Source of the DNA: Yuukianura sp. NJ FZ-2021
Lineage: Eukaryota
Assembly (NCBI GenBank): GCA_046563655.1
Contig: CM102287.1
Coordinates: 2,356,001 to 2,420,000, forward strand
Reading direction: 5' to 3'
Length of the DNA stretch: 64,000 nt
Positions 1 through 64,000 of the stretch are shown here, piece after piece (the first letter of the stretch is position 1; the number at the start of each line of letters is the position of its first letter). The position numbers and the translations under genes were made by a program. Below the pieces are notes generated by a model. It was not told the origin of the DNA and did not search any database. It saw only the letters and a list, made by a program, of their open reading frames with translations.

Positions 1-357
1 CTCAACTGCCCTTTGAATCTTCTTTCCATTTGATTTTGGTGAATAATTTACAACGGACAGTTATCCAATTGATTAATTAAATTAACTAATTTTTTAAAAT
101 AATTAGAATTTAATTAAACAATTAAAATGAGTTGAAAGTAAATATTTGAAGTTAATTTGAGTTTGTGTTTTGACATTTGTAACATTGAGATGCCCAACTC
201 GGGAGAGTGTAAAGTAGCTTTTAGTAGGACGGTGACACTGAGATAAAAGAGTCAGCTGTGCTGTACTTGTTTATGTTCAAAGTTCAAGTGTGTGTCTCAA
301 ATTAGCAATTAACACCGATCAAATTAACAGACAATCAAATCCTCAGACTATGGGGGG

Positions 358-370
358 TGACCTCTGACCT
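358..370 (-). promoter_or_regulatory. Perfect nuclear-receptor DR1 element (AGGTCAgAGGTCA) near the WDTC1 5' end
   Basis: TGACCTCTGACCT on the + strand; function not demonstrated. Confidence 0.3.
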
Positions 371-647
371 CTCATTTGGTTCCACTTGTGTCAGTTACAG
401 TGGTAAGTTCCAAAGGTATTTGTTTTTGTTTTGTCATCTGATTGGGAATGAGGTCATTTGCTTTCTTTATCTCTGTGGTTCTTCGCTCCTATTCATTTTA
501 TTTTTCTACTGGGTGGTAGTCTAAACACGTTCAAACTGGTTTCTCACTTCATTTTCCAACAAGGACCTTTCGAAATGAAAACGTTTTGTCTTTATAGCTA
601 CCCTGTGCGGGTTGAAATTTGAAACGGAACGGTCATTGCGTTTCAAA

Positions 648-3600
648 ATGAAGAGTTTCGCTAACATTGTCCAACTTCAGAACGCAAGGGAAAGCGATGT
701 AAGTACAAAGAATCTAATCATCCTAATCCAGAAATTTGCAGAGTTAATCATGGGATATTTGGTGTTAGGTTCGCTATGGGCGGATCATGGTTAATCGTCA
801 CAAAGTTACTCAAGAGTTTATCAACCGATTGGGAGTGGTCGGAGAATTGGACGGACACACGGGATGTGTCAACTGCTTAGAGTGGAGTTCAGATGGAAGG
901 TAATCATTCACATCAAAATAACACACATTAAAATGCTGAGCTAAAAAGTATAACATTTGTATTGATTATGTAGGTTGTTGGCCTCGGGATCAGATGATGT
1001 CCACATTTGTATCTGGGATAGTTTCCGCAACAAGAAGCTCAGCTCCTTTGCTACTGGCCATCATGGAAATGTCTTCTCAGTCAAAGTAATAATTAGCAAA
1101 CTAAACAGTATCATTTTCATTACATTCCAGTTTCTCTCAACGTTCGTTTCTCATTTTTTTTCCAGTTTATCCCGAACACTTCCAATATGCAACTTGTTTC
1201 TGGTGCTGCAGACTCGTCAGGTAAATTCATAACTAAATGTCACATTTGTATCTTAGATTGTGCTAATAGTTAGTTATGAGTTCTTATATTCGCCTTTTCT
1301 TGTGTTTCAGTTCGAGTTCACGACACGATTGTTGAGGAATGCTTCCACGTTTGCACTTGTCATGATGCCAGAGTGAAGCGAATAGTCACAGATCCCAATA
1401 CACCTCATCTTTTCTGGAGTGCTGGTGAAGACGGGATGATTTTGCAGCACGATTTGAGAATGTCTCACACTTGTACCTCGGATGCCAAGAAGCCAAAGAA
1501 CGTCCTCATCAATTTGAAGTCTTATATTGGAAGCAGAGGGGAGGCAAAGTGCCTGTCAGTCAATCCAGTTCGGACGGAGCTGATGGCAGTGGGTGCAAAT
1601 GATCCTTACATCAGACTGTATGATCGCAGAATGATCAAAGTGCAATACCAGGAAACTGAAGATGGAACTATATCATCCGATTCTGCCGGGATTCCTTATG
1701 GTGCAGTTCAATACTTCGTACCTGGTAACTTTTTCCTCACTTCTTAGTTCAATACTTTTTTGTAAATTTAAATGTAAAGTGTTTGTAAATTGAAGACTCG
1801 ATGTGTTTCAGGCCACTTGCCTTCGAAAATGTCGGATTACAGACGCAGATATCGCTCACTGGCTTCAACGTACGTCGAGTTTAGTGCGGATGGGACTGAA
1901 CTCCTTGCGAATTTGGGCGGAGAACAAATCTACCTCTTTCCTCTGCGTCCTGATCTCCAGGAAGAACCGATTTTCACATTCAACATCCCAGACGCCACTG
2001 CATCAGGTTTTAACTTTTAACCTAACTTTTAACTTTTGTGTCAATCTTGTGTTGGATTTAATTTTTGAACTTGTTTGTGTTTATGCAGGGAATCTCAAGG
2101 GAAGTAATGGCTACACGAATGGACTCAGAAGGGATTCTGTTAATGAAACTATGGCTGCCACTGTCGTAACTTCAGAAACTCGAGCTTCGAAGCCTCCATT
2201 GCCTCCAAGTGTGGAGAAAATTAAAGCGGAAGTAAGTATATAGTAGCATTTTATCTCATTTTTAACGTTTTCGAGTTTATAATATTTTTTTCTTTGAAAC
2301 TAGGCTAATGATGCCTTTGATTCGCGAAAGTATGCTAGAGCGATTCAGCTCTACAACGAAGCCTTAACGATTTGTCCAAAGTCTGCTATTTTACTGGGGA
2401 ATCGAGCAGCGGCTCTACTCAAAAGAGCCTGGGATGGAGATGTGTACTCTGCTCTCAAGGACTGCTGCAGTGCGTTGGAAATTGACAGCGGACATCACAA
2501 GGCTCGTCTCAGGTGACAATGTCAACATTCACAGGAATTAAAACTTGAAACTTAATTTTACTTTTGAATATCCAGGTACTGTCGGTGCCTTTTTGAATTA
2601 TCCAAGTTGGACGAGGCGATGGTGAAATTCCAGGAATTTAGAGAACAGTTTCCAGAATACGCCAGAAGTTCAGTGGCCAAGCGCTTGGAAGACGATTTGA
2701 CGAAAGCCCTGAAGAAACGAGATGCTTCTCCTGCAGCATCAGAGGAAAGTAATCACTCCTTTCCCTCCAGTTCTACTTCGTCATCAGCGCAAAGCAGTTC
2801 GACCACAACATCAGGATCCACACGACATCTGACTCGGAGTTATTTCTTTCGTTTTTCAACTGGATCACCCGACAACTCCAACTCTACGCAGAACAGTGAC
2901 TCTCCGGATGCTGCCATGAATTCAGAAGACACTCCGCCAGTAGTCAACAGTACTTCGGAAGGAGGCGATGACTCTCCAACTAATGACACTGATGAGACTG
3001 GACCGCCACCGCAAAAGACTGCTAAGAAATCTGCCAAATTGGACGCCGCTGAGTCAGAGTTCAGGGCGAGAGCGGTGGATTTTTCTGAGCGATATTGCGG
3101 GTATCCTAATTTTTCTGACTCTAGTTCTGGAAACTGGTTGCTTTTAAATTTTTTTCGTACTTTGCCACTTGCTATTAGGCACTGCAACACAACAACGGAT
3201 ATCAAGGAAGCCAACTTCTTTGGCAACTACATTGTGGCTGGATCTGACGGTAAGACAAAAACTTTTTAAATTTTAAGATGTAACTAAACTGACTAAATTT
3301 TATGTTTAAAATGCTGTAGATGGGAGCTTCATAATTTGGGATCGAAAGACTACGAACATCGTGCGAGTTCTGAAAGGAGACGAGTCGATTGTGAACTGCC
3401 TCCAGCCTCATCCCTCCACTTGTCTCCTAGCAACGAGCGGAATTGAACAAGTTGTGCGTCTCTGGGCTCCACTTCCGGAAAATGTCAGTGCAGAAGATTC
3501 AGATTCAGAAGATTCTAACTTAATGTTTGAAATCCGTGAACATTAAAAACTGCCTGTGTTTGTTTTGTTAGGATGATGGGAAGGTGAATGATCGGTTGAT

Positions 3601-3778
3601 CAAGGACTGGAATGTGGTTGCTTCTGAGAATCAGCGTCGGATGAACTCCAATCCCTTTGAGATGATTTTGATGAACATGGGATTCCACGTGAACGCGGGA
3701 GGAGACAGAGATCCATCCGATGACGACGAAACTTCTGACCTCAACGTTACTTCGCGGGTGCAGTGCAACCAAAGCTAA
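648..3778 (+). CDS. WDTC1: WD and tetratricopeptide repeat protein 1 (adipose/DCAF9), multi-exon
   Basis: Spliced reading gives N-terminal WD40 repeats (ELDGHTGCVNCLEWS, LASGSDD, GHHGNVFSVKF, AVGANDPYIRLYDRR), a TPR region (KAEANDAF...GNRAAALLKRAWDGDVYSALKDC) and C-terminal WD repeats (RYCGHCNTTTDIKEANFFG, GDESIVNCLQPHPSTCLLATSGI, NQRRMNSNPFE). Introns are GT-AG. Confidence 0.93.
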
Positions 3779-4134
3779 ACAGAAGCTATTTTTTCAACAA
3801 CTCATAAACTTGCGTTTCACCGAAAGTAGAATGGATGCTCCAGTGTTGTGTGGAGATACGCATTAACTAATTTATTAGTCACTAATTTAGTTTTCTTTTC
3901 GTCGTCACTTCGTTGTGTGAAACGTCTCCCTTCCGGAGGCGAATTTAACGGTTGTTTCGTTTGTAATTAACGATTAACGTTTAGATTTAGGATTAATACG
4001 CAGTTAAATGGAGTAAGTTAGATCGGAAGTGACTAAACTGTCTTCGTTTTCGAAAGGCGCAATACGTTATTTGCTAAAATTAAACGCTGTATCCGAACTT
4101 TTTTTCAGTTGTTTCCTTTGGATTCTGTGGCTCC

Positions 4135-4620
4135 ACTTCTCTTCCTTTGATTAAAACTAATTAATACTTACGCAAATAAACTCTCGAATTCAATTAATTG
4201 CTGCAAAGTCGGAGGAATTAAACGATTACTGGATGGAAAAACAACTGATTAATTTGGAAATATGAGTGGCGGGAAAATGGAGGGAATTATTTTTTGAAAT
4301 AATTTATTTGGTTTGTGTAGCAGCTACTCGCACAATCCGGTGTCACCCGAATAATTTATTCGGTTGTAGTAGCAGTTACTGCACAGCACCCCTTGTCACC
4401 CTCTCTGATTTTGAACTGAACTTTAACATTGGGAGATAGGCAGAAGAGAGGAAAAGTTGACAGGAGATTATGCGACGCAAGAAGGCTACACTCACTCTCC
4501 TACCCCAACCCTTTTCCCGGTACTTGCCTTCCCATACAAAAAAGGAGACCAAAAGCCCTATGTCGCCTCTCTGCCTCGTACGATCCGCTGTCAACTTTTC
4601 TGCTCTCTCGCCTATCTCCC
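4135..4620 (+). repeat. Dispersed repeat, copy 1; probable non-autonomous DNA element containing an internal ~190-bp TIR-bounded unit (4431-4620)
   Basis: Reverse complement aligns over ~450 bp with 46146-46586. GGGAGATAGGCAGAAGAGAGGAAAAGTTGACAGG (4431-) pairs imperfectly with CTGTCAACTTTTCTGCTCTCTCGCCTATCTCCC (-4620). Confidence 0.8.
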
Positions 4621-5343
4621 CATGCAAAAGACTCTTTCAAAACTTGAACTTGGAGGCCACGATCATTTCCACAGCTAGTACAAATCACGAATCAACTCCA
4701 TCGATAGTACTCCGCCACAATCTCTTCTGCAAATATCCTTGCGCTTAAGTTGGCACAAAAAAATTGCAAACAGTCTTCAAAATTTTGTAAAATTTTGTAA
4801 AATTTTGAAAAATTTTGAAAAATAAAGCTTATGCATCATAGTTTCGTAGTTCCTAGATTTTTCTTTCAAAATCACGACCTCTCTTCAACGCGCAAAACAG
4901 CATCTCAAAAATTCTTTGGACCAATTGAAGCATTACTCTTATGATTGTAATTGTGCTTTTAGCTTTTTAGAATTTTGAAGTGGTTTGTGAGGAAATGAAT
5001 TGACTTTTGTGAGAAGCTGGAAGGAGACAAAGTGACACGAGCGATATGGCAATGACCTTAGAGGATAAGAGGGATTCATGTCCATTCGGTGCATTTGGAA
5101 GATGTTCTTTAGGAAGATTAAACCGGATCAGCACAAGACGCATCTTTCACTTTTTACCAAGATAATTCCTCACTTTCCAAAATAAAAAGTCCAATTTGGT
5201 CATCTCCAAAACTTAGAGATTTAACCCTTGGCCTCAGAGCAAACAACGCTTCAACATCTAAATAATTCCTAATGCATTTCTAAAAGTTTACACGCAACTC
5301 GGATCTAAATTTGCACAGGGAACTTCGGAAGGAGACTTCGGAA

Positions 5344-8300
5344 ATGGGTTTTACTCTACACATTTTCTTAGGTAACTTTTAATTTCCAATTTTTACTAAA
5401 CTACTAAAAAAAATTGACAAATATCTTGTTTTTAAAAGGTCTCGTGTCATTGCTCGCCCTTGCGGAAGGCGTGCCGCTGTTCAGCGTTGGAACAGAATTC
5501 AAATACCATTATGGTAACAACCGAAATATAAAATCCAAAATATTACAGAATTTTGAAAATTTTCAAATTTTGATTTTCGAAACTTGTTCTTTTTTAAACA
5601 GAGACTTTGGTGACAGCCGGCTCAGAGGCACCGCTGTCCTTTGCATCAGCATACAAACTCAAGGGGACGCTTGTAGTCTCCGCAGATTCCTCAACTACAC
5701 TCAATGTCAAGGTCAGCTAAATCAAAATGTACTTTTCCAAAAGTAAACTTTTTAAAACAACTTTTCTAAAATTTGAAACTTAATTTTTGTAGCTTGATGA
5801 CTTGAGTGTTGGTCTGTACAATGGGAAGTGGTCTTACTTTCCAATTCCAGAGATGAACTACTTTTCTCATCCACAATTGGCACCGCTTGCAGAGCCTTTT
5901 CAAATCAACGTAGAAAACGGAAAAGTTCGTTTAAAATAAAAAGAAAATTAAGTTTTCTTAATACAAAATCATGCAAGAAATTATGAGTGATTGAGTTAAT
6001 TCTTTTTCTAAAGGTCAAATCCATTTTGCTGGATGACCAGGAACCAGAATGGGCGTCCAACATGAAAAGAGGTCTCGCAACTTACTTGCAACTTGACCTC
6101 GAAAATGCCAACTTCAACGAGGTCACCATTTCAAACAAAAAAGAGGTAAATTCTTAAACATGACTTGGAAGTCGTTCGAAGTAACTTCTTCCTCTGTAGC
6201 ATTGAAATTCTATGCTAAATTTCTTTGATTTTGTGCTTGGCAGTTGACTACGATGGGAGAGTGTCGGACCAAGTATGAAGTACTGCCAAGTACAACTACT
6301 GCCAATCGCTTGACGAGAATCAACAAATTCAGAAACCACGCAGACTGTCCCGATGTCCCACGCAGAACCAGATACGCAACACACATCTTCTACCCCTGCG
6401 TAGACCAGTACACGAGGGCAAGACTTTTACACAAAAAAATTACAATTTGAAAATTGTAAGCTTTCAAAATTTTTAACTTGGTTTTTTTGAATTTTGCAGG
6501 ACATTATGAACTCGACTGCTTACTCTACGTATGAAATGGAGGTGAGAGATGGTCAGCCACTGCTGAAGCAGTTGACTCTTTTCTCGTCAGTGCTCTACTG
6601 GCCATTTACTTCTGAGGGTCCCTATCAATTCAGCTGGGTCAAGTGAGGTCAAAGGTCAAACAACTTTTTAAAACAAATCTTAATTTTTAGTTATGGTAAT
6701 TTCCAGCATGACTTTGTCCCTGGAATCGACTGGACCACTAGAAGCCAAGCCATTTCCAGCTCCACCGAATTCGGAGACGCATGAAGATCTGAGTTACGTT
6801 TTTGAGCAGTCTGACCCCAACAATGACCCCGAAGACGAAAATCCAGAACTCACAAACGAAGTGATTTTCTTCCATCACATCACTACAGACTCAGATCCAG
6901 AAATTCAAACAAAAACGATGGAATTGGTACAGTGGATTCTTCAAATTCAAAAAACAAAGTGTCTAGAAAATGTTGATTTTTTGCAGATTAAAGTCATGAT
7001 CCGTGAAACTGCGGAATCCCTTGTAAATACGGAGACGTTTTTCATGAATCAGCAGCGTTTTCACTCAAATTCGCCAAACACAATTCTGCCTCTGATCGCT
7101 TCTCTGGATTACGCAAGTTTAAAACAACTCTACGCTGAATATGAAGCAGCATCCACTGCAGGTTCTTTTCAAGTGACAGAACTGTAAGTAATTCAAAATT
7201 TAAAATTTTCTCCAACCAAAAAAAAATGTGAAATCAAGCTTGAATTTCATTTTGACTTGTGGTTTAGGCAACTTTTCCTGGACGGTTTGATTATGTGTGG
7301 AACGACGCCATCAACTCTTATGATTCGCGACATTCTACTGTCTACCACCGACATCGGAGTTTTAACACGCTTAGCTCCTTCACTTCCCCACTTCATCCGA
7401 AATCCTACTGAAGCACTTGCAATTGAAATGGACGTAAGACCAACAAAAGTTCAACCTTTTTGAAAAAATTTGAAAAAAATTTTTCAGGAAAAGTTTTTTG
7501 AAGAAAAGTGAAAGTGAGTTTGTTTTTTGTAGCCTCTGCTGGGGTTGTTGAATGACCAAAGATTAAGCAGCTCCATCCGACGCACAGTCACTTTCTCTTT
7601 GGCGTCGCTGATTGGTCGATGCTGTCGCAGAAGTGGGTGCGTCACTTCTGGCTTACTTGACAAATACATCAACTACTTCCAGAACAACTTAATCTGTAAA
7701 AACTAAATATTTAAATATTTGTTTAAACGAAATAGTTTAATGCCATTTTATATCTATGGTCACTCATTTTTGTTTTTTAGCGTCTTCAGATTTTGAAGAG
7801 CGAACTGTGGCGTTGCTTGGACTGAGAAATTTGCGTGTCGGTAAATCGCTTGATCAAGTGCTGGACATCGCTGGAGGGAAACTTGTGTCTGAGTCTCCGC
7901 TGAGAGTTCAAGCAGTTTGGTCACTTCGGAGTTTGTACTTCCAGGATCCAGATCGAGTGCTGGCCAGCATCCTTCCAGTATTTTACAACCGATCAGAATC
8001 GTGTCAACTGCGTACTTCCGTTCTTGGATTTGTGCTGAGTGTTGGTCCAGAGCAGAAGCTGCTCCATGACATGGCCTACTTCATGTGGACTGAAACCTGT
8101 CCCGATGTCCCCAACATCTTGAGGTCACATCTCATCAACGCAATGAATTCAAACAGTCCGTGTGGAAACAAACTGTGAGATTCACGCAAAAATCAGTTTC
8201 AAAACAACTTTTTTAACTTTTTCGAAATTTTGAAGGAAAACTTACGCTCGTACCATTTTGCGTTACTTGCCGCCTGGAGAAGTTGATCCACTGAAATCTA

Positions 8301-11300
8301 CGAGTTTCCAGGTTGACTACTACGACAGGAGTAGTGGTTTTGGGCACCAATTGTACTTGACAGTGCACAAGTCAGGGAAAACAGCAGTTCCAGTGTCAGT
8401 GTACTTGGGACTCAACAACTACATGGGAGGATATTCAAGCTCATACTTTGGGGTAATACTTCACATTTTCAACATTTTCATTTTGAAAACTCAAATTTTG
8501 AAACTGAAATTGAGCTAACGTGAACGCCATTTCAAAAATTAAAATATGCCCACATGGTGAATACATACAAAGAAAGGGGAATGAAATATTTTAAATTTCA
8601 AATAGCGTCTAGCTGAAAGTGAAAAAATTTCCGTCCAAAAATAATTTTAGAAAAACATAGTCAAAATTCGTTAGAATCGGACGCCTCCTAAACTTTTTCA
8701 AAATCTTCGGTGATTATTCATCTTTTTTTTAGATCAGTTAACGTTTCCAATTGTGGCAATTGTACTACTGTACAACTTAGAACTTAGGTGCAAATTCTTA
8801 GCGAATTGGAATTTGGAATAATTGTTGTAATGTGTGAATTGAAAAATGTTTGAATTGTAAAATTTTGAGTTGTGAAATATTGTTTTGAGGTTTTTATTCG
8901 GATGGAGGGAGTTGAGAAGGCGATTGCGAATGAGTTGGCTTCACTCCGACGCCTGGACGTGTCAAAGGTCAAAGAGATTTTGAGTAAAATTGGAGTGACC
9001 TCGAGAGCTACTTCTGCGCTATACTTGGAGTTTACTGTCGTCTACCATGACTATGCCCTGCATCACTACGCAGTGGACGCTCAGAGCTTAACAAAACTTC
9101 CGCAGTGTAAATCATCTTTTTCAAAATTTCATGTTTTTGAATTGTTCTTATTTTTGAAAATGTTGTAGATTTGAAATCTCTTGGACTCTTTGCTGAAACT
9201 GTAATGACAAACTGGGAGCGATCTGTTCTTGTCGGTGGAATTTTCCAGGAATTTCCGCTGGAGATTGGGACTCCAGTGTCCATTTTGGCTGGAGTGACTG
9301 GAATGGGCAGTATTGCCTACAACTCCACAACAGAAAACACTCCGCACAACTACGCTACCCAAACTAAATTGAAACTTCAGTAAAATTGTGAAAAATTGAT
9401 CAAAAAATTCAAAAAAGTTGACGAATTTTGGTATTTTGAAGGTTGAACTTGTTCGGGATTTCTCGGATAGCCAATCATGCTCCTGGACTGGGCACAATGC
9501 ACAGTGTAACGACACACAGAGGACTTCGCATGGTCTTGCCAGATAATTTCCAAATTGGACTGGACAGTAGTTCAGCTATTAAGTTCATCTCACATCCTCC
9601 AACAGGCAAAGCAAACTGGAATTTTCTTGATTAATTACTTTGAATTACTCTGAATTATCTTGAATTACTGTGAATTACTTTTGATTTAACAGGAAACAAT
9701 CCTTTGATAGCGATGGCCCACGGCACGAGTCTCACTGCGGTCCAATCAGATTCCACGACGCGTGTCAAGGACGATTTGGCATTGACTCTTCTGCGCAAGT
9801 CATGCAGTACCTGCCAGCAAGAACAAATCATCTCTCGTGGACCGCAGTTTCGCAAATCAGTCAGTTTTAAATCAAATTGAGCTAGAAATTATAGTTCAAA
9901 ACTTGAACTTCAACTTTTTTTAAAAAAGTTTCAAAATCGTTTTTGTTTTGTTACAGCGAACGCTCAAGTTCCCATCTTTTTTTCGTGGGATGCCGGCTGA
10001 AGTCAAGTATTTTGATTGTGAACGCGACCACTCCCGAACAGCCATGCTACAAAAAGTTTCAAAGTTTTTTCAATCTGAAAACCAGAATTCGGGGTGAAAA
10101 AAAAAGACGAACCAAAATAATTTTCAACTTTTCTATAACTTTTTGGAAAAACTGAATCTTTATTTTTTCAGAATTTTTGACTTTCCTCTTACCAAGCTGT
10201 TTCTGAGTTTGTCCCACGCTCGAGACTACATTTTTGTTGCTCCGCATGCTGAAACTTGTGGAATTTATGCACGGTTGGCCGTAGACGATTCCGCGGACAT
10301 CAAATTAGAACGCGTCAGTATTTTTTTGGGAAACTGAAATTTTATTTTTGTCTAAAATTCTTTCAAATTCGGATTTTTTAGGTGGAAGGACAAATGAAGG
10401 GTGGATTGACAGTGAGAGACGCTAACAACCAAGACAATTTCACTTTGTGGTTGCACTACGAATTGAATTTGAAATTCATTGGATCCAAACCTGGAAATAT
10501 GAAGATCAAATACAACTTTGAACTGCAGGAGAGATCCATCGAAACAAAAACAGTTTCAGTGAAGGCAGAAGTGCATGATGAACTGACTAAATTCCACAAA
10601 ATACTTTGTTTCAAACTGGATTCTTCAACGAACCGACTCCCGAAGGATTTCCTTAGCTTTGAAGACGAAAACGAACCGAAGGCGGAGCAAAGAGCCAAAT
10701 TTACTCTCGGAACTGTTCCAGAAAGGGACAGCAGTGACCTTGACCCGCCTTGTCTGGACAACGAAGGGCTCTTTGACATCTCTGCAAAAGCAGAGAGATC
10801 ACAAGAACAAAAAGTTGAAGCTGCTTCGGATCAATTTCCATACGGAATTTGCAACTCTGAAAAAAGAAGCCAAGATTATCCAGGAAGTTTTGTACCTCCG
10901 ACAGCAGCTTGTCATGCCGCTGCTTATGAACAAACAACTCTCCGTTCAGTAAATGTATCCATCAATTACAAGGTTATTTTCAAAATTTTGATTTTCGTGA
11001 AATATTTTGTGCTAAATTTTTGATTTGTGTTAGTTTTTTGATTTGTGCTTTCCAGATCTCCGAAGACTTGGAATCGAAACTGAGGCGTCCAGCCAATATT
11101 CTGCTGGGATTGGGAGGATTCCTTTTTTCTTCGTCTCGGAATGCTGCCGATGCTGGCCGATTCACACATTCGGAACATGTCCAAGGGGCAGGGGCCCTTG
11201 AAAACGGGAGGAAATACTTCCAAGGTCAAGTGGACTTGGACATGAACCTTAAGGACGCCGTGACCCTTGACCTCCACTTCCACGATGTCACAAACAACCA

Positions 11301-12240
11301 GGAGGAACACTTCCATGCCCTTGATTTCAGTTTTTTACCAAACTTTCTCAGAGTAAAACCAGTCTCCAGTCGCATGTCGCCGCTCTGGACACTCGCATTT
11401 TCAATTGGAGCAGTCAGTAAGATCAACTTTTTTAAAAAGTTTTAAATTTTAGGGTTTTTTGTATATATTTGAAGTATTTTTTGGATTGAAGGTCACTGCA
11501 GCGTCACTCCAGCGTCGGTGAATACGCTTGATGGTTTCAAGTTTTCTGCACCGTTAAGTGACTGCTGGACGCTGCTCAGTGGTGACTGCGGGGTCAATAC
11601 GCAATTTCTCATTCTAGCAAAGAAAATCTCTAATGAAAAAATTGTTAGTTCAAAAATTCAACTTTCTCACATTTGGTGAAAAATGTATTTTGAAAAATTT
11701 TGAATTGTGAAGTTTGGGAAGAAAAAACATAAGTTTTTACGGTTTTTTAGGGAATTTTGGTTCAGTTGGGGCAGTACAGTGTTGAATTTGGAGGCGACAT
11801 GAAACCTATAATCGATGGGAAGCAAGTGACACTGGATGACAGGAAAATATTCCACCACCAAAATTCAACGCATCTCCCATTTGAGTAACTCCAAAATCAA
11901 ATCCTAATTTCAAAATTTTCAAAACAAGAAGTATTTTAAAACAAATTTTGTTTTTTTCAGTGTTTTCCGAAATGGAGAAGAGGGTTATGTAGTTAGCAGG
12001 TCGTTTGGGATTTATGTGCGATACACTGGGCACTTCGTGACGTTGACCTTGGACAGTCGCTACCGCGGATTGACGTGTGGTGTGTGTGGTCACTGGGACT
12101 CCAGTGACCTCAATGACCTTGTGAGTCCCCTCTCCACTTGTCCAGCACTTCTCACTCCAACACAAATGACCAAAGCTTACGTCGTCACTCAGGGCAGTTG
12201 CTCCAACGCTGCAACTCAATGTCCAGCTACTCCAACTTAA
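5344..12240 (+). CDS. Large lipid transfer protein (vitellogenin / clottable-protein-like) paralog 1: signal peptide, Vitellogenin_N, vWD; ~24 exons
   Basis: Signal peptide MGFTLHIFLGLVSLLALAEG; Vitellogenin_N motifs (EWASNMKRGLATYLQL, ELTTMGECRTKY); C-terminal vWD (RYRGLTCGVCGHWD). Colinear with paralog 2, and the frame holds at the junctions checked. Confidence 0.85.
6646..6658 (+). promoter_or_regulatory. Perfect DR1 element (AGGTCAAAGGTCA) in an LLTP paralog 1 intron
   Basis: Exact HNF4/USP/Svp-type DR1 consensus; function not demonstrated. Confidence 0.3.
8521..8611. mobile_element. ~90-bp MITE-like element (GACGCCA-TIR family), intronic
   Basis: TGAACGCCATTTCAAAAATTAAAATAT ... ATATTTTAAATTTCAAATAGCGTCTA form an inverted repeat. 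Confidence 0.6.
9631..9680. repeat. Intronic 10-bp tandem repeat (TGAATTACTN) x5
   Basis: ttaattactt tgaattactc tgaattatct tgaattactg tgaattactt. Confidence 0.8.
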
Positions 12241-12469
12241 AACTACAACTCTAAACGATGCTTTAAAACACATTTCATAACCCAGTTTCACTTTTTATAG
12301 ATCTTGATTAAAACATTTCTAAATATTCCTTCATTTTTTATGAAAAATCTTTGCACCAAATCACGACAAATGATATTTTAAAATATGAGCCAACCCATGC
12401 AGTGTTACTGAAATTCCTAGAAAACTGTAATTCTCAAAACTGAAGGAAATGAATTTCTTTTAGTTTATC

Positions 12470-12561
12470 TAGACGCCAGTTGAAGTAAAAAATAATTCAC
12501 TCCTCTATTTTTGCATGTTTTTCATTGTGTTTATCAGAAATGATTTTTCTATTGGCGTCGA
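12470..12561. mobile_element. ~90-bp MITE-like element (GACGCCA-TIR family)
   Basis: TAGACGCCAGTTGAAGTAAAAAAT ... ATTTTTCTATTGGCGTCGA; 26 nt (TTTAGTTTATCTAGACGCCAGTTGAA) identical to the 47.3-kb copy. Confidence 0.6.
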
Positions 12562-13063
12562 GCTTTTACTTTCAATTTAGACCGATTTCTCAATTTTGAA
12601 GTTTCGAAATTTAAAATTCATTCAATTGAGTATTTTAGAAAGTGTTTGACCATTTGAGTTGAAAGTTTTGAGAAGTACTTTGGAAACAATTCTACTGCCA
12701 GCATCTTATGCTGACGTCTCATGACCTTCAGCTCTTTAGATCAAAAGTTTTTTTAAATTTTTTAAATTTTAGAGAAAGTTCAAAACTATTGGAAAGTTGA
12801 CACTTTGTAAACTATTACGAAAAGGTTGAAATTACTCAAAAGACATAAATAATTGTGAGCTAATGGGTAGAAATGAAAAGAATTGGACAGAGGATGATCC
12901 ATTTACTTCAGTTATTTTGGGCATACTGGTTTTATTTACATGAGAATTTCCAGGAAAGTGACTCCATTAGAATGGAGAAGTTAAAAATACTTTGGAGAAT
13001 ACTTGTGTGTTAATTGAGTTTGGAAGTAGATTAAGTTTTGATTGTGGTTTGATGACTTTGACT

Positions 13064-13354
13064 TTAGAAGTACTTGGCGAGCACTGCTGCTGCGAGGAGA
13101 GTAGAGATGCTGGATGCGATCTGTTTGGGGGCAAGTGATCCCGAGCCTTCCTTGGATGGTTCTGGGCTTGCGGCTGAACCATCCCCTCCTGGTGCTGCTG
13201 TCATGCCACCCGTCCCACCAGCCGCCGTAGTCCCACTATCGCCACCAGGAGCACCAGTTCCTGGTGGAGCAGTCGACTGCCCATGACACAGCTCCACGCT
13301 CAATAGCACCACCACAGCCAATGTCACCACAATCCGCTTACAAAACAACGCCAT
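13064..13354 (-). CDS. Small Gly/Ala/Thr/Pro-rich secreted protein with a C-terminal GPI-anchor-like signal
   Basis: Single coding exon: signal peptide MALFCKRIVVTLAVVVLLSVELCHG, low-complexity core, small-residue omega region (EGSGS) and hydrophobic C-terminal tail (ISTLLAAAVLAKYF). Probable 5' UTR intron upstream. Confidence 0.75.
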   Translation of the reverse strand: MALFCKRIVVTLAVVVLLSVELCHGQSTAPPGTGAPGGDSGTTAAGGTGGMTAAPGGDGSAASPEPSKEGSGSLAPKQIASSISTLLAAAVLAKYF

Positions 13355-14752
13355 CACTTATCGTCTTCAAACGGTCCCTGGAGTGCTGAAACCAAAAATG
13401 CTGTCAGCACATTCCAAATTCAAATCAAGTTCAGTTAATTTGTGCTTACCAAAAGAATAATCGGTGAGATTGGCAACAATTCGGAGAGCGTCGGACGTCG
13501 GTGTGAAGCTCAACTGCGGACGACGGAAGCGACTTACTCGAAATTCGGAGGGCGGACTTTCTTGCTGCGGTTGTTAGGCTGTATAACTCTTGTTTACATC
13601 TCAAATTTTCATAAAAACCAAGACTGTTGCCATGGAAACATGAAATTTTTAATTTCAAAAATATATTCGAAAAGCTGAAATGACATGAATTCTCGGGATT
13701 TTCTTGTGATTGGCGTTTTGGTTGAAACTGGATTAGAAAAATAGGACGCAGAAATTCCTGTGACTAAAGTGGGCTTTCCATGTCGCAGTAAAAGTTAAGT
13801 CTCAACTTGACCTCAACAATTTACATCCATCGCACAACAAAATACGTGATGATGAAGAGCTAAAAACAGGAATTTAGAAATTAGTAGAATTGAGATTTTA
13901 TATTTTTTAAATTATCAAGAGTTGTTTTTCTAAATTGTGGAGCAGCGTCTGTAAATGGAGATTTTGGAATCCAAGATTAGTTGAGTTTTCATTGAGCAAA
14001 TAAAGCGAAGATTGAAGAGGTTTGTTTAAAAAGTTAATCTTGAGATGTAGAATTGTGAAATCCGAAGTTGTCATGCTGTTGGTCACTGCTTCACAAAGGT
14101 CACTTCCAAAGGTCACAATTGACGGATACTTGAAGGAATTAGTCATCAAACAAGAGCATATTTCTCAAAAACTTCCGATCTTCAAAGTGTCAATTCAAGG
14201 TCAGCCTCATGCTGTCAAATTTGCGTTGTTACCAAAGTCAATCACCAGTTCCTACAAATTCCTTATTTTGTTTGAAAAATGTTCAAAAACTTTTCTTGAA
14301 AAACGCTATCTGAAAGCGTCTGTATTTTAGACGATGTATACTTTGACCCTGAGAATTGACGAAATTGAGCCGATAGCCTTGCAAGGTTGTGCGGCTGACA
14401 TTATTGGCCAAGCGATGATGTTCTTATCCTATTTTTTTAAATGTAATGTCTATTCGTCTCGGAAATTTCCAGAGATGAGGTAAGATTTATTGAAGCGTCG
14501 TGACCCCGTGACCTCTCCATGTCCAGATTCTGATGCAAACTTCTAGAAAGTACCATAATTTGTACGATTCAGCATTTTTAGAAAAGAATGGAGAGTAAAG
14601 AAGACTTCGTGGATGTTGCAACCGGATCTGCAACAGACGCACCCGGACCAAGTTTGGACTTTGGTGGGTGTTCGTGTTGACTGAAAGAGGAGGAGCCAGA
14701 AGATGGTGGAGAGTGTTGCTATGCAGAGTGGAGATGAAGTTGGGAGATCAGT

Positions 14753-14765
14753 TGACCTTTGACCT
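14753..14765 (-). promoter_or_regulatory. Perfect DR1 element (AGGTCAAAGGTCA) ~140 bp upstream of the LLTP paralog 2 start codon
   Basis: TGACCTTTGACCT on the + strand, with additional half-sites nearby (14097, 14110, 14510). Confidence 0.5.
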
Positions 14766-14906
14766 CTGGAGACCTTGAGAGACGCTCACAAAAGAGAGGG
14801 TGGCAGTGGCAGTGGCTTTCAGTTGGCTCCCGACCTCCATCGGTGGCTCACTTCCCTCTCTGGTCACTAATTGATTAGTTCACACAAGAACTAATTAGTT
14901 CAAACC

Positions 14907-17900
14907 ATGAACGCCCTCTTCGCAACTTGCGTCTTCGGTAAAACCATTTTCACTCGCTCTCAAAAGTTCAGAAAAGAAAAGAATTTTAAAATTTTTTGAA
15001 AATTGAGTTTTCCTATTTGAGGTTAGACGCCATGTGAAATTAAAAAGAAAGCTTCTGTAGTTTCAACATTTTCTGCTTCTCTGAAACTTTTAATTTTTCA
15101 TACGGCGTCTACATTTAACAATTAAAATTTTCAATTTCAATTTTATTTTAGTTTTTTTTTATTCTGTTTTTCAAAGCGTTGATTTAAATTTATAGAATTC
15201 TGAGAAAAATACAACCGTGGTGCTAAATGTAGAGAAAACTGAATCTGTAAAGGAATGCTAAGAAAAATTTTGCAATTTCTTAAAGGCACAGGGATTTTGT
15301 GAGGAGAGTGACAGAGTGAGAGAAAGAAAAAAGAATTGTCCAGTTTGTAGCTCCTCGAAGCCAAAACCAAAATAATTTTCACTTTTTCTCCAACTTTACC
15401 TCACTTTATTTTTAGAAAGTTGACTTTAATTTTAATTTTTATTCCAATTCAATTATATTTCTAAGTTAATTAATTGTGGTATCGTTGTAGGTTTGGTGGC
15501 GTATGCCTGTGGAGCGTACATTGCTCCAGGAAAGGAGTATGTCTACCAGTACGAGACTTCAGTTGCCGCTGGATCAGAAGACTACGTCTCCTTCGCCTCT
15601 GTGTTCAACGTCACTGGCAAACTGCGTGTCCAGAAGGTTGACCCCACCCTCCTCACGATCAAACTGGAAGAGTTGCAGTATGCTTCGTACAACGGTGAAT
15701 ATGCTCCGCTCAACAAGCCAGTCACTGCATCCAAGGCCTACCAGCAGCTCAACCCACTCATGGAACCAGTCCACATCAAGCTCAACGCAAACAACTTGGT
15801 CCACTCCATCATCCTCTCCGGAAATGTACCCGAATGGGCTAGGAACATCCACAGAGGCATTGCCACCTCATTCCAACTGGACACTGAACGGGCAACGTCT
15901 GGACAAGAGACCAACTTCGAAGTGGAAGAGGTACAGTTAGCTAAAGTTCAGTATTTTAGACTTTTTAGAATACTTTTTAACCTCTGACCTTTGTTCTCCA
16001 GAAAACTGTCCTTGGTGAGTGTAACACTGTCCACCAAATCGTCAAGTCCGAGGGATCAGTTGAAGTTCGCAAACAGCGTAACCATGCCAAATGCCAAAAC
16101 AATCCCACCCGTGTCCTCCGACCGGGAACTTTCGCCTTGCCATGCCAGGACAAAAATACCCGGGTAACATACAGCACAAATGAATTTGCTTATGAAATCA
16201 GCTCAGCATCTTAACGTAAGCTTTTCATTTGTTGCAGGATGTTTACAACTCTTCTGGATACGGAGTTTACGTCGTGTCCAAGTTCAACGGTGGAGAGCTC
16301 GCCCTCACCAACGTCCGAGTTGGCAGTGGACTTTTGTACAGTGTCTTTGGATCCAAGGGTCACATCCAGTTCTCATGGGCCAGGTAAGCCCTTTGTCTCG
16401 TACAATTTATGCCAGCATAGCATCTATTCCGGTGGATTTCATTCCAAATATTAATCTTTGTTGTAACATTCCAGCACTGCAGCGAAGCTTCTGGAGATCA
16501 AGACTTCAGGATTCAGCAAAATCGGAGCTCCTTCAAACCCACAAACTTTCGACAACTTGAGATACGTTTATGAGTCGACGATTGGTGCTGACGATTCTCT
16601 GGAGATCCCGAGTCCATTCTTCTCTCACTACGCCCACTCCATCTCAGACGAAGGAGTGTTGAAGGGAATCGCTGACAAGGTCTACGAAGATGTCAAGAAA
16701 CTGGCAGATACCTTTGAAACCACAAATGTCTACGACGACATTGAGCAATTCCACAAGGTCACTCCATTCTCCATCATCCCGGCTGTCTCTGTTCTGCCAT
16801 ACGCCAACCTCAAGGCTCTCAACGATCGATTCAAGGGAGACAACAAGTACTCAACACAGTAAGTTTTTACATAAAATAATCATTAAAAATTATAAATTAC
16901 GTAAAATATAACAAATAATGGATGTATTTGTAGCAAAATCTTCTTGGACGCTCTTGTTGTTGCTGGCACTGGCCCATCCGCTCTGCTTGTACGAGACATC
17001 GTGCAGTCCGAACCTGATGCCCGAATTACTGCCAACTTGATTGCTCCACTTCCCAACTACGTTCGCAATCCAACTGAGAAGCTTTTGGACGAATTCGAAG
17101 GACTCATCAAACCAGATCTCCCAAAACACAACCTTCGCATCATTGAATTCGCTTTTGCTTCACTCATCCACCGAACTTGTACGCAGTACGAGTGCAAGAA
17201 GGGACATGTCGCCAAATACGTCAAGTACTTCAGCGACAAATACGACAGTAAGCTCAACTCACAATATTTACAACTTATGTTAAAAGTTTAATTTCAAATG
17301 CTAAATGTTTGTTTTTAAGATGGTGCCACATTTGAGGACAAGACTGTTGCTGTTGCTGCATTGACCAACTTGGGTCTTGGAGAAGCCAAAGCCAAGCTCA
17401 TTTCCATTGTTGCCGATCGCACCGCTGATCGTTCTGTTCGAGTTTTTGCAATGGCTGGTCTTCACGGTGCTACGCAAAAGGAAGCCAGAGAGACACTTTT
17501 GCCAATCTTCTACGACAAATCCAACCACCACGAATTGAGAACGAAGGCTGCCGTCTTCTACGTCGTTCACCACTACGATCACACCAATGTTCAACAAATG
17601 GTTCTCTCACTCTGGACTGATCGCTGCAAGTATGTCAAGAACTTCATGTACACTCTGCTCGAAGGACTCGCTTACACCACCAGCCCATGCCTCGCCACCA
17701 AGTAAGCATTTCAAATTACTTTTTCTAAATTCTAAAATATAGTGCTTTTCAAAATTTCAATTCTTATTTGATTTTATTAAACTTTTTAGGGGCTCGTACG
17801 CAAGGAATCTGTTGGCCATGTTCCCACCATGGACGCTCGACCGAACGCTTTCTGCCAACTACATCCGAGACTTCAACGATCCTCAATTCAACTTTGGACA

Positions 17901-20900
17901 TGAAACGCTTTTTAACATTCAAAAGGACGGAGACTCAGTGTTCCCAACCACCGTCTACGGAAGTCTCAAGGGACACATCGCAGGCTACGGAGCTTCTTAC
18001 TTGTCGGTAGGAACCCATTTTCAAAAAAAGCAGCATATTTTAAGTGTTTTGATGATTTTTTAACATTTTGTTGTTGTTTTTCTCAGTTTTTCGTGAGAAT
18101 CGAGGGATTGGGCAAGGCTCTGGCTGACCGCCTCATGTCAATGACCACTGGCCAAATCAACTTTGACGATGTGAAGTCCGTCTTCTCCAAGATTGGCGTC
18201 CAAGGTCGCACTTCCACTCCACTCAGAATCGAACTGGCGCTGTTCCTCCACAACAAGATTGTTGCCTACCACGCCGCTGATGCTTCCACCGTGACGACCG
18301 TTCCACAGTTGCTCAAGAAATTGCAAGAAATGAAGAGTTCTTATGACGTTGAACTGTCCAGAATGTTCCTTCTCGGAGGAGTCAGAATTGAACAACCAAC
18401 GGAATTCGGAAACCCAATCTCCGTCTTCTCTTCTCTCTCCGCCATGGGCAATGTCCAGATCAAGACAAACCGCGAAAAATCTGGAACTTCAATTTCTCAA
18501 ACAACCGACTGGAACATTCAGTATGTCAAAACTAAAATTTTAATTTTCTTAAAAATCAAAAACATTTTCTAAAATTGTTGTTTTCTTTAAATAGGGGTGG
18601 CTTCTTCGGATTGTCCCGAGTTGGAAACCACTTCCCAGCTTTCGGAACTGTCCACGCCGTCGCTGCTGCCAGAACTCTGCGATCCCGTATTCCACGCAAA
18701 TTCAACTTGAACGTTGACTACAAACAGTTGTCTGTGAACTTTGGCATCGAAACTCCAACCAAAGAAGGTAAGGCACAGTTTTTTCAAAAGTTTTTCAAAA
18801 GTATTTTGAAAATAACACGAACATTTGGGTTGTTTAGATCCAGTTATGATCCAAACCCATGCCACCGCCTTCACTTACGTTGCAAATGACAACAAATTGC
18901 ACGACAACACCGAGGCTCATGACCAACTCCGAGCTTCCTGCGCAACTTGCAAGCCACTCGCCACAATTTCCAAGGGAGAACAGCACCGTGGATCCGTAAG
19001 TCCAAGTTTTTCTTGTACCACCGCGTGCTGACTTTTTCCCAACTTTTTAACACTGTTTTTTTTTTATTGCAGCGCCAAATCGCCATTCCGGAAGTGTCCA
19101 AATTCAAAATCTTCGAGGGAGTTAAGCGAGGAGCCAAATACTTTGACTGTGAGAAGCCACATTCCCGTTACGACACCATCAAGCGTCTCTTGAAATTCAT
19201 CAATGAAGACAACATGAACGCCGGAAAGTTGCCAATCTCCAGACTGTTGTTGGCTTTGCAGTACGCACGAGACTACATGTTCCTCTCCCCAACCACTCAC
19301 ACTTGTGGAATCAAAGCTTACTACCACAGAGATCCAGAAGCCAAGAGCATCTTTGAAAAGGTGATTTTTTGAAAAAATTTTTTTTGAAAAAGTAATTTCC
19401 ATTTTTTAAAATTTTGAAACTTGAAAGCTAAAGTTTTTTCAATTTGCAGGTCGATGCCAACTTCCGAGTGAAGTACACTGGAGATCCAAACAAGAAGTTG
19501 GGCACAAAAGTGCAATTCAAGGGAGCCCTCAACTTCAAACACGGTGGAGCTGAACCACAAACTCGCACTGTTGATGTGAGCGGTCAAGTTGTTTTGGCTG
19601 GTCTTGACAAGCGGGATGTGAAACTTCGATTCTTGGCCAAGGATGAAGCTACCCAGAAGAACATCGTTCTCTGCCTCGAAACCTCCACGCAACTCAAGAA
19701 ACCAGTTGACTTCTTCGGCTATGAGGGTGAAAACGAACCAGGATTTGAGCGGAAGATGATGTTGAAGTGGGGTCCAGAACCAGCAGGAAAAGAAGCCTGT
19801 CCAGAAAACGAAGCTTACATCAAGACTACCCGCAAAGCTCACCGATCTCTGGAACAAGTTGAGGAATCCAAGGGAAATGGATGGCCATACAAGGAGTGTC
19901 GTGAACAGAAGGGATCTGCACACTGGCCAGGATCAACCACACCACCATCACACGAATGCATGCAGGCTGCCATTGACCAAACCAACCTTCGCGAAAGCAA
20001 CATCACCATTGAATACCAAGTAAGCTGAGCCATTTTAGCAGAAAAACTTACATGCAAATTGTCCACAAAACTTGCAATTTTTCTAGAGAATTTCAAACCG
20101 AAAACTAATTTTATTTTTAGGTTGACGTTGAAGCTCGCAATCGCTGGAAGAAACCAGCTGTAGCTATCGCTGCTCTTCTTGTTCCATACTGGGATGTGGA
20201 TCGCTCCACTGCTGCTGCTCATGCTCATGCCAGTCATGCTGAACACACTCCTGGATCCAAGTATGTCAAGGGATCAGTTGAAATCGACGTGTCACTTCGC
20301 AAGGTCAACCCAACTTTGGACATTCACTGGCACGCTAGTCACGGAGAAGAACATTTCCACAATGTTGACCTCGCTGCTCTTCCAGGACCACTCAAAGTCC
20401 AACCAGTCTTCTCTCGATTCTCGCCATTCTTCTACGAAGCATTTTCTCTCGGATTCTTTGGATACTGCGCAGCATCCGAAAACTCAGTCATTACCTTCGA
20501 CAACTACACCTACCACGGAGCTCTTTCTGATTGCCCAACACTTTTGGCTGGAGACTGCGATGACAAGCCAAGGTTTGCTGTTCTCACTCGCAAGATTGGT
20601 GCTGGCAAGATCGTAAGTTTCCAAATTTCAAAATTTTCACAATTTCAAACTTTAGTCTTGCAACTGGAACAACATTTTCTGTTGTTTTTTAGGGATTGAG
20701 CGTTTACCTTGGTGAACACAAGCTTGAACTGGAGGACCTGAACACTGTCAAGGTCGACGGAAAACCACAACCAGCCTCTGATACCATCTACACTGATGAA
20801 GGCGAAGAGAAACTGTTCAAGTAAGTTCAAAAACGTTTTCAAAACGTTTTTCAAAATTGCAAACTGGACTAATTTCTAAATTTTGTTTTTAGATTTGTGA

Positions 20901-21163
20901 AGGTCAACCCAACCTACGTCGGAATCATCGCTGAGAAATTGGGATTGTACATCGGTTACACTGGATCTGCTGCCACTGTGACTGCTGGAACTCGCTACCG
21001 TTCCACAACCTGCGGTCTCTGCGGTAACTTTGACTCCAACCCACACAACGACATGATTGGTCCAGACAATGTCTGCAAGATCACCGGAGCTGACAACATG
21101 ATCAAGGCCTACACCGTTCGTGACGGACAGTGCTCAGGAGTCGGAAGTGCCTGCCCAGCCTAA
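14907..21163 (+). CDS. Large lipid transfer protein (vitellogenin / clottable-protein-like) paralog 2; 16 exons
   Basis: MNALFATCVFG|LVAYACGAYIAPGKEYVYQY; Vitellogenin_N motifs (PEWARNIHRGIATSFQL, KTVLGECNT); vWD (VITFDN...CPTLLAGDC, TCGLCGNFD). Strong C-ending codon bias suggests high expression. Confidence 0.9.
15024..15111. mobile_element. ~90-bp MITE-like element (GACGCCA-TIR family) in intron 1 of LLTP paralog 2
   Basis: TAGACGCCATGTGAAATTAAAAAG ... CTTTTAATTTTTCATACGGCGTCTA; TA at both ends. Confidence 0.65.
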
Positions 21164-21534
21164 ATCTGATGTTGACATTTGACTAAAGTTAACTTTTTCT
21201 CTTTGTGGACCTGTATTAACAAACACTTTTGTAAAATGTCACCTCATCAAGTTAAATAAAACAATCTTCTTCAATCTCTAAAAAATAACTCTTGAGGTTT
21301 GAGCAGCGTCATTTTTCTCAAACGAGATCAAGTGGTAGATAATTTGTGTTCTAAAACTTTAAAAAATATGGAAATATACTCAGAGGAAGCGTAATAAACT
21401 CTATTTGATTATATGTTTCCTAAAATGTGCGCTGGAGCGATAGAAATCGCTGAAAAGTTGAATTTTTTAAAGGTTTCCATAAAGGAATGCAGGGAGGGAG
21501 TCGATTCGGATATGTGAAGAAATTTCAGAATTCT

Positions 21535-21612
21535 ATGCGGGGATTATGCGAATCGAAAAGGTTCCTCGCTTTTCGCCGGATTAAAAGGCGGGAATACAAA
21601 TTTGAATTTGAG
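21535..21612 (+). promoter_or_regulatory. Diverged copy of the PSMG2/NOSIP upstream module (ATGCGGNGATTATGCGAA ... GGCGGGAA ... TTTGAATTTGA)
   Basis: Matches the reverse complement of 60507-60615 in two blocks, in the same orientation relative to the downstream gene (PSMA2). Confidence 0.5.
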
Positions 21613-22009
21613 TCACGTGACGATGATTGAGAATTTTTGAACTACACAAAAAGTCTCACTGTAACACAAAACTACTTCCCACAGTTGAGCAGCTTCAAAT
21701 AATTAATTAATTGTTATTAACTGAAACTTTTAACTTTTATTAATAATTATAATTGTACAAATGTGTAATATTTTATAAAATATTTAGAAAAATAAAACTT
21801 CATTTATAATACAAGAACTCTAAAGAGTCTACTAATTTAAAAAATACTTTTTATGGTGCCCGTATGTGACTTATCGGAGACACGTATGTAGTTTATCCGA
21901 GGCTGTTTATAAGACCGACGAAATTAAGCTTCGCCGTTTTTTCAATTTTTTTTATTCACTTATTGACTTACTATGCTAGGAGCAGCAACTAAAGTTTATT
22001 TCCTGGCAA

Positions 22010-22033
22010 ATTATTATTATTATTATTATTATT
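22010..22033. repeat. (ATT)n microsatellite
   Basis: attattattattattattattatt. Confidence 0.85.
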
Positions 22034-22377
22034 TCACAATAATCAATAATTAATAATTATTTAATTTAATCCTATATATACTATTATAACTATAACATTG
22101 TTATCAACGGCCAATATCTGTTAAAATCTGATCAATTAACCCTGCTTATTACATTCACAGAAGGAGCAGACACTCGAAGAACCCTGTTTCGTAAAAATCA
22201 GGTTTTTGAATCATTATCTATCATTATTCTCTAATTTTGACAAGACAACCTCTATGTTTTGCTTCAATTGTTTCATCTGACATGTCCGCATCTTTCGTCT
22301 TTGGTTTCATCTTTGTACTCGAACGTATAAAGTTATGATTTGATACTTGATGTCTTATTTTGTTGCAGGACTAAGAA

Positions 22378-23157
22378 ATGGCAGGCACTTCTGAAAGGTA
22401 CAGTTTCTCACTAACAACATTCAGTCCGTCTGGAAAGCTGGTTCAAATTGAGTATGCTTTGAGTGCAGTAGCCTCAGGTGCTCCTACCATTGGGATCAAA
22501 GGTAATCAACTCACATTTCAAACGATCGGTTTACGTATGAGGTCCACAATTAACCGTGAACTCGTGTTTTTAGCCACCAACGGAGTCGTACTGGCTACTG
22601 AGAAGAAGCACAAGTCTTTTCTGTGTGATGAAACAAGTGTTTGGAAGATTGAATCAATTACTCCTCATATTGGAATGTGTTACAGTGGAATGGGCCCAGA
22701 CTACCGCCTACTCGTCAAGAATGCTCGCAAGGCGGCCCAAACGTATCTTCTGCAGTATGGAGAGGAAATTCCTACGATTCAGTTGGTTCAACGTGTAGCA
22801 AATGTCATGCAGGAGTATACTCATTCTGGAGGAGTGCGACCGTTCGGAGTGTCGCTTTTGATTTGTGGCTGGGATAATGGAAAGCCCGCTCTGGTTCAGT
22901 GTGATCCTTCTGGTTCATTTTTCCCTTGGAAAGCGACTGCAATGGGCAAAAACTACATTACTGGAAAAACGTTTTTGGAGAAGCGCTACAGTGCAGACAT
23001 TGAGCTGCAGGATGCAATTCACACAGCCATTTTGGCACTCAAAGAGAGTTTCGAGGGTCAAATGACTGCTGAGAACATTGAGCTGGGGTTGGTCACTGAA
23101 AGAGGATTCCGTCGGCTCACGGTTCAAGAGGTTCAGGATTACTTGGCTAACGTTTAA
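22378..23157 (+). CDS. PSMA2: 20S proteasome subunit alpha-2; one 72-nt intron (22502-22573)
   Basis: [61 protein letters not shown]; ~235 aa after splicing. Confidence 0.97.
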
Positions 23158-23276
23158 AACAAAAAAAACAAACAACGTGGGTTAGTAATTGAATAATTGA
23201 TTACAACTATAAATCAAAAAATAATAATTATTGATACTTCAATATTAGCAATTTATAATAATTGAATATATGTAAT

Positions 23277-23404
23277 AATTGAGTAAGTCAATCTGAAACC
23301 GGTAAATACCAAGTCTCCCCAGCACCTACAGATATTCCGAAGGGTTGTCATAAGGGCTGACCCTTCACTTGGCATTTTCCGGTTTCAGATTGACTTCCTC
23401 AATT
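23277..23404. repeat. 128-bp hairpin / MITE-like element with 38-bp inverted repeats
   Basis: AATTGAGTAAGTCAATCTGAAACCGGTAAATACCAAGT vs ACTTGGCATTTTCCGGTTTCAGATTGACTTCCTCAATT (3 mismatches in 38). Confidence 0.85.
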
Positions 23405-23949
23405 AATATTCAATTAATTAACAATTAATAATAATTGTTAATAATTAATAACAATAAAATAATAAAAATGTCATTTGAAGGCTCTTCTCTTTCAAAATCC
23501 CTCCGTAGCCTCTCTTCTTATTTATCTACCATCTGACTAGTAATTTACTAGTATAAATCTAAAGGTTTTTAATTAATTAGTTTTGAAAGTGGATGAATTG
23601 AGTAATTTGAAAGTATTATTAATAGATATTGTATTGCTTCCACATTGTTCAATAATTTTTTTTTGTTTTATGTCATTTTTTCAGGTGCTGGATTTTTTTT
23701 ATTTTTTGAACGGCGCGGAGGGAGAGCAAGTGAAACAACGTGCGAACACAAAATCACATTTTCTTCATGTTTCTCAACAACGTTGTTTTTAATTTTGTTT
23801 TTCTTACAAGTGCCTGTTAGTTTTAACGATTAGTAATTGAATCCTGCATAGTTCTTAACTATAACGGAAGACCTTTGACCTGTGACTGTGTGTGTAGTTG
23901 ACCTTTTGGTCCATCTCCTCTCTGCAACTATCATCATTTCGTAGCCGGC

Positions 23950-26900
23950 ATGTCGACATCAGAAAAGAGGGGGAATGACCTTCTGGATCTTCTTGGAATC
24001 AAGGACAATCAATTGGTAAGTTGGAATTGGCATAAATTCATCAGTAATCATGGTTATCATTCCTTAGTTAACTTAATTAGGTTACAATCGATAAGCAGCT
24101 GGAGGTAAAGTACTAACAACTGATTTGTTTTAGGATTGGAGAGACGTTGCGAACATATCATCTACATCCACCTTCATCAATAAGCTGTCACGTCTCATCA
24201 CACTGCCGAGATGGACAGAAGAAGTTGCAAGTACTTTTCCAGCACTGCTGGGTTCCATACTGGACGAAAGTTACACAAAGGAATACGAACAAGTGAGGAA
24301 CGAAGAATCGAAGTTGTCATACAAGTTCAGCATTACAGTAGCCTTGAGCAAACTCATCAGAATCCATCCGTCGGCCCTACAGTAAGTTAACCAGTCATTC
24401 AACTTACTAATCATCAAAGTTAACCCATCATTGAACAACTTGATTGATGTTTCTAGGTTCGCCGAGATGCTGTTTCCAAGATGTGGTTCTCCGCTTTCGT
24501 GTCTTTCAGCATTAGTAGACAAGTCAAGTCCAAGTGTATCTAAAAGACCGAGACGACAAAGTGTCGAGTACACAGCTGAAGACGCAAATACGCTACTGCA
24601 GGCAGTGTTGATTTTACTCAAAGTATTGCCAGTACATATAACCAGAGAGTGGCCCTTGATGTCTTTCCTTGATTTGCTCAAAATTGGTGACAAGATATTG
24701 ACTTGGTGAGTCCCTATTATAAAAGTGCCTTGTAACTACAATTTTGATGATTATTTAGTGTTCCTGATCTTAATCGTTCAAATTTTGTGATAGGCTGGCT
24801 TTACAATGCGTCGGAGTTATTCTGAAATTCAGCGACGATGAGCTGGGAAACTTGAAGCTCAAACACGGAATTGATTCATCAGACGATTTGTTATTTTCGC
24901 TACAATTTCAATCAACATTTGATTCATGTGGAGACTATCCAGGATCCGGTGCTGCTACAATTCTCACTACAGAAAACGGTAAGCGATCCTTATATTTGTC
25001 AGAAATTAGTTTTAAAAACTGTGCTTTTCATAAATACATAGGTGATTTATGTTTTATTTTTGCAGGAATCGTTCGTTTTCCTGGATCTTTAGTGTCTGTT
25101 GCTGGTACTCTTGTGAAAACTGGATCCAGTGAAACTGTTCGTCCACCGCCAGCTGACCAATCGTCCGATGGAAGTGTAGTTCAGTTGAGTTCTACAGTGT
25201 CCTACATACGTGAAATCGCCCTGTCACTCTCTTCAAAGTTTTGTCCAGTTTGTCTCGTTGGGCCCATCGGAAGTGGAAAATCAACCTTGATCAAGTACAC
25301 TGCAAGTCTCTTCGGAAGAGACTCTTATCCCCAGTTCATCTCAGTTCAAATGAGTGACCAAATCGACTCTCGACTTCTGCTTGGTTCCTACCATTCTACT
25401 GACCTCCCTGGACAATTTGTGTGGAAACCAGGATCCTTAACAAAAGCAGTTCTCAAGGGATACTGGATTGTGCTGGAAGATGTTGATTCAGCTCCAGCAG
25501 ACGTTTTAGCACTTTTCGATGGTCTCATTGAGACACACAAGTTATCTGTTCCAGGATACGGTGACATTGAAAGCATTCATCCCGGTTTTCGTGTTTTCGC
25601 GACGTGCAGAACACAGGTAAGAAATCACTTCTCTCTTCAAAACTTTAGGTTTTATTTAAGTGTATTTTAGATTTTTAGAAAAGGTGAACTTTACAAACGT
25701 TTTTGGAACGTATTTTTGTGGTGATAGGCTGGAAAGAGAAGCGTCAAGTTAGGAAAACAATGGAAACGGATAATGGTGGATTCCATGAGTTCAGAGGAAA
25801 TGAAATTGTTAATTTCTCAAAATTTTCTACACTTGAAACCACTGGCTGATCGCTTCATTGGGATTTTCGAAGCAGTTGTGTCTTTTCAATCAGATGCTGG
25901 CGGTAGGAATGCTCGCGTCGTTTCGCTGAGGTTAGTTTAATAATTTTCAAGCGTTTTTTCAAAATAATTTTTATATTTTTGTCAAATTCTGGAATTATGA
26001 TGCCCTTTTTCATGTGTTCAGGGATTTTTTAAAATTCTGCCGACGTATACCTTCTACGCTGGACTTAACTCAGACACATGCTGCAATTGTGATTTTCCAA
26101 GAAGCTTGTGCTCTTTTCATCAATTCTTTTCCAAATCCAGGTACGTTTTTTCAAAATTCTCCTATTCTGAAATTTAAATCCTGAAATTTGGTTCGTTATT
26201 ACTATTACTTTTGTAGAGACAAGACAAGAAGTAGCTGAGATCATTGGGACACAACTGAATTTGCTTCGTGCCAAGGCTGAATACTTTTGTACAACGTATA
26301 AACCACACGTCAACATTTGCACCAACACTTCAGTTCTCACGGCTGGTCGCTACTCTATTCCAATGCTCAAGCCAATTCTGAATTCAAAACGGTAAGTATT
26401 AGGAATTCAGATTTTCAGAAATGACCATTTTTTAGAAAGGTTTTTTTTTATATAGAAATGCTGCGGGGGTGTTTTCTCTGACGAAGAAAGCATGTAACTT
26501 GATGGAGACGTTGGCTGGAAGTGTGTTGAGTGGAGAGCCAGTGCTGCTGATTGGTGAGACTGGTGTTGGGAAGACGTCTTGTGTCCAGTTCCTTGCAAAT
26601 GTCCTACAGCAGAAACTCATTGTGGTCAATCTCAATCGACAAAGCGATTCTGGAGACTTGCTCGGAGGGTAAGCACACAAAAAGAGTTTAAAAGTTTAAT
26701 AATCAGCGCGCTGATCACCGCTGCAGCGATATATAATGATTATTTTTTGATTTTTTCCAGTTATAAGCCCGTGGAGCTCAAGTACATTTTTAAACCAATT
26801 CGAGAGGAATTTGAGAGTCTTTTCATCGATTCATTTGACCAAGATGCCAATTCCAAGTTCTTGGGTCACATCATGACCTGCTATGCGAATCGTCGCTGGA

Positions 26901-29900
26901 ATGACTTAATCAAACTCATGATTCATGTCCAGAAAGCAGCAGTCAAGAAATTGGCAGTACCAAACGGAGGATTAGCAAACAGCAGGGAAGAAACTATGCA
27001 CAGGTATTGTTCAAAACTCTGTTTCAAAAAAAACATTCAAAAGCTTGGTTTTTTAATACTTTTTTTTTGAAAAGGTGGACAGCCCTTGGGCATCAGTTGA
27101 GTAGAATTGAACTGCAAATTACGACAGGAGCTGAGAGTCCGTTTGCATTTTCGTTTATTGAAGGAACGCTCATCACCGCTATCAAGAATGGTACGTTTTT
27201 TTACTTCAATTTGTTAAGTTTTTTTGAAAAGTGGATTTTTTTTTAATATTTTGCAATATTTTTTAGGATACTGGATACTGCTGGACGAAATAAACTTGGC
27301 TACTCCGGAGATGCTGCAAAGTATTTGTGGAATTTTGGATGAAGATGCTGATGTTCATCTGTGGGAGAAAGGAGACGAAGGCCCTATTCGTCGACACTCC
27401 AACTTCCATCTGTTTGCTGCCATGAATCCATCTACGGATGTTGGGAAGAAGGATTTGCCACTCGGACTCAGAAACAGGTAGAACACTTCTAAAAATGACT
27501 AAAAACCCGGGTATTTTCAAAATTCAAATGTGTTAAATTTTAGATTTACTGAAGTGTTTGTGGAGGAGTTGACGGAACCACTGGAACTGCAAGTCCTTGT
27601 GTCAGACTACTTGAAAGAAATGGCGTTGAGTTCAACCCAGATTGAGAGTATTGTTGAATTCTACTTGACTGTTAAATCTCTGTCGCAGTCCACTCTTGTG
27701 GATGGAATGGGCAAGAAACCACATTTCAGTCTCAGAACTCTCTGTCGAGCTCTGAGCATTTCAGCGATGAATCTCTACGGAAGTGCAACTCGATCGCTGT
27801 ACGAATCCTTCTGCCTCAGCTTCTTGACTCAACTGGACTACTCTTCGCATCCTATCGTTCAGGCATTAGTCGCAAAGTAAGTACTCCATCAACCCAAAAC
27901 TTTTAAATTCCAAGCTCAAAAAGTTCATAAAAAAAAATTTTCGAAAAATGTTTTTGACAGGCACATTTTTGGAAAAGTTGAGCTGAAATCAATTCTAAAT
28001 CAGGCTCTCCCCTGTCCAGCCTCCGGAAAACACGTCCAAGTCGAAGGGTATTGGATTCCACAAGGAGACAACGAACCCACAGAGTCTGGCAAGGTAAGAA
28101 GCACAGTTTTTTTTTTCGAAAGAGCTGTTGACTTTTTTGCTTTTTAACTCTGACTTTTTAACTTTTTTGCAGTATATTTTGACTCCAAGTATCCGACGGA
28201 ATTTGAAGGACTTGGCCAGAATAATTTCTGCAGGAAGACTGCCAGTATTGATTCAGGGTGAGACGAGTGTTGGGAAAACGAGTTTGATTCAATACGTGGC
28301 TGGAATCAGTGGAAACAACTGCTACAGAATCAACAACCATCAACACACTGACCTCCAAGAGTACATTGGCTCATACCAATCAGATCAATTCGGAAAATTA
28401 GTCTTCACTGAAGGTAACTCCTTGACGCCGTACAGGTTTTAGTTTAAATCAGAAATGAATTTAATGATTTTTGATTCCAGGAATTTTGGTAACGGCGATG
28501 AGGCGAGGAGAGTGGATTATCCTGGACGAATTGAATTTAGCTCCATCCGAAGTTCTGGAAGCACTCAATCGCTTGTTAGATGACAACCGACAGTTGTTTA
28601 TAACTGAAACTGGACAAACAGTCACTGCACATCCAAGATTCATGTTGTTTGCTACCCAAAATCCACCAGGACTCTACGGTGGAAGGAAAGTACTGTCCAG
28701 AGCATTTCGAAATCGGTTCATTGAGTTGCATTTTGATGAAATTCCAACTGCTGAATTGGAAACCATCCTCCACCATCGATGCAACATTCCGCAATCCTAC
28801 AGCAAGAAAATCATTGGTGTTCTGAAGGAACTTCAGGTTTGGAATTTTAAATTCAAAATGTTGAAAAATTTTATTAATTGTTTGTGTTCGCTTAGATGAG
28901 ACGAAAAGCGAGTGCAGCACTGGAAGGAAAACACGGTTTTGCTACACTGCGAGATTTATTTCGGTGGGCAGAGAGATATCGCCAAAGTGGTGAGCAGACG
29001 ACGACATTTTATGACTGGGATCAACATTTAGCAGACGAAGGGTACTTGGTTCTGGCCGGAAAAGTTAGGAAACCAGCAGAAGCAGAAGTTATTCGACAAG
29101 TTTTACAAAAACATCTCAAGAGAACTGTGGATCCAAATCATTTATTTTCACGTAAGGGGTCAACAAAGCTCAATTTTCAAAATATTTCAAAAGTTTCATT
29201 TTCATTTTGTTTTCAGTTCATGAGAAAACGTCGGCTGTGACTCGACCCATGTTGGAGGTTATTCTAAACAGCGATTTGGCAGAATTCAAGCACATTGTGT
29301 GGACATTTCAGATGCGTCGCTTAGCCGTTTTGATTGCAAGTTCAGTAAAATTCAAAGAACCAATTTTGCTCGTGGGAGAAACTGGAGGAGGAAAGACAAG
29401 CGTTGTTCAACTTCTTGCGAATTTGTACAAACGGGAACTCTTTTCTGTCAATTGTCACATGCACAGCGAAGGAAGCGATTTCCTTGGAGGGCTCCGTCCA
29501 GTTCGAAATCACCAGGAAAATGTAAGTTTCAGAAGAAAAAAAAATTCTTAAAAAATTTTTTTCCTAAAAAAATTTTCTCTGAAAAAAAAGCAAACTTTTT
29601 TTATGATTTGATTTTTTGTTGATTTTCAGGAATGTAGACTGTTTGAGTGGGTGAATGGCCCTCTTGTGGAAGCGATGGAGGAAGGAGGAATGTTCTTGGC
29701 AGATGAAATTTCCTTAGCCGATGACTCAGTTCTGGAGAGAATCAATTCAGTGCTGGAACCGGAACGAACTTTGTTGCTAGCGGAGAAGGGAGACGAAACG
29801 CCCAAGTTGGTTGTCGCTCATGAAAACTTTCAGTTTATTGGAACCATGAACCCTGGTGGAGACTACGGAAAAAAAGAAGTAACTTCACTTATTCCATTCT

Positions 29901-32900
29901 CCACAAATTCCTGAAAAATCCATTTCTAAATCTTAATTTTTCATTTTTTAGCTTTCACCAGCCTTGAGAAATCGATTGACAGAGATTTGGTGTGAAGTTT
30001 CTTCAGATCCGGCCGACATCGAAGCAATTGTAGAACACAATTTGATTTCCAGTGTCCGTGGAAAAGGAATTGGTCAAATCATGATTTCCTTTGTGAATTG
30101 GCTCAAGACCAACGAATTGGGCAATCGATGTACAATTAGCATCCGAGACTACTTGTCCTGGACACAATTCATCAACAGTGTGCTGGAAAGTGACCTTGAC
30201 ATGTCACTGGCAGCAGCAGTCAATCACGGTGCTTGTCTCACTTTTCTGGATGGACTTGGCAGTGGAACCACCGCAACAGAAAAGTAAACCTACCTCACAG
30301 TTTTTCTGTAAACTGAAAAAGAAATTGTTTCTGGTCTTTTATATTTTGTTATTTTTGTGTACAGCGTCGTCGTTTCGCAAATTGTAAAAATTCAAGCCCT
30401 GGAATTTTTGGAGGAGCAAACTTCGAAACTGTGTGACAACTTTTCCAAAATGTCACCACCGGACATTGTCGTTTCAAATACTTCCGAATCTATCGGAATT
30501 GGGCCGTTTACGATCAAGAAAAACTTGGCGACATCCAACTTGGCGACATCGGAGAATGCAGATGTTAGTTTCAACTTGGAGGCTCCCACTACAAGTCAAA
30601 ATGCTCTCCGTGTCCTGCGTGCTATGACTCTAAAGAAGCCAATTCTTCTAGAAGGATCTCCCGGTGTCGGAAAAACAGCGCTGGTCACCGCTTTGGCCAA
30701 AATGTGTCATCAGCCAGTCGTTCGAATCAACCTGTCCGAACAAACCGACATTTCTGACCTCTTTGGAGCCGATTTGCCCGTGGAGGGAGAAAGTGGCGGG
30801 CACTTTGAGTGGCGTGACGGACCATTGCTCCAGGCACTCAAAATGTCCGCATGGATTCTTCTGGATGAACTTAACTTAGCATCTCAGTCTGTCCTGGAAG
30901 GACTCAATGCCTGTCTGGACCATCGTGGGGAAATTTTTGTGCCAGAACTGAACAGGACTTTCAAGATTGGACATGGACACGGTGGGAACAGAATTTTCGG
31001 GTGTCAGAATCCAGTGAGACAAGGAGGAGCTAGAAAAGGCCTGCCGAAATCGTTTCTAAATCGTTTTACTCAAGTATTTATGGATCCATTGAGCGTCACC
31101 GATTTGACTTGGATTATGCAAACGACGTTTCCAGCGATTCCAGAAAAGTGGATTTCAGCGATGGCCGGATTGGGAGAAAGCGTTGTGAGTGCGGTGAGTG
31201 TTCTTGGGCTTTTCGGATCCAAAGGGGCTCCGTGGGATTTCAATTTGAGAGATTTGATACGCTGGGGATCGCTGATTGAGAAGAAGAGAGAAGAGGGGCT
31301 GGATGTAAATCCGAGTCACTTTGTGGATTTCATCTACGGAAGGAGAATGAGGACAATAGAAGATCAGGAAAAGATACTGGCGCTGTACGCTGAAATCGCT
31401 TCTAAGGCAGGACTGGCAGAGGAATGTGAAGTGAAATCGCTGCTGAAGTGTGGATCCAGTGGCTATAGCTTGATTAACGCTGAATTCCAGTGTGGATTTG
31501 GGAAGTTGGAGAGGAGAAGTGAAAAGGCGTTTCCCCTTGGGGATGGAAGCGATCAGTTACTGCCGCTGCAGAAGCAACTTCCAGCGCTGGAAGCGATCAC
31601 ACTTTCACTGGAAATGGGATGGATGCCAATTTTGGTGAGTTTACTGTCAGTTTGTCTTCATTGACCTACTAATTAACTAAAGTACTCATCTTTTTTTTTT
31701 TTTTTAACTTAAACTCAAGTGTAATGGCCTGCATGCAGGGTACTTGAAGTGAAATAAATACAAATACAAATACAAATACAAATACTGATTTTCAAGAAGA
31801 CAACATGAACTTTTTTTTTTCTAAATAGAAGAAGCTGATTTTTAATTTTAATTTTTTGAATGGCAGGTAGGACCTACAAAATCTGGAAAAACTTCGATTG
31901 TGAGATTGTTGGCTGAAATGACAGGTCATGACCTCAAGATTATGACAGTTAGCCCTGAAATGGATACGATTGAGCTTCTCGGTGGTTTTGAACAGGTTAG
32001 CATGAACTTTTTCAGTTTTGAAACAATTTTCGTGATAAACTAAATCAAAAGGTTGGAAACTTAAAATAATTTGTGTTAGGCTGACATTTACCGGAAGATT
32101 GATGAAGCGACTGGAGCACTGCGTCAATTGTTGGAGAAAGTTGTGAAACGGATTGTTGGACAGCAGGGGAAGAAGGAAAGTTTTAGTGTGGTGGATTCAG
32201 AAGTGCTTGATCTCTGGTCATCTCTCTGTGCTCTGCTAAATCTCGTAGTGGGTAAGCTTTCATAATTTCAAAATTTCTGAATTTCAAAGTTTTGTTAGCT
32301 TCGTGTTGTTTATGAGATTTAACTGGATTATTTCAGATGGAGAACTGCTGGTGGCTCAGGATGAGGAGCTGAGTCGACTGGAAGGAAGATTGAAATTGCT
32401 AGAGAAAGGAATTGAGAAATGCAAAGAGTACGTTGTGAGAGATACGAATTTTGGAGAGACCTCAAACATCCCTGGAGAAATGGAAGTTATTACGGAGGAA
32501 TTGGAGGGAATTCGGAGGCACTTGAAGGGAGGAATTCGGAATGGAGCCTTTCAGTGGGTCGACAGTCTCCTCGTCAAGGTAAAGCTAAGCACAATCTTCA
32601 AAAAATCTGTACAACTGCATTTGAATTCTAATTAGAAGTAGTGTTAAATTGTCATTTTGTGTTTCGGGATTTAGGCAATTCGAGATGGGAAGTGGCTGCT
32701 TATCGATGGAGCCAATCGCTGCACAGCGGCAGTGCTGGATCGCTTGAATTCGCTGATGGAACTTGATGGAAGTCTCTTTTTGTCTGAACGAGGAAGTATT
32801 GATGGGAACATCATCGAGATGAAGCCACACCCAAACTTCAGACTCATCCTCACAATGGATCCAGCACACGGTGAAATATCAAGGTAAGCTTTCCACCAAA

Positions 32901-35900
32901 TTCCGTTCAAACTTCAATTGAAATTAAAATTTTGAAGAAAATAGATGAAGGAATTTGAGGAAATAGAAATTTTGAAGGAAATACAAATTTTGGGTGAAAG
33001 GGATGGGAAAAACTTAAAAAAGTTTTGTTCAAGTAAAACGCCAATTAAAGTTTTAATTTCGTGAGATAGGCGAATTCTCACGCGGAGAAAGGGAATTTTT
33101 CCCTGTGTATTTTTCCTATCTCTTTCCCTATCTCGCGTAATGCATTGTTTTTGGACCAATGAGAATCGTCCTTTCAAATTATTTGAGTCCATGTATACTC
33201 TCGTATGCCAAAAAATTTATTTTTTATGTGGCGTCGACTTTATTTCTAATTCCATTTTTTTTTATTTCCTAAATTTTTAAACGTGATTGATTTTCACAGA
33301 GTTGTCCTAAAAATTGAATTGAACTGAGGTGTGAACATTTATGAAAATTAACGCTCTCTGGGTTGATTAATGATCGTTTTTCAAAATTCCTAGCGCGACT
33401 TAAGTAGCTTAATTTTAATGATCTCCGATTTGAAAATGTTAAATTGAAACAAAAGTGTTAAAAATTCAGCCTTGTTGAATTTGATCTTTAGAGCAATGCG
33501 GAACCGTGGTGTTGAGATTTATATGGCTGGACCGGAAGAGCTAATCTGTGATGCTGCGGATGCTGAAACCAAGGAGACGCTGACTTCCGGAATCAACTGG
33601 TTTGATCTCGACATTCTCTGTAGAGCAAAGGGATTTGCCAATTCGGCCCTTAGAAGGGATCTCGTAACTTTACATGAAAAAATATACAGCGCCCTGGCCC
33701 CTTCACTAGGTAAAAACAAAAACCAACTTCTTTGATTCAACGATTTTGAAAACAAAATTTTCTCTTTTTTGTGTTTTAGGAATCGCTGACCGTCCACATA
33801 TTTACCAAATTGTTGAATCGCTGGAAAGGCTCGGAGTGGAACTTCGTCACGGAACGACTTTCTCCGCAGCACTTTTAAATTCCTTGACCTCAGTGTATCT
33901 CAAAGGGAACCTCCACGTCCTTGACGTGAACTTGAAAACTGAAATCCAATCTATCCTCCACCAATTTCAAACAAATAATCTCCGCAGCTCTAACTGTTTG
34001 GCGTAAGTTTCACATTTGTGCTGGCTTTTTTCGAAAAAAAAAAAACTAAAATGTTTTTATTTATTTTAGACTCCGAGCTTCTGTTCCAAACTTCGTAAAT
34101 TCTCAGCAGTATCGAGTGTGGAGAGTGGCACACATTTTGGAAACGACGTTCCAGTCACCATCAATCATTCCAGTTCTCCAGAAACTCAAAAACTCTGTCC
34201 AGAATTCCTCTCTTCTGGAACACCTTCTCATGTTTACTCCGTTCCTCAGAATTTCTGCAAACGACGCTCAAGCTCTACTGGAAGTTTTGAATTTGAAGTT
34301 TCCAAACATCGAAATCCAACGAGGTGTAAAATTAGTTCAGATTTTAAGTTCTGCTGGAGAAAGTGATGAACTGCAGTGGGATCCACAGTGGAAGGCTCAC
34401 AATTTGGCAAACTCTGGAAATTCTGGAAAGACGGACCAACTGGAAAAGATTTTGAAAGTTTCACTTTTGCTTCATTCTTGCCTCTTCAGAAAAAGTGATG
34501 CTGAGGACTGGAAGACTGGAAGTGTAGGAGACAGAGCCAGAGCGATTCATCAAAAGAGATTTTTCCATGAATCCATGACGACCTCTTGCGCCGACTTTTA
34601 CTCAAGATTTTGGATTTTACTGGACAAGTTTGATGGACTTCTGGAGAGTGGACTCAAGATTCAAAAGACTTTGAATCTGGATAAATCTGGAAGGGATTTG
34701 GCGTCAGTGTGGTTGAAAGGACTGCTGTCGTGGGTGTGGAGAGGAAGACTTTTTAGTGAAAGTCATTCAGTTGGAGACTTTGTTTGGAAAACTGAAGACA
34801 TGGCTCAGTTGATTCTTGTGGTGGAGTGGATTGGAGAGTGTGTCGTTCCGTTTTTGAAGACGCTTGACGCTGCGGCTGGACAAGAGCTGGAATCGCTGGT
34901 GACTTTGTGTCTCAATCAAGTTGAGCATGTGGGAGGAAGAAGCACGCGGCTGGAAGGAGGAAGAAACCTCAGAATTGCGGCCGACACAAAACCGTTCTCA
35001 GTTTCGACGTCGAAGGCCAAAATTGTGGGGGAAATTCTAGGGTAAAACGAAAACTCAAAAGTTCAGAATTGAAAAGAATTTGAAATTTTAGTTTGAAATT
35101 TTTTGAAAATTTTTACTTTTTTTTTATTTAGGCTCTGTTTCGATGTGTGGTCGCTGAGTAGTAGCGTCAAACCGGAACGATTGGCAGGATTTTTGATGTC
35201 CAGTGACGGAATCCATTGCAGTGCTGCACTCACGGTACTGCTGCCAAGTATTTTGCATGGGCCAAGTTCTGAACAAGGTAGGCAAGGAACAATTTACGAA
35301 TCAAAACTTTTAACAAATCTGCTTTTTAATTTTGGAAAATTTTCAATTTTGGAATTTGCGTCAAGGTAATCCGGAAGTTTACTTCAATGACGTGAAAGAC
35401 GCAATTGGGAAATTGAAAAGTAGCGACGCCGATGAGCCAGAAAAGACGGAATCAGAGGAGGTGGAATCGCTGAAGCGAAATGCAAAAGGACTTTGGGAAT
35501 GGTCCAGATTTTTTGAAAATGGACGAAAATCTGCCTTCGTCCACCCGATGTTGCAAGATGTTTCATTGGGTGGAAATGCTTTATCGGAGTACTTGGTTTG
35601 GGAAGAGGGAGAGAGACTTCGGAGTTTGTTTTTAGAAAAAAAGTATGACCTCATGCCCATGGTTTCTCTCCTGCCGTACTTTGTCTCCAAAATACTCATT
35701 CAACAACCTGGACACAACTTTCGAGTGGCGACTTTGGGATCTCGAGAAGTATTTGCATCTTCGCTGGACACAATCGCTGGAATTGTTTCCAAGAAGATCC
35801 TGTCACCAGTTGAAACGGACGAAATTGTTTTGAAGAAACTGGGAGAAAAGTCGAGGAAATTGTTTGAGACACTTATGACTCCGCATAATCAGACTGTAAA

Positions 35901-38900
35901 ACTGAAATTTCAAGAAATTTTTGAAAAGAGAAGCGATTGGCTGGAACAGAAAATGGCCGAAGTTGGAATGCTGATGGTGGAATTGGGGCTAGAAATGATG
36001 GACAAGGGATGCAGCCTTCCAACAGTCGATCCTGCCGTGGAATCCAAAATTGTGCTGGGATACTTGCAGGACGAAGTAAGTTTAAAATAGCATTTTTAGT
36101 TTTTGAATTTAATGATTTTGTTGTGAACTTTTTGAATTTAAAATTGTTTTCGTTTTTGGTTTTAGATAAACTTTTTCGAAACTTGGATTACCGCTCAGAG
36201 AATGTATGAGTTGACAGAAACTGGACTTGATTTGCTTTCAGTTCATTCCAGTGCAGTTCATTCTTACTTCAGCGCTGCTGTGGCCCACTTGACTCTTCTT
36301 CGTGAAAAAGTGAAAGTTGTTGAGAAAATGAAGGCGTATCGTCCTCAGCCACCGAACTACGACGAAATTCGACAAGCACTGGAACAGTTTCGGTATTCCT
36401 TCATGGCCAAACCAGGAACTTGTGATGAATTAAAACTCAAAATCCAGAAAATCTTCGCTGGAGAAGCGACGGATGAAGTTGTCCAGGACACTGTCGTCTC
36501 CTGTCACATTTGGATTGACTCCCACAGGAATTTTGCACAGAAACTCTTCAAGCATTTCTGGTACTGGGATATAACTGCCGGATTCCTTTGTGTTTCCACT
36601 CAGGTATTTCGAAACAGTTTTAATTTTTGATTTTTGAGTTTTTATGATTTTATGTGCTTTAGATACATTTCCTATTTGTGTTTAGGTGTCTGTTGGACTG
36701 ACGCTGATTAGCTATGCGCTGAATCGCTTCAAACTGGGTCCAAATTATGAACAAAAGAAACAACTTCAGCGATTGATCCAATATCCAGTTCAGTTCAGGA
36801 ATCCTGATGACGCTCTGAGTGTATCTGTTCTGGACAAGAATTCATTTGATTCTGGGTTTCAAAAATCGTAAGATTTCATATTTTTTAGGAATTTTAGAAA
36901 AGTGTAGATTTTGAAACATGAATTTTTTTATTTTCATTGATTGCAGAATCTACACGCCATCTCTAATAAGTTTCCTAAATGAAATAGAGACGGAAGGCTA
37001 TGGGAGCAGTTCTACGATGTTGAAGTTGCACAATCTCAGCGCCAATGTCGCAGCGATTTGGAATTTCCAGGAAGAGGAGAAGCGGAAAGCAAAAGAGCTG
37101 GAAGACGCCATGTATGTTTTCAAAGGAAAGGAAAGGACCATGGGCCTCACGGAGGATCAGCAAGAATCGCTGGAGATTTCCAACACTTTTCCAGACTACA
37201 CTGAAGACATGATTGACTTGGAAGTTCAAAATTCCCTGGAGTATGGAACAGATCGGAAGAACAAGAAGCCGGAAACTGAAAAAGACGAAACTACTATCCT
37301 GGGAACAGAAGATGTTGAGCTGTTTCTCAAAATTCATGATCGTGTTGTCAACCAAGTCAAGACACACTGGATTTCTGGAAAAGAAGGACTGGACAACTCC
37401 AATCCTGATTTCATTACGCCATATCTAATGAGGTTATTCTTCATTATTCCGATTTTTCACATTTTTTATAAATCTAATTTTAAAATGTTTAATTCTTTCA
37501 GATTTGAAACTGGATCGGCGGAGTTCCTGAAATTTTATGATTCGCTGGGAAAGGATGAGGAGAATCAATTTTCGCTTGGAGCGATGGTGACTGTTCAGCA
37601 TTTGAGATATGTCCAATCACAAAGCAGCTTTTCTAACGGAGGTCAAAGGTCATTGAATGACACTAAAATCTACGATTTCTACCATGACATGAACGTAAAC
37701 GAAGTGCACAGACTCAGTCCAGTTCTAAATGGACTCAAGAAACGAGTCAAAGAATTACTAATAGAGTGGTCAGATCATCCGTCACTGCTCAAGGTAATTC
37801 AAAATTTTGAAGAAAACTTTAATATTTTTTTGTTGTTGAAATTGTGATTTTTTGTGTTTTTAGATTTTGGAGGTCATTGCTAGACTGGAATCTTTCAAAA
37901 CTACGAGTGCTCTGATGCGATACGTGACCTGCCTGGAACTTTTACTTTCAACTGCACAAGAATGGGAGAGTTGTGCACATCGAGGAGTGTCCATTGCCTT
38001 GTACTTGGCCGAGATTACAGAAATTATCATCAGTTGGAGAAAACTGGAACTGCAGTGCTGGAAGAATCTACTGGAAATTACTTTCCAGCGACAACAGTCT
38101 GAGAGTCACAAGTGGTGGTTCCATCTCTACTCTTCTGTAATGGAAATTCTCAATTCTCAACACAAAGAAATTCCTCCCGAATTCCTTCAAAATCTCCAGC
38201 AGTTCATGGAAACATCGTCTCTTGGTCAGTTTCAAACAAGACTCAACTACTTGTTCAACATCCACTGTCACTTGATCTCCATGGAGCAAAACAATATTCT
38301 GAACAAATCGCTTCCAGCGTTTCTCCAGCCCTACATCTGGAACACTTGGAATTACTACAAACAGTTTAGAAGTCCAGTGGCAGCCAAACTGACTTCACTC
38401 CGAGCTCCAATTGAAAAGAAAATGAAAGATTTCGTGAAGATTTCGAGGTGGAATGATTCTAACTTCTACGCACTCAAAGATTCAGTCCAAAAGAATCAGC
38501 GCATGCTCAACAAGTTTGTGAAGGAGTGGAAGAAGGCGATGAACACCCCGGTGACGACTGTATTGGTGGCAGATGTAAGTGGAGCTGAATCGCTTGACAA
38601 ATCGCTGCAACATCGCTGGAGAATGTTGAATCCCAGGATATACTTGGCTGAGTCGAGAGATCATGCTGCTGTCAACATTGATTCCGAAGTTTACGAGAAA
38701 CTTAAAGTGAAGCGACTTGGAAAATTGTCCAAAATTTTCAGCAAAACTCACAAAATTATGAAACCGGTGCTGGGCCAAGATGCTGCTGCTTGTGGGAGAG
38801 AGATTGAAGGAATTGAGGATCTTACGACAACAATAATCCAAGATGTTCGTGAATTGCAATCGACTGAGGTAAATTTCCCTGAAAAAAAAATTTTTTTTTT

Positions 38901-41900
38901 TTGAAAAAAAAAAAAGAAAGTTTTCCTGAAAATTAAAATTTTGATTTTAGGTTTCTTCGGATAAAACGGGAGACCAACGACGCAAGATGCTGCACAACAT
39001 TCATTTTCGAAAACGCTCTGCTTTGGCAGATCTGTTCAAAGCACTTCAGGATCTGAACGTTTCATATCGTCGCGGTCTTGTCAAACTTTCTCGAGAGCAA
39101 GGAAATGCTGACAAGTTTCAGCGAAGTTTTCAAATGCTGCCAGTTGATGTTGGTGCTGGATGGAAAGTACTTGGGCTGGAACTGACGGCTGATAAGGAAC
39201 TAGTCAAATCCTGGGAAGGTTGTGAACTCTACTTTCAAAAAAGTCTGGCTCGGATGGCCGTGATGCTCAAATCGTTTGAATCTCCATCAAAAGAACTTGG
39301 ACCGAGGATTATCGAGAGATGCAAAGGATTTGTAGTGGACTTGATGGGAATCGCAACTTCCCAGAAGCAATTTATTGCTGATTTCGCCCAAGATTTGTGG
39401 ACTTTTAAAAGTTTGTCTGAACACAACTACGCTGAAGGACAAGAGAGCAGAAAATTCGAAGAAATCTACCAACAAGCGTGCAAAATTGAGTACGAAACGA
39501 GACAGCTCAAAATCCTTGTCGAATCACTGCAAACTCCGGAATTGAACAAAACGCTGAATACTTTGAACTCAATTTTGGTTCTGACGACTGAAGTGAAAGA
39601 GACGCTGAAAATTTACATCGATTCTGTTCGGATTCCAAATCTTCCGGAAAAACTGATGGAAGGAGAAATGGATTTGGTGGATTCGCTGGAAACGATGGAA
39701 CACATTGCATGTCTTTTTGGATCGCTGGAAAACAACTCCGTTATTGGACAAGCATTTTCCAAAATGGTGGAAGAAATTGACAAATTTCTAGAACGCAGAA
39801 CCCACTATGGAATATCTCCTTTGACCAAAAGTCCGATCAATGGAAATCCAGATTTTGACAGATTTGGAAAAAATGTGAAGATGATTCTGCAAAATATTTT
39901 GCTAACTTTTCAAAAACTGGATAAACTGAAGACTTTGAGACAGCAAGAGGCCAAAACAGAAGAAGAGGAGGACGAAATTCCAAAGACGAATTTGAAGGAA
40001 CTTCTGAACGTGGAATTGGAAACTTTCCAAACCAAGAAACTACTGGCAGGAATTCTTCGTCTTTTCAAAATCATGCGGATCCAAAATTGTGCTGATTTTG
40101 GAACAGTATTTTCCAGCCTGTCTCCACTGTTCCAGCAGTATTCACTCGTCGCTGAATTTTATCTCACGATGTACGTCCAGTTTCATCGCTCAACTTGCAA
40201 GTTACTCTCAGTTCTGCTCGGAGTTTTTGCAACTCTGGCGTCGAAGGTAAGCAAATTCCAAACCTAAGAAAATTCACAAAATTACTAAAATTTCAAAATG
40301 TGATGAAAAATTTGTTTAGAACTTTTGAAATTTTGAAAAAACTTTGTTTTGTGATTTGCAGGGCTTTTGCTTGCCGTCTGATTATGAGAATGATGCAGTA
40401 GCTGAAAGTGAGGAGATGGACGCTTCTGCTGGAATGGGAATGGGTGAAGGAGAGACTACTTCAGATGCCCAAGATGTTTCAGATCGAATGGAGTCTGAAG
40501 ATCAGTTGGAAGATGCGCTCAAAGAGGGAGAAGCTCCGCCTTCAGCTGACAAGGATTTGAACGATGATGAGAAGGGAGTGGAAATGTCGGAGGATTTTGA
40601 AGGGAAGCAGCAAGAGAAGAATGGTCCAGCGGGAGATGAAGAACAAGATGAAGATGAGAGTGATCAAGATGAGAATGCAGAAGATGAACTTGACAAGCAA
40701 ATGGGAGATGTGGACGATCCTTCGGCAGAAAAGTTGGACGACCAGGTACTTTTTGCATTACTTTTGCCTAATCTTATCTAAAAATATGAAATTTCAAAAC
40801 TTTTGTTTTGCAATTTTTTTAAAACGGTTTTGTGATTTTGTAGATGTGGGGTGGTTCGAGTGATGAGGAAGACGAAGATTTAAATGAGAAAGATGAAGAA
40901 CAGGGTAAAGGTTCCAATCGTCAAGCAGAACCAGAGCTAAGAGCCAAAGATCCAACACTTGAAGCTGACGCAGAACCGGAATCTGAACCAGAAAAGAGTC
41001 AAAGTGAGAAGAAAGGAAAGGAATTCAACGAACAAGATGAAGAAGAGTTGAACGATGACCAAACCGACCCCTACCATGGCCAGAATGGACCAGAAGAAGA
41101 GCCGGAGCCACTGGATCTTCCAGACAACTTGAATTTGGATGGAGCAGAAGCACTGGACAAAGAGGAACAAGAATTAGAAGAGAATCCGTTTGATTTGGAT
41201 GCAAAAGAGAAAGAGGAAATCACGGAAGTTCCAGAAGATCAAAATCAAGATGAAAACGGAGATGAAGCTAATCAAGAAATGTCGGATGAAGAAGATCCTG
41301 ATGGTGGGAAAGGAATTGATTTTGAAAAGCCTCAATTTGAAGACGATTTGAACCAAAATGAAAAAGAAGAAGCAGAAGTTGAAAAAGATGAAGGTGAAGC
41401 AGAAACTGAAGATAAGATGGAAACTGACGAAAGAATTGAAAAAGAGGAAGAGAAACTGGAGAATGGCGAGACTGAAGGTGGGACTGAGAGTGAGCAGAAA
41501 ACTGAAGACAAAGCGGAGCCATCAGAAGGAAAAGATGGGAAACAAGATCAGACTTCAGTGGCCAATGAGAAGGCGCAAGGAGATCAGATCCAGGAAGCAA
41601 TGGACACAACTGAAGAACAAAAGTCAAAGAAAGATGAAACTACTTCTGGACAGGCAGAGAGCAAAGATGGAAGTGGTCATGAGGGGAAATCTGTCCAGGA
41701 AGACAAGAATCAGCGAATCCAACAGCAAAATGATCAACCAGACGCTTCGCGGAAACCAGGTCACAATCTTTACTTTTTTCTCAAAAACTTTTTTTTTCAA
41801 TGTTGTAATTTTTTAAATTTTAGGTGATACTGACAACAATCGATCGCTGGCGAACGACCAGAAACTTCCAGAACAAGGTGCACATCGCCTCAAAACTCTT

Positions 41901-43451
41901 AATCGTCCAGAATCGGCTGAAAATGAGACTGAAATGGAGCAACCGGAGGACGACGCTGCAAATGCAAACAGCGCTGAATTGTATCAGCATGTCAAGGACG
42001 CTGAAAAGAGTGACACCGTGACGATTGACAATTCAACAAGAGAACAAGCTGAGAAACAGAAACAATCCGAGTCAGAACAGAAAGAAAAAGAAGAAGCTCC
42101 AAATCCAGATTTAGAAGATTCAGTCATGGACGAAACGGAAGTAAAAGTTGATGAAATTGAAACTCAAAAGCAAGAGGCGAGTATGCAAGGAAACCTTCCA
42201 GAAAAGCCGAAATCCAAAGGTCAAATTCAGTTGGACGCAGAACAAGAACAACCAATGGAAGTTGAAGTTGAAGGAGAAAAAGTTGAGACTTTGGGAGTTC
42301 AGCGTCCTGCCATTTCAGTGATTGAGACTCGTCTGGATCTTCTGGAAGAGTGGAGTCGTGACAAGGAGAAGTTGGCACTCGAACAATCCAAGCGATTGGT
42401 CCAAGTGCAGCAGACACACTTCACTTCTGAGGAAGAAGCGATTTCGCTTGCACAGTGGCATGAAGTGGATGGAAAAACGCTGCATTTGGCTCAAGAACTT
42501 TGTGAGCAGCTCAGATTAGTTTTGGAACCGTCCCAAGCAGCCAGACTCAAAGGAGATTACAAGACTGGAAAACGACTGAACATGAGAAAGGTACATTTTT
42601 CAAAATTTTGAAACTGAAGACATGTGAACATGTTTTGATTTTTTGAGTAGGTTATTCCATACATTGCTAGTGGATTTCGTAAAGACAAAATTTGGCTAAG
42701 AAGAACGCAACCATCGAAACGAGAGTACCAAATTTTGCTGGCTTTGGACGATTCTGCTTCAATGGCTGACAATCAATCGAAACAGGCAAGGATTTAATGA
42801 AATTCTTAAGTTTTTGTGATTTTTTTGAGATTTTAAAAATTCTGAATTTCATTTTTTTGTGAAATCTAGATGGCATTTTCAGCAGTTGCTGTTGTAGCTC
42901 GATCTCTGAGTCTTTTAGAAGCTGGACAGTTGGGCGTGGTTGGATTTGGTGAAGATGTGCAACTGCTCCATCCCTTTGACGAGCCTTTTACTGACTTGAG
43001 TGGAGCCAAACTGATGCGACAATTCAGTTTTGGTCAACGAGCCACAAAGATCGGTCAGTTACTAGAATTTAGTGAGAGAGTTTTTGAGCAGGGAAAGGAG
43101 AGTCACTCGTCGTCACTTGCACCGGAAGTGGCTCAGTTGCTGCTGATCGTGTCGGATGGGCGTGGCGTGAGTCACGAGGGGAGTGGCTTAGTGCGAAAAG
43201 CAGTCAGACATGCCAGGGACAACAACATCTTCATCGTGTTCATTGTGGTGGACAATCCACAGAACAAAGACTCCATTCTGGACATTCGATTGCCAATCTT
43301 CGGAAAAGACGGAAGTCTGGAAATTGCCAAGTACATGGACCATTTCCCATTTCCATTCTATTTAATACTGAGAGACTTGGCAGCATTACCAAGTGTACTG
43401 TCTGATGCGCTGCGCCAGTGGTTCGAATTAGTCACTTCCAGCGAACGCTGA
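23950..43451 (+). CDS. MDN1: Midasin (Rea1), six-AAA+ ribosome biogenesis ATPase, multi-exon
   Basis: Six Walker A motifs (GPIGSGKS, GETGVGKT, GETSVGKT, GETGGGKT, GSPGVGKT, GPTKSGKT) with Walker B motifs (e.g. LDEINLA), a long linker, a D/E-rich tail and a C-terminal MIDAS domain (DDSASM, VSDGRG, LSDALRQWFE). Confidence 0.97.
31691..31785 (+). mobile_element. Possible 3'-end remnant of a non-LTR retroelement in an MDN1 intron
   Basis: T15, then a stem-loop (TCAAGT...CCTGCATGCAGG...ACTTGA), AATAAA and an (AAATAC)x5 tail. Confidence 0.4.
33034..33237. mobile_element. Longer (~200 bp) possible member of the GACGCCA-TIR family in an MDN1 intron
   Basis: AAACGCCAATTAAAG ... TTTTTATGTGGCGTCGA; the interior carries GAGATAGGCG...CCTATCTC, like the 4431-4620 TIRs. 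Confidence 0.4.
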
Positions 43452-43603
43452 ATTCCTAATTTATGATTAACGATTTACTTTTTGAGGAGTTTTTGGGCTT
43501 AATTATGATTTGATGTTGAGTTTATTTTGTTATTTCTAAGAAATCGGGTGAGAAGTAAACAATATTTTCAGCAAAAGCGGCTTTCCATGCGGGAAGTAGA
43601 AAG

Positions 43604-44364
43604 TTAGGAGCAGAACTAAACACAAAATAGTTAGATTTTTTATGAAATTTTTGAATTTTTGCAAAAAAAAAATTTATAAAGTTTACCTTATTTATAGCGT
43701 TCATGGCACAGCGAATAACGGCGTCGTAACTTTTACAATTTTCTTCACTTGGATTTACATTGGCTGAACGCCACACAAAAAATTAATTTTTTCAATTTCG
43801 AGTAATTTCCTTTTGAAAATAATAGTTTTCCTTGTGAAATTTTAAATTTTTGTTGAGTGGCGTGTACCTGCAGCATCTTGGCATTGCATCATGAGCATTG
43901 TCGCTTTCTCTCTCACATCTTCTGGAATGTGCTTCTCAACCATCGTCAGAGCAGCCACTGGATCCAGAAGTCCATCTTCTCCAATTACACCTTGTGCAAG
44001 GTCAATTTCAAAAATACAATTTAGAAAATTTAAAATTTAAAACAAACTTTTAAATTTTGAAAACTTATCTTGTTGCAGGACACATCGGAGGACGCATGAC
44101 ATCTTCTCGGCTCGTTCCTTGGTGTCAACTAGATTCAATTTGGTGATGCAAATGGAGATTCCCTTCATCTGCTCCGTCAACATGTCCTTGATGGCTTCTT
44201 TGCAACTTTTACCACTCGCTTCAGTCCTCCACTGTAAGTCAAATGTCAACTTTTTAATTCTAATTTTCAAAGTCCGTAATTCTTATCAGTTTTTTTAAAT
44301 TGTTTTCAGAGAAATGCCTTACGAGACCAGAAGTGAGGAGGAGGAGCAGCAGTGGTTTGTGCAT
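43604..44364 (-). CDS. Odorant-binding protein A (8 Cys), 5 exons
   Basis: MHKPLLLLLLTSGL|WRTEASGKSC...ISIC...SCVLRC...MQC...ENCKSYDAVIRC...FCS*. C-X3-C and C-X8-C OBP spacing; TATA-like box near 44453. Confidence 0.85.
43764..43867 (-). mobile_element. Intron of OBP-A whose termini are GACGCCA-family inverted repeats
   Basis: The intron reads GTACACGCCACTCAACAAAAATT ... AATTTTTTGTGTGGCGTTCAG. Confidence 0.5.
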
Positions 44365-44921
44365 CTTCTGAATTTTTAAAAAATGGTAAGTTTTGGAAAA
44401 TGCCAGGAAGAGACTAAGTATAATTTTTGTGGTTACCTAACTTTAAGTTCACTTTATAACGCATCATTAACTTTCAACTATTGTTTTCCTAGTCCTTTTG
44501 TAAGGAATAATTATATTTTTAATTAACTTAACTACGGTTCACTCTCCTTTTGTTCAAAACTGACCAAACGCAAACTTAAATACTTTGCGGAATCCCAAAA
44601 AACTTCCGCTCCGTCGTGACATGGATCAATTCCATTTCAACAAAAAAAAAATCCTGAGGTACTCCCGAAAGTGTCAAAAACTTTCTAATTTATAAACTAA
44701 ATTATAGTTTTAATTACAAAAATTTATAAAAGTTTTAATTACACCTTTATGATCCAATGCGATGTTTGGTTTTATATTCAGTGAAGAACAACGTTTTGAG
44801 ATTTATTTATCGTTTTATTAATTTTTTGTTATGAAAATGTTAAAATTATTTAAAAATACAATTTAGAGTTAATTATTCTAATTCCGTGGACTTTCAGCTT
44901 GGATTAAGCTCCACTCTACTT

Positions 44922-45686
44922 TTATTTGGGTGGTTGGCAAAACTGAAATGAGTATTAAAAGTTATGATTAGAATTTGGAAACTTATGATTAAGATTAGTT
45001 AATTAGTTTTAAAGTTAATTGTTATTTAATACCAAGTTTAATCCGGATAGAGCACATTTAATAAGAGGGTCATAGGATTTGCAGTTCTCCTCTTCTGGCA
45101 AAATGCCAGCTAACAACAACAAATTTATATTCAGAACTTGAAATATAATAAAAATTTTTAATGTTTTGGCTTAACTGACCTGTGACCTCGAAGCATCCCA
45201 TCATCACCTACACCAAACAACTTTTTAATTCCTCTTTTTAAAGAACGTTTTTAAAAAGTAGTTTTCTAACCGTTCTCGCCCACTCTTGAACGTAGTCTGG
45301 AAGATTAGCAGTGATGAAGGCAAGGGAACCAATTGGATCAGCGTACCCATCAGGAGTCAAAATCCCCTCGCGCTAATTAAATATATTAATTAAAACTTAA
45401 TAAATATTTAACTAAAAAGTAAAAACTAACCGCAAGGACGCACTTCATGACGCACGTCATCTTCGCTTGTCTTTCCTTGGCATTTTTAAATTTCATCTGA
45501 GCAGTGCACTCCGTGACGCCCTTCAACTGCTTCTTCGTCAAGGCACCCACTGCTTCTTTGCACACTTTGTCCTCTCCTAGGGTGTGGCCCTTCAATTCAA
45601 ATCAAAATTCAATTTCAGAATTTGTCTAAGATTCTGTTTGAACTTACTACAATTAGGAAGGTGACAAGGGCAGATTTTAAATTCAT
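44922..45686 (-). CDS. Odorant-binding protein B (8 Cys), 6 exons
   Basis: MNLKSALVTFLIV|GHTLGEDKVC...TEC...TCVMKCVLA|REGILTPDG...MGC...ENCKSYDPLIKC...FCQPPK*. TATAAAA near 45741. Confidence 0.85.
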
Positions 45687-46145
45687 GATGATTCCGTGCT
45701 TCCGAGAAACTACTGGGAGGCGTCCTCAATTTGGCCTTCTATTTTATAAAATTGAATTTTCAGAACAAAAGATTTGGAAACAGAGAGTCCATTGCGTGCT
45801 GCTGTTTAGGAATCCAGGAAAACATGAACTTCTGAAATTAATGTTCAGTTGGAGCATTTAATAACTTTTGATTAAAATCCAAATGATTCCAGGTTGAGGC
45901 AGATCATAAACATTCAATTACATTGGCATACTTACTACATTGTATCATCAAAAGACATCCAGGAACAACGTTGTTGTTTTTTCAAAATTTTACCAAAATT
46001 TTGAAAGTTATTTGGCAAATTTTTGATGCCAAATTGGTTCAAAGAATGTTTGGGAAAGAGAGGCGGACGAAATACAATGCATAGAATGGGGCCGAGGTTT
46101 CAGTTTTTAAAGAGTTTTTAACACGGGAGGCCTTTGCGAGAGCGA

Positions 46146-46586
46146 AAAAGTTGACAGGGGATCGTACGAGGCAGAGAGGCGAGATAGGGCAATTCTTCTC
46201 CTCTGCTTTTTGTATGGGAGATTGAGTGGCGGCAAAAAGGATAGGATAGGGGAGAGTGAGTGTAGCCTTCGTGCTTCCTACAATCTCCTGTCAACTTTTC
46301 CTCTCTTCTGCCTATCTCCCAATGTTAAACTTCAGTTCAAAATTGAAGAGGGTGACAAGGGTGCTGTGCAGTAACTGCTACTACAACCACATAAATTATT
46401 CGGGTGACACTGGATTGTGCCAGTAGCTGCTACATAAACCAAATAAATTATTTCAAAAAATAATTCCATCCATTTTCCCGCCAGTAACCAATCACTCGGC
46501 CAATTAATTAATCAATTAATTAGTTAATTGAATTCCATAGTTTATTGCCCTAAGTATTAATTCATTTTAATCAAAGGCTAAGAAGT
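46146..46586 (-). repeat. Dispersed repeat, copy 2 (inverted relative to 4135-4620)
   Basis: e.g. CTGTCAACTTTTCCTCTCTTCTGCCTATCTCCCAATGTTAAA is the exact reverse complement of 4422-4463. Confidence 0.8.
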
Positions 46587-46694
46587 ATTCACATTGTACA
46601 TCTCATTTACTCCTAACTTAAGTGCCGCTTCCTAACGTGATTGTAAAGTATTGACAATCTACTCAGTTAATTAGTATTTTTGGTTTGTTTCCAG

Positions 46695-47154
46695 TGCACT
46701 GTGGAAGTATTCGGCAAACTGCCAGCATCATCTCAATGTCTCAAGAGTGTCTGAGGACGGGTGACAAGGCTGGAGTACACTTTCGCTTCATGAAGCATCC
46801 CGAATATCTAAACACCGGAACAAGAATAGTAACCACATTTCACAGTTTAAGCTTTTATGAAGAGTTTGAAAACTTTAACCTCTTGACCTGACTTTTGACC
46901 TTTAGGTGTTTCGTGAAGGACGAACGAAAGCAGTGCGGAACATCACGAAGCTGATTCCGTTCACGGGCGTGGCTGCTGCTGGGACGAAAGTGAAGCCAGG
47001 GAAGACTCCTCGCGGTCAAGGTGGGAACAGTGAGAACAACATTCCAGACAAAGGAGGTCAAGGGTCAAGTTCTGGTGGGACTGGAAACAGAAGGCGTCGT
47101 GGTGGGAAACAAAGATCAGGAAATTCCATTTCCAGCGAAAGTTGTTCTGAATAA
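46695..47154 (+). pseudogene. GTPBP1: Orphan 3' fragment (last two exons, intron 46829-46905) of GTP-binding protein 1
   Basis: [39 protein letters not shown]...|VFREGRTKAVRNITK is the GTPBP1 domain III signature. No upstream exons or start codon found; AATAAA at 47190. Confidence 0.75.
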
Positions 47155-47307
47155 TAAGAAATTAAGTCTAAAAAATGGAAGTTGTTTTGAATAAACTGAA
47201 ATCTCGTGTTACTGTTGAAGTGTTCCACTCCCCGAACCCGATTTATAAACGATTCAACATTTCAAAAAAAATTACAATTAGAACATTTTTGAAGAATTTA
47301 GTTTATC

Positions 47308-47398
47308 TAGACGCCAGTTGAAATTAAAAATAAGTTACGCCTGGCTTTGGCTTTCATTTTCAACAAGCTTTGAATTTTTTATTTTTCATCTGGTGTGA
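47308..47398. mobile_element. ~90-bp MITE-like element (GACGCCA-TIR family)
   Basis: TAGACGCCAGTTGAAATTAAAAAT ... TTTTTATTTTTCATCTGGTGTGA. Confidence 0.55.
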
Positions 47399-47548
47399 AA
47401 CTGATTCGAAATTTCAAGTAAAATTCTCGTTTGTATTTTTATTTTTGCTTTTGTTTTTAACAGAATTGGACTAAAATTTATTTGAGGAGTGCCAAATTTA
47501 GGATTTTTTGTGCACAAATCATGTTCAACTTGACACCGTCGCCCGCAA

Positions 47549-48440
47549 TTATTTGCAAACCTGGAAATTGTTTAGCACAAGCCAGTTAGTTCAAGCTAAA
47601 ATTCAAAAATTGTTTCAAAATTCAAGGAGAAACAATGTTTGACCTTGTTCATAGTATTTTGTGCACATTTCATCAGAGGTTCGTAGCTTTTGCAATAAGG
47701 ATCGTCTGCGGGAGGAATTATTACGCCTGCAATTTCAAAAAAAAAAAAATTCAAAATTTTGAATTTTTAAAAAACGTTGATTTCTTTAATACCTAAATGT
47801 TCATGACAATCAACAAATGCATCCAAAACTCGATTTCGCAGAGCTGGTGGTAATTCACTTTCTAAAAATGACAAGGAAGAAGCTGCGTCCGGTTTGGACT
47901 CCGCGTCCAACTTTTTTCAAAAACATTTTCGAAATTTAACACAAATGTAATTTCCAAAATCAGAGTATCGCAGGTTCATAAAACTTACGAATCCAGACTT
48001 TTTCATAGCACAGACGATCACGCACTGTTGAAAAAGAATCAAGTTACTAATTGCTATGAAATATTTGCAAACTTTCTCCAAAATCGTCTTTTACCAGCAT
48101 TTTTTCTGACTTTTCTTTTCCGTTGCTAAATTCCATTTCGGAAAGACAGTTCTGGACTTTCACCAATTGACCTGAGTCAAAATAAATTTCAAGTGAAAGT
48201 CTGGTCGAAATTTTGCACAAAATTTCTGATTTCACTACCTTTGATAAGTTTTGTCATTATGGACTTGCATTCTGCTAGTGAAATTTCGTCGTCTGCTTTC
48301 ACCTAATTCAAAATTTTAGCATAAAAATTGTCTCTTAAAATTTTGAAGAAAAAAACTCTCCTCACCATAAGTCCGAAAAGTAGAAGAGAAAGGACAATTT
48401 TCAGTTTTGAAAAATATACTGGGCCAGAATTTGGCTTCAT
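47549..48440 (-). CDS. Odorant-binding protein C (8 Cys), 7 short exons, mostly absent from the ORF track
   Basis: MKPNSGPVYFSKLKIVLSLLLFGLM|VKADDEISLAECKSIMTKLIK|GQLVKVQNC...EKML|CVIVCAMKKSGF|LDAES...FVDCHEHL|GVIIPPADDPYCKSYEPLMKCAQNTMNK|VCK*. TATAAAA near 48524. Confidence 0.85.
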
Positions 48441-49142
48441 TCTGTTGAATTTTTTTGAATTGCTAAAAATTTTGTGAAATTTTTGAAAAGCAAGTGTAAC
48501 CGTTTCTGTCCAGTGGATGCTACTTTTATAATGTAGTGTGCACTTTTTAATCATAATGTCAAAGGTCATCACTTTAAGTATCATTGTTTTTCCATAATTT
48601 TGAATCATTTTTTGGTATTAAACTTTTTGGAATTGTTCTGATTATAGTTATTTGCTTTTCTAAAAGTACTGTTTTACTTTATGCTCATTTCTATAAATCC
48701 ATTGTCAAACTAAAATACACTAACAATTAAGTAATTAAACGTAAAACTGCAACTTTAATGTTTTCCGGAATCGAATTTTTTCAGCAATTTTCTTTTTTCA
48801 TAGACTTCCTGTACGCCGTTTGAAACTGCTAAGGGTTTTTTCCTAGAAAACAATTCGAAAAAAATTGGATTTTTTTTTTGTGCTTGCAATTTGCAATTTG
48901 CGAAAAGATTTTGCACAGACTTTGCACATGCTGAAAGCCTGAAATTGACGTGATTTGAGTGAGATTGAAAAGGTGAGTGTTTTTTTAACTTTGGGAGAAG
49001 ATGAGGAGTGGGTTCTTTTGAATCTCGCCTTGTCAAAGTTCAAACCTGATTGAAGAATTACATTATTTAAGCTCAGTAGTTGTTTTAAAAACTTCCAATT
49101 AATTAAGTGTTAATTAACTAATTGTGATCAGCTGTTGTGAAG

Positions 49143-51079
49143 ATGTTGGGGAGTAAGCAGTGTACGATGATGTCCATGCAGAAATTGGTGTCTAGAAACG
49201 TAAGTCAGTTCAATTTTGACTACAATTAGCAACAATTAGCTTGGCCGCAGCTGATTTCTAAATAAGGCTTAAGAATTGAGGAACCTTTTTGTACTCGTAC
49301 AATCAATTTGTAACTTTGTTTACGTACATTTTAATTGCAGTTTGCTTCTTGGTCGGTGAGTTAATCAGTAATAATCGTTGACAAACTAAGGAAATCATCC
49401 AGGATAAATCGAAAGTACTTTCTTTCTTACTAGTCGGATAAATTCGTTTTTTGTTTGAATTTTCAGCTTTTTGCCAAGAGTTTGTCTACTGAAGCGACCT
49501 TTGAAACGAAACCGTTCAAACTGCACAGACTGGAAACTGGTCCATCCACCAGTGTCTCCCTCACTCGAGAGGATGCTTTGCATTTGTAGGATCAAACTAA
49601 AGTATCTGATTACTAATTGAAATTAACTAAATGGTTTACTCATGTCACAGTTACCAGCAGATGCAGACAATTCGCAGAATGGAAACTGCAGCTGGGAACC
49701 TCTATAAGGAAAAAGCAATTCGAGGATTCTGTCACCTCTACTCTGGACAGGTTGAATTTCACACCATATTTCCTTATTCCTGGAATACTTGCAAGTATTT
49801 TGATACTTTTCAGGAAGCAGTAGCCGTTGGAATGAGAGCTGCGATGGAGAAACAAGACAGTGTCATCACAGCATACAGGTAAGAAATAGTTAAGAAATCC
49901 TGTAAATCGCTGATTTCTTGATGAATTAGTTTAATCAATTAATTCTGAACTTGGTGACAGGGCTCATGGTTGGACGTATGTCATGGGAGTGTCTCCATTC
50001 AGTGTTCTGTCAGAACTTCTGGGACGGAAAAGTGGTTGTGCTCGTGGGAAAGGTGGGTCCATGCACATGTACGCTCACAACTTCTACGGAGGCAACGGAA
50101 TTGTAGGCGCCCAGGTAAAGTCAATCGGTTAAGCTTAAATTTCAATGCAAATGCAACTTTAACTTCCTGGATGTGCTTCACAGGTTCCTCTGGGTGCTGG
50201 AATTGCCCTGGCTCATCAGTACAAAGGCGACGGAGGAGTCAACATTGCCCTTTATGGAGACGGAGCAGCAAATCAAGGTCAATTGTTCGAGGTAACTTTG
50301 ATTCATCATGAATGTTCATGTCTCTCCAGCTACGTTTATAAAACGTTTTTGTCCATTTCAGGCTTACAACATGGCCAAACTTTGGAAACTACCGTCGATT
50401 TTTGTGTGTGAAAACAACGGATACGGAATGGGAACGTCAGCAGAACGTGCTGCTGCCAACACAAACTACTACACAAGGGGAGACGTCATTCCAGGCATTT
50501 GGGTAAACTCTAAACTCATAACAACTTTTCTCTAAGTTTCAACTGCTAATTGAGTGTTTCAATTGATTTTGAATTGTTAGGTGGATGGCATGGACATATT
50601 GGCTGTCCGAGAAGCAACTAGATTCGCTAGACAGATGTGTGCTGAAGAAAAAGGGCCAGTATTACTGGAGACTGTGACTTATAGATACTCTGGTCACTCC
50701 ATGTCAGACCCCGGCACTTCCTACAGAACGAGAGAAGAGATTCAGGAGGTCAGAGCCCACCGTGACCCCATCCACTCGCTCAAGGACAAAATACTTCAAG
50801 CAGAACTAGCCACAGCCGAGGAACTTCATGTAACTCCTACTCAACTTCCAATTAAAACCAACGTTAACCTTAAATTGATCGTGTTTTTAGGAAATTGATC
50901 ACAAAGTGAAGCATGAAGTAGACAAGGCCGTGAAGGATGCCAAGGCAGACGGTGAAGTGAGTATGGAAGAACTCCCTGCAGACATTTACTCTGAAAATCT
51001 AGAGCCCTTCATCAGAGGAATCACAGCAGCAGATAAACTGAATCATGTCAACATTGGACCCCGAGTCAACTACGCCTAA
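49143..51079 (+). CDS. PDHA1: Pyruvate dehydrogenase E1 alpha subunit, mitochondrial
   Basis: [33 protein letters not shown] (TPP-binding motif), [21 protein letters not shown]. Confidence 0.97.
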
Positions 51080-51433
51080 TTAATAATCAGTAATTAGTCA
51101 TCTCTCAGCGCTTAAGTCACCCTGCTTTCGTCATGAGTTAATAAATTAGCCAATGTCAACCCTGAACAGGAGTCCTTCCGCAATAACCTCAGAAGGAGCG
51201 AATGCTTGTGGAGTGAGTCAATGTTGAAATGGATTCCATTGTTCCAGTTTAGAACAATCAGTCGTAACACTTGATTGAGAATTAGGAATCAGCGACAAAG
51301 GTTTTAGTTTTACGAGTGACATTAAACTACTTTCAAAGGTTGTTCTAAATCCAGTCTAAGAAAGCTTAACACTTCCTCATTCTAATCCAGTTCTTTCGTA
51401 ACTTCCTTCTGCGACACAACTAAAACACTGAAA

Positions 51434-52457
51434 ATGCTTGTCCGAATCATGCTCATGTCGGTCGTGTATGTCCAGGTCCTTGGGCAATTCGCACTAGTTC
51501 CTGATGGTAAGAAAACAATATAAAATCAAATATTTGTTGCTTAATTTAACTTTAACTTTGTTTTTTAGCTTCACCGAAGAAGATGACCTTGACCCCGGGT
51601 GACCTCAAGGTGTTCTCTGGCCATGCGCTGAGTCTGCTTCAAGCCAAGTGCCCCCAGGTCAACAGCTCCACACTCCACGCGCTGAACAAGTTCATCGGAA
51701 AAGCCATTGCGAAAGATTCAACTCCGTATAAGGGCAACGACGCTGGGTTCAAGCAGGTTGTAGATTCCATGACTTCTTGTGCCAAGAAGGTCAACCAAGG
51801 TCAACTTCCGGAAAAACCCGAAGTGAAGCCGAATGCTGAAGAAAGTTCAGAGTTCTTCTTCTTCGTCCCAGCCGATGGTGAAATGATCCAACTCACTCCA
51901 GACAGTGACGAAAAGACTCCTGGAGTACAAAATTCAAATATTTATTTAAAAAATTTCAAATTCTGAAATCGTTTAATTTCTTACCTTAGGCAAAGCCCGT
52001 TGAAGTTCAGCCAGATTCAGCTCCAGCGAAGGAAGACGAAAAACCAGACCCAGGACTTCCCACAGAGAAATCAAACGAAAGACGAAAAAATCCGCTTGTG
52101 TTTTGGATTTCGTCCATGTTGGCCTCTGTCCAAGAATTTTTCCGAAACTTGTTCGGAAGTCGTCGTGCGGAGAGTGAAACAGCAGACTCCACCGTTGCTC
52201 CTCCGAGTGGTATTATCCATCGTCGTGCTGCCGAAGATCCTACTGGCAAAGGCGCTTTTACGAGACTTTACACCGAAGTGTGTCGTCTCTACTGCGACAA
52301 ATGTGCTGGCCCACTCCAGTCTCGAGCTGAATTCAAAATGGCTGCAAACCAATTCCTGGATCATTTGTTCACGATTGTTCCACCTCAAGGCCTGGACTTG
52401 GCAGCTACCCATCACTTGACTCAAGAATTCATGCAAACTGTGGAACAGTGCAACTAA
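51434..52457 (+). CDS. Uncharacterised secreted protein, 3 exons, with two related Cys-bounded helical modules
   Basis: Signal peptide MLVRIMLMSVVYVQVLG; exons ~51434-51506, 51569-51925 and 51990-52457 splice in frame; AATAAA at 52524. Confidence 0.7.
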
Positions 52458-52554
52458 ATTGATCCAGGGTGTTAATCACTTGATTAATTAAGTTTAAACT
52501 GAATTAATCATTGGTTGTTTGCGAATAAACTTATTCAAAGATGATTGTTTAGGC

Positions 52555-53636
52555 TTAGAATATAGGAGCAGGTTGTGATCCACTAAAGTACTTCCATGAA
52601 GATGGAATTTGTAGTCTATTCTGATCAGATGGAATGAAAGTGTAGAGTTGGTTGAGACAGTGGACGAGAGCAGTACTTTCTGGTGTGTTGTCTCCATCAG
52701 AAGCAAAAACAATCAATGTCAAGATGGGAATACTGGCAGCATCACAGGCCAGGAACAAATCACGGGCAATTCCACCGCCGTTGATGTTGATTCCAGCATC
52801 TTGCGGTCTCAAAGAAGCACCTTGCTCCACTGAACTTCTTGGTTCAAGTTGTGTCCAGCCCAATCTGGAAAAAAAACAAGGTTGAGAGTTTTGACAAAGA
52901 TAAAAAATGATCCAACTGTGCAATTTGTTTAACGTTACCGTTGAATCTGTTGAATCTTGGTTTGGTCAAGTGCGGATCCAGCCAAGTATCGAATGGCTGA
53001 AGCACTCAGTTGAATGTCGTTTCTCAAGGACGCCATGCTACTTCCAAGGCAAACGACTTCCTTGAAGTTGCAACTTTTGATCCAGTCGACCAAGAAGGAG
53101 ATGAATGCTGCCTGTCCTCTCTGTTTAATTAAAAGTCACAATGACAAATATGTTACTACTTTTATGTTATTTGCACTGCTGAGTCGTACTTTGATTACTG
53201 GTGAATGAAACTGCAGGATGACAAGGTTCTGATCCGGGTGATGAAAGACTAAATATCAAAACACAAATTAACAAGGACACTTTTGCTGCTTTAAAAACTT
53301 GTTATTCCTTATGAAGTTACTTTCACATGCTACTAGAAGGTTTCCATTTCCAGCATTTCCTACCACTGGCTCCAGCGCAGTATGAAATACTTGTCCAATC
53401 TTGAGTGGAGTTGGACGGATGTTCTCCAGGTACAAGTCCACTGCTAGTTGTCCAACATTTCCAACAGAAACGGCTGGCTAAAAAACCAAAAAGTACAAAC
53501 GTTTAGACTTCGATTTCAGGAAAGCTTAGTAATGAAGTGTCAAGAGGTCAATAACCAGCAAGAGGGTGGCTCCACTCAAATTGTACTGTCCATGATTCAA
53601 AAACTTGACAGTATCTCGTTGCGATTCTGTCACCAT
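52555..53636 (-). CDS. PSMG2: Proteasome assembly chaperone 2 (PAC2)
   Basis: LLL|PAVSVGNVGQLAVDL, INGGGIARDLF, FASDGDNTPES, LQIPSSWKYFSG. Confidence 0.92.
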
Positions 53637-53882
53637 TCCTTATAACTCTAAAATTTAGATTCTAAATTTCTTCAGACTGCTTCTGTATGTTTCTATAGAA
53701 GATTTGTGTAGTAAAGGTCGCCTTCACAGTAACTATGAATTTCTTCACCACAGATCTGATCACTAATCACTAATTAATCATTGATTATGATTACTCAATT
53801 AATTGATTAAATCAAGTGTCAAATGCTTACTATAAATGATAAAGGTAAACAATGACAGGACAGTTTCTCAGAAATAAACTTC

Positions 53883-54135
53883 AAATTTCAAATTCAAACT
53901 TGTGTTTTTGGCGCTACTTGCTCCCCACCCCGAGAATTAGGAATTAGATGGGGGGAAAATGAGAGAGGATTTTTGTTTCGCATAATATCCGCATAACAAA
54001 ATCCCAAAATCGAGGTCCCACTTTTTGGACAACAGTCTGCACGACACGCAAAAATAAACGCAAATCACACTCTGTCTTTTTAGCAACCGACGCTCACTGT
54101 TGACCTGGTCCGTATTAAATTATTAGTTACGTGGC
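53883..54135 (-). repeat. ~250-bp repeat upstream of PSMG2 (direct repeat of 60507-60761)
   Basis: Long identical blocks, e.g. CCACTTTTTGGACAACAGTCTGCACGACACGC and AACGCAAATCACACTCTGTCTTTTTAGCAACCGACGCTCACTGTT. Confidence 0.9.
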
Positions 54136-55843
54136 GTGTCAATAATACAAAGTAAAAATGATAAATAATTCTCGTTTTCCTTGATTTTTTATCAGTTTTT
54201 TGTTTTTACATGATTTTTAATTTCTGTTTTGAATTCTGTAATGTTGTGCATTTTTCGTTTCAATTTGCAAGGTCAAATATCAATTTGCTAAGTTTTTTTG
54301 TGCACTTCTTACCTTGCAATTTGCATTTAAAGTTAATAAAACAAGTGTCTTAAGGAGGTGTTGATTGTGCAATAAGATGGTCGGCAATTAGGAACTTACT
54401 ACTGCCTTTTTTATGTCAAAATTTAATTGTGCATTGCTCTCATTCCGTGATTTGAATTTTAGCACAGCACGAATCACAACCAGCCTCATGATGCTCGTGA
54501 TCACTTGACTAAATGTGCCATTGTCAAAATCATCCATTTTTTCACCTCCTTTGAGTCAACCTTCCCAAGTGCACACTTTTACTTTCCAAAATCAACATTC
54601 TGCACCCACTTTAAAAATGGAAATTAAGATGATTGAGATGCTACTCACTTTTTAACATAACTAATTAAAGGCGTCTTTCATTTCCCAATTTTTGGCACAA
54701 CAATTTAGCAGGTTTTCTCACTAAAATTAACAGTTGACAATCAATTAGTAATCGATCGTAGTTAATTCAAACTTCACTTGACCTCATCTCCTGAAACAAT
54801 CAAGGTAAAGAAAAAAAGTCACTTTTCTTGCGTTTACGTTTTTTCAGGCACGAGGGCACGAGTCAATCCAGAAGAAAGCAAAAATGACACAAAAAAATGC
54901 ATTACAAAATGTGCAAAAATTTTAGGCGATGCAAAAAAAAACAGGATTTTTGCACATCACACCTCGAATTTACAAAATCAAGATCATATCATAAAGATTT
55001 TGCTACAATGAAAAAAACAGGAAACAAAAAGTTGTTAAAATTTAGTGTTCTACTCATGATGAAAAAGAGTGTTTAGTGTCAAAAGTGATGCAAAAGACGT
55101 AGATGCTGAGCCCTTCCACGTATGTGCAATGCCAAATGTCACCAAGTTTGTAACTTTTTGACAGAGTAGCTAATTTTTGGCATGAAATTGGCATGAGTGT
55201 TGCCGGAAATTTAAAAAGTGACAAAAGAGGGGATCATCAATAACGATCGTTTTATTTTTGAAATGCCTTGCCCAGGAGGAGATGTGAATATTTGGCAATT
55301 GGAACTTTGCTAAAAAGTTGGCTGTGGCTAATCAATGTGTGATTGCGTAAATTGGGTTAGTACTAAAGATAATTGAGTGGAGTGACTCCTTGAGTCAGTA
55401 ACTTAGCATGAGTAAATAAGAAGAGAAACCTGTTATGAGGATCAACAATAGCCAGAGATGCTGCGGCAGTATCCAAGCACAATATTGGCAATTTGTGATA
55501 TACTGTGGGATGATTAGGTACTTGGAATTATTCACACCTCCGCCCAATCCCTTAAGGGCCCTCCTGTCTCGCTTATATAAGAAAACAACACAATGCCTCT
55601 ACTGGTCTTATTTGTCAATACTCTCCCAGTACTGTTCAAAATACAATACAATTTGTAGTAAAGACGCTCATTTTCGCTAAAAGTTTCCTCAAGTTTCGCT
55701 CAAATTTTTAAAACAATCGGAAAGTGGAACTGATCTATTCAAAAACGCTGAAAGTCGACGCTGAACTTTTAAAAGTGAGACGACGCTGTTTCCGGCGTCC
55801 ACAAATCTAATCCTGCTAAAATTGTGAAATTTTTGGACAAATT

Positions 55844-56408
55844 ATGGAAAAATCACTGGTAAGATTTGTCAAATTTTTGGAAAGTTAACCGCCCTTTGAA
55901 AACAAATAATTTCCGGACTTGGAATTTAGAAATATTTTATCCGCATTGCAAGGGAAAAAATATTTTAAACTTTTCACGGCGTTTAAATTAAACAAGAAAA
56001 AATGAAATTGTTGAAATGAATAATAATTGTTGAATTGTTGAAATTGAAATCAAAATGAACTTTACAAATAAATTGGAACTGAATTTCCATCTGTTTTTTC
56101 AGTTGCCGTTTGTGGTGCTTGTGTGTTTGTTTTGTGTGACTGTTTACTGTGCTCCAATTCCGAAAGACGGAGAATTCGGTTGGTCAGACATGCCTAACGA
56201 TGGAATTCCTCCAGGCTACAAAGCCCTTCTGGAGAAACTGAGAAAAGAGAATCCAGAGGCTGCTGCCAAGGGAGAACTCCCTGATCCAGAGTTCGAAGCA
56301 GACGGAAAGCACAAGGAGGGAACCTATGGATGGTCGGATGGACCCAACGGAGGGATTCCTCCAGGATTCCAGGCACTCCTGGACAAAATCAAGGCCAAAT
56401 CAAAATAG
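55844..56408 (+). CDS. Small secreted protein with two ~27-aa GWSDxPNxGIPPG repeats
   Basis: Exon 1 MEKSL (55844-55858) splices to exon 2 from 56103; signal peptide ...VTVYC-AP; TATATAA at 55575. Confidence 0.8.
55885..55986. mobile_element. Degenerate GACGCCA-family TIR element, intronic
   Basis: TTAACCGCCCTTTGAAAA ... TTTTCACGGCGTTTAA. Confidence 0.35.
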
Positions 56409-57198
56409 TGGAAATGAAACTGGAAAGGGGATCCAGTGACCTCTGACCTCGTCAGTATTTATTTTTCAAAGGTCAAACCACTAGTCAACTCCCAGTGCTC
56501 TCTTACTAGCTCAACTCAGAACTCTTGCCAATGAGCACTCTTTAATCTCCAATTTAAATAGAATATTTTAGAAATATAATTTCTAAACTTTTATTTTTTT
56601 TATAATTTAATTAGAAGTTGGGTGTGTTCGGTTTAGTTTATAAGCTGGAGGTTTAAAATGTGAAATATATTTGTATAAAATAATATGCAAAATGTATAAA
56701 ATGTAATAAATGTGCCAAGTACAGAATCCACAGTGAAGTTGATTGCCGGTTACGTTTACACTGAAAGGAAAAACTAGGTCAGCAGTGTTATATTCACAGG
56801 TCGATGAAAACGATCTTGGCAATTGAAGATGTCAAAAAAGTGGTTTTTAGCAGACAAATAAAACGCTAACTTGAAAAATTGAAAAAAAACAACAACATGA
56901 TTTTGCAACTTACTGACATAACCCTTGCTTGGTGCAACAACCACATTTTTCAGTAACGACGAGAATGACTCAACCCACAAGTCCTACTGATGAACTTAAA
57001 CTAATTAACTTTAATTAATTAATTAATTAAATTATAACAAGAATTTGTTGCTTTAGTGACAAAGTGTGATGGGGTGAACTAAAAATAATTTTTAAACAAC
57101 GCCTAGTTCTGACAAAACTTTTTTGACGTTTTGTATAATTTCAACGCTGCTACACCGTTTTTGTAGTTCCAGTAGTGCTGGAATCCTTGTAAACAAAA

Positions 57199-58621
57199 AT
57201 GGCTGGAAGTGAGAGCAGCGATGAAGCGATTTCCGACTCCAGCGCTGTTTCCGTCACGGTCACCTTGGACTTTGACCCAGTCGAATTCCAAGCAACTGTC
57301 AAGGAAGCAATCATTCTATGTACACACAAAAATGTTGCAAATTTTCAAAAAGACAATCTTTCAACATTTTCAAAATTTAACAATTTAACTTTAAAATGTA
57401 ACGTCTGACAGATGAGAGTGTTGCTGATGCGTATTTCCAGTGGCGTCTTTTTCCAGAACCGCTTAAGCTCAAACTGCATGCCAAACTGGACAAAACTTTG
57501 TTGAGTCTGGAAGAAGAGAAACCGTTGAGTCCTTGGTCATCCCAGGAACTGGACGATTTCAGAGACGAAGCCAGGATGAAGATCATCATCAACGCTTTTG
57601 ACAAGTTCCAGGAAGCAAATCCCTCCTGGGTCAAAGGTCAGCCTCTCAACTTAAAATTGAAATTGGGAAATTTTTGTGAAATTTCAAAATTTTAGTTTTA
57701 AAATTGTTGGAATTGTCAGATCCGAATGCGTTGTGGATGTCTGGCCACACTCTTCGGATGGACATGCGTGGACTTGTGTTTCGGCTGGAGTCCATCATGA
57801 ACAAACTGTCTGCATGGGCTAAAAAGAGCGAAGATTCGCCCAAGGTCACGCCCAGGAAACTCCCCCTCCACAAAGTGTCGCTCATCACTTTTACATTTAC
57901 GACAAATGTCGCTGGACAAAAGCAGTGTCGCTCTTTGCAGCTCCTTGGTCCAAATGCCTCCAAGCGATTCAGCGCTCAAACGGTCCCAATTGAGCAAGAT
58001 GCAAAAGACGTTGACGTCAACTTGAACGTCGAAGATTCTCCGATCATTTCCTTTGCCGTTTCCAGCACTTGTGGGTTTCTCCAGGATTCTGGATCTGACT
58101 CTGGACAAAACAATCAAAATGTTACAAAACCAAAACAATCCAAGATGAATTTGTTAGCAGAGTCACAAACCTTTGATTTTGCGGCATTGGTTGAAGACGA
58201 TCTGCAAAGTTGCGAACAATCTCAGATTTACGATTACGAACCACAACAAAAGGATAAGATTTTGGATTCAAATGTAAACGAAGTTTTTAAGAAACGCAGA
58301 GCAAGAAGTTCTGGAAATTTGAGAAAAAGTGGACTTTGGAAGAGGAGTGAAGATGATCGGAATGCCAACACTGATTCCAGTTGGATAACAATTTCTGAAT
58401 CCAGCAGTAAAGAGGAAGTTGCTTCGAGTGAAGACAAAAAAGATGAGCTGCAGTCCTTCTCTCGCGATGACCTTGAGACTGCAGGGGTCAAAGGTCAAAG
58501 TGAGGTTCGTGGGGGGTCAAGAGTCATGTTGTGCATCTTCTGTGGAGCAATATTTGTCACAATCTTTGTCACAAGTGTGTGTGCAACTCTCCTTTCTCTC
58601 TACAAAGTCTATCTCGGCTAA
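57199..58621 (+). CDS. Uncharacterised tail-anchored membrane protein, 3 exons
   Basis: Exons ~57199-57318, 57411-57636 and 57720-58621; acidic/Ser-rich region; single C-terminal hydrophobic helix (VMLCIFCGAIFVTIFVTSVCATLLSLY) followed by KVYLG*. Confidence 0.7.
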
Positions 58622-58891
58622 AACTGGAATGAACGTTATTAAAAAGTTATAGATTTTGTTTTCATTTTTATAGACTTTGTGTTGAATTTTATAGACTATT
58701 CATATGAATAAGGATACATTAATGAAAAAAAGACATGAAGTGACAGTTACTGCGAATTGTGCCGTCACAAATCGGATTAACTGTAATTATTAATCGAAAG
58801 TGACAAACGATTTCTGAAGTTAACGACGATTACTCAGGCAATTGGTTTTAAAAAGGGAAAAGATGGGGAGAGGCATGGAAAGTTGCCACTT

Positions 58892-60190
58892 TCAGGCCTG
58901 CAGAACTGGACGTTCCTGTTTAGCTTCGAGTGCTGTGTTCGTTTGTGAAAATCCTGTCGCTCCCTGCAACGAATCAAATATTTCAACAGTTTTTAAACGG
59001 CTAATCACAAAATTAAGCGATTAAGCACAACCTGAGGTAGTTTGTAAGCTTTAGTGAGAGATTAAGGAGAGAAAGTTACCCGCTGCAGGGGAATGATGTC
59101 CTGCTCCTTTAATTTTTCACCAGTCAAAGGATGAGTCCAATCCTTCTTGATGATCTTCTCCACACAGTCCATCGTCACAACATCGCCACTAAAACACCAA
59201 AACCAGAAATTAGTTGGAGTAATTAGTAAAGTTTAAACTGGAATGTCAATGTATTTACGTTGTTCGGATGACAGCACAAGGAACAGAGTTGCCCAGAGAA
59301 TCTCTTGTGACTGGACACATGTAGAGCACTTCAGCAGCTACTTTGGAGGACTTGGATGCTGCTCCCTTGATCTCTGTGAATTTAACATCAATCAAATCCT
59401 TCATTTTCAGTGGTTTCCCGGTCATCGGGCAGTAAACAGTCGTGTCCTGCGTAAAGTCACACATTTTTAGAACTTTCATGCAGAATTTTGGAATGTTCAA
59501 GTTTTGAAATGATTTTTAGAATAGTCATTTGTTTGCACTCACTGGTTTGCTCATGACTGACTTCTTGGCCAACGGTGTTTGAGAAGGAATCCAGAAACTT
59601 GGAACGTTTTTCTCTTTTCCAGGAGCCATGTTTGATAGAGAGACTTCTGCTTCAGCGGCTATAAAATCATATGAAATGATGACAGAGTACATTTTGAATT
59701 GAGAAAACTAAATTTTACATGCTGAAGTAGAAGTTGAAGGGAGTAAGTTCCTGGAAGGTGTTGTGATGGTCGTTTCCTGCTGGACAAACGAGTTCACTTT
59801 GTCTGTTTTCTCTGCTTCAGTCAGTTCCATCAGTTCCTTGGCTTGAGAATCCTTCTGATCCGCAAAACGTTTCATCTGTCGTGCAGCCTCCTTCTTCTTT
59901 GTGATGATGTACTGCAGGATAGCAGCTTTGTCAAACAAGTAGCCATCCTTACTGAAACATACCAAAATGACCATTAGCTTACTCAAACGTTGTATTCACG
60001 ATTATTCTCCTTACCTTACGACAGGATCTTGACATCTTTGCAATGTTAAACAGCAACAATCGAAGTTCCTAACAGAATCTTTGCCTAATCGTGTGGCATT
60101 CGTTCCATATCCAGACTGTTTTCCGTCTTTCTGCTTCTCGTGGTAAGTGTACACTGAACCAGCTGTGGAGTTCCTAGCATGTCTCGTCAT
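58892..60190 (-). CDS. NOSIP: Nitric oxide synthase-interacting protein (U-box/RING-like)
   Basis: MTRHARNSTAGSVYTYHEK, RLGKDSVRNFDCCCLTLQ, PSFWIPS, CPMTGKPLKMKDL, YMCPVTRDSL, RPVLQA*. Confidence 0.95.
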
Positions 60191-60506
60191 CCTCCACTTC
60201 TGTGAATCTAACACAATTAAGTTAATTAGTTAAACTAAATTACTTTATTAGTTAATTGAATTCATCATCAGCTGTTTACTTACCAAACTAGAAAGTAAAG
60301 TAAAGAAGAGATGTTCTGGTGAGACGTGAGACGAAAGAATTCTTGGGTTCCTTAGCAGCTGAACTGGATGTCAGTCAATCGTGTTAGAAACTCAAAAAGT
60401 AACTCCAGATTAATCGATTAATCGTTTAATTAATGTAAAACTAAACAAAACTAAACAGAAGAAGAGACCAACAGATGTAAAAATGTAAACAAGTGAACAA
60501 TTTTTG

Positions 60507-60761
60507 AAATTCAAATTCAAACTTGTGTTTTTCGCGCCACTTGCTCCCCACCCAGAGAAATTCGGGGTGGAGGGAAATATGAGGGAGGCTTTTTGTTTCG
60601 CATAATCTCCGCATTACAAAATCCCAAAATCGAGGGTCCACTTTTTGGACAACAGTCTGCACGACACGCCAAAATTAACGCAAATCACACTCTGTCTTTT
60701 TAGCAACCGACGCTCACTGTTTACCTGGTCAGCCTCAGCATTAAATTATTAGTTACACGGC
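60507..60761 (-). repeat. ~250-bp repeat upstream of NOSIP (direct repeat of 53883-54135) containing TTTTCGCGCC
   Basis: See the 53883-54135 copy; canonical E2F-like site at ~60529-60538 next to TTCAAATTCAAA. Confidence 0.9.
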
Positions 60762-62300
60762 AATTAATTATTAATAATGCAAACTAAAAAATAATCATTT
60801 CGAGTTGTCAGCATTGAAATTTCCAAAATTTTGAAAAAAAGAGACACAACTGGTTGAATGATTTTTTGAAGACTTTTTTGTAAATTGATTTTGTGGTGAA
60901 AGAAATTGGAACAAAAGGAGCACTGAAGGAAGAGAGAAGAGAGGAAGGTTAATTTGAGTTGAAAAGAGAAAGAAGAAGAGAAAGTGGCTGCCAAATTTAA
61001 GAAATTGAACGGCTCTTGGTTTCTGTTTGACCCAAAGGTCAACCACCACAAAAGCTCAAAAGAAGGAGCACAAAAGGAGTTTCAATTTGAAAATGTGTTC
61101 GTTATGTTAGGCTCATTTGACGCTGTGTTCTCAACCGAATGATTTCCAAATGGACTTTCTCAATTACAAAAAGAGAAAGTTCAATTAGTTCTAATGGATA
61201 CACTACCAATTCACTCAACAAAAAACTATCACTTTCAACATCAAAAAACTCAGAACCAAAGTAACAGCGTCGTTACTTTTTACTTTGGTTTTGTTAGTGT
61301 ACATTGCAAATTCGAACTTTGTGTCATGTAACTTTTGAAATGAGGAAACAGTTTTAAAAAATGTAGACTTGGTGATGTTGATGTGTTCATTTGGGAAGGT
61401 GTCTAACAGACGTCCCTTGACACTTTCACTTCCGCACAAACGCTGAATCCGCTGACACTTCCACTTTTCCTATTCACTTCCTTCATAAATTCTTGAGTTG
61501 AAACTGAAATTTGGGAAAAAGTGAAATTTCCGCAAGTCCTGGACACGACAGTTTTGACATTTCAGTGACATTTCCATTCTGCCTACTTTCCACTTTTCAC
61601 TTCTCTCCCAAAGGCCTTGCAACCTCACTTTTCAGAAAACAAAATTCAGAATTTTAATTTTCTGCAAATATTAACAAAAATTTATTGCAAGGTCATCGAG
61701 TAAGTTAAACACAAAAGAATAGCTACAGACACTAAAATTTCTATGTGGAATGATTTTGTGAGATTTTAGCAACAGGAATAAGTTCAATGTTTGGAATTCT
61801 TCGAGTCGGTTAGACAGCTATCAGTTACTGTAAACATTTCAAACTTTTCTTGGAAAAAGAGAAAGTATAAGTTGTAACTGACAGAATAGCAAATGCGAAG
61901 TTATTGTCAAAAAAGGACATTCGAAACCAATTTCTCAAAAGTTTCAAATTCCAAAGTCAAACAAACTCTTTCTTTTCCAAAACCATTTTCACTCACGCTG
62001 TCAAAAATTTCAAAGTTCAGAACTTAAAAAATTTACTAAAATATGCAAAACTCAAAGGCCAGAAAATAAAAAAGAAAATCTCACTCAGGAAAGAAAAAGC
62101 TAAAAGTGAAAGTTTTGTGGTTTGAAATTTTCATTTTTTTTTGTTTCCACGGTAACTTGGATTATTCACTACTGTGAATGAATTAACAAACAGTTTTTTT
62201 TTTAATTTTGAAAAGAAATGAAAAAATTTCAGCTTTGGATAGATCGTTGACATTTGAAATTCGGGAGACCCCTTGGATCGCAGTGTTGAATTTGGTGAAA

Positions 62301-63948
62301 ATGGAGAAAGTTTGTGTTGGAGCAGTGACTTGGTTGGTGCTGTTGATGACCCTGTTTGGCCTGAGTCAAGGTCAGGTCATCACCAAACCCCAAAAACAAA
62401 TGTGCTCTCCATGTGAAAGAAAAATTTCAGGTATCCACAAAAAAAAAAAAATAACTCTAAAATTCCAATTGGCTTTTCAAATTTTGAAATTTAGCATTTA
62501 CTTTGTAACTATTTAGTTTTTGTTTTGTTTAGAAGAGGCTCTGATCCTTTGGCGTAGTTTTTCGAATCGTGGCTATGCGAAGAACATTGGGTCATGTCAG
62601 GACAAACCAGAGTGTCCCGAAGGCAGTCGCAAGTCACACGCATCGTCACTCCAAGTCACCCTCAAACTCACTTCTACTCTTCTTCCACTTTACTTCATCT
62701 TCTGACCAAAAGGTTATGAAAACTGAATTTTGAAACTCATTTGGAAACTGAATCTGGTTGGAAATTGAAAATAAATTTTACGGAACGGGCATTTTTTTTT
62801 TTTTTGGATATTTTGATGAAATTTTTTTTCCAAATTGTTGGTTTGACCTTAGAAGTGTTGAATACTTGAAGAGTATCGATAAAACTACGGCAGAGGTGAA
62901 ATAGGTCAACTCTGGAAGGTCCAGGCACAAAACCATTAACTCCACGCGCATTTTCATACTTTTCAAAAAAACGAGAAATATTTGGAGGCATTTGGAAAAG
63001 TGTTTGTTCGTTTTGATACTTTGTGGTGTAGTGATGGAGTCTCTGCCGAATGTGTACAGGTACCAGTACAAATACTTCCATCCTACTCCCATCTTCCCAA
63101 TGGTCGCAAATCCCGTGAGTGAAAAACAACATTTTGAAAAAACCCATCACTTTCTAAAATTTATCCTGAAACAATGTTTGAATTTTGAATTTTGAAATTC
63201 GTTTTTTTGAGTATAGGCGGATCGCCTGTGTTTCCGATACGGTGGAAGATGTAGCCTGGAACCCTGCTCTCATAACGTTATGAGTGCCGCGGTGCTGGGT
63301 CAAGCTGAAAATCAACTCAGGTCAAATTTCAACTCTGTCATTCCTTGGAAAATTCCGGATACTGGAAATGCTGGTAGCATTTTTGCAAAGAAGGAATGTG
63401 CTTGTGGTCGCCAGTAAGTTTTTAGTACTTTCCCAAAATTAAAAAATTTAATTTATCATGAAACTTGAAATTTCGAAATTTAAACAGCAGAAACAACCAA
63501 ATTGGGAATCAGTTGACGGAAAACTTTGTTTCGGGTCATCTGGCCAGGACGAATGTGAGACACGGTCAAAGGTCAGTTTAAAAAAGTGAAATTTGAAAAT
63601 CTTCAAGAATAATTTTCACATTTCCCTTAAAATTTTCTGGACTAACTTTTTGAATATTTTTTTTTGAGTTACTCCGTGCGAGATTGGAACTGGAACACGC
63701 ATGACCTTTGCAGCGGCGCTTCCTCTGTCCACAACGCTGTCCAACTTCTGGAAGATGAGACTAAAAAGTGCATTAGTGAAGTGTGCAAAGAGCAACTGCG
63801 CAGAAGCATCGACACTGCAGATGACCTCAGTGTCAGAATCACCGACATTGCAAACTGGACACAACAACTACGGTTAGAGAAGGAACAAAATATCAAATAC
63901 ACTTACATGCTGGAAAACCTAAGACACAGAGTTCTACAAATGATTAAA
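62301..63948 (+). pseudogene. Secreted-protein gene, unknown family, running off the window; apparent frameshift and premature stop
   Basis: Signal peptide MEKVCVGAVTWLVLLMTLFGLSQG. GT-AG-bounded exons at ~62301-62430, 62533-62712, 62853-63114, 63217-63414, 63488-63571 and 63669-63948 join into one frame only with a 1-nt insertion in the T5 run (62558-62562) and readthrough of TAG 62902-62904. Confidence 0.45.
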
Positions 63949-64000
63949 GTAACATTTCCAAAAAATTACTTTTTCAAAAAATACTTTTTCAAAATTTCAA

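Follow-up and report, generated by a model that had tools for sequence, protein, structure and literature searches.

Can a 75-nt interval that begins with AT and ends with AC be a working intron of the major spliceosome within an odorant-binding-protein-like gene? The question is raised by OBP-A, a gene of this kind with five exons on the minus strand, read directly from the sequence of the window (the whole 64,000-nt stretch of DNA analysed here). The reading preferred below, to which a probability of roughly 0.8 is given, is that positions 43994-44068 are a genuine U2-type ('class II') AT-AC intron of a functional OBP-like gene, which selection would have kept since before a deep split.

All OBP-A features lie on the minus strand. 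Exon 1 (44323..44364, phase 0) starts with an ATG at 44364-44362 and is 42 nt long, as it also is in the ortholog on the metagenome contig L001; the beginning of this exon is hydrophobic and signal-peptide-like. Intron 1 (44232..44322) is canonical, with GTAAGG...TTACAG over 91 nt. Exon 2 (44069..44231, 163 nt) carries four cysteines including a C-x3-C pair and ends in phase 1 with ...TGT GTC CTG CAA CAA G, the last base being 44069. The hexamer ATAAGT follows directly at 44063..44068. The second intron (43994..44068) runs for 75 nt to its 3' end, ...GACCTTGCAC or ...TTGCAC, with the terminal AC at 43994..43995 in the context CCTTGCAC|AA, and exon 3 (43868..43993, 126 nt) begins with AA GGT GTA ATT at 43993. 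The gene continues with intron 3 (43764..43867; GTACAC...GTTCAG, 104 nt, phase 1), whose position is common to the paralogs OBP-B and OBP-C, exon 4 (43687..43763) with a C-x8-C pair, and intron 4 (43616..43686; GTAAAC...GTTTAG, 71 nt). It closes with a terminal micro-exon (43604..43615), TTC TGC TCC TAA, which encodes Phe-Cys-Ser-stop; the same structure is found in L001 (Phe-Cys-Met-stop) and in OBP-C (Val-Cys-Lys-stop). A candidate polyadenylation signal, AATAAA, is read from the sequence at 43521..43526, about 80 nt past the stop.

Joining exons 2 and 3 at AT-AC gives a frame that is open over all five exons (...CVLQQEGVIGEDG...), with a CDS of 420 nt and 139 codons and a product that reads ...C-V-L-Q-Q-E-G-V-I-G-E-D-G... 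across the junction. Both exon edges given in the original prediction, namely CTG CAA CAA G before ATAAGT and AA GGT GTA after the intron, agree with the minus-strand letters. So does its remark that the AG located 3 nt further on (43991..43992) removes the Glu: this possible alternative acceptor leaves the frame open and yields a product without that residue. An intron shifted by one base (TA...CA) was set aside; it would leave an identical mRNA, and its signals are no better.

Classic OBPs have a conserved cysteine pattern, C2-x3-C3 and C5-x8-C6. Under the AT-AC model the products of both the window and L001 show C-x3-C, 41 residues, C, 13 residues and C-x8-C. OBP-A has eight cysteines, one of them in the terminal micro-exon, and belongs to a divergent subfamily. 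When OBP-A and OBP-B were searched exon by exon against Pfam, there was no relevant match; exon 2 of OBP-A returned 0 matches against the PDB (phmmer) and no usable match against the ESM Atlas. Since single exons gave no Pfam match, family membership rests on the relatives: a profile search from exon 2 returns PBP/GOBP-type proteins, and among the 12 of 30 relatives that were scanned, all 12 match PF01395 at E<=0.0036, 7 of them reaching the 22-bit cut-off. Compared with the insect OBPs of PF01395 (PBP_GOBP), OBP-A is alike in its signal-peptide-like start, its length of about 139 residues and the C-x3-C and C-x8-C pairs; it is unlike them in its divergent subfamily, its eight cysteines and the cysteine of the terminal micro-exon.

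The two paralogs named in the original prediction do exist on the minus strand, and in both of them the C3-C4 spacing is 41. OBP-B (45036..45686, 3' boundary provisional) has four introns and OBP-C (47549..48440) has six, all of them GT-AG, so that GT-AG introns make up 13 of 14 across the three paralogs of the window; in the L001 OBP-A they make up 4 of 5. The middle intron of OBP-B (45373-45430, GTTAGT...AATTAG) is a phase-0 intron located 9 nt past the C3 codon, and the OBP-B ortholog of L001 (1135-1726) has a GT-AG intron at the same place. The corresponding intron of OBP-C (47911-47988, GTAAGT...AAAAAG) is also in phase 0 but 21 nt after that codon, whereas the OBP-A intron lies at +13 in phase 1. 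OBP-A reaches the spacing of 41 only with the AT-AC junction, and 41 is found in 11 of the 13 domains of the 12 full-length relatives, the other two having 40 and 42. The gap-free paralog alignment claimed earlier therefore stands for the length of the product and not for the intron positions; because their introns sit at other positions, the paralogs back the product length only and not the exact junction.

The exact junction can be followed in L001, a contig of a deeply diverged species, in which OBP-B is followed by OBP-A just as in the window and with unchanged orientation. The last midasin exon of the window was looked for in this contig and not found, so the orthology is argued from the B-then-A order together with reciprocal best similarity. 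The L001 intron interrupts the gene at an identical codon position, with exon 2 ending CTG G|ATAAGT; the intron (2931-3015, 85 nt) has AT at 2931-2932 and the aligned AC at 3014-3015, ending TTTAC|AG GGT. Both the donor hexamer and the termini are thus kept. With AT-AC joining, the CDS is 420 nt in both species and colinear, with 97 of 139 residues identical and zero indels. Synonymous sites are saturated between the two (pS 0.76; 13 of 39 fourfold sites identical), and the interior of the AT-AC intron is identical at 46 of 76 positions against a shuffle mean of 44.1 (z 0.98); the remaining three intron pairs gave z values of -0.19, 2.43 and 2.24 against shuffles. With synonymous sites saturated and the intron interior at shuffle level, the retention of ATAAGT and AC is not due to inertia.

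The alternative that fares best, though it is improbable, is that the intron keeps its AT-AC termini but is removed by the minor (U12-dependent) spliceosome. AT-AC termini are mostly U12-type, with 9 U12 and 4 U2 cases in D. melanogaster according to PMC4528330 (Table 3), and branch-like motifs are present: the best match to TCCTTRAY is TCCTTATT (7/8) in L001, within a pyrimidine run 31 nt from the 3' end, and TTCTAAAT (6/8) in the window, 27 nt from the 3' end. The donor, however, points to the other machinery. By simple consensus matching, AAG|ATAAGT of the window and TGG|ATAAGT of L001 agree with GTAAGT at 5 of 6 positions, +1 being the sole mismatch, and have G at -1; in the accessible text of PMC1557818, U2-type AT-AC introns are recognised by a 5' splice site that is a good U2 match except at +1 (PWM threshold 75). 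Positions +4 to +6 are AGT in both species and mismatch the TCC core of U12 donors at all three bases. No ATATCC donor was found at the OBP-A intron when looked for, nor a U12 donor of the form ATATCCTT; ATAAGTTTT of the window and ATAAGTTGA of L001 match ATATCCTTT at 6 of 9 and 4 of 9 positions. A U12 branch TCCTTAAC would be expected at 11-13 nt from the 3' end in an intron lacking a pyrimidine tract (PMC3584512, in the part available), but the motifs lie at 27 and 31 nt, and L001 has a strong tract, with pyrimidines at 35 of the last 40 intron nucleotides. The tract of the window is modest, at 25 of 40. The earlier statement that U12 donor and branch signals are lacking thus agrees with the closer comparison. 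The exact CTRAY branch motif is found in the intron of neither species; TTCTAAAT (44019..44026, about 27 nt from the intron 3' end) is tentatively regarded as a candidate U2-type branch region. The assignment of the OBP-A intron to the U2 type is supported by these sequence signals, as judged by simple consensus matching.

Somewhat less probable still is splicing by canonical GT-AG pairs at weak or cryptic sites, the AT-AC termini being coincidental. It had been claimed that the nearby GT gives no splice that restores the frame, and for the GT within the donor hexamer (ATAA|GT, at 44064) this is correct: used as the donor, it would lose the frame when joined to the local AG, in either species. 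The claim overlooked an in-frame canonical pair in the window, AAA|GTTTGT at 44047 joined to the AG at 43991 (43991..44047, ending CACAAG|), which removes 57 nt and could be picked by a GT-AG gene finder; a second in-frame pair uses the cryptic donor GAT|GTGTCC at 44083 with the same AG and removes 93 nt. Neither pair disturbs the reading frame in the window, and insect introns of 56-65 nt exist. Against this, both donors are poor. The 57-nt intron would replace Glu-Gly by 8 residues and bring the C3-C4 spacing to 47, and the cryptic upstream donors lead to a spacing of 35-36; neither 47 nor 35 occurs in any of the 13 domains of the relatives. Nothing in L001 corresponds to the 57-nt pair; the sole nearby canonical in-frame pair there is the weak TGT|GTCCTA joined to ACAG|, which has another donor phase and loses five conserved-length residues. 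The stretch of 13 nt that would be lost with the cryptic upstream donor shows 4 differences between the two species, 2 of them at synonymous third positions, and stays in frame. In L001 the AG follows the AC by 2 nt and is not in frame with the ATAAGT donor. Because this AG is out of frame and the 57-nt pair is absent there, no junction other than AT-AC preserves the frame in both.

It is very improbable that the AT donor of the window is mainly joined to the AG at 43991, giving a Glu-less protein. Such joining is in frame and only 3 nt off, and its C3-C4 spacing of 40, as compared with 41 for AT-AC in both species and 47 for the 57-nt alternative, is seen in 1 of the 13 domains of the relatives. 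However, AT-AG combinations are disfavoured and spliced poorly according to the accessible part of PMC3584512, and in the rescue described in PMC1557818, likewise available in part, A at +1 requires C as the last base. The local context also favours the AC, which has C at -3 and stands directly after CCTTG, whereas the AG has A at -3, and the frame of L001 is lost with its AG. A-to-I editing of the +1 A, which would mimic a GT-AG intron, was considered and rejected, as it requires an AG acceptor and this is out of frame in L001. The in-frame AG and the 44047/43991 pair may nevertheless give minor alternative products of OBP-A.

Equally improbable is a pseudogenised or truncated OBP-A in which a dead donor leaves the intron retained and translation ends at an intronic stop. 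Retention would indeed lead to an in-frame TAA in the window, where translation would end 11 extra codons on; in L001 a stop comes after 8. Exons 3-5, on the other hand, remain intact in the window and in L001 and are colinear between them. Downstream of the AT-AC junction, pN/pS between the window and L001 is 0.158, and the differences fall on the three codon positions as 9, 7 and 33 of 70 each, a bias to which exon 3 contributes, despite the saturation; a long-dead gene would lose both. The other two frames contain 4-8 stops over the same region. From the low pN/pS, the position bias and the stops in the other frames, it follows that the downstream exons are translated in the AT-AC frame.

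In the least probable case, the letter A at 44068 would be wrong in the assembly, or would mark a private or segregating null allele, and the normal donor would be GTAAGT; the true intron would then be GT-AG at 44068-43991, with a Glu-less product. This case draws on the fact that a G at this base would make a perfect canonical 78-nt in-frame intron, but the same A stands in L001 and is implied in P0003, which are independent lineages, and the GT-AG version is out of frame in L001 and gives a spacing of 40 against the 41 of 11 of 13 domains.

P0003 is a third lineage, known from a protein alone, an ORF call that runs from exon 2 into the intron and reads ...CVLMQ-D-K-S-stop; exon 2 of OBP-A is 61% identical to it. 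An Asp codon (GAY) over the phase-1 boundary means A at intron +1, since a GT donor would give Gly. Searches for the exact 34-nt end of OBP-A exon 2 gave 0 matches in metagenome_contigs and genome_contigs, and an alignment-based search for related loci gave no confirmed relative in genome_contigs or viral_contigs. Word-index protein searches with exon 2 and exon 3 also came back empty, which carries no weight, since P0003, with its long identical stretches, was missed as well. Given G|ATAAGT and AC in L001, the A at +1 in P0003 and the purifying selection downstream, it is very unlikely that the OBP-A intron is explained by an assembly error, by a recent null allele or by a pseudogene.

On balance, the intron probably represents a genuine case of a very rare known type, and we infer both the AT-AC joining and the dependence on the major spliceosome from DNA comparison. 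The U2 AT-AC interpretation put forward in the original prediction is supported by the L001 termini, the P0003 +1 A, the selection on the downstream exons and the donor consensus. Its description of the intron as lineage-specific is apt insofar as OBP-B, OBP-C and distant relatives use GT-AG introns elsewhere, but the intron is old and predates the saturated split.

In the proposed mechanism, the U1 snRNP would pair with AAG|ATAAGT, the mismatch at +1 being tolerated since -1 and +2 to +6 follow the consensus. U2 and U2AF would then engage the upstream branch region and the pyrimidine-rich tract. During the second catalytic step, the first base of an intron contacts the last one, usually as a G-G pair. 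In OBP-A, this pair would be replaced by A(+1) with C(-1), and such pairing would lead to the AC being used as the 3' splice site over the AG located 3 nt further on.

The origin of the intron is a more tentative matter. The relatives and OBP-C have a GT-AG intron at 21 nt past the C3 codon, and the sister paralog OBP-B has one at 9 nt. With GT-AG at 21 or 9 nt and AT-AC at 13 nt, the boundary has therefore shifted by a number of nucleotides that is not a multiple of three while protein length stayed unchanged. It is possible, at somewhat less than even odds, that the intron is no relic and arose de novo in a young, tandemly duplicated OBP lineage. If so, both terminal bases would have changed together (G1 to A and the last G to C), and the odd termini would then have been held by selection through saturating divergence, one possible reason being that a slow second splicing step, together with the stop in the retained intron, tunes the output of this chemosensory gene. 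As a conserved intron of a rapidly evolving gene, with ordinary introns close by in its paralogs, it makes a natural system in which to study how such introns originate and why they persist. There is also a practical consequence: gene finders restricted to GT-AG would mis-model OBP-A lineage-wide, with 6 net residues added, a truncation or the gene skipped, which distorts OBP repertoires and pseudogene counts.

The OBP-A intron is a new instance of a class that is itself already known, for which Wu & Krainer 1997 is said to be the original paper. A full-text literature search found no paper linking an odorant-binding protein with AT-AC or non-canonical splice introns. U2-type AT-AC introns are among the rarest classes, with 3-4 in D. 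melanogaster and 15 in human; PMC1557818 counts 3 among 40,843 introns of the fly and 15 among 185,966 of human, supports their existence by ortholog conservation and describes the rescue of a G1-to-A mutation by a G-to-C change of the last base. The U12-type AT-AC introns, as far as the available part of PMC3584512 describes them, resemble that of OBP-A in the terminal dinucleotides only; OBP-A has no ATATCC core and no branch at 11-13 nt, and its pyrimidine tract is strong in L001.

Closer likenesses are found among the four U2 AT-AC introns that FlyBase annotates in D. melanogaster, in Taf2, CG1354, CG4433 and CG10750 (Table 3 and File S4 of PMC4528330, in the portion available). They are coding-region introns of the U2 assignment. 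Three of them measure just 56-65 nt, against 75 and 85 nt here, and two have a very similar GT-AG alternative, comparable to the nearby AG and the weak GT of the window. All four have RNA-seq junctions, whereas the OBP-A junction is deduced from DNA; none of the four lies in an Obp gene, and the string 'Obp' has 0 occurrences among the File S4 entries at hand. The class II introns of human SCN4A and SCN5A, and of Taf2 in human and D. melanogaster, represent the known U2-type AT-AC introns, which lie mostly in ancient conserved genes and are seen as relics (PMC1557818, accessible part). Unlike these, OBP-A is fast-evolving and tandemly duplicated, its paralogs and relatives have GT-AG introns at nearby but different positions, and its AT-AC splicing and snRNA dependence are predicted. 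The OBP-A intron nevertheless shares with them the AT...AC termini, the ATAAGT donor, the lack of U12 signals, the preservation of the termini in an ortholog, and rarity.

The OBP-A gene, read on the minus strand, comprises exon 1 (44364-44323), exon 2 (44231-44069), exon 3 (43993-43868), exon 4 (43763-43687) and a 12-nt terminal micro-exon (43615-43604), with AATAAA about 80 nt past the stop codon. Exon 2 closes with TGT GTC CTG CAA CAA G, and ATAAGT comes next at 44068-44063. The 75-nt intron (43994-44068) ends GACCTTGCAC, its terminal AC lying at 43995-43994, and exon 3 opens AA GGT GTA ATT; the bases and coordinates of the original prediction are matched exactly. Joining AT to AC gives an open 420-nt reading frame, and retention of the intron leads to an in-frame stop. 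The probability that this is an AT-AC intron spliced out by the major spliceosome is put at about 0.8, judged from sequence. What is left is divided among U12-type splicing, cryptic canonical splicing, use of an AT-AG pair, a base error and a defunct gene.

The A at the first intron position recurs in two further lineages. P0003 (56 aa), one of 30 relatives found by profile search, shows 61% identity to OBP-A exon 2 and is evidently a bacterial-style ORF call continuing from the exon into the intron. It ends CVLMQ-D-K-S-stop, and read-through in the window gives CVLQQ-D-K-F. The Asp codon (GAY) across the phase-1 boundary in P0003 means that the first intron base is A; a GT donor would read Gly. 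An alignment (A2) of P0003 with window exon 2 extended into the intron was used to search metagenome contigs and retrieved one contig, L001, from a deeply diverged species. L001 carries an OBP-B ortholog (1135-1726; exon 2 identity 86.5% over 52 residues) and, downstream of it, an OBP-A ortholog (2662-3461), in the same order and orientation as in the window. Its OBP-A exon 2 ends CTA CAG CTG G with ATAAGT next; the 85-nt intron ends CTCCACTGTTTAC, and the exon resumes AG GGT ATT ATT GGG GAT GAC GGC. The terminal AC of both species falls in one alignment column. Directly after it the exon begins with AA in the window but AG in L001 (synonymous GAA and GAG), so that the following AG lies 3 nt off in the window and 2 nt off in L001. 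The OBP-B ortholog retains a GT-AG intron at the OBP-B position (GGC/GTGAGT...TTTCAG/CGG). Within the equivalent of window exon 3, L001 OBP-A has an extra GT-AG intron (3070-3155, 86 nt, phase 1), which is a gain or loss between L001 and the window species.

U12-type introns have a conserved donor and no pyrimidine tract, and their branch sequence is placed 11-13 nt before the 3' end, as outlined in PMC3584512. In both species, ATAAGT matches GTAAGT at five of six positions and mismatches the TCC core of ATATCC at all three, which bears out the claim that a U12 donor is absent. The best match to the U12 branch consensus is 6/8 in the window (TTCTAAAT, 27 nt from the end) and 7/8 in L001 (TCCTTATT, 31 nt from the end), the L001 motif being a caveat to the U2 assignment. 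The last 40 nt contain 25 pyrimidines in the window and 35 in L001. U2-type AT-AC introns are defined operationally by a good U2 donor except at +1 (PMC1557818), a definition that the OBP-A intron appears to fit by consensus matching, as distinct from the PWM score of that source. U12-type splicing keeps a small share of the probability.

Enumeration of all GT-AG, GC-AG, AT-AC and AT-AG pairs in the OBP-A region that keep the downstream frame open gave 107 pairs, the majority of which remove large portions of the protein. The original prediction held that the nearby GT restores no frame; this stands for the GT within the hexamer (44064), which is in frame with a distant AG only, but a canonical pair was overlooked. 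This pair, AAA/GTTTGT at 44047 joined to the AG at 43991, defines a 57-nt intron and places eight residues where Glu-Gly would stand. A cryptic donor GAT/GTGTCC at 44083 joined to the same AG (93 nt) is likewise in frame. Both donors are poor, yet a gene finder limited to GT-AG could choose either. L001 has no counterpart of the 57-nt alternative; the sole canonical pair close by that is in frame there relies on another cryptic donor (TGT/GTCCTA, phase 0) and deletes five residues.

Joining the AT donor to the AG at 43992-43991 also keeps the window frame open with one Glu fewer, the loss that had been foreseen for this acceptor. In L001, the AG past the AC is out of frame with the ATAAGT donor. 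The first and last bases of an intron interact in the second splicing step. In yeast and human introns, a first-base G-to-A change is rescued by a last-base G-to-C change (PMC1557818). This also accounts for the expected choice of AC over the neighbouring AG in OBP-A. AT-AC is the one junction working at the same aligned positions in the window and L001; minor usage of AG 43991 or of the weak canonical 44047/43991 pair may occur in the window. On the minus strand, the 5-nt string ACAAG forms a direct repeat, found once where exon 2 ends (44069-44073) and once where the intron would end if it were closed by the AG (43991-43995).

Under the AT-AC models, the OBP-A coding sequences of the window and L001 are both 420 nt long and align without gaps, with identity at 97/139 residues (70%) and 283/420 nt. 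Between them pS is 0.76 (saturated) and pN 0.21, and 13/39 fourfold-degenerate sites are identical. The best global alignment of the AT-AC intron interior has 46/76 identical positions, shuffles averaging 44.1 (z 0.98), the three other orthologous OBP-A intron pairs giving z values of -0.19, 2.43 and 2.24 against shuffles; the intron interiors are essentially randomised. Amid this, both species share the ATAAGT hexamer and the closing AC unchanged, a conservation that is not inertia. Past the junction, differences at codon positions 1, 2 and 3 number 9, 7 and 33 (70 codons), pN/pS is 0.158 (0.309 in exon 2), and the other two frames hold 4-8 stops in each species. The downstream exons are predicted to be translated in the AT-AC frame. 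A gene with a donor already dead before the species split would not have this downstream pN/pS and third-position excess. No assembly error or private allele at the donor can turn up again in independent lineages. In the comparison of the window species with L001, OBP-B is far better conserved (exon 2, 86.5%) than OBP-A (70% overall), and the AT-AC-bearing copy is the faster-evolving of the pair.

The paralogs OBP-B (45686-45036, four introns) and OBP-C (48440-47549, six introns) lie upstream of OBP-A on the minus strand, and all their introns are GT-AG; 13/14 introns across the three genes are canonical. The spacing between the third and fourth cysteines (C3-C4) is 41 residues in OBP-B and OBP-C, and in OBP-A only with AT-AC. 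The post-C3 intron lies at +9 nt in phase 0 in OBP-B (45373-45430), at +13 in phase 1 in OBP-A and at +21 in phase 0 in OBP-C (47911-47988), the GT-AG intron of the sister OBP-B being 4 nt from the AT-AC intron in coding coordinates. Because the positions differ, the paralog alignment cited in favour of the OBP-A junction backs the product length, with spacing 41 in all three, but not the junction itself. Three positions at constant C3-C4 length resemble the outcome of intron sliding in steps that are not multiples of three, or of intron loss followed by regain. In fragments of distant relatives (P0006, P0009, P0015, P0028), read-through leads to Val codons (GTN) 21 nt past C3, a position read from the fragments and checked for two against the full-length relatives P0010 and P0012; this suggests a later origin of the AT-AC intron. 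The ORF fragments of many relatives (P0004, P0005, P0011, P0014, P0016, P0020, P0024, P0029, P0030) end in Val/Trp read-through immediately ahead of the first C-x3-C cysteine. OBP-C has an intron at that place (48025-48094); OBP-A and OBP-B are without it and therefore have a derived gene structure in common. The 12-nt terminal micro-exon (x-Cys-x-stop) is conserved as FCS in OBP-A (43604-43615), VCK in OBP-C (47549-47560) and FCM in L001 (3450-3461), and OBP-B probably has it too. It contributes the eighth cysteine and is easily overlooked by gene finders.

Single exons of OBP-A and OBP-B gave no relevant Pfam match, and single-exon queries of OBP-A gave no PDB match and no usable ESM Atlas match. 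A profile alignment of exon 2 of both genes (A1), searched against 1.84 billion representatives, found the 30 relatives at E<=0.001. The Pfam scan took in the 12 full-length-looking ones, the other 18 being fragments without the full cysteine pattern; all 12 matched PBP_GOBP (PF01395) at E<=0.0036, seven of them at the cut-off of at least 22 bits. Of their 13 domains, 11 had a C3-C4 spacing of 41, and the remaining two had 40 and 42. These matches and spacings point to OBP-A as a divergent odorant-binding-protein-like gene whose C3-C4 spacing is strongly constrained. A very large midasin gene (about 24700-43450, plus strand), with an Atlas AAA_5 match (commonest phylum Arthropoda) and a Pfam C-terminal VWA domain, ends tail-to-tail with OBP-A. 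Also on the plus strand lie a proteasome alpha-type subunit (22375-23157, one long ORF), a Vitellogenin_N gene (15436-20700) and a second set of long ORFs (6600-12300). The midasin, proteasome and Vitellogenin_N neighbours are consistent with an insect genome. A plus-strand ORF at 56034-56408, with a hydrophobic start and two copies of the motif GWSD.PN.GIPPG..ALL.K, had no Pfam match at E<=0.001 and may encode a small secreted repeat protein.

U2-type AT-AC introns are very rare, the counts in PMC1557818 being 15 in human, 6 in mouse, 3 in fly and zero in worm and Arabidopsis. FlyBase annotates four D. melanogaster cases, named in PMC4528330 (Taf2, CG1354, CG4433 and CG10750). RNA-seq junctions back every one of them, and none is in an Obp gene; three have lengths of 56-65 nt, and for two there is an alternative GT-AG intron that is very similar. 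A full-text literature search returned nothing joining odorant-binding protein with AT-AC, or with non-canonical splice and intron. The OBP-A intron would add to this established class. Sheth et al. view U2-type AT-AC introns as relics (PMC1557818). The OBP-A intron lies in a fast-evolving, tandemly duplicated gene, and this genomic setting is its unusual aspect.
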